Assembly (NCBI GenBank): GCA_044892505.1
Contig: CM097883.1
Span: 101,060,001-101,124,000, forward strand
Reading direction: 5' to 3'
Source of the DNA: Schmidtea nova
Lineage: Eukaryota
Length of the DNA: 64,000 nucleotides
Shown one piece after another: positions 1-64,000 of the stretch (position 1 is the stretch's first letter; every line of letters begins with the position of its first letter). The notes beneath the pieces were generated by a model that saw only the letters and a list, made by a program, of their open reading frames with translations, was not told the origin of the DNA and did not search any database. A program made the translations under genes and the position numbers.

Positions 1-126
1 ATTTACGACTATCAGGTTAACCATTCCTAAATTTTCATACCGTTCAGAAAACAATTAAAGCAAAAATGGACCAGGTACTGGAACAGCTGACCTGAATCCA
101 CCGAAATATGCGCCCGCGTATTCGAG

Positions 127-609
127 ATGGATGAGGAGAAGAAATTGTTGTACGCCGAGCTCCAAGGAACAACGGAGCGAATGGAGAAATTCCGTTCTCT
201 GTACCGAAAGGTGGAGTCCTTTTGGACGAATGTGGAGGGCACTGAGAAGATGCGGAAACAAATCCGGCTATTACAGGGTCAAGCGGCCAAGGACGCGCTC
301 CAACTGTGGGCCCTAAAAATGCAATTAAGGTAACGGGACGCCGAAGTCGCGCAATTGCAAATCGACGCCTGTATCGTGGCAGTGGTTTTGCCAAAGAGCG
401 AATGTCCGAGATTAGAATTGTTCCCCGCTCGGGCAAACGGTAATGTTCAGCCTCAAGAAGCAGCGGTCAAACCTCCAACCGATCGGCCGAAGAAATGGCG
501 TCCGAGTAAAGGAGTTCGGGCCTATAGAAAGTGGCGCCAAGAAGCTCGACTCCTCGGACAGCTACGGAAAATCTCCGTGGAAACAATCGATTTGTCAATT
601 GGAGAGTGA
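127..609 (+). pseudogene. Uncharacterised coiled-coil + basic-tail ORF with one in-frame stop (TAA 331-333); possible distant member of the ORF family at 41723-42403 and 57715-58272
   Basis: ORFs 127-333 and 355-609 are in the same frame, joined across one TAA. GC-richer than the flanks. The C-terminal KKWRPSKGVRAYRKWRQE...ETIDL resembles [16 protein letters not shown]...EIDL of the 41723 ORF. Confidence 0.4.
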
Positions 610-3034
610 TAATTTGGACTAATGATACATTCAATGTGTATATTTGTACACTTTTATTTTTCGATATGTACATAGATTGTGTTTTGTTGTCTGTTAACTA
701 TATGTATTTTACTCTAATAATTTATTGAAATGAATACGATAATGGATGACATGGTTTGCTTGAGAATATTAAATGACAAATCAACGAATCACGAAAATAA
801 TAGAATCCATAAAAACATTTATACCCATTACGTTCAATCGAACCGCTCCAAAATAAGTGGTCGTCAACTTTTGAAACAAACTACGGTGATCTGAATTTGC
901 CTTCTTGTAGCAATCGTAGTAGATCCCCGCATTAGATCAATGGTAAATGTTAAAAAAGGAACAAAAATGGGCATTAAACTTTCTATCGGTAGCCCTTGGA
1001 CCCAGGAGATATTTGGTCAATCATAGTTTCGAATTTTCGACGCTCACTGATTGCGAATATCCACCCTTTTGTTGCATTACCAAAGTTACATTGTGACGGG
1101 CAACAAGATGGTTAATCTAATGCTTTGTATGTTGAGTTGTTGATGAGAGCCATAGAAACGTCAAGGTCATATTGACGATCAACAACCCACCACTTCTATT
1201 AGTAATTTTTTGTCATGTTCAGAATATCTATAAAAGTTTAAGTTAAAAATTAAAATTTGTTTTACATTTTTCGATGTTTTCTTTCTACAGTTTCGGCCGT
1301 TTGAGACATTATAGCTTCATTTTCTGCATTTCTAAAAATATATTTTTTTAAATTTTTTAATATTATTGTAAATATACATTTCCCCTTGATCTTCTCCAAT
1401 AAATGGCATGGTTGATTCAGACAAAGCTTTTGAAATATCTTCATAAATCATGATTTTTTAAAATTTTAAAATACCTTAATTAAAGACTGTCACTTAAATT
1501 ATGTCCATGTGTTTGTACTTTTCATTATAGGTTTTGTGTGTGTTGTGTAAGTGTTTTTTGACCTAATTTATTTTACTTATTTTCTATAGTATAGGCCCGT
1601 AATTTATGACTGTGCTTTTTTTCTTTGTTCTAATCTGCAGTAGGTATGTATATTTTTTCTATATATAAAATAATTTATTATCATAGATACCTTAATTGTT
1701 GCCTGCCTGGCCCTTAATTTATGCCGTTTGGTGTATAGTCTATACTTGTATTATTTCGTCACTTACAAACAATTTTTAAAAATCTATAAAAAATAAATTG
1801 TTAATTTAAAAAATGAATACTTTCACTGGAAAATCCTACGGAGCTGGATTACAAAGTAAAATTATTATTTTTATTTTTATATTATTTTTTATTTTATTCC
1901 TTTTTAGTAGTTATTATTATGAATGATATCGCGAGAAATTTGATTGAAAATGGAGAGATTGAAAAGTGTGCGTTCATATGTTTTTAATTATAATTACAAC
2001 AATTAAACAAAATGCAATTAACAATATTTATTAAAATAACCAAAAACGCAGAAAGTAATTATTACTCACTATAACCTGACAGGGTTATATTTTGGCAGAA
2101 ATTGTTAATCTTCGTTATCTTAAATTTCTTATTAGTCTTTTCGTTTATAGTTTAGGTTCTTTTGATCTTATTACTGCAGTATTTAATTTTTTTTGTAGTT
2201 TCTTTTAATCTCTTTACTGTCGTTATTTCTTTGGTTACTTTTAGATGGTTGTTTCTCCGATTTTTTGTTCAGTGATTTAGGTATGATAGTTTTATATTTG
2301 GTTGAAATTTTTCTCTAGACAATTTCTTTTGTTTCTGTTTAGGTCCTAAAATATTTTGCGTTTTCTGCTAGATAATTTCCTTGGTTTTTAATATATCTAT
2401 CTTTTTATTGATCTTGAAATCTTCAATCGTTATTCTTTAATTTTTTCCATAGTAATTTTTAATTTTTTCCATAGTAATTTTTAATTTTTTCCATAGTTAT
2501 TTTTAATTTGTGTTTTAAATCCAATTTTTTTTTCTCTATAGTAATTACTATATTAATATGGTAATTACTATCAATTTCTTAATATTTTATAATTTAAATT
2601 TTAAGTTAATAAACCTTAATAACAATTTCAAGGTAATAAACAAATTGCATTCATCACAAACGGAGGGGTAATTCGAAATCAAAGACAAAAATGACACTAA
2701 TAAAAACAAAACTGAGTTGGAGTGCGTACACTACACTGCTTATTGAATTCCTTATTTATATATAACTGATTTTGAGAGATTCATTTAAATATATAAATTT
2801 TAGAATAAAACTTTCGTTATGGATGTTATAAACATGAAAGGCAAAGTTGCTAATAAACACCGATATACATATAAAATGAACTAGAATCTAATCGCGTATA
2901 TATTAACAACAGAATAAAATCACAATGCAATTCACTAAGCTTCCTTTACATTCTGATCAGCCTCGCCTTTTTCCGAATCGATATTTTCAATTGTTGACTA
3001 TAATAAAATAATCAGTTTAATTTTACATAAATAA

Positions 3035-6000
3035 CTAATTGCTATTTCTTACTGCGACAGTATTCTCATCGGCACCCGCAGCTGCACGCTGTCGATCAAG
3101 TTCTCGTTTTTCTCTCATTTTTCGTTCTTGTTCAATAGCATGAAAGAAATCCTCTTCGGCTTTCACAACAAGATTCTCTTCTTGTTCTGCTTCGGCTTCT
3201 TCTGATCCTCCAGCACTCGGTCCAACCTTTTCTCCGTCTCCTTCTTTTTTCATTTTCAATTTCAATTCACGATGTCGAGCTTCTAAAATCTTTTCCCGTC
3301 GAGTTTCCCTTTCAAATATATTTGAAACGAGATTTTTTTCATTCTTGCTCATTGACCAAAATCCCTCTGACAGTTCCAGGATTGTCGTTGTGCCCGAATG
3401 GCTGCCACACGCGATCAGGCGGCCTTGTTCTTGAACTCGTAGGCAATTAAGCGACTCGTCACAGACCTGAATACGCAACGTCGGTTCCTTTTGCTTGAAC
3501 ACAATATCCCACACATCGAGTGTTCCGTCCATTTTCGTGGTGAAGAACACTGCCGGACGTACCGGACTCCACATGCCATCAGTAAGTGCCGATAAATGGT
3601 ATTTAGTCCACATGATGCTGGAATCTCGGATATCTTCCGACCAGATTCGAGCTGTCCAATCACCGACAGTTAAGAAATTTTTAGGAAAGAATGGGTTTCG
3701 TTGTAATGCGTAAACCGGTCCCAGATGGCCCGGGTAGATTGCGGCAATTTTGTCAGCCGGTGTTTTGCCTTTGCGATTGCAGGACATAATCGATCCTTGC
3801 TCGGTACCCGCCATAAACTTCGTCGGGATCGTCGATTCATATTCCAATGCGTATGCTCCTTGAGCTTTCTCCAGATCTTGCTTCTTCGTCGGGTCCAATA
3901 TCATTATTTCGGTGGGTTCTGACATTTTTCTCACATCCCACCAGAACACTTGACCGTCTGTGCTCGCAGAAAAACATTCAGTTCCAGTTTTAGACTGAAT
4001 CCAAATGACTTTCCAAGCCGGATCTCGATGACTATTTTCGACTGGTGAAACTTCAGTTGGCTGAGAACCCTTTCTACGATCCCAAAGTGCTGAAATGTTT
4101 CCATTATTCCTTTTTTAAAGTGTTATTCAAATGTTTACCAAGCTGCCCATTGTAACACCCTCCGATTAGAGTATGAGAATCTTTTGGATTGTATTCAATA
4201 CAAACTAATGGTGAGACTGGCTTCAATACCAAATCGGGTTTATTCGGATTCATTACATCCCAGATATACGAATCCGTGCTCGTATTAGGCGGACTTGATT
4301 GAAATTCGGTGTTACAATATGCCACTGCCAACTTAGTCGGTCCATCGGGAAACCAACTAATATGGGTAGCGGTTCTTTTTACTTCATTCATGTCTCTTGA
4401 TTTTTGAAATTTATATAAAAGTTATCATTTTATCATCAATTACCTAAAGACATTTATTGTTTTAGCCGAAGGAGGCTCTTCAGATGCTTCAATATCAATT
4501 CCTTCAAAATAGTTATCGTAAATATCAAGAGCATTGTTCTGCTTGATGCAATGCTCCATTACCTGCAAATAGTTCACTCAGAATTTATAAATATGTCAAA
4601 CAATAAAACGATTTAGTAACACAGGAACTCAGGTGAAGGTGGCAAAAAATAAAATCAGAAAAATCAAAGCAGTAGTTCATCTACTTATAAGGATAAAAGA
4701 TATTGAAATGAGTTAGTTGATCTTATCTGTCGATATTCACATATAATTACAAGACGATGCAGTAAAACTAATAGCATATTCCATGGTCCTAAATAGAGTA
4801 AAAGTATATATTGTTTGATTAAGTCGAAGGTTCCAAAGCCTATTTAGCTCACGGCCTCTTTATCAAAAGAAAGTTTAGTCACCACACTATTCTTAACAGA
4901 TACAGTGACAAATCTGCGATTTTCTATGCATTATATGTGTTATAAAGAAAGCTGAAAAAATATTAAAAAACACCTCGAAAATTGAAATTGTTAATTGTTT
5001 AATTAAATCAATCACATTAACATTCGAAATACACATATTCAATTAATATAACAAATAATATGACGAGAATTACTACGAATAAGATTAAAAATAATCCATT
5101 ATCTTTATTCGTTGTCTCAAATTGCAACCATCCCTTATATCAGCCCATGGTCCACCAGGGAGCAGTATTACCCACTCGGGGAACTAATAGATTTTAACCG
5201 ATAAATATTCTTTGAGACTTTAAATATTTCCTACGCCTGGCTCATTTTACTGTCCATTGAGTTATTCATTGAGTAAAAAATATATTAATTCAGTTGTTTC
5301 CAAAAACGCCTTTAGGAATTTTCTTTGCGTTTTCAGTTTCAGTAACTCAAGACAAAAGTTTATATTTTCAATTCTAACTAAATCTTGCTTTTTTATCAAC
5401 TGTGATCTTGTTCAAAAGTTATACTTGAAAGATTTAATACTTTTGTCACTGAAGACAAGAAAAGAAAACTCTAAATCATAACCCTTTAAAGTCAAACATC
5501 GAACCGACTATTTGATTGGATATACTTAGTTATAAAATTAGTGAATTTTTAGTTTAAACTTTAAAATAAGAACATTAAAAAGTCAAACATTCAATCTTGT
5601 CCATTATTGCTTTTTTTGAGAGAATTAATTTTGACCTCAAAAAAGTTAAAAGAAATTTAAAATTTATTAACTAAATTTTATTATTCCAGGGAAAGAATTA
5701 TCAATCTATTATCACTTGAGAAGTCGCTGCAAGATTATTGTTACCATAAATGCATCGTTTATGCTATAATTTGGTTATTTTTCCGATTTATGATTAAGTT
5801 AAATAAAATCCATTATACCTTGATCACTGTTTAACAATGACAACTAACAATTTTACAAGCAAACATTTGTCAGCACAAATAATAATTGATAAATAACGAT
5901 CAATGTATGTTAGATGTTAATAGTTTATAATTGTCAGCTTTTCCAATTTCTGAAATAATCACCTACCCATTGTAATATCATTACATTTAAATCAAAGCAA

Positions 6001-6474
6001 AAAAACTATAGCATGTTTCATTGCGACATAAATTAAAACATAAAGTTTCTATGTAATGCTAAAAATAATGAAAAATTACAATTTTAAAAATAGATTACAA
6101 CAATAAAGAGAAACAAAATAAAAACTAACGACACTCAAATTTTGTATCGTATTTGTGTAAGCTTCATCTTTTTCAACTTTTTTCCTATATCTAATAACTT
6201 GATCGGCTTCTTGTGAATTGACATCTTTAGGCCAGCCTCCTTCAGTATGATTAATGCCTCTGGTTTCCGTTTCATACCGTTCAGTGTTAATTTCATGCTC
6301 AGACATTTCCTGAACGCATTGTATACCACGATCAACAGGATTTTTCTCAATGAAATTTTCAGCCAAACTCGGATCTGGTGCAATATCGACATGTAATTCA
6401 GCTGGTCGATCTTGAAAATTGCATTGCCGACCAAATTCTGATCGTTTTTTAGTGTACACATAAACAATTTCCAT
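3035..6474 (-). CDS. DNAI2: Dynein axonemal intermediate chain 2 (WD40, outer dynein arm); 4 exons, 591 aa
   Basis: Exons 6474-6130, 4562-4444, 4395-4139, 4089-3035, all with GT-AG introns (1567, 48, 49 bp); 1776 nt, in frame. Motifs [70 protein letters not shown]. Confidence 0.96.
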
Positions 6475-6550
6475 TTAACAAACTTTGAAAAATTAACTAT
6501 TAAGATAATTTAATATCAATTAAGTATTTCGAAATTTACCAGAAATGATT

Positions 6551-6564
6551 GTTGCCAAAGTAAT
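6551..6564. promoter_or_regulatory. Candidate RFX X-box upstream of DNAI2
   Basis: GTTGCC-AA-AGTAAT versus consensus GTNRCC-N0-3-RGYAAC (1 mismatch). Lies 77-90 bp upstream of the ATG of a motile-cilia gene. Confidence 0.55.
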
Positions 6565-6767
6565 ACTATTTTAAACAATTAACGTTGTTATAAATAAATT
6601 TAAATATCTCACTTTTCAAATTCATTTTAAATGAATGAAATTACGCAGAATTATGAAAACAATTGTAAGTGTAAATAAAATTTATCGGTATCAAAGTCTA
6701 TGTGATCGTTCCGATTTGATTTAATTATTATTTAAAGTTTAATTTATTTAATAAATTCATTAAAATA

Positions 6768-25235
<18,468 letters not shown>

Positions 25236-26030
25236 ATTAAAATTAGAAACTTCGGTATAAAGTTTAGTGGAATTTATTCTAAATAAAAAAACTCTACACT
25301 TATGTTTTGTCTATTAACAAAATAACAATTGAATATTGTAAAGGTTCAATTTTTACTTTTATTCTGTTAGTTGTTGCGGGTATTTAATGGCTCCCCTTGT
25401 TTATTTTGTTTTATAAATATTTAAAGTTATGATGTAAACTTGAAAACTCAGAAAATTGAAAATTCAATGCCTGAACAAATTGTATAACTATGAAATAATA
25501 AGAATAATTAAAAAAATAATAAAATCGACCAAATTGGATACAATTGGAAATTCGTACATTTTAAAGATAAACCCATCTTTGGTTATTCTCCACTTTCTTT
25601 CTCGTCGATTTATAGGAATTGAAAAAAAGAAAATAGGGAGTCAAGTAAACTTAATGAAAGATTAGAAAATTAAGCAAGAATTTGTGAGTACTGTTGTGCA
25701 CCCGACTGTCCCGACATTTTTACAGGTGACTCAGCTGGGCTCAACAAATTTCTTACTAACAGTTCTTAATAAATGTTATAAAATGTTTTTATTCTGAAAG
25801 ACTATAGATTAATGTGCGGTTGCTGTTTATCATACTGATATAGAATACATCAGATATTGTAAAAATCAACAAAATATATTTATGACGTGCGACGCGGATT
25901 GGCGTCATATTTACCCCATTGGTATTGTATTAAAAACGAAAAATTCTGTTAAATAAAACTGTATTCACTCTTGAATATTTTCAATCATTTGTTAAATAAT
26001 TTTAAAAATACACGAAATTAAGGCAATATA

Positions 26031-28593
26031 CAGTCAACCCTTATATAACGCGGTACTCTCAGAACGCGGTTTCCATATAACGCGGAGCTGAAATTGCGAC
26101 AGCCCTCCTATAGCGCGGTTTTCGTTCAACAGCATCCCATAAGTTCCTTCCGCGCAGCCTATGAATGACTTTAGTAACTAGATATTGTAAGATATTTTAA
26201 TATAAGTTTTATTTTCGACGCAAAAGCACTGCCGAGATACATAAACAATATGTTTATATAAACATGCCAACTTATCTCATAGCCGTTTACGATATCGGTT
26301 TCAGTCATCTAAGAACTCTTTCACAGTACATACGTTTTGTTGGTGACCAAGTCTTATTAAAAAAATTTCTGCACCGTCCGTTCGCTCAGTTTTTTGCTGC
26401 TTAATTTGTGATTTATAATTGGACAACATTACACAATACTGTAAGTAATATTCTTAATTTGTTCTAATATAATAATTAATAAAGTTATTAATTTTACTAA
26501 AATAATTAATTACCTTAGAATTGCATCATGTCAAACCAAAAGAAACAAGGAAAGGATTAAAAAAAAATTTATATCGCTTGAAGATAAAATCCAAATTTTA
26601 AATCGTTTAGAAGGTGGGGAAAAAATATATTCTGTTGCAAAATCAACAAATTTGAATGAATATAAAATTCGAATCTTAAAGGAAAATGCAGATAATATAA
26701 GGAAAACTGTGGCAGATGGCTGTCCGTTAGGTGCGAAACGTGTTACTCTCACACGAAATTCTAATATGGTTAAAATGGAACGGGCGTTAATGATCTAGTT
26801 GGAAGACTGTATATCCAAAAAGATTCCTATCAGTGAAAATCTTATCAAGCAGAAAGCACTTAAAATCTACGAACATTTAAGGAATATTGAGCATTCTTAT
26901 GCAGGACTAGAAAATCATTCGTTTGTCGCAAGTAAAGGAGGGTTTGAAAAACTAAAAAAGGTACATATTGCACAATATTAAGTTTCAAGGAGAACAGGCC
27001 TCAGCAAATGCTGAGGCTGCTGAAAATTATAAGCTAGAACTGGCTAGAATGATCAATAAAGGAGGTTTTTCACCTGATCAGATTTTTAACTCTAATGAGA
27101 CGGCATTATATTGGAAAAAACTACCATCTAGGACCTTCATTCTGAAAAATCAAAGGCGAGCTCAGGGTTTAAACTTTCAAAAGAACGTATCATCCTTCAT
27201 GTGCGCAGCAATCTATCAGGGAGCCTGGTGATAAAACCAATGATAATAAATCGTTCTTCAACTCCCCGTGTAATGAAACACATTAATAAGACCCAATTGC
27301 CTGTATTCTGGCTATCTAATAAGAAAGCTTAGATGACTCAAGATTTATTTAAGGATTGGTTTTATAATTGTTTTTTCCCGGCAGTGGAAACCTATACGAT
27401 GGAAACAAATTGGTATTGCAAAATTTTATTGGTTCTATATAACGCCGGTTGCCATAACATAGAACTGGATCATCCAAATGTGAAAATTGTAATTCTTTCC
27501 TCCGAACTGCACGTCATTAATACAACCTTTGGACCAAGGAGTCCTTCAAACTTTAAAAATGTACTACACACGACAACTTTTCCAAACCATTTTCGACAGA
27601 TTAGAAAACAGTGAAAATAAAACCGTTACTCAAGTGTGGATGGAATTTTCTATTTTAGATTGTATTAGAACCGTCTCATCGGCTTGCGAGGAAATAAAAC
27701 CATCAATGCTTAATTCGTGTTGGAAACCTTTTTACCTCAAATGGTTCAATCAATACAAGATGATTCTACAATTTCACTCCCAGTTACAGAAATAGTAAAC
27801 ATTGCTTCTCGTTTAAGCGATGAAGAGTTCGCAGTAAACCGTTAGGATGTAAGATAACTAGTACTCGGGGAAGAAACTTTATATGAGGCCAAACTGATGG
27901 AATTAATTGATGCATCCACCTCAAATGCATTGGTAAACGAAAATAAGGAAAACGAATGGGTGCCAAATCTCGATTTACAAGTTGTGAAAAAAGGGCTAAA
28001 TTTGGCTAAAGAATTAGAACTTCATTTCATTCAAACTGATCGTTCAACGGTGCGCAGCGCATAGTTTAAAAGAGAGTTAAGAAATTGCTTAGCTCCCTAT
28101 AGAGAGGTTTTAGTGGAGTTAGAAAAAAAGCTACAATCGAAAACCAATGTGAAGATGAACTAAGTGATGAAGACATTTTGCCTATTAAAAGAAGACGAGT
28201 TAGGCGACTCACATCTGACAGCGAGGATGAGTTTTGAAAGATTACATTATTTTACAAAAGTCTTTATTGTTTTTGTTGAAAAACAGTCTTTTAGTTTAGT
28301 TCTTGTTTCTTTTTTTTATCAATCCTTATATGAACTTTTCATTCAATTAAATAAATATAATTTATAATTTATCTTGTCTTTTGTATTTATTGGTCTCCAT
28401 ATAACGTGGTACGAATGATGTGATTTGTACTCATTCCGAGTTTCTTATAGCGCGGTTTCCATACAATGCGGTAGACGGTTTCCATAGAACACGCTACGAA
28501 TTAGCCTGGTTTGTACGGTTAAATCCAAGTTTTTTATAACGCGGTTTCCATATAATGCGGTACGCACTCACCGCGTTATAGGAGGGTTGACTG
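26031..28593 (+). mobile_element. Tigger/pogo DNA transposon, full length, decayed transposase
   Basis: TA|CAGTCAACCCT.ATAACGCGGT TIRs|TA. Transposase fragments ~26530-28230: ISLEDKIQIL (HTH), LIKQKAL, DQIFNSNETALYWKKLP, WMTQDLFKDWF, MDQGVLQTLK. Multiple stops and frameshifts. Confidence 0.92.
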
Positions 28594-29263
28594 TATTTAC
28601 AAGAGCATATAATCATCAACGTATTAATATTAAATAAAATTATAAAAAATAATTACTGGGCAAAACTTGATTCACTAATTTCAATTAATACCACCACAAT
28701 ACCCTAAGTCAGCGATGCCAAAACTTATTTTTACTAGGACCAACAAATGAAATTTACAGGATTTGAGGGGCCAAATTTTTTTCCTATCATATTAAAAAGT
28801 ATAAATCCAAATAAAACAAAAGATGAAAATTTAGAGGATTTTATTAATGTTTAGATTTAATTCATTTTTATAAAAATCAAAAATATACTGTGATTATAGT
28901 GGTGCGCTTGAATTCTAGTTAGCAGTTCTGTAATGTTAGGTTCAATTCTTGAAGTTGCAATTCTTAGAAGGTCCTGCCTAAGTTCATCAATTGAAATCCA
29001 TTCCTGAGAACATTAATATTGTGACTTTATTTGGTCGGGGTTTGAAAAAGTATATTTTAACACCGACGGACCTTAGGTTCATGGACTATTATAAAATGTT
29101 CAATGACATAAAATGAAAATAACTATACTATACAAAGAATTAGTATGCTAAAGATTTATCTGTGGCAAATAACTTTCGAATACAAAAATGAATCCAATGA
29201 AGTTAAAAATATATTTCAAGAAAAATCACAATGGCATGTAAAATAAAATTGCTGATTATTTAA

Positions 29264-30959
29264 CGGCTGTCCTATGTTATGGGTATGGCATACACATTGA
29301 AAACTTATATCTTGTGTGTACAATTGTCCTGAACTGGAATTCTCACGAATCTTCGTGACTTTTATTGTTTCTCTGTGTACTATTTAAGACAGAAAAAACT
29401 CTGGAAAATAATGAAGAGTAACACTTATGCATCCAAATCGGTGTCTATCTATGTTATGGGTATGACATACCCACCTATTTAGAATGGTCTTTAATTAGCA
29501 AAATGAAAACGATAAATGCACAAAAACTAATTTTATTCGTAATTTCTCATACTCAATTGTCCTTGACATTATCAAACAGTCACCCGCACACACATATACC
29601 GACACCCATGCACACACACACAGAGGAAGAGAGTTTATCAGTCACGAGCACAGGTTTTGCAGATATCTGCTCGGTGATCCATGCATCGAGGCTTTTTGCA
29701 GGGAGGACATCCCAATGAAGTCTTTCTATCTTTTTCTGCCGGACAGAAGGCGCATCGCTTGTTTTTTTGCAATTTGAGGGGCTCCAATTCTTCCTTCACA
29801 ATTGAATTCACTTCATAGCCCAAGAGCTCCATGGCGTCTTTTATCTTAAAATTTAGTCTTTCTGACTGAATACGACGCTTGATTTGATTATCCACGAGCT
29901 GGTAAGCTGCCTTTTTCAAGAAATCATAATGAGACTCATGCTGTCTGACGACACTGTGGCCTCGTTGAGTGAAGATAATGCAGCCATTATTGGTTGAAAT
30001 GTCGATGAGGTTGGAAAATATGGCATACGGCCAACGTCGACATTTCGTTTGCATGAAAACCCCTTGACTCTTTTGTCGAAAGTGTCAACACCTGACTTGG
30101 TGCGATTGTACAGTAAAACCATGGCTGGCTTTTGATTGACAGAAGGAATGGTCACAACACGATGCAAAGTATCAATCAGTAAAACCGGCTTCGTTCCCTT
30201 ATCCCAAAAAGATACTAGCACTGATCCGTTACCATCGTAATAAACATTGGTATCCTTTTGGGTTCTTCCCTTCGTTGACCGCGCATAGGGTGGCACTCCG
30301 CGATTGTTATGGCGTATTGTTCCAATATACGATATTCCTTGTTGATTCTATTCATGAGCCAGTTCCAATGATGAAAACCAATTGTCACCTATGTAAAAGA
30401 AAAGTGGAATATAATCATGTAGAAATTGAAATCTGATTGAAATTTAGATCTGATTGAAATAACAAAGCCCTGAAAAATGCGTAGTGCCTGGCAACAACTT
30501 CACCTATGTGGGTAACATTTGTCTTTTATACAAGAACTGAAAATGTTTTTAGACCACTCAATACTAAAAATGTAACTTCTCGTACCTTATTGCCAATTTT
30601 TTAGTGATGTTTCCTTGTCGAAATAAATGCACGCGTTGATAAAACAAGAAATTGACTTTTGACCAACGTTATTTAGAGTTAAAAAGTGTATTTCAAGGAC
30701 TGTTGTTAACAAACACTTACTTAAAATGTATCGAAACACTTCAAAACCGCAGCAATAATTGTTTTTTATTAAAACAACTTTATGTTAAAAAATGGAATCT
30801 ACACTAAATTATTCATCGTAGAAGTATTTTTACCTTACTAAATCACTTCTGTGATAAATAAAGTACGTATCAAACAAATTAAATAGAATTATTACATATG
30901 TGGGTATGCCATACCCATAACATAGACAACGCCTGATTTATTTTCACATAGGACAACCG
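29264..30959 (-). mobile_element. piggyBac transposon, internally deleted, decayed transposase
   Basis: TTAA|CGGCTGTCCTATG...CATAGGACAACCG|TTAA. Fragments at 30390-29638: NWFSSLEL, YIGTIR, YNRTKSGVDTFD, RRWPYAIF, and the C-terminal Cys-rich domain RCAFC...CPPCKKPRCMDH...C. Confidence 0.92.
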
Positions 30960-32240
30960 TTAAAACACTATTGCTATATCGAAAGATACATAGTGCAATT
31001 TTTATAAATAAACTCAGTATCAATGAAAAGTTACAAGGAGCAAGTGGTTTTACTGTGTAAATTTTTTATAAGAAAGTAAAGGTCAAAGTTGGTGAGAATC
31101 AAAGAATACCAGAAAATAAAATTATATTGGGTAAAATTCTAGGACGAGATATAGTACAAAAAATTGAAAGATATTCCACTTTTAAACAGTACGATGTTTC
31201 AAATAATTTATGATATTGTTTTTGTGTAGGTAATCTCATTCTAAGTTACTATAACTACTGTAACCTTGACAGATTCACGACTCGTGATTGTCCTCGCTCT
31301 TGTACCTATAATTACTCATTGTTAACTATGCAGATAATACCTGGTATGAGAACCAATGAGCAGATGAGCTTTATTACCAAAACTACTCACTACATTCTCC
31401 ATTCAAATTAATGACTGCCGATAGAAGGTTATACACAAACGATTATTTTATCTTTTTAACATCCACTTAATTATCACTTTAAACTTCAAATTAATATTAC
31501 ACAATACAATTATTATATAATTATTTACAGATTATTCAGAATACTTCTCAAAAACATTGCTTGTTGCACTCTTCTTTATAGGTGACCTTAGCTGATAATA
31601 ACAAAGTTTAATTAGGGATTTCAGCATCGTATGTATACTAAATTTTTGTTTACACCCATGAATTCTACTGTTTGGTTTTACGAGTGTCGTTCAGAATTTC
31701 TTTCACTTGAAACATGAATCAGTGTTATGATCAACAGGGAAAAGTTTGAAACTAACACAAAATAAACTTGTAAGAGAGGTTAAGTTAATAATTAATTAAT
31801 TATTTATCTGACTCCAAATTATGTATCGTTATATTATTATAATAGATTGCGTTCACTATCGAATGATAGAATCAAAAGAAAGTTCTGTCTTTAAATACTT
31901 TTATTGAATAACAATGTGTACAAATTTTAATACAGAATAACAAAGATCATAATCAACTGATCAATCCCTCAATGATCCGCAAGTTATACGATTCCTTATA
32001 ATGGCAGATCACCGTTGAATTAAATATATAATAGAGGGAAAGAAGTAAAAGATTTTGGGACTACCCAGGTATACGAAGACTGACTAATATCTTGTATACG
32101 ATTTACAAATTATTTATCTTGTTTTTACTAAACAGCAGAACCAGTTACGATGAACTCAAAATTCTAAATTGTACTCCCTATATATACTAATCAAGTCGGG
32201 TTACAATCAATATTCTCCCAACACTTTCTAAAGTATTTCA

Positions 32241-32358
32241 GCTAGTCAGATGATAAAATTTCTCTGCTTGTCAAATGATAAAATTACTCTGCTAGTTAGA
32301 TGATAAAATTACTCTGCTACTCAGATGATAACATTTCTCTGCTAGTCAGATGATAAAT
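32241..32358. repeat. 25-bp minisatellite, ~5 units
   Basis: GCTAGTCAGATGATAAAATT(T/A)CTCT repeated. Confidence 0.85.
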
Positions 32359-32809
32359 TCCTCAGATATAATTTTCTCTTCACTATCGATTTTTCTGCAC
32401 TGGATTGAACTTTCTCTGAAAATATTTGATTTCCGGATAATTTATCCAAATCTTATTTTGTTTTCTAATGTTAATATTGGTTTCTGTAAACCTAAATTTT
32501 TATGGTCCTTTTAACTAAAAATTCATGCGTTTAAATAGTAAAATAATAGTTCTCAAATTACTAAAAATATACTATAATTAATTAAAAATTACTATTTATA
32601 AAANNNNNNNNNNNNNNNNNNNNNNNNNNNNNNNNNNNNNNNNNNNNNNNNNNNNNNNNNNNNNNNNNNNNNNNNNNNNNNNNNNNNNNNNNNNNNNNNN
32701 NNNNNNNNNNNNNNNNNNNNNNNNNNNNNNNNNNNNNNNNNNNNNNNNNNNNNNNNNNNNNNNNNNNNNNNNNNNNNNNNNNNNNNNNNNNNNNNNNNNN
32801 NNNNNNNNN

Positions 32810-33213
32810 GTGCCAGGGCTGCAGTCGCACAGGGCGCACATTTGAAAGGGGCGCAAAATTGGGATGTAAAATTTTTTTAGTGTTACCAAAAAATATGAAT
32901 AATTAAAAAAATTATCAAATGTCATGCATGAAAAGCGACTCTAGCTAGCCTTTCTTAGCTTTACCATTACTGGTTGGACTGGTCTATTAGCGTGCATTAG
33001 GTGTGTATTTTGTAAAATCGCCACCCTGACAACATAATTTAAAGAACATTACTACCCAGTATAATAGCTGGAGATGAATAAATATTAAATAGTTAACAAT
33101 CGTAACATGAACATTATATTATAGACTTTTTATAGTAGGCTTGTTTTGAGTTCGCGTGCTGGGGGGGCGCCAGATATATGAACCGCACAGGGCGCAATAA
33201 TGCTTTGTTACGG

Positions 33214-33217
<4 letters not shown>
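32810..33217. mobile_element. Partial hAT-like MITE next to a gap
   Basis: GC-rich GGGCGC subterminal motifs and a right end TTACGGCCCT; left end uncertain because of the gap. Confidence 0.45.
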
Positions 33218-33256
<39 letters not shown>

Positions 33257-33993
33257 AAAATTAGTATTTATTTATGCTATCTAATCTATTTTTAGTAATT
33301 ATAAAATTCCAAAAATAGATTTTGTTTTAATTAATTAATTTAATTTAAAATTGATATTGAGGCCTAAGGGCCTATCCCTAACATCAGCAGAAATATTCTA
33401 AAAAGTTAGAATTTTTATGCAGTTTTTAAATGAGATTTATTGGGCTAGTAGAATGGGACAATACATACGCACCGCAATGGAATAGTTTGAATTCACGAAA
33501 ACACAAGATAATACAAGCAAAGTATAGTGCAAGCACCATCAAGTAGGGAGAATAAGTATTTATAAATGAACATACGTGTCTTTCATTTCTTTAAAATGCA
33601 ACAAAAATAAAGTTTGGTAATCGTTTACCATCAAAGATTTGTTCCTTATAAAACGACGAAGATCTGATTGGCATTGAGAATTCTATAATTTCATTATTTA
33701 TTATTGGATAAATTTCATTTGTTGTGCCAAGACCAATTTGATTCCCAGCCAAAATTGATGGATCAACTATTACCCTTCTAAAAAATCATTTGCTTCTAAT
33801 AATTCATTTATAGGTTCATGTTTTGTACACATTTAACTATTAGCTGGGTTTGATCACGTCCATTATTTATGAATACTGACATACCCCTATTAACGTTGTT
33901 AATTGGTTCCAAGAAAACACGACGTTAGGTGAAACAACGTTGTGGGCGGGTGTAGTTATTATAGTGCAAAAACATAAGAAATACATACAAAAT

Positions 33994-34057
<64 letters not shown>

Positions 34058-34133
34058 TTCATCACAAAGTATCATTAAATACATAATATAAAGGACGTTA
34101 ATAGGGGTATGCCTGTACTATTATGCCTAAGTG

Positions 34134-35026
34134 CAGGGCCGGATTAATCCATTTTAGTGCTAAAGGCACAAACTCACAGGGGTACATCTAGCAAAGTTTT
34201 TGAGTATATCGTCAAAGTTAATTTTGCGCAACATATCTGCCTCAATCATAAGCATAAGGAATCGAGCCTTTCTTGTTTCCTTGTTGATCTATTTGGATTT
34301 TTTGTACGTTTCAACTGAGAAAAGAACGATCAGTTGAACAGTTAGTAACCATTAATGTTAAAAATATGCGCAAAGTGATTTCTACATTTTGAAAGGCACC
34401 CTCGATGTTGTCTCTAACTATTACTTTGTATAATTCTCCATAATTGTACGTGTTGTTTTCCGATTTTGATGCAGGAAACTTGTGGCGAATATATGAATGA
34501 AACTGTGCCGATGGTGTCAGTAAAATACTGTTATTCCTGTTGCTTATCTAAAACTAAATAACTTGTTAATTTTCTGCTCGAAGCTTTCACAACAGAAATA
34601 GTGTGCTGTTTCTCTTTGGCTAGTTTTCTCTTTTGTGCACCACTTAACTGATTTTGGGGTCTGAAATTGAAAAAAGTATGTGAAAAGATGTAAATAAAAA
34701 TGAATAAATGATAAAACCATTTAAATTAAAAATAAATTTTATGATTCATTATTTATAATTATAACAAGTTTATAGTAAAGATTTTCCACTTTAACATTAC
34801 CATTTACCAGGAGTTTTTTAAATTTTTTATGCGCTTAATTTTTAAGCATTCAAGATTGTACCAAACTTGAATATGAATTTTAATTATAATGTATATCTTC
34901 GTTTTCATAGCACTTGTTTCTGGACTTAAATTTGTTCAAAAAAAAATGTCTTGAGGACTTGTGGGGCCCCAAACGCCGGGTGCCCAAGGCATGTGCCTTT
35001 TTAGCCTGATGGTTAATCCAGGCCTG
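34134..35026. mobile_element. hAT-type non-autonomous element
   Basis: TIR CAGGGCCGGATTAA / TTAATCCAGGCCTG; 8-bp TSD CCTAAGTG. Confidence 0.88.
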
Positions 35027-35394
35027 CCTAAGTGTATGTTCCATTTTATTTTAAAATGTATTTAATTACACTAATTAGTTCAATCGCCTTCTTATTCAGA
35101 AGTACTCATTGGTTTTCGAGAAAGTTATGGATTTATATTTTCCTAAATTTTGTTCTCTCATATTGTTTTAGTTACTGTTTTACAACATTTTCTTAAATTA
35201 TTATCAAAATAATCAAAAAGCAACATTGAATTCATGTTTACAAACGCAGAAAGTTATATGAACAGTTGAACTTGTTTTGTTAACAGAACAGTGCAATTAC
35301 AGTGAGTCGACGTTTTCCAGCATCCTACACAATTGGAACACAATTAAATCAATTAAAAAACATAATGAAAATATATTTGAATACAAAAAGTCAA

Positions 35395-35464
35395 GGAATA
35401 CCACAAAACCTCATCCAGGAATCAATATTAAATATTTTTGATCCTAGAGTCACAAATGATTTCC
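35395..35464 (-). promoter_or_regulatory. SECIS element (type II, GUGA core) in the 3' UTR of SPS2 copy A
   Basis: Minus strand: GGAAATCATTT-GTGAC-TCTAGGATC-AAA-AATAT-TTA-ATATT-GATTCCTGGA-TGAG-GTTTTG-TGGTATTCC. This gives a UGAC/UGAG quartet, 9-bp helix II with one bulge, unpaired AAA, a mini-stem and helix I. The core is ~32 nt after the stop. Confidence 0.82.
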
Positions 35465-35484
35465 TACATAACCGCAAACTCTAT

Positions 35485-38400
35485 TTAAAAATCGATAATT
35501 TTAACATCGTCCACTATCTTGGCTTTATGAGAACCTAGCGTAACGCGACCCACAATCCACGCTTGATGACCTTCAATTGACGAGTATTCATCAACGAATA
35601 ATTCAGCATTTCCAGGTTCCAAAACCACCAGAAGGCCTCCAGATGTTTCAGGAGAGAATCCACTTCTTAACTTCATCGATCCGTTCAATGCAGTGTCGAT
35701 TTCCATCGCATGCTTTAGGCAGGGTAATGAATCAAAGACAAAGTCTACATTAGCCAATTGGCATTCGACAAGGTTAGTCGCATGTCCAAGTAAGCCAAAT
35801 CCTGTTACATCGGTGCAAGCATTTGCTTTGTATTTATGCATCAGTTTTGCCCCTGAATTCCAATCAATGAAGATATTTATTCAACATCCTGATAACCTTC
35901 CTTGTTTAATGTGGTCATCTGACCAACCGCAGATTCGAGAAGTTCATTTATGTGGTTATCAGTTACAACCTTCTTAATGGCTTCATATCTCTCGTTATTG
36001 TCACACATCCATTGGTAGGAATTGACAGAAATCTGAGTGCCAAGTGGTTTCGTTAAAACAAGCACGTCTCCGACCTTGGCATTATTAGGCCTATGAAGTC
36101 ACAATTAAATAAACCCGAGATCACACACCAATTTCTAATACATGATTATGTTCTCCAGTGGACTTACAGATGTCGCAACACCACCAATAATTAGCCAAGG
36201 ATTAATGACCGTCTGGCCGCCAGTCACGGTCGACCCGGCTTCATTTGCACATTCCTAGACAAAGTGAGCAATAAATCCTTATTCTTACATTGCTTTACTT
36301 GAAACCCTTCAATAATCAATGGAATGGCTGCATATTTTTCACTGTTGGACATCAAATTGCTAATCCCAAGCAGCATTAACATGCTGTCGCAAGTCTCAAC
36401 TCCCATTGCATATAAATCACTCAAAACATTGCAACAAGCAATCCTGCCCTAGAAAAATTATCGATTTATCACAATGCTGCAACTAGTATTTTCCTGTGTA
36501 CTTTTTTTCAGAATAATCTAATATTATTAAACTCAAAATAAAATTGCTATATGATATTCGATGAGAATTCTAATGAGACAAGTTTTGAGGTTGTTTGACA
36601 CTTAATAGTACAGCTGTTTTTATACTATAACAGTTTCTATAATATAAGTTAAAAATTACCAATAGTAAATGAAAATTTACGAATGTGTTACATTTTGAAT
36701 TTTCATAGCTTTTTACATGTGATAGACAAAGTGAAAGAAAAAAAAATAAAATAAACAATGCAAAATGTTTTTTAATTTAAATAAATTAATCTTAAAAATA
36801 TAATATTCTTTTATTTTTATACAAAAAAATATTTTTTTTAAGAATATATTATAAATATTTTCATATTTATAAACAACAGAATGATTGAAAACGAAATCCA
36901 TAATCCCCAATTGAAAATGCTCTAAACCTCGAGTACAGAAAAGACGGTCAGTCTTGTCCAAAGTATGTGGCATTACGCCCATGACATTTGAAAAATTAAA
37001 CGATTGGCGTTTGGTGTTAATTATTTTAGTACAATGCTTGTTGTGTTATGTATTAATGCAAAATGCATGCAAACTTTAAAACTTGAAATCTTTATTTCCG
37101 GAGGGAGTTGTCGAAAAAATTAATATATAACGTCGTAAGTTTTATTTTAATGTATTTTAATATAAAAATTCCTATATTTGCGATAAAAAAGTTTCATTTC
37201 CAGAATCCAGAGATAATGCCGGCATTTCTATACTATTATATATTTGCACAGCAATTTAAATATTTCTAAAGTCTAAGGTAATGCGGAAAAAACAAAATCT
37301 AGGCAAATTTTTAAATCGAAAGCGTAAAATCATAAATTTTAATTGATTTAAATATAATATTATAGTGGAATTTTCAAAATAAACCAAATAAAAATATTCA
37401 TTTTGTCATGTAAATAATTCCAAAAAAGTCTTAGAAAAAATAAAAAACAGTAGAACAAAGAAAATATTTCAAAGCTTGTATAAAGTTGTCTTAATAAATT
37501 AACTTAACTGATAGCTATTTTAGAAAAGTTAAATTTTCATAAAAAACAAAAAAACCTGATTCGTGCGTAGGTTACACAGCTGCATGTTTTATAGAAACTT
37601 TAAAAATATGAAAACCGGGTTATATAATTTAAATTGTTCCTTTAGTTAATCTTAATATTTGTCTGTTCANNNNNNNNNNNNNNNNNNNNNNNNNNNNNNN
37701 NNNNNNNNNNNNNNNNNNNNNNNNNNNNNNNNNNNNNNNNNNNNNNNNNNNNNNNNNNNNNNNNNNNNNNNNNNNNNNNNNNNNNNNNNNNNNNNNNNNN
37801 NNNNNNNNNNNNNNNNNTTGGATTTAAATTCCTTTTTATATTAACTTTAGCAGTTTGAGAAAGTTCCATGTTAAAAATTTGTAATATTAATACGATTACA
37901 GAGATATCTTTATAATTCATAAAGATAATCTTTCAAAGCTTGTATAATGATCTCATATCATTATGAGATCTAAATAAAAGTCTTAAAAGATATCTTTATA
38001 AATTAATTTACTTGATAAGCATAAGTTATTTTTTTGTGGAAACCAGTGTACTGTGTAAGAAACTTGATCCCATCTGAGGAAATATATACATATATAAAAT
38101 TAAATATTTAGTTTTAAATTTTAAAAGGACTTTAATTAAAGTAAAAAAATTGTTGGTGTATGGGTTATTATAAGATTTTATTACTAGGGATTACGTTAAC
38201 CCACATACCATCATGAAAATGTTAAATCTCCCTCACTCGTGTACCCATAGTTACTCCCCAGTAATATATGTTGGTAATGTACTCATTAATGTGAGAATTC
38301 AATGAGCAGGTGAGCTTTGTTGTCAAAACTTCTCCTCACTGTATGTGTGTGTATATGTTATTACAATATTGAACAAATAGAATAACAATTTTTCAACAAT

Positions 38401-41400
38401 TAACTTAACAAGTTTTATTTAAAAAATAACAATAAATCGTAAACCATATACTCGTGTAAGCAATAACGTCATAATTCTTTAAAAAGTTTATTTTCATCAA
38501 TTTCTATTTTTTCGCATTCTGCATAGTTTTTTTTCTGTTTTCTAGAATATGGTTTACGATTTATTGTTATTTATTAAATAAAATTTGTAAAGTTAATTGT
38601 TGAAAAATTGTTATTCTATCTGTTGGATATTGTAATAACATACACACGCAAACTAACATACACATATACAACCCGCACCCCAGTAGTCCCGATACCTTCT
38701 TTTACATGAGGCTCTGTTGGGCGCAACAGTTTTCCCTTTCAGATACATTTACATTATACAACGTATAACGATGACTAGCATCTTCTATAATGCTAGTTGG
38801 TGTGCGAATTCATGATTACTCGTGAATTTTCTTTGTTTTAAGTAAGAAATTTAATTTAATTATTCATTTAAATATGACTTTTAGTAATTTATCAACATAA
38901 AAAAGGATTTATATTAGCATAAAGTAAGAAAAATTTATATTTTTATTAAAATTTATTATTTTATAACATTAATCTCCAAAGATATCTATTTTTTGCTGCA
39001 TTTTGGAAAAATGCGAGCGATATGCTGATAATAATTTTTGAGATTTTTGTATTCATCTTTTTCTAATTCATTATCTACATAATCTAACAGTTTGTTTCTA
39101 TTTTCTTCGGAAATCTTTGATTTGCTGCCACCGATTTTCATTTTGATATAAAGCCAAATTTTTTATACTTAACTACTATTACTTTTATTGTGTTTTTAGT
39201 AATTCCTAACAGTCTGCCAAATTAAAAATTATCCTCCCTATTTTCCATGGCATTCACGATTTTGACTTTGTCAGCTTCTGAAATTCTGTTACAATATTAC
39301 ATTTTTAAAATTTTGACCAATAAAACCTCCTATTTTTTGATTATATATAACTATTATTGATTAACATGAATTCTGTCAAAATAATAAACACATATATGGT
39401 ACTTACTGTTATGTGTACTATTGGTTATTTGGGTTAGCTGTTTTGATTTAGCGTAGTTGAGTGTTTAGAGATTTGTAAGTGCCCAAAAGAGTCTCCCAAA
39501 AATTATTGTGGGGACAATTGGGGTGCCTGTATGTGTAATGTATTTGTGAACCAACGAACACACAAACTATTATAATAGATTTATTAATTATACAAAGTGG
39601 TAAAAAACATATAATATTTTTTTTAAATAAACACAAAACCAAGAAGTTACTTTATAATTGGTTTCTCAATAACTAATTAGGTTTGTAACTAATTTAGGAT
39701 TTGTAATTGTTCGTTTTCGTCAAAGGAAAAAAGATTAATTCCAATGTTGTAATAATATATTTTCAATTCCGTAATTTCCAATTTCCAATTTTCAATTTCA
39801 ATTTATATTTTCTTAATTTCTTTTTCTCTTTTTCTGCAGTAATTTTTGTCAAGTCGGAATAGCTATCGTTATTGCTATACTATAATTTCTTATTCTTTTG
39901 AAATTGTTCCGTAGTTTTTAAAATTATTATTCTTATATCGGTATTTCTACAGAAAGCTTTTCAATTGTGATTTGATGTTTGATTTAATTTTAATTTTAAT
40001 TTTTTTACTTTTATTATTGTCATAATTCTTACATTATGACAATAAACTGACAAAGCTGTTGGGTTCACCACACTTACTAATGGTATAACAAACATCATTC
40101 CATGTCTTTTAGGTTCTTGGCTATTCCGGGTCAAATATTGGTGAAAACTGTCTGAAGTGCAATGTTTGGACATTTTTAGGGCATTCTGTATGCAAGCTAC
40201 ATTTAAGATCAAAACACCATTCAACTCAGCATGAAAAAATGAATAAATACTGAAAATTTCAGCCTGATATCTCTTATATTTTTTGAAATATTCACGTTCA
40301 AATATCGCGAAAATTTAAATGTCGCACGAACTCGCGACTACCCTTAAAACTTTAAAAAATCATATCTCGGAAAGTTTTTGACCAAATGGCTTGAAATTTG
40401 CAGGAATTACTCAACTTTGTATGTACTACAAGCCCTGAAATTTTCAGGAAGATCTGAGATGGTGTGGTTAACAATTGTCAGAATGCTGGTAAAGTTGACA
40501 TGGAATGACCCAGCTTCTATTTATTCTATTTTGTGTTACACCTACGCATTCTATTCATTAAATAAACATATTTATAATTTAATTTGTATATTTATTTTAA
40601 TATCTTAATTATTTTAATAAATGAATTATTTATTTGTTTTTCAATAAAATTAGTTTTAAAATTTATATACCAAATATTTATTAATTCCATTAAAATGTGT
40701 GTGTGTCCAATATGGCGTCATTTTGTGCACGTTAATTGATTAAATAATCGAATTTTCCTATTTTTATCCCTGTCTCTATTATTTTACCGGTATTTACCCC
40801 TTTACCGCGTGTCACGAGTTAACTTGTCATAAAAATGTTGGGCTTAACCGTGCAATTTTCTTAAAAAAAGTAAGACAATTCAAGTTTTTCTTATTTTTCT
40901 CACAATTTCTAAAAGATAACTCATTTTCACTTAAAAAAACATTTTATTTTGCCAGGACAACATAACATATCAAATTATGAAAGAAAAAAATACACGGTTT
41001 GCATAACAAAAAAAAATTTCCACGGTAAAGGGGTTAATGGGGATTTCTAGGCACTTATTCACTTTACGCCCCCCCAGGGTTGAATAAAATAATAAAATAA
41101 TAATATTATTATAATAAGATGAAAAAGTATTATTATTATTATTGCTGTGGCGTTGGATGGGTTAAAACAAAAAGATAAAATAAATATGCGCTCTAGGGAT
41201 TCCTCCATCCAAGACCTAACATAAAATGCTTACATATCACACGAGCACCCTCGATCATTTCCCTATAATAATCGAGTTGGAAATGTGCAAGGTGTTTGAA
41301 CAATGATGGGCAGGTGAGCTCTATTGCTAAAACTACTCCCCATTTATGTTCACGGGTTCGTCTCGCTGCCGATAGAAGGACTTGCGCTTTACCTTTACTT

Positions 41401-44400
41401 TAATCTATCCGCATTCATTATCTTTTAATTCAATTTTCCTTTCTGCCCCCTTTCTTTACAATATATTTCAACTCTCAACTTTTCTTTCAGCCCCCTTCTT
41501 TACAATATCATCAAATAATCTTTAATCAATTTCAATATGTTATCTCTTTAATGCTCTTATTGTTTATTATATTTATGCCAATTCTATTGTTATTTATAAT
41601 CTACATTTTAATTTAAATTATTTTAATAAATCACTTTATTTCATATACTTTACAATAAAATAAATACCAAACAAAAATTATTTAATAGGCGAAAATTTAC
41701 ACATAACTAAATCACAGAATTCCTATTCAAAATATTTAATAATGTCTTCATCGGAAACTACAAAATTCATTGTCAAATCGATCTCCGGAATTTCTTTTGA
41801 AGGTTGTGCCAATTGTTGGAGAACTTGCTTTTTCCAGCGACGCTGACGCGCGCCCATCTTACTCTTCTTCTTTTTTTTGACTTTGGGATTGGTCGTGCTC
41901 TTTGGTGTGGTTGCTACTGCTATTGTTCGAACCTGAGATGGTTCATCTGTGTTCGTTCCTTTCGAACATCCTGACTTCTCTTCAGCCCACTGCTGATAGG
42001 TAATTGGTCTGATGAGTTGTTTTAACTCCTGATTGAGATACGAAGCCGTCACCGATTTTAGGCACTTCTTCAGCTCCATCTTAGTCGCATCCAGTTCCAT
42101 CTGTATTTCGCCGTTTGCTCGCTGTGAGCGTTGAGTTTTGAGGATTTGCGCTTTCATTTGATCTGGACTAAACCAGTTCTTCTTTAAATTTGAGATCAGA
42201 ACATCGGCCTCTTTTATCTTTTCAGATTTTCGCAACATCTCTTTTTCGAGGCTGCGGATAATGCGCCACGCCTTGTCCAATTCTGCTTGACGATTGAGTG
42301 AATTGTTAGCCATTTTCTGTGAATCAAAGTTATCCATTAATATAAATTTGGTGGGATTCGAACTTTTCAGATTCCATATTTTACTAGGAAGAGAAATGAA
42401 CACACATTCTGTCGTTTAACACTGTCGCTATGTACAGCGATCAGATACATTTATTTCATAATATATTTTATTTATTCACGCCTGTGCTATGTACAGCAAT
42501 CAGGATACGAAATTATTTAAATAAAACTAAGATCTACTGCCCTACGTACAGGGTTCAGGATAATAAATTAGTTTAATTAATGATTTAGCTGCGTTGAATA
42601 TTTGATCCTATAGCCTATTGATGATATGCTACTTGCGTGGTAGATCACTACGCTATTAAAGTTATCGATTTTTCTTTTACGTTATTATATTAAAGGTGTA
42701 TTTTGTACGAATTCCTATACGTTGTATCTGCCGCTTTATGCCCGCAAACCCCAGATGTGACAATCGAAAAATAGGGTAACATTCTGTTAATCCAAATGTG
42801 AAATTTGATCAATAATGATCGCATCTATTATAGACTCAAAATAAAATCAAACTCAACTCAAACTCATAAGAATCAACTCTATTATAACATAAAACTTCAA
42901 CTGGTTATACTATCCAGTGATAAAAATTGTTAGTGATCATGGTTAGTAAAAATCCCTACCCTCCTCGCGGCGCTTTACACCGGTTGGACGGCCTAACTGT
43001 ACGGAGCAGTCATTCTACTCGGCACAGTATGCCTCCATTTCACCGATTTCACGGTGATCGGAGCCCCTTGAATCATACGTATATCTACTTAAATACCATA
43101 TATAATATGAATTCGCCTCCTTCCACCGCTTATACAGTGGAAGAAGCTCGACCCAAAAATTATTCATAAAAATATACTTATACCTAATTGTTAGTAGAAT
43201 ATAATAACGTTGTCTCCTTCCACCGATTACACGGTGGAAGAAGCTCAATAAACTATCAATAAACGTTTAAATCCCTACGTCTCCTTCCCCCGATTACACA
43301 GTGGAAGAAGCTTAAATAATTCTAAATTCAAAAAAAATATAAAGCATATATAAAACCTAATAAAATTTATTTATGTTTAAATAATGTTGACAGAAATCAT
43401 AATACAACAAGAAAAAAATAAAATCAAATATACCTTCAATTTTCTGCACAAAACCTTTACGTATTTAACAGTAAAATTTCAGTATCAAAATGATCATTAT
43501 TTTTCTGAATCTGGATCAGTATTTATACTGACCAGATCAAATGCTGAACCAATCAGCTTGAAGCTGATCATCAGACCAGTACAAATAATAAATTTTACTA
43601 AAAAATAAAATCGATTTATTTTGTTTTAAATCGTTAACTTTTCTTGTTTTGATTTCTAAAATTTTTGTAATTCTTTTTCTTTATTACTTATTTACTTCAC
43701 TTTCTTTTTATTTAAATATAATTACCTATCATTTTTCTTAACGCTTTTAACAGTTTCAATTCTATTTCTTCTAATTCTTGCTATTAAATTTATATTTTTT
43801 ATTACTTTTAATTCATCTTTTCTGCAATTTCTCATAATTATATTAATATTAATTTATTCCCATTTATTCCTTAATGTTATTATTTTTACATCTAACTGTT
43901 GATCAAATGGTGGATCCAACATTATTATTATTTATCATTTTCCACTTTTTTTGACCATATGAAATTACTTTATAAAAACATTGAAAACATGAATGAAAAT
44001 GTCAATATGGTTTAGAATAAAATATCTACACAATTATTAATTAATTAATTTATTAATAATACTTTTTTATTTTATTATTTTATTATTTTATTCAACCCTG
44101 GGGAATAAGTGCCGATTTCTACAATAATTTTTAAAGAATTATTCTTGATTTTGATTTCAAATTTATCTTCGATCATGCTTTTTCGTATTTAATACACAAG
44201 CAATGATCTGCAATGACCTGCACTCAAATTGTATGCTCTCTTTTGAGATGCCTATTTTTTATCGTTTTATCTTTACCTCGGCCGATTTATGAAATGCGGT
44301 TCGTATTTCTACTATTTGCGCTTTAATATGCTATATACTTTTGTGCTATTTCTCTGCTTAATGCTTTTAAGTGCTGTCGTAAGCTTCGAATTCGCCTCTT

Positions 44401-45684
44401 TTTGTATGAATTTATTTTTCGACGCATTAATACAAAAATTTAACCTCACTCTACCAGCCCAAAACAATATTAAAAGAAATCAAATCAAATATAGCCAGTT
44501 AAAAAAATAATTTAAATTTTGTAATTTCTACATTATAAATTTATTTTATAAATCAATAAAATATGTCAGCTCAAATTATAATTCAATAATTTTGGTTGTT
44601 AGGTAAACGATATTTTGGCACACCCTTTATCAAATACACACTTGATAAAGGTTGTGACGAAATATTGTGTTCCTAACAACCAAAAAATATTTGATCTCTA
44701 GTCATACAATTATTAATATGAAAATTATTGAATTAAAAAAACACCAAATGTCAAACCAAAACATAATTATGAATTCAAATTATATTTTACAATATATTTT
44801 GAGAATACAATTCTCATTTTCAAGTATTTTAGGTCACCACCACAATATTTAATAAGTGTATAGATTTTTCTAAAGAAGTTAACAATGTTTCAACATTCAA
44901 AAATATCATAAAATTTAAATACAAGTATTTGCTAACAACGATAAGATGTTCTAAAACTTAAGGAGAGGGGAGATAGGCAAACATATCCAATTTGGTGGTA
45001 TTATATTTATTACGTAAGAAAAATTATGTATGGCCGCAAACAACTGCTTAGTAGGAATTATCAAATTATTTAAAGAATACCCATTCAGAAGAAAGGGTAA
45101 TGTAAAGTGGCATATGTTAACCATATATGTTTACCAAAATTAATAAAATAGACTTGGCATACAAATTTAACAGTCGGGACTAAATTTAAAGGGTTTAAAT
45201 ATTTATATTAAATAAAAGTTGTTTATTTAAAATATGTCATGTACTAGAAGGGAATAACAAACTGATTAATGTATTAATAAATCAGGAGAGAATATTTTAT
45301 TGAATGATATATTGTAACATATTCACTCACCATTGTATATGGATCATCAATTAGCGGATAAAAGAAGTCAGTGGTTTGAATTAAATGCAAATTGTGATGC
45401 CTCAATGGAATAACACAAGAATCTAGTCCAATACCTATCACAAATTAATTTTCAAAATCTTTTCCATAATACAAATTATCACCTATTAATGGTTTAATAA
45501 GAGATGATTTAGAATCACCGTCATTAGATAAACCACTTTTTGTAAGTCCCTCGAGCATACCTTTAAGATCTGCTTGAGGGACTTTACAACCTCACCCTTT
45601 TAAAGTGGTAAACTTTGTAAGCTTAAAATTAGAATCTAAGCCTTTTTCCAATGCATTACATTTACCAGAAATTTTAATTATCAT
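35485..45684 (-). CDS. SEPHS2: Selenophosphate synthetase 2 (selenoprotein), copy A; 6 exons, 376 aa, Sec at codon 31 (TGA 45594-45592)
   Basis: Exons 45684-45483, 45434-45331, 36448-36299, 36254-36142, 36090-35897, 35852-35485; GT-AG, 1131 nt in frame. Motifs [82 protein letters not shown] short upstream exon cannot be excluded (ATG follows TTTTAG). Confidence 0.94.
38346..38650. mobile_element. Foldback/MITE-like element with ~110-bp imperfect inverted repeats
   Basis: AATAGAATAACAATTTTTCAACAATTAACTT...AATAACAATAAATCGTAAACCATAT is mirrored by ATATGGTTTACGATTTATTGTTATT...AAGTTAATTGTTGAAAAATTGTTATTCTAT. Confidence 0.7.
40797..41033. mobile_element. piggyBac-type MITE
   Basis: TIR CCCCTTTACCG / CGGTAAAGGGG; flanks TTTA and TTAA. 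Confidence 0.7.
41723..42403 (-). CDS. Uncharacterised protein: coiled-coil N-half, Thr-rich linker, Lys/Arg-rich motif, acidic tail (up to 226 aa; a downstream Met start is possible)
   Basis: Long open GC-richer ORF in AT-rich DNA. Aligns without gaps over 67 aa (21 identities) to the 57715-58272 reading frame. Confidence 0.65.
   Translation of the reverse strand: MFISLPSKIWNLKSSNPTKFILMDNFDSQKMANNSLNRQAELDKAWRIIRSLEKEMLRKSEKIKEADVLISNLKKNWFSPDQMKAQILKTQRSQRANGEIQMELDATKMELKKCLKSVTASYLNQELKQLIRPITYQQWAEEKSGCSKGTNTDEPSQVRTIAVATTPKSTTNPKVKKKKKSKMGARQRRWKKQVLQQLAQPSKEIPEIDLTMNFVVSDEDIIKYFE
43033..43310 (-). repeat. Array of 30-nt hairpin units (three close copies at 43117, 43214, 43281; one degenerate at 43033)
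   Basis: Minus strand CTTCTTCCAC(C/T)G-N6-CGG(T/G)GGAAGGAG, a 12-bp stem with 6-nt loop; irregular unique spacers. Confidence 0.8.
45541..45588 (-). promoter_or_regulatory. Sec redefinition element (SRE)-like hairpin starting 3 nt after the UGA of SPS2 copy A (identical in copy B, 53118-53165)
   Basis: TGTA(A)AGTCCCTC pairs with GAGGGACTTACA (12 bp, one bulge); inner AGCA/TGCT stem. Confidence 0.65.
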
Positions 45685-46725
45685 CTAAAATAATTATTAA
45701 AATAATATTATAAAAATTAAAATTAACTTTAGATTGAAAACCACGGTAAAAAAATTTGTTAATTTCTCTCCACATTTTTTTTAAAATTTAACAATACTAT
45801 AGATTTAAACAATAAACTATATAATATTAAAAAATATAAATTATTAGATAATCGTATTTATAATTTATCGTATTATTGTTAGGTACGGTTATTTGCATGA
45901 TAAAACATTTGAGATAAACCTGTGTTTATTTTTCATTTAATAATGTTTTATTTTAATTTGTATTTCTTAATTTTATTTTGCAATTGTTAATAATTTGATT
46001 TTAAAAGGATTATCAACAATTGAATGACATAAAATAAAATTTAAATAAAATTTAATGTTAAATATTTAATAATATTCCAAAGATGAAATTAACTAAATCA
46101 GATTTCAATAAAAAACAAATTAAAAATAAATACTACTAATTACATTTGTCACACAAATAGATGAACGATCTCATATTAATTTTATATCTGGCAATTATCT
46201 ATAGTTATGTTTTTGACCCAATAAAACGAAAACAGATAGTAAAATGCCCGCAAACAATTCAAAAAGGTCAAAAATGGAACTATAATATTTAAAATAATTC
46301 AAAGGAAGTTGAAAAGGTTAAAAAATAACACCGAATGAGATAAAAATGAATAAAAATCAGATGAAAGATAAAAAATAAATGATGACAAATAATTCTTTTA
46401 AAAAAATATTTAATTCGGACAAAAACTACAAAAACTAAGTAATATTTTTTTACAGTACACGATACCGGTTATAAACAAAATGGGGAATAATTAATTAAAA
46501 ATAAACAAAGGAAAATTAGACAATTGTTTGGTTATTGGGTTGTTGGTGAAATGGTAGAAGTTACCAATCAAATATATGTTTCCAAAGCGTGCCTTTTATT
46601 GACCCACAGTATAACAATTTTCAATGACACAAACTTTATTGATTATTACAATGAATTACACGATTCAAAATATCACGATCAATTCAATACCTCTTTAGAC
46701 AAATATACGCGCTTATTATGATACT

Positions 46726-47630
46726 TCGTAAGGAATAGCTCTATTGTATAATGTCTAGAAAACAACAACTACTAACAACTGATTTGGATTTAAATATCGA
46801 TAATTGATTTCGACTGTCTCCGCGCTTTGACTTTATCTTTTACTCAATATTCTTTGGCCATATAAATTCTCGTCTGCTTAGCTTCGTTTGTCTTTGCAAC
46901 ACAAATTTTATCTCGGCAATTGATTCAATCAACAAATTTCGTTTCCTATATCATATTTCTCCTTTTCGTATTTCATTTCAATTTTTAAATTTCACCTCTG
47001 TTTAAGTTTCAATTTTCTCTTTATCAACTTCAAATTCTCTAACAAATTATGTCTCAAACAAATTATTTTAACAACTTCTAATTCAATTCTTCCTTCTCAC
47101 GATTTCTGTCACCCTTTCTGATTCTCTAATAAATCTCGTCTCCCACAATTTCTGTCTGAACCTGGTGTGCCCTTCCCTTTTATAACTCGTCAAATTTTGT
47201 GGTACTAGAGATAATTTTGTTTTTCGCATTTTGATTCATGTACATCTCGTGTTTTTTTTCATATTCCCGTTTTATCTATGACAGCTGTCTAGATTACTTC
47301 AGATTTCCCTTTTTCATTTTTAAGCCGACTTTTATCCGCACTCCTGTTACCTGACAAGCTGTTAAGATTTTATTTTCCTACTTGTTTTTGTTTTCGTTTT
47401 GAAAATTTCTTTCGCGTTTTTGTATTTACTAATTTGGAATGACTTTTGTTTTTGATTTCTTGTTGATCTCTTTTGTTTGTTCCCAACTTCTCATTTTCCA
47501 ATTTTTGGCTGTGTCTTTTCTATTTTACGGGCTTCAATAGATCACATTATTCGTTGAGTCAATTTTCCCCCCAGTTAATTTTATTATTTATATATTATTT
47601 TGAATTTTAGGCATCCTTAACACAATCAAT
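46726..47630 (-). mobile_element. Degenerate LTR-like repeat related to 12694-13405
   Basis: Colinear similarity blocks; boundaries approximate. Confidence 0.35.
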
Positions 47631-49189
47631 AAAAAGTAAGAAAGATATGAAAATAGTTTAGAGAGAAACAAATTGGTCGAGAAACACAAAGAAAGTAATA
47701 AAATGCGTGAGCGGCAATACTTATAAGTCAGAATGCTAACACCCATGTACAAAGCAACTATATATGGGGAACTTTATAAGCCAAAACTCAGCCAAAGTGA
47801 TTTTTGTTTGAAGCAAGCGATAATACAATATGAAGGGACCGTCCAAGAAGTATATTTATTTAATAAAGCCAAACACTAAATAAATAAAAGTAATAAAAAA
47901 CAGGAAAAAAATATTTAAAACAAAAATTAAACAGTAGGTAAGCAATAGATAAATTAAAAAATTAGAAAAAAATTCAAAGAATTTTATAATTAATAATTTT
48001 ATTTAAAATAGCTTAAATGTTGTAAAACTAAATTTAGTAATTTACACAATGAGATTCGACTCCTATCTTATTCAATTATCTCTTGTTTTGCTACGTTAAA
48101 TTTAATATTCTCTAATTTTTCTTTGATTCCACGTTTTACAATAATTAAACTTTTTTTTGTCTCAACAAATATTTTTATCAATTTTATTTAATATAATTCT
48201 TTTTTTCCAATTCATACAATTTTATTGTTTCGTATTGTTTCAATTTTTTGTATTATCTTCTAATTTCTTAATTTTTTGCTCGCTCTTTCTTCTCCATATT
48301 TCAGAACATCAAACCGTTTACTATATCATTTCCCCATTCATTTTATTTATTTATGGTATTATTTAATTTTATTATTTAGGTATCCTCAAATATATGAAAA
48401 AATAGATATTTGAGTATATCCATGTTATTAATCTAAGTAGAGGGAAGTCAGTGCTCTGGCACAAGCCATTTATCCATATACTGTATAAATTACGTAATAA
48501 TTTTACAGAAAACCCCACTTAAATATTTTGGAATGGTTTACAAAAAGTTATATGGTACTGAAGTATCACGTGTTAAATTTGTATATTACATATAACTTTA
48601 TATTCGTATTTTTTTAATAGTTTATTTAATAATTTTATTATGTAATCGATGACATTTTTCAAAAACTTTCAAATTCTTTCAAAAACTTTCAAATTTATTA
48701 TTTTTTCGAAATATTTTCAACAAATTAAGAAATAAATGGAGAATTTTAAGTCCATGGACAATTTAAACGTGTAAAGGGTCAACTCTCACAATTTCCAAAA
48801 TTAAAAAAATGGTCAAAATTCTATAATTTTTATACTAATTTACTGAGAATTGAATAGTGAACCAAAATGGTAAAAAACGTCAAAACTTGAAAAATATGTC
48901 TCATCCGGCCAAGCTTTACATGTAAAAGGGTTGACTCTCACAATTTCCAAAAAAATTAAAATTGATCAGAATTCAATATTTTTTATACAAAAATACTCAC
49001 AATTTAATGATGAACGATAAGAAACTTGACAAAATTCATAGAAATTAGAAAAAACATCAAAAATGCAAAAGAATTTTAAAATAAATCTTTATTTAAATAA
49101 AATCTTGGGCTTGTTCATCGGCGAATTGATCATCGGTTTCGTCATCAGTATCATCCCACACCCCCATAACCACATTAATTCTTTTATAA

Positions 49190-50150
49190 TGACAATAAGC
49201 AAAACTCTCATCTTTAGATATACTAAGTTTTTTATTGTCAAAGTTGGTCAAAACTATTTTACAACTTTTATTAGTAAAGAGCTGGTGATTCTTACTCATT
49301 ATTCTAGGCTGGTGGACAGAAACTATTGAATTATTATTATAAAAGTCCAGGTACGACTGATACTTCAGTTCAGAATCCTAGATGTTATACTCTTAGCCCT
49401 AATACTCTCTTTTTACCTAAAGGTCTGTAACATTTTGGCCTAAGAAAAAGCCACTCCTTGTACTTGAGTCCTTTATCCTCATCTTTGAATTTTCCAAAAA
49501 CGGAATCTAGTTTCTTGAGTAAAATGGATGATTTGGCTCATAATTCAAGGTATCTAAAAGCCTATCCTTAACCATAGCCGAAAAAAAGAACATCTAACTT
49601 ACAATTCTTGACTTCCAAGAAAAAAGAGTTTGTATCGCCAGCAAATATATTAATCTCACAATTGAATTCATTACGATATTGTTGTAATTCTTCATATTGG
49701 AGTTGATACATTCTAAGTTTAGATGGATCCAGTACGGTTTAACCAATGTAACTGGGTCTATCTAATTACAGAGAGTCCTTCGTCAATCAATATTTTAAGT
49801 TTTTCGAACGGTACGTTTTTATGTATCTATAATCAGTTTTGATGCTAAATTACATAGTCACAAATTAAGTCTTTTCTTTAGATTCTCTACAATCTTTCCG
49901 TAAAGACTGTTATTCAAGAGTTTGTAGTAATTCTTATCAAGAGCTGTAGAAAAGGCTGTCTGAGCTGGGTATTAGTGTCAATATAATTTTTAAAAATTAG
50001 TTTCTGTTTATATTGAACCGCCAGGTGAAATTTGGTAATTGTAACACCCAAAGAAACAAAAGGCTTGATAAGCCTCCAAGAGAGAACACAGTTCAACTTT
50101 GGATAATGTGTAATCATCAGCTTCTCAACTTTTAAACCCGGATTACACAT
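49190..50150 (-). pseudogene. Polinton/Maverick-type family B DNA polymerase relic
   Basis: YYKLLNNSLYGKIVENLKKR (motif III), AGDTNSF (degenerate DTDS), FLRPKCY, KIVLTNFDNKK...FAYCHY (C-terminus). Many stops and frameshifts. Confidence 0.75.
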
Positions 50151-50505
50151 TCTCTCTCTGCAACGGGGAAATAATTTACTTTATCGTGTATTTTTTGAAC
50201 TGATTTAAAGAAAAACTCGTCATATAAAGATGTTGGCTTAATGCCCACCCATATAAATTATTTTTATCAATGTAAAGCAGTTCAGTCATTTCAGAGGATA
50301 TTACATAGTGCTTGTTGACAAATGTCAAACTACCACGGATCCCCCTTTGAAAAAATTATAAATCTCCAAATCCTTGAGCAAATAAGCGCAGAAACCCACA
50401 GTATACCTGGAGTCCCAAAAAAACTCAAACGCTCAAGTTTATTGTGTGCTATGGACTTAGTTCTAAAATTAATTTCATCATTTATTTAATAGCTATATAC
50501 CCACA

Positions 50506-52124
50506 ATGTGCGAACAAATGAAGAATCGCTTTAATCAAATAATTTCGGATGCAATGCCAGACAAAAATACAACAAAAATTAACCAAACAAAATACAATTT
50601 CTTAATGCAACAGGTAAAAATTGCAAGGAATGGAGGTAATGTAATCAACAAACATTGGCTGCTGAAACACTATGATGCGTTAACGGTGGGTGGAAGGGAA
50701 CACCTCATTTTCCCAATAGTAAGTTCACAAATACTATATTATGTTCCAATGGAACAATTATTTGATGTTTTATACGATACCCACCAAGCTATTGGTCACG
50801 GAGGATGGGACAGAATGAGGAAACAGTTGGGAAAAAATACAAAAACATCACGTTTCACGACATTCAAGCATTTCTCAATATTTGTGAGCCATGCCTGCAG
50901 AAGCGTAAAACAGAGAAAAGGGGTGTGGTGGTGAAACCAATGGTGTTCTCGGAGTTTAATAGCCGATGTCAAGTGGACTTGATGGATTTTCAATCTCAAC
51001 CTGATAGGGAATTCAGGTTCATAATGGTCTATCAAGACCACTTGACAAAATTTGTCATTCTTAGAGCGCTGAGAACTAAAACGGCAGAAGAAGTGGCAAA
51101 TGAAATACTGCAGATATTTTTTATATTTGGAGCACCGTCAGTATTACAATCTGATAATGGACGTGAATTTTGCAACAAAATTATAGAGAACTTGAAAATG
51201 ATGTGGCCTGGATTAAAAATTGTTCACGGAAAACCTCAACACAGTCAGTCACAAGGCAGCGTCGAAAGAGCGAACCAAGACATAGATAATAGGTTAACAA
51301 CATGGATGTTATATGAAAATTGTAATAATTGGAGTAAAGGATTGGGATACGTCCAATTTATGAAAAATAAAGCATTCCACCCGGGTATCAAACGGTCTCC
51401 GTATGAAGCAATGTTCGGGCAAGCTCCTAAAGTCGGACTGTCTTCGTCAAATTTTCATCCTGACCATGTTGAAAATGTAAATACTGAAGAAGACCTTGAA
51501 GTAGTTTTGGCCACAGTGATAGTGTCAGACGAGGCAGATGCTACACATAATGAAGAACTTATTTCCGAAAAAAGAAAATGTATTATTTTTGGCCTGGAAC
51601 TAGAAATTCAGGAAGATGAAAGTGAAATATGTATTTTTTGTACACAAAAAGAGAATTCTCACAAAGCTCGACAGGATGCTAAAGTAAATCTCGAGATTCA
51701 GACAAAACGTATGAAGCAAATTTCAGATGCCAGCCATCCTGCAGCCGAAGAGGGAATGACGGTACGGGTCAAAGTACCAGATGTGGATAGAGGGAGAGGT
51801 TATGCACGGTCACTATTGGCAACCGTTCTCTCCGAGACCGATGATGGTTACTTCCAATTGGGTACGAGAAATGGTCTGCTAAAAGGACTGTATGCCAGGT
51901 CACAGTTTAGTGTCTGTCCTGAACAATTAATTTCAGGTAACAGCATACCAAACAGTGAATTACCTATTCGGTTCATTGCTAATATGCGATCGGTTGGCTC
52001 GGGGCAGGGCTTCGTAAAATGCAATTGTAAAAGTAAATGCAATACTAAAAAATGCTCATGTATTAAAAATAATACACAGTGTAATTCAAAATGTCACTCG
52101 AGCATGCCTTGTTGCAACAAATAA
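50506..52124 (+). mobile_element. Ginger-like / KRBA2-SCAND3-like DDE integrase with C-terminal Cys-rich (CXC) domain; one -1 frame break near 50830
   Basis: HQAIGHGG...CEPC zinc finger, RCQVDLMD, YQDHLTKF, LQSDNGREF, SQGSVERANQ, SPYEAMFG, and C-terminal CNCKSKCNTKKCSCIKNNTQCNSKCH. No TIRs identified. Confidence 0.85.
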
Positions 52125-53021
52125 TTATTTAATTGTATTGATGCTTGTAATTTGTACTGATGTTTATTTATGTTATTTTCATTTATATTAAATAAAATTA
52201 TTTACTGCATAAACTGACGTGTTTATAATCTCAGCCATTTTTATTACCTTTTCAACGCATACAGACTGAAGTGCACATGTCAAAGAATATTTATTTTTTT
52301 ATTATTTTAGTGTATTCTTTCATCTAGCTGCCAAGTGTTTTTAAAAGTTTTTTAATTTTTCTAAATATGTAATTATATTTAATGTGTAAGTTCAAAATAA
52401 ATTAATATATCATTCAATGTTTTATTGAGCTTGTTGTATCTCCTGCGAAATTTAAACTTTTGACTCGGGTAGTCTACAGACTAGAAATAACTGGAGCGGT
52501 TGACCGAAAGGTCCTAATTTTGAGAACACAGAAAGAGCATTTCCATCGAATATAAGAATTATTTTGATAACTAGACCGTAAAATAACTCGAATTGAATCC
52601 ATTTCCATATCTTAATCTACTTAGATGCGTATTTTAAATGAAAACAAAAAAACACGCAACTGTCAAACTGATATTCAATTATAGGTTAGAGTAGAATACA
52701 CATTCACTAAAACTTGCTAGTGAAGTTATATTTTCACCAGTAGAAATATATTTCCACTGGTGAAAATGTAATCGGATATGAATTCACTGAAACGTTAGTG
52801 AAAATATATTCTCACTGGTAATACAAATTCACTGTAACATACAAAATACTATGAAAATTTTTTATTTAAAATTAAATAAAAATTTCTTTATATTCTATAT
52901 TTGGCTTTTGTTTAAATATTTGACTCTTAATATCCTTCGATTTCACTTGGTAAAATAAGTTTTGAATTTTTATATTTGTAATTAATTTTTAAAATAATTG
53001 ATAAATTCACTTTTAATTTAG

Positions 53022-56000
53022 ATGACAAATAAAATTTCCGGTAAATGTAATGCATTGGAAAAAGGCTTAGATTCTAATTTTAAGCTTACAAAGTTTACCA
53101 CTTTAAAAGGGTGAGGTTGTAAAGTCCCTCAAGCAGATCTTAAAGGTATGCTCGAGGGACTTACAAAAAGTGGTTTATCTAATGACGGTGATTCTAAATC
53201 ATCTCTTATTAAACCATTAATAGGTGATAATTTGTATTATGGAAAAGATTTTGAAAATTAATTTGTGATAGGTATTGGACTAGATTCTTGTGTTATTCCA
53301 TTGAGGCATCACAATTTGCATTTAATTCAAACCACTGACTTTTTTTATCCGCTAATTGATGATCCATATACAATGGTGAGTGAATATATTACAATATATC
53401 ATTCAATAAAATATTCTATACTAATTTATTAATACATATAAATATATTGTTTTGAATGTGGTATTGGTAGATTTTTACTCTTATGTAATTTTTTAACCAT
53501 TAAGTGCACAAACCTTTATAATTTATTCAGACTATACTTCGCTTTTGTTTCTTTTTCAAAAATTTGTCTTTTTTCTTTAAACTATAATGACAATGTGAGC
53601 AATTACTTAAATTAATTGCGAATTTATCACAAATTTATAACATGCAACTATCACTGACTTTATCGTTAGTATTATATAAATTGTAAGATAAGATTATGTA
53701 TTAATACATCAATCATCTAATCAGCTTACTATATTCTTGAAATATCTTATCTTATATCCTATCTTGATATTTGCAATTCTTATTTCAGTGTTTAATGTTA
53801 ATGAAAAATAGATCGATATAATTTAATTGACTTATTAATTTTCTATCAGAAACCATTATATACCATTTCCCGGCCTATTTCAACATTTTATTATACAAAT
53901 TCAACATTTTTTATTCAAAGTCAACATTTTATTGTTCAAAGTCAACATTTTATTGTTCAAAGTCAACATTTTATTGTTCAAAGTCAACATTTTATTGTTC
54001 AAAGTCAACATTTTATTATTCAAATTCAACATTTTATTCGATTCGATAGACAAAAAAGAGCGCTACAACTTATAAAAGTGTTAAATCCAGGGCTCCACTT
54101 GAAGGGAATAGGGGGGGTTGAACCCCCCTTCCCCCCGCTGGTAAAAAAAACCCTATTTTTTATGAGAAAATATTCGACTTTAGCTTTAAAATTTTACAGA
54201 AATCACAAAATTTATTTATTTTAAATCAATGTAACCATAAACGGCATTTAAAAGCTCTTCTAAAGAATCTAAAATCAAATACCGGACAAAATTTTTTTTC
54301 AACCCTCCCCTAGTTTTGGTTTAGAAGTAGAGCCCTGGTTAAATCTATAGTTTTACAATAAAATACATAAATGAAGAAACAAAAAGAAATAATTTGAATT
54401 TACATATATTCAATGATGTACATGGAAGTCCTGCAGCACAGTTAGTTATGTTTCTACAAATCAATCTAAAAAAACCAGAACTATCTTCGGTTAGAAAAAA
54501 GTTGTTTCTTCCAATATTAAGTCTGACAAAATACCTGTCGCGCCTTTTCTCAATTTAGATCTAACGCCACTTTTTATTTCTGAAAATGAGTTTTCGATGG
54601 GGTTTAACATGTTAAAATACGATGAGAGGAATTTGTAGTCATAATCAAATAGAGAGGTTATTCTTTCCAAGTCAGCTTTTTTGTGAATTCTGAAATTATA
54701 TAATATTATACACATACCTCGCAAACGTTTTGTATCATAAAGAAAACAACAAAGTTCGTGCAGATATTCAACGAACATGTCGCCATTAACTGTAGAATTA
54801 GAAATGGTTTTGCAATATTGAGGACCTGTTATTGTCATGCTAGCAAGTAGTGATACAGATCTGCCTCACACTGTTGGAACGGTCACAATGGCCCGTGTTC
54901 CTATTCTGAATCTTTCATGTGTACGCCTAATATGCAAATTAAAAGATGTTTCATCGATAAAAATAGCCTTTGAAGAATCACCATTAAAGTAATTATTAAA
55001 CCATAAGGAATATTCTCTTCTTGCTGCAATGTTTTGAGGGCGATTAACTCTGTCCAACTCCCGCTGAGACAATTTTAAAGTTATTTTAAGGTCTTTAAGA
55101 CACCTGTCGATAGTAGTCATCGAAATATGGAAGTCATCCTCTTCGGTTTCTAAAACTTCCTTTTATTTCTTTCAGTGTCATTTGAGAATTGTATGTAATT
55201 AAGTTTTTGATTCTGTTGACTCGACTTTCGGTGAGTTTATTCCGCCCACTTCCACCTTTAGCCTTTTTCTCGGCAGTGCCCTCCATTTTGTAAGCCACTG
55301 AAATTGTACAAGCAGTATTATAATTGATCTCTACTACTTCTGCCGCCTCTTTAATAGTCAAAGACTAAACGAATGTGACCTTTTCTCCTATTATCATCAA
55401 CTTTGTCGTATGTAGTCATATCAGCTGCGCCATTTGTTTCAACAAAGTCATTTTTATTACTATTGCTAAAATTCATGTGGTCTAAACTTTTTTGAAATTT
55501 ATATTCTGATAATAAATTAATTACAATCTTAATTTAATTCCAATAAAAACCCAAAAAACCTTCGATGAAAAAATGTTGAAATTGTTGGGCCAGGCAAATC
55601 AACAAGCATCTAAAAAAAAATAGAATCAATAAAATCAATAACCTAAAAACAAAAACAAAATAAATTACTAGCACCAAATATTCAGCAATAAGCGGCAGAA
55701 TCTAAAAGTAATAAAAGCATAAATCAAAATAGACAATAACAATAAGAACTCACCCATGCGGAATACAAATAATCTGAAAATTTGACAAGGCGTGGGCGGA
55801 TATCAACGAGAATCTACAATAAAGCAAATATTAACAAAAGATTCACGCATGATTAAACAAACAACTTACCGAATTAAAATACACAGAGAAATCAGCGAGC
55901 ATAAAAGATTAACAAAAAATGCACACATGCTCGATTCTGATTGACTGGTCAGCAACATCGTTTAGTATAAATACTGAAGCAAAATCAGTATAAGGGTCAT

Positions 56001-59000
56001 TATTTTTACCGAGTGTAATTTACAGTTACTAACTGACAACTTGTGAGTGACTGATAATCTTACGAAAAATTTGTGAATCAGCATTGAAATCGAAATAAAG
56101 GTATATTCGATCATTGTTTCATTATTATTATTTAAACCCTCATAATGTTAAAATCAATAAGTTTTGTCCCGAAGATCTAACGATCTGACGGGATTCTCGG
56201 CCTCTCGGCACAACATATTTTCATATGAGGTGCTGATGCGACGAGACCCTAGGTTTATTAAAATTGATTGTTATCGGGAAAGAGGGTGCACATGGGATGT
56301 CGAGAGCCATATTACAGGTCGTATTCCAGCTAGGGTGGATATAACAGATAGCATCTAATAAAAATAAAAGAGAGCTGAGGATAGGGAGTTAGTATTCAGA
56401 AATCTACGGTTGTTACCACATAATGATTATGCATGGGAGCCAACATTCACTGAGTTCCGAAATGAAACCGCCCGAAGGGTTATGATCATTGTTAGTTATG
56501 TATGAGTAAGAGAATGATGACATTTACATGACGGGGACATACGTGAAACCCAAGTGAATTTTAACATAAACGAAACATTATGGTACGTATGCTGATAGTA
56601 ATGAGTGATGAGTTGGTTGAGTGATTATAAAATTGTGAAATATGATAGTGATACACTAAACTACCACGATCAAGATATTATCCAAAAATTCTAATACGGT
56701 TCGCTGAACAAATCGACAAGTAGCTGATCATTCAGTTAGTATATACCCACTCAAGTTTAGACCGAAAATAGCGTGGATCATTCAACAATAAAGCTACGTG
56801 GATTAGATTATACCATCATATCTAAACCATCATTCAGGACAAATGGAGCAAGAGCCGATCACCAAGTCGATATCAAATTCATCGCTAACTAGCGGCCCAA
56901 ATCGAAAGAAACCAAGAAAGATTCATAGAAGGACCACTCGGAGACCGCAAGCCGGCATATCAAGGATAGAGCTCCAAGGGGTAGCCGATGCTCCTACGCC
57001 AGTCGTTCAACAGGCGCGTAGGCACCTCCGTTTATGGACTCGACGATATACTACCATCGCCGCTAATGTGCCATCTTGCTCCTTCCCAATACAGCTCCGG
57101 GGGAAGGAGACCCGAAGTGGCCAGTATCACCGAATCAACTGAACCAGGACTCCTCACGATGGTTCATGCAAATGCTCAACAATGCGGGTCAACCCCGATG
57201 GATCCTATGCACTTCAACAATGACGGGCCCAGAATTCTTCCGGCTCGATTACCTGCTCATGGATAGGCCTCGGTGTAGCGACACTGGGGAAATCCAGCCA
57301 TACCTACACGCACCCGGAAGCATGATATCGGCACCACCCGGAACCTGACGAGCTCAGGTTATGGGAGGTATTCACTTACCAGGATAAGCTCTGCTGGGAT
57401 CCATGCCCGGAACTCTATTGACCGGACGGCCGGAGGCGAGAGGATCGACGCCTCGACCAAGAGATTCGACCCTTCTTCTAGGGAGGAGTAACATTGATCA
57501 CGGTCTGATGTGAATTTGGAAAGAAATTGATAATAAAAGTGTTCATTAGTTATTCTTATTGTGATTTGATTGCATGAAGGTGTCTGATTGTCGAGAATGA
57601 TGTGAGAAAAGTGATGATGTAGTAATAGGTAATAATCTAAATTTCCAAGAGGCGACGGGAAGCGCGAGTTCATAGTCAAATCATAATTCGAGTTACTAGT
57701 ATAATTTCTTAGAGATGAGCCTCAATAATATTCGCAACTACAAACAGGAAGCCAAGGAGCATAGATCCCGTATTAAAGTCTTAGAGAGTAGACTGCGACA
57801 ATTAACCGACGAACACCAACGAATAAAAACCACCTGGTTCAACCCAGAACGGGCAAAATCCACCCTGCAGGCGCGTCATAGAGCAGAACAGATGGCCGAC
57901 GAACAGATGCGAGAGACGGCTGCAGTAAAGTTAGAATTACATAACTATTTGAAAGCCTCTACCCAAGAATTCATCACTCAATAATTACGTCCGCTCATCA
58001 GGACTAGCACCTTCAACCACTGGATGGAAACAACATCGGCAACAATGAGTACCCAGACGGAAAAGGAGTCCAGTTCTGCAACGACTACCCCGGAAATGTT
58101 GACACCACCTGAGGGTTCAAAGAGAACCAAGCGCCGAAATCGTCTGGGGGCGAAAAGACGACGCGAGCGTAGGGCATACGCCGAAAGGATTGGCATTGAG
58201 GTGGATTTGCTGAGCGGATTAACGGAAAGACAGTTGTTAGAGGTGATAAATCCCTCGGTGTTGTTAAATTAATAATAAATGTATAGCAGTCGACTGAATT
58301 AATTTGATTGTCTGAGGAATGATTGTGGAAATAAATGTAAGATAGATTAAAGGACACCAACTCATTTTATGCTACAGGCAACCCAAAATTGGAGTTGCTC
58401 TAGCGTAAAGGGGAAGGAGCGCATAAGACAGGGACCGAAAGAAATCCACATAAACCTTCTATCGGTAGTGGTGGACCCGTGAATAAACAAGGGAATAGTA
58501 GCCGCAAGGTTGCTCACCTGCCTTGTCATTTCACAACGTTGGCACAATACCAACATGATGAGTAGTTAGGGATACATCATGGGTGTCAGCGGGGAGATGT
58601 TTTTATGTTGGCGAGATCACCCTAACATATAAAATCGAAAATGATCTCAGTTGCACAACCAACCAACGCACCAGCAAAATTGAATGGTAAAATGTTGAAT
58701 TTGAATAATAAAATGTTGAAATAGACCGGGAAATAGTTTTATTTAAATACAATATAAATAAAAGTTCGACCGTACGTACAGAGCGTACCGTATTTTTTCC
58801 GCTGAAACGCGTACCGTACGCGTACTTTATTTTTTTGTTAAATTAATAAATATCGTACGTTTTCTTTTAGCAGTATACCAAGGGGAAGTACTTGTAAAAT
58901 TCACTGTATTATATTTATATAGTGCAATTAATTATTTACCTTTCCAACAGAAAAATGTAAAATTATTTAATACCTTCAAAGAGCGAACTGTAAGAATGAA

Positions 59001-60693
59001 AACACTATAATATTTATCATTTTCTTTTTTGTTCAGGATTTTTGAAGTGACAACACAAGAAAAAACAAATATTAAAGGCTCATCATAAGTACGGAATAGG
59101 ATCGTACAATACGCGCACGTTATCTTTTTCCCTAACGTACGGTAGAACTCTGATATAAATACCGCATTTCTATATTATGGTTTTGAATTTTATTAAATAA
59201 ATATTTCAATATCATGTCGTCATCTAACATCAATTATTGTTTTAATTTTAATTTATCATAGATATCATCTTTGACACATAAACAAAAACTTTTTTTTTAA
59301 TTTCTGTTGCACAGTGTTCTATAGCTTCTTGAACTGATTATACTTACGATTTGCATTTAATTTTTATACCCGGAATAAATACACAGTAAATCAGAAATTT
59401 ATTGTCATAATTTTTTAAATTTAATTCTATTTTTATTTTATTCTATTACAGATGCATTGTATTTATTCCGCAAATTTATTTTTACATATTCATTTTATAT
59501 TAACATGAAATCTAATCATTTATTTTCTCTAGGAGATTTTACAAATATTTAAACCAATTCTTTAATTTCCTCACTTTTGCATAAATCCTATTCATACTTT
59601 TCGATACATAATTTAATCAAAATCTTGAAATTACATTCACAAAATAATAAAAGGCTGGAACAATAATTGTTCATGTAAATCTGTGGAAGAAAGTACTGTC
59701 GGAAGATATGACGCGAAATCAATTGATATCGAAACTAAAATAAAGACGGAGAAGAAGCAGCGAAGAAAAGATTTACAAAAAGTCCAGCTCCACTGAACTA
59801 TATCAACAAAGTTTTATTGATTTCAACACTAATGATGTTAAATGTTTTATGTACGAGTGCAGTACGAGTCTTTCCATTGTATGCAACGCAAAAATCCCAT
59901 TAATAGAAAATATTGACATACATGCGACATGTACTCAGATCGTATGGGTTTATTATTGTGAAAGGGCAGAGGAAGTTTAAATAAATAATTTACTAAATTA
60001 TTTTGAAAACCCAATAAAACTGAATTATAATAATACATCCACGTTGCACGTCATTTGACAATGAATTATAAATATCAGTGGTTGATAACACATTTAAGTT
60101 CTAATGAGAACACTACAAAATTATATAATATTGTACGTCTTGATGTTTGGACAAAAAGGTTAAAGAATCGTGTTCTGATTGAATCCGTTGTAAACGGAAT
60201 TTATATACAGTGGGAACCCCGAGAATCCGAACATGTAAAAACTGTTTTCCAGAATTATACTATAGACACATTTAATAACAGGAAACCCTTTATAAACCGT
60301 AATCGATCAGTTCGTCGATCGTCATTTCGTCGAAGTTCATTTCGCCGAATTCATTTGGTCGAAAGTTAATTTAGTCGAAGTTCATTTCGTGTAAGATCAA
60401 TTGGTCGAAACACAAACAATTCGAAAAACTCATCTCAGTTATGAAATTGTAATACCACAGGAATTTGGTTTAGTCGTACTAATGACAACAAGTAAATTGA
60501 TGTATTATTAAATTAAGTATTTGTGATTACCGAACCCAATTTCCATTCTCATTAAATAGATTTTATTTAAGATTTTAAGAAATTCGTAAATACACTGACA
60601 TCTCAGTAATGAGATTGCTTGAATTTTTCTATATCCTCGTAAAATAGAAAAATAGATTTTATTTAAAATATTATGGAGATATTATTTTTTACT

Positions 60694-60751
<58 letters not shown>

Positions 60752-61545
60752 CAATAATTCTCATAATGACTATAGATCAAAATTTTTTTTTATAAACAAT
60801 AACACAATATTTCGGCACAGCCTTTATCAAGTGTGTATTTCTATCGTTATATTTACTTAATCCTAAATAGTAGCCTTAATTATTTTTTTAATATTTTATA
60901 ATGATTTTATTGGATAAAAAAATTTATTTTATTTTAATTTTTTTGTGCGAATTGAATGTTGATGGACGGTTTGTATTTTTTTATGAAAAAAGTCTCGGAA
61001 GCTAATCTTTCATTACAAAGATTAGCTTCCGAGACTTTTTTCATAAAAAAATACAAACCGTCCATCAACATTCAATTCGCACAAAAAAATTAAAATAAAA
61101 TAAATTTTTTTATCCAATAAAATCATTATAAAATATTAAAAAAATAATTAAGGCTACTATTTAGGATTAAGTAAATATAACGATAGAAATACACACTTGA
61201 TAAAGGCTGTGCCGAAATATTGTGTTATTGTTTATAAAAAAAAATTTTGATCTATAGTCATTATGAGAATTATTGATAATAATAATAAAAAAAGATCAAA
61301 GGTNNNNNNNNNNNNNNNNNNNNNNNNNNNNNNNNNNNNNNNNNNNNNNNNNNNNNNNNNNNNNNNNNNNNNNNNNNNNNNNNNNNNNNNNNNNNNNNNN
61401 NNNNNNNNNNNNNNNNNNNNNNNNNNNNNNNNNNNNNNNNNNNNNNNNNNNNNNNNNNNNNNNNNNNTCGGTATAAGTGTTATAATTATTATTATTAAAT
61501 AGCGTAATATAAGATAATTATAATAATAATATATTATTTTTTACT

Positions 61546-61600
<55 letters not shown>

Positions 61601-64000
61601 GGTGTCACTGCAAGGCAGTAGACCGTGCCCATTGGGCGTATATAAAATAAATAAATAATATACAGGTTCGAGATCGAATCTAAATTAAAGGGGGAGGTGT
61701 GTTAGGGTTTTAATAAAATTAGTCAAATACAAAAATAAAAACTATAAATACTTTGTAAAATTCAATAAAAATATAAAATTTTGAAAATTAATTAAAACTT
61801 TAGAAAATTTGAAAATAAAGATTTAGCGGGGAAAATTGGTATGGGTGTATGCCGAAAATTGAGACGAATCCAAAAATGATAAAATTAAATTAAGGGGGGG
61901 GGTCCGCAGAAGAAATGAATTAATAAATTAATTAAGATATTAATTGGCTAATGGGAAACCCGAGCCAATAGAGAACCCGAATAGTGTGGGAAGCCCGGAT
62001 GAGCAGTAAGACAGATAATTATCCCCGAGAAAATTGGTGGTTAAGTAAACCCGACAAACACAATTGACGCAGGGATAGTTGGTAGTTTTAGTTAATTAGG
62101 AATTGTCTTCACAGCGTACCAGAAAGGGCCATCTTTCTTATCCCTACGTTAACTTGAAAAGCAGTTACAATAGTTCCAAAATAATTTTTTTTACAGAGAC
62201 TTGGTGTTGTCAGAAAGTGTTTCAAACATTTGTGTTCATTCTAGTTTCGAATTAATTATACTGTGTTGGGTTATTTTCTTGAATCAACCTTAAGAACACC
62301 AAGGAGTCAGACAAACAGTACCGACTTATAGAATAATAACCCAACAAGACTATCAAAATCGTGTACCAATTGATAATGGAATTAAAATATATAATAGCTC
62401 CTAAAGCTATCAAAGCAGATAAGGAGAAAATAATTCACAGACCTCAAGAAAGCTACAGCATCTATATCTATAAGGTACTGCGAGAAGTCCATATCCATAT
62501 GGGAATTTCTTGGAAAGCTCAATCAATCATGGACAGTTTCGTTAATGATGTTTTTGAACGAATATCAACTGAAGCTAGAAAGTTGGCAATTTACAACAAA
62601 AGGTCAACTATGGCTAGCAAAGAGATTAAAAATGATGTTAGATTGGTGTTGTATGTGAACAATATCAATAAAATATTTTACGAAATTAAAATATATTGCA
62701 TATATTATTTCATTAAAAACTAATAAAATTAACTGGTTTTTACTTTAATAAACCAGCTTGCAAATCATAATTATAAGTGTTTAATTTCCAAAATTCACTT
62801 TACTTTCATATTCTATCTCATTCTCTACAGAAGCAGATGAAGTTTCTTGGAGACCCTGGCGGTATTATTGAAAATGACCCATATTATTAGACTAATTTCA
62901 TTTACCAACTTTACCAACATACGTAGTGTGTTTTAAATGCAAGTAACACATTTTGATATTTAATAAAAAAATATTATTAATGTACATATCTAATTAATTA
63001 TCACAAGTTATTTATTTTTTCTTGAATATCCATTTTCTGTTCATTTGTATAAAAATATGTTCAAATGTTTTTTCGAAATTTATCAATAATTCAAAAGATT
63101 TGGTATAGAAAAGTCTGAATTGTTTTAAAAAATATGTTCACCCTGTGAAATGTTTTATTCAAATTTTCAACTTAAAAAATTAATTAATTATGATACTAAG
63201 ACAACGACATCGTTCGTTTATATTTTCCAATGTGTCTACATAGACATTTACAAATAAAAACCCTGACAGTCAATATGAACTAACAAAATTAATTTATTTG
63301 CACGTTTTGAAGTGCAAATAACTTATATCTTCATCAGTGTGAAATACTTATTTCTTGTTGTCACTGATAACTGACCCAATCAGCTATAGCACAATCTTAT
63401 GCAATTTTCCAATATTTGTATTTATTATCCTCATAATATATCACGTTATTTGAAAATGGTAGTGTGCAAATAAGATAACCTTTTAAATAATTTTACCATT
63501 TCGATTAATTAGTATAATTGTGATGAATTAATGTATTTATCGTGCAGATCTCTAAGCCTTATTACAAGGTGCTGCACTGTTCCTATAATCCGAGATAAGT
63601 ACTGATTCGTTGATTATTCTAAATTTGGCAATCATTGGCAAACAATAAGATTTTGATTTATTAATTGCTATTTTTATGGACTGTCAAATTTTTCTCATCC
63701 TGGTTTATTAAAAAGTAAAATTATTTGTGATTGATACAATTTGGCTAGCATGTTATAACTAACGATATCGTTTTTGTTATTTTGTCCGCATCTTGCTCTA
63801 TTTGACGTTTAATTAGTTGCTCAAGTTTTCACCGATAGTCTAATTTGCATTTTCCGCATATCTTGTAATCGCCACCAAATTAGATAAAAATTTAATTTGT
63901 GTTAGCATGTTAATAACATATGGTGTAATGTTTTCAGGGACGTATTGCTTGCTGTAACGTATTGAGTGATTTGTATGCTATGGGAGTCGAATCTTGTGAC
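53022..64000 (+). CDS. SEPHS2: Selenophosphate synthetase paralogue, copy B (partial, continues beyond the window); in-frame TGA at 53112-53114
   Basis: Exons 53022-53223, 53272-53375 and 63938->64000 (TTTTCAG|GGA CGT ATT GCT... = [21 protein letters not shown]). Same exon phases as copy A. Confidence 0.85.
53880..54035. repeat. 21-bp subterminal tandem repeats of the Tc1-like element
   Basis: TCAACATTTTATTGTTCAAAG x ~7. Confidence 0.9.
54088..54337. mobile_element. hAT-type MITE nested in the Tc1-like element
   Basis: TIR CAGGGCTC(C/T)ACTT; 8-bp TSD GTTAAATC. Confidence 0.9.
55583..58676 (+). mobile_element. 3094-bp TG..CA insertion with 4-bp TSD, no LTR pair and no transposase/RT
   Basis: AAAT|TGTTGG...CCAGCA|AAAT. 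Removing it restores the Tc1 right-end 21-bp repeat run (AAAATGTTGAAAT-TGAATGGT-AAAATGTTGAATTTG...). TATA box at 55964-55977, AATAAA near 56094. Confidence 0.75.
57715..58272 (+). pseudogene. Coiled-coil/basic ORF homologous to 41723-42403, with one in-frame TAA (57982-57984)
   Basis: ORFs 57715-57984 and 58024-58272 are in one frame. WFNPER~WFSPDQ, KLEL..YLK~KMEL..CLK, LIR.T..W and LGAKRRR~MGARQRR are conserved. Confidence 0.7.
58763..59150. mobile_element. Probable MITE
   Basis: Imperfect TIR AGTTC(G/T)ACCGTACG with CGTAC-rich subterminal repeats; no TSD confirmed. Confidence 0.45.
60296..60420. repeat. Degenerate ~15-bp tandem repeat (TCATTTCGTCGAAGT)
   Basis: About 7 degenerate units; resembles DNA-transposon subterminal repeats. 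Confidence 0.6.
60739..61288. repeat. Apparently perfect palindrome, ~272-bp arms, 6-nt loop (CATTAC, 61011-61016)
   Basis: Arms read as exact reverse complements. Begins in a (TTA)n tract and ends 15 bp before a gap. Confidence 0.9.
62376..62650 (+). pseudogene. H2B: Histone H2B fragment, C-terminally truncated and diverged, inside intron 2 of SPS copy B
   Basis: [53 protein letters not shown]...VRLVL. Lacks PGELAKHAVSEGTKAV; no continuing exon found. Confidence 0.85.

What the first reader, a model, noticed from the sequence alone, without database searches (positions are those of the whole stretch)
45269..64000. Head-to-head pair of Sec-containing SPS paralogues: old duplication, recently homogenised 5' exons
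Seen: copy A (minus, ATG 45684) and copy B (plus, ATG 53022) diverge from a 7.3-kb TE-filled spacer. Exon 1, intron 1 and exon 2 differ at only 4 of 354 nt, with a 302-bp identical run (53040-53341) that includes the 48-bp intron, the TGA and the SRE. In contrast, the visible 63 nt of exon 3 differ at 13 positions, all synonymous except one Thr/Ser. Established: SPS2 duplications in insects, vertebrates, ascidians and clitellate annelids gave SPS1 genes that usually replaced Sec, with a UGA-retaining form in some insects. Inference: an independent ancient duplication where inverted-repeat gene conversion keeps, or re-imposed, UGA in both copies. Copy B may be a second selenoenzyme or a SECIS-less read-through SPS1-like gene.
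Basis: partly seen in the sequence, partly recalled or inferred. Interest (0 to 1): 0.82.

Follow-up and report, generated by a model that had tools for sequence, protein, structure and literature searches.

The report
Divergent selenophosphate synthetase gene pair
A flatworm genome carries two back-to-back genes for the selenium-activating enzyme selenophosphate synthetase whose first two exons, with the selenocysteine codon, have recently been copied from one gene onto the other, while the rest is anciently diverged; it is a clear but fairly ordinary case of gene conversion, and only one of the two genes can be seen whole.

Summary
A 429-bp inverted repeat (45266-45693 minus, 53013-53441 plus; 97.7% identical) holds exon 1, a 48-nt intron and exon 2 of a selenophosphate synthetase (SPS). 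It includes an in-frame TGA and a strong hairpin just after it. ATG to the end of exon 2 differs at 4 of 354 nt, with a 302-nt identical run. The 63 visible nt of exon 3 differ at 13 sites, saturated at synonymous sites.

Contigs from four DNA samples attach both sets of flanks to the block. The block has about twice the depth of its flanks, so the duplicate is not an assembly artefact.

Copy A is a complete six-exon, 376-codon SPS2-type gene with a probable SECIS 11 nt after its stop. Its core is unusual (GUGA), and Rfam does not score it.

Copy B is seen only as the 5' block plus 21 codons. Its 3' end and any SECIS lie beyond the window. Both genes are joined to their 3' exons across scaffold gaps that I could not test.

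Best reading: an old inverted duplication with recent, probably repeated, gene conversion of the 5' end.

The host is a flatworm. A 2013 survey already counted two SPS2 selenoprotein genes in a planarian, so the pair is not new; the conversion and layout appear undescribed.

The parts
45266..45693 (-). Inverted-repeat arm A, the 5' block of copy A: about 9 nt upstream of the ATG, exon 1, intron 1, exon 2 and 65 nt of intron 2
   Evidence: Self-BLAST, 97.7% over 429 bp against 53013-53441; base-by-base alignment. Its two flanks are recovered exactly in contigs of independent samples.
45483..45684 (-). Copy A exon 1 (ATG at 45684; in-frame TGA at 45594-45592 in the motif G-U-G-C-K)
   Evidence: Translation and GT donor; aligns with the GCGCKV region of SPS homologues.
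45526..45597 (-). SRE-like hairpin beginning at the UGA of copy A (identical to that of copy B)
   Evidence: Folded for the identical B sequence: -27.8 kcal/mol, z = -4.5, 0 of 200 shuffles as stable. The same GUCCCUC/GAGGGAC stem occurs in a distant Sec-SPS transcript, L001.
45331..45434 (-). Copy A exon 2 ([10 protein letters not shown]...[15 protein letters not shown])
   Evidence: AG acceptor, GT donor, phase-consistent. The identical B exon matches human SEPHS1 residues 68-101, E = 5e-12.
36299..36448 (-). Copy A exon 3
   Evidence: tblastn of 131 SPS proteins.
36142..36254 (-). Copy A exon 4
   Evidence: The intron position before it is shared with the relative L002.
35897..36090 (-). 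Copy A exon 5
35485..35852 (-). Copy A exon 6 with TAA stop
   Evidence: Pfam AIRS_C, E = 3e-11; human SEPHS1 3FD5, E = 1e-24.
35389..35473 (-). Probable SECIS element of copy A: core GUGA at 35453-35450, 3' UGA at 35413-35411, 11 helix-II pairs by the scanner's count (the last two use the first AA of the AAAA run) with one bulge, A-rich apical loop
   Evidence: It is the only hit of my scanner in 2.7 kb downstream of the stop and the best of 11 hits in both strands of the window; fold. The relative L002 has an AUGA SECIS at the same place with the same UGACUCU.GG arm. Against: Rfam does not score it.
37670..37817 (.). Assembly gap inside intron 2 of copy A
   Evidence: Run of N; continuity not tested.
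45694..53012 (.). Spacer between the two 5' blocks, with an integrase-bearing reading frame at 50766-52121 and high-copy sequence at 52000-52908
   Evidence: Pfam rve; frame limits; contig depth 5-15 times that of the flanks.
53013..53441 (+). Inverted-repeat arm B, the 5' block of copy B
   Evidence: Contigs of four samples join it to B's own upstream and downstream flanks (records 2, 3, 12, 20, 29, 31).
53022..53223 (+). Copy B exon 1 (ATG at 53022; TGA at 53112-53114). The protein differs from A only at residues 2-3 (TN instead of II)
53109..53180 (+). SRE-like hairpin of copy B
53272..53375 (+). Copy B exon 2
61304..61467 (.). Assembly gap inside the proposed intron 2 of copy B
   Evidence: Run of N. 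Only (ATT)n microsatellites are shared by its two sides. Continuity not tested.
63938..64000 (+). Copy B exon 3, first 21 codons, cut by the window end
   Evidence: Good acceptor (ttttcag) and in phase with exon 2. It has 13 of 63 differences from A, with one amino-acid change. It is the only other SPS-like exon in the window.

Best explanation
Two linked, divergently transcribed paralogues of a selenocysteine-type selenophosphate synthetase (SPS2-like) lie about 7.3 kb apart. They arose by an old inverted duplication.

The first roughly 350-430 bp of the two genes have been homogenised by recent, probably repeated, interlocus gene conversion between the inverted copies. This stretch runs from the acceptor-like TTTAG just before the ATG to about 65 nt into intron 2. 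Both genes therefore now carry the same in-frame UGA and the same hairpin after it.

Copy A is a complete gene and most likely makes a Sec-containing enzyme. Its UGA is recoded with the help of the hairpin (a Sec redefinition element) and a SECIS starting 11 nt after the stop codon.

Copy B is most likely a second functional SPS gene. Its exon 3 has been kept under purifying selection.

Shown: the sequence pattern, the gene model of A, and the presence of both copies in genomic DNA.

Inferred: conversion as the mechanism, splicing of B's exon 2 to exon 3 at 63938, function of the SECIS, and Sec insertion.
For: - Divergence changes abruptly. 53040-53387 has 1 difference in 348 nt, including a whole intron. 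Exon 3 has 13 in 63, with synonymous sites saturated. The rest of the two second introns is unrelated.
- The repeat is layered, at about 85%, 99.7% and 90% identity, as expected from nested conversion tracts.
- Both copies are real. In four DNA samples, contigs attach the block to A's flanks and to B's flanks. The A flanks match 45694-45723 and 45239-45268 exactly. The shared part has the summed depth of the flanks: in X4, 63.3 against 28.7, 32.3 and 26; in X1, 25.7 against 15.6 plus 11.4.
- Copy A has six GT-AG exons totalling 1131 nt, collinear with SPS proteins. It has an AIRS_C hit and matches human SEPHS1.
- The hairpin after the UGA has z = -4.5, and its stem is conserved in a distant Sec-SPS transcript.
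- There is a SECIS-like element just after A's stop, matched in position and arm sequence by the closest relative found.
- No other SPS-like exon lies upstream of 63938 on the plus strand.
Against: - Only 21 codons of B beyond the converted block are visible, so the age of the duplication and the selection on B rest on very little sequence.
- Each 5' block is joined to its 3' exons across an untested scaffold gap (37670-37817 and 61304-61467).
- No RNA data exist for this organism in the runs offered, so no splice junction is confirmed.
- Rfam's SECIS models do not score the proposed SECIS. Its core is GUGA with a 3' UGAG, whereas the published consensus is UGAN/KGAW.
- A decayed H2B-like frame lies on the same strand inside B's proposed intron.
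Confidence: 0.68

Rival explanations
1. Block B is a recent, short partial duplicate (dead exons 1-2) that merely lies upstream of an older SPS paralogue. Exon 63938 would use other 5' exons, hidden in the gap or lost, or that paralogue would be a 5'-truncated pseudogene.
For: The repeat is only 429 bp with sharp ends. The proposed intron is 10.6 kb and contains a gap, transposon remains and an H2B-like frame. No RNA evidence is available.
Against: A random insertion would not land in the right orientation, with intact ATG, TGA, splice sites and matching phase, upstream of the one exon it fits. No other SPS-like exon 1 or 2 exists in the 10.6 kb. The outer layers of the repeat are at 85-90% identity, which fits old homology overwritten by conversion better than a single recent insertion.
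Confidence: 0.12
2. Scaffolding error. The contig carrying exon 63938, or the one carrying A's exons 3-6, does not belong next to the central contig 37818-61303. In that case one of the two 5' blocks would be an orphan.
For: Both joins cross runs of N, and neither was tested.
Against: Two 5' blocks facing outward are each met by a 3' part on the correct strand and in the correct phase. That would be an unlikely coincidence for a wrong join. The arrangement is symmetric, so even flipping the central contig gives two complete genes.
Confidence: 0.08
3. Copy B is intact at its 5' end but is a SECIS-less gene. It would then be either newly inactivated by conversion or decoded by hairpin-assisted read-through, an SPS1-UGA-like state.
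For: Conversion can carry a UGA into a paralogue. Insects keep SPS1 genes with UGA and a strong hairpin but no SECIS (PMC4561486). B's 3' UTR has not been seen.
Against: Jiang et al. 2013 counted two SPS2 genes as selenoproteins in a planarian after checking the 3' UTRs for SECIS elements. This assumes the same gene pair is meant. Nothing in the window speaks for loss of a SECIS.
Confidence: 0.1
4. The second 5' block is an assembly artefact, either a collapsed or mis-placed copy or a haplotype.
For: The assembly has estimated-length gaps, and a 302-nt exact repeat is hard to assemble from short reads.
Against: All four flank junctions are found in independently built contigs of four samples. 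The shared part has twice the depth of each flank. Ten differences plus a 2-nt indel separate the arms. Exon 3 divergence is far beyond allelic.
Confidence: 0.02

Closest known systems
Metazoan SPS2 (SEPHS2) selenoenzyme genes with in-frame UGA, SRE hairpin and 3' SECIS (Mariotti et al. 2015, PMC4561486)
   Same: Both have the G-U-G-C-K active-site motif with UGA, a stable hairpin starting at the UGA, the AIRS/AIRS_C fold family, and a SECIS-like element in the 3' UTR of copy A.
   Different: The SECIS core reads GUGA/UGAG instead of the usual AUGA/KGAW and is not scored by Rfam. Here there are two linked copies.
Two SPS2 selenoprotein genes counted in Schmidtea mediterranea (Jiang et al. 2013, PMC3828610, Table 2)
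   Same: A free-living flatworm with two UGA-containing SPS2 genes. This is probably the same pair or its orthologues.
   Different: That paper gives only the count. It reports no layout, no divergence pattern and no conversion. Species identity with this window is not established.
SPS1/SPS2 pairs from independent duplications (vertebrates, insects, ascidians, clitellate annelids), including the paraneopteran insects (Rhodnius prolixus, Pediculus humanus) that keep UGA in both genes (PMC4561486)
   Same: A lineage-specific duplication of an ancestral Sec-SPS2. As in R. prolixus and P. humanus, both copies keep UGA.
   Different: In those cases the paralogues are diverged along their whole length and one copy has lost the SECIS. 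Here the 5' ends are nearly identical, and the SECIS state of copy B is unknown.
Interlocus gene conversion between inverted paralogues (for example palindrome arms of sex chromosomes, or globin and opsin gene pairs)
   Same: A short tract of near-identity that includes introns lies inside otherwise old paralogues. The copies are in inverted orientation and a few kb apart.
   Different: Nothing unusual. The only special point is that the tract carries a recoding signal (UGA plus hairpin).

Membership tests
Selenophosphate synthetase (SelD/SPS, PurM superfamily) | AIRS_C (PurM-like C-terminal) domain | tested here: met
   Copy A exon 6: PF02769, E = 3.4e-11, 44 bits against a cut-off of 23.1. 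Copy B: this part is outside the window.
Selenophosphate synthetase (SelD/SPS, PurM superfamily) | Sequence similarity along the whole length to SPS proteins, including solved structures | tested here: met
   Copy A's exon pieces align collinearly with four SPS proteins, at 51-61% identity summed over exons. They match human SEPHS1 3FD5 at E = 1e-24 and 5e-12, and Leishmania 5L16. For copy B only residues 1-102 and 21 more can be judged.
Selenophosphate synthetase (SelD/SPS, PurM superfamily) | N-terminal glycine-rich loop with Sec or Cys followed by Lys (G-U/C-G-C-K) | tested here: met
   Both copies read LKG-TGA-GCKVPQ, aligned to GCGCKV of P0022.
Eukaryotic selenoprotein gene | In-frame UGA at the position where homologues have Sec or Cys | tested here: met
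   A at 45594-45592 and B at 53112-53114. The distant homologue L001 has TGA at the same place.
Eukaryotic selenoprotein gene | SECIS element in the 3' UTR | tested here: inconclusive
   Copy A has a SECIS-like stem-loop at 35389-35473. It is the best of 11 scanner hits in 128 kb and is matched by a relative's SECIS at the same place. Rfam gives no match, but Rfam also missed the canonical SECIS of the control L001. Copy B's 3' UTR is outside the window.
Eukaryotic selenoprotein gene | Sec actually inserted (transcript, protein) | not testable with these tools
   No RNA run was offered, and no proteomics data are available.
SPS1-type paralogue (non-Sec function; Mariotti et al. 2015) | Sec replaced by another residue, or UGA kept without a SECIS | not testable with these tools
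   B keeps UGA. Presence or absence of a SECIS cannot be seen.
Interlocus gene conversion tract | Abrupt change of divergence between paralogues, with non-coding sequence included in the similar part | tested here: met
   1 difference in 348 nt against 13 in 63, Fisher p = 1e-10. Intron 1 is identical. The remainder of the second introns is unrelated.
Interlocus gene conversion tract | Both copies present in genomic DNA (not an assembly duplicate) | tested here: met
   Four samples carry both flank sets, and the shared part has double depth. All four come from one study, and one may be the assembly's own source.
Interlocus gene conversion tract | Tree incongruence between converted and unconverted parts across species; donor direction | not testable with these tools
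   No related flatworm locus could be fetched. The protein collections hold no same-species or close-relative SPS.

The most novel reading that the evidence does not exclude
Copy B is an old SPS1-like, SECIS-less paralogue onto which conversion from the Sec gene has recently re-imposed a UGA and its read-through-promoting hairpin. It would now be decoded by non-Sec read-through. This would be a fifth, flatworm-specific origin of an SPS1-type gene, caught in the UGA state. The 430-bp inverted arms would also allow flipping of the 7.3-kb spacer, and so exchange of the two genes' upstream regions.
Probability: 0.08. Interest if true: 0.75.

Novelty: new member of a known kind. Interest (0 to 1): 0.4.

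Why it matters
SPS is both a selenoprotein and the enzyme needed to make all selenoproteins. Its repeated duplications into SPS2 and SPS1 are the textbook example of parallel subfunctionalisation.

A flatworm pair in which conversion keeps the recoding signals (UGA plus hairpin) identical in both genes would show that concerted evolution can oppose or reverse the usual loss of Sec in one copy. It would also add a lineage that the main survey treats as having a single SPS.

As it stands the case is modest, for three reasons. Two planarian SPS2 genes were already counted in 2013. Gene conversion between inverted paralogues is common. The informative half of copy B has not been seen.

On the practical side, the near-identical 5' ends will mislead short-read mapping, RNAi or probe design, and gene prediction for these two genes.

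Tried and rejected
- Rfam scans gave no SECIS: the whole window at gathering score, then 33000-35600 and 35330-35500 at E up to 10. Rfam also missed a canonical SECIS in a control transcript, so the negative result was set aside.
- I tried to reach the rest of copy B through the protein collections. I ran a representative search with A's exon 6, a profile of homologues plus separate exon pieces, and exon 6 alone. The best hits were 59-62% identical and none came from this species. Cluster look-up gave no names.
- Only four runs hold the locus. All are DNA, kept as contigs, from one study. There is no RNA, so no junction test was possible.
- I looked for remains of homology between the two second introns. 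Only short low-identity repeats turned up.
- I looked for other SPS exons that could serve exon 63938. There are none.
- I asked whether the gap at 61304-61467 lies in a shared repeat. Only (ATT)n is shared.
- Further reading frames in the spacer and introns gave no Pfam hits.
- Assembly artefact and allelic explanations were rejected and on the size of the exon 3 divergence.
- No run of N was filled or looked up elsewhere.


Full report
**What is in the sequence**

The window is AT-rich (31% G+C) and has five runs of N. Self-comparison finds one strong inverted repeat: 45266-45693 against 53441-53013, 97.7% identical over 429 bp.

On the minus strand from 45684, and on the plus strand from 53022, each arm reads as follows. 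There is an ATG, 30 codons, then TGA in the motif LKG-U-GCKVPQ. A GT donor follows, then a 48-nt intron, then a second exon ([10 protein letters not shown]...[15 protein letters not shown]) ending in a GT donor.

- There are 4 differences in the 354 nt from ATG to the end of exon 2, at 53026, 53029, 53039 and 53342.
- 53040-53341 is identical.

Similarity starts about 9 nt before the ATG, at an acceptor-like TTTAG, and ends about 65 nt into intron 2. The repeat is layered:
- 53013-53039 has 4 differences in 27 nt.
- 53040-53387 has 1 in 348 nt.
- 53388-53441 has 5 substitutions and a 2-nt indel.
- Beyond that there is nothing.

**Copy A is a complete gene**

Four further exons lie at 35485-36448 on the minus strand. 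All six exons have GT-AG borders and consistent phases. Together they give 1131 nt, or 376 codons plus the stop.

The exon pieces were kept apart throughout. They align collinearly with four SPS proteins.
- Exon 6 hits Pfam AIRS_C at E = 3e-11 and human SEPHS1 (3FD5) at E = 1e-24.
- Exon 2 matches SEPHS1 residues 68-101 at E = 5e-12.

The nearest proteins in the large collections are only 51-62% identical. This lineage's SPS is therefore not represented there.

**Recoding signals**

The 86 nt around the UGA fold into a long hairpin that starts at the UGA. Its energy is -27.8 kcal/mol with z = -4.5, and none of 200 shuffles is as stable. The same GUCCCUC/GAGGGAC stem is present in a distant UGA-containing SPS transcript from a marine metatranscriptome, L001. 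This matches the Sec redefinition element described for SPS2 genes (PMC4561486).

Rfam finds no SECIS. A simple scanner of my own looks for UGA, at least 8 helix-II pairs, an AA in the loop, and GA.
- It finds exactly one hit in the 2.7 kb after A's stop codon, at 35453-35410.
- That hit is the best of 11 hits on both strands of the whole window.
- Together with a 5-, 10- and 5-bp lower helix, the element spans 35389-35473.
- The scanner finds the canonical SECIS of the control L001, which Rfam also misses.

The closest relative found is L002, 62% identical in exon 6 and with the same intron position before exon 4. It has an AUGA SECIS beginning a few nucleotides after its stop, with the same UGACUCU.GG arm.

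The core here is GUGA on the 5' side and UGAG on the 3' side. The published consensus is UGAN/KGAW (PMC3753652). I therefore call it probable, not proven.

**Copy B**

Beyond its 5' block the window shows only 63938-64000. This follows a good acceptor and is in phase with exon 2. It encodes [21 protein letters not shown].

Against A's exon 3 it differs at 13 of 63 nt with one Thr/Ser change.
- Exon 3 has synonymous pS 0.86 (saturated) and dN 0.04.
- Exons 1-2 have dS 0.03 and dN 0.009.
- Fisher's test gives p = 1e-8.

The 200 nt before the two third exons are unrelated, as is the rest of the two second introns. tblastn with 131 SPS proteins finds no other SPS-like exon anywhere in the window. 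The only assembled partner for exon 63938 is therefore block B.

**Is the duplicate real?**

All four are DNA, kept as contigs, from one study.

In every sample the block is attached both to B's flanks and to A's flanks.
- The loose ends before 53013 equal 45694-45723 exactly.
- The loose ends after 53437 equal 45239-45268 exactly.

Contig depth of the shared part equals the sum of the flank depths.
- In X4 it is 63.3, against 28.7 (B upstream), 32.3 (B downstream) and 26 (A downstream).
- In X1 it is 25.7, against 15.6 plus 11.4.

Two caveats apply. Contigs built from 31-letter words cannot phase the 302-nt identical run. One of the samples may also be the source of the assembly.

**The gaps**

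Both 5' blocks lie on one gap-free stretch, 37818-61303. Each is joined to its 3' exons across a run of N: 37670-37817 for A and 61304-61467 for B.

The gap named in the finding lies inside an intron, so no frame crosses it. Its two sides share only (ATT)n. Continuity was not tested, and I did not fill or look up any N.

The arrangement argues for the scaffold. Two outward-facing 5' blocks each meet a 3' part on the right strand and in the right phase. Because the arrangement is symmetric, it would give two complete genes even if the central piece were flipped.

**Organism and literature**

Earlier notes of this scan call the genome a flatworm, probably a planarian. My only check is that a dynein intermediate chain exon at 3035-3949 has its best named matches in trematodes, at 76-80%.

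Mariotti et al. 2015 list flatworms as a lineage with a single SPS. They also note that Rhodnius and Pediculus keep UGA in both SPS1 and SPS2.

Jiang et al. 2013 count two SPS2 selenoprotein genes in Schmidtea mediterranea and two in Schistosoma japonicum. They give no further detail.

Two UGA-containing SPS2 genes in a planarian are therefore not new. The head-to-head layout and the converted 5' end appear undescribed in the papers I could search.

**Explanation**

The best reading is an old inverted duplication followed by recent, probably repeated, gene conversion limited to the 5' 350-430 bp. This keeps the UGA and hairpin identical in both genes.

Rivals, in order of weight:
- Block B is a dead partial duplicate.
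- B is SECIS-less, and is either newly inactivated or decoded by read-through.
- A scaffold misjoin.
- An assembly artefact, which is essentially excluded.

**Left out by rule**

The joined six-exon protein, read through the TGA, was not built for any search, fold or structure prediction. The pieces were searched apart.

Noticed in passing
window 62340-62720 (+): A decayed histone H2B-like reading frame lies inside the proposed intron 2 of copy B, on the same strand. It has Pfam Histone E = 5e-15 and PDB H2B E = 5e-25 over the histone fold. It lacks the lysine-rich tail and the C-terminal helix, so it is probably a pseudogene.
   Followed up: partly
window 3035-3949 (-): A 304-codon open exon of an axonemal dynein intermediate chain 2 (DNAI2) gene. 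Its best named matches are trematode flatworms at 76-80% identity, which supports a flatworm origin of the window.
   Followed up: partly
window 50766-52121 (+) and 54491-54838 (-): Transposon remains: an integrase (rve) frame in the spacer between the two SPS genes, and a DDE_3 transposase fragment in B's intron 2. 52000-52908 has 5-15 times the contig depth of neighbouring unique sequence.
   Followed up: partly
window 52891-52978: Structural variation just upstream of copy B among the four samples. An 82-nt skip (52891 to 52974) occurs in two samples, and several different sequences adjoin 52978. This is either polymorphism or other genomic copies of an AT-rich repeat.
   Followed up: no
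L001 1458-1503; L002 about 910-990: Rfam release 15 finds no SECIS at E up to 1 in two UGA-type SPS loci from other organisms, although both have a clear AUGA...AAAA...GA SECIS. Absence of an Rfam SECIS hit is therefore weak evidence in such genes.
   Followed up: yes
window 53342 in runs X1-X4: The one difference inside the converted core (T in B, C in A) appears as C on a contig with B's upstream flank in X1, and as T on a contig with A's upstream flank in X2. This may be bubble-popping by the contig builder, or the site may be shuffled between the copies by ongoing conversion.
   Followed up: no
window 45685-45693 and 53013-53021: Similarity between the two genes begins at an acceptor-like TTTAG immediately before each ATG. 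In a flatworm this could be a spliced-leader trans-splice site, which would leave mRNAs with almost no 5' UTR of their own.
   Followed up: no
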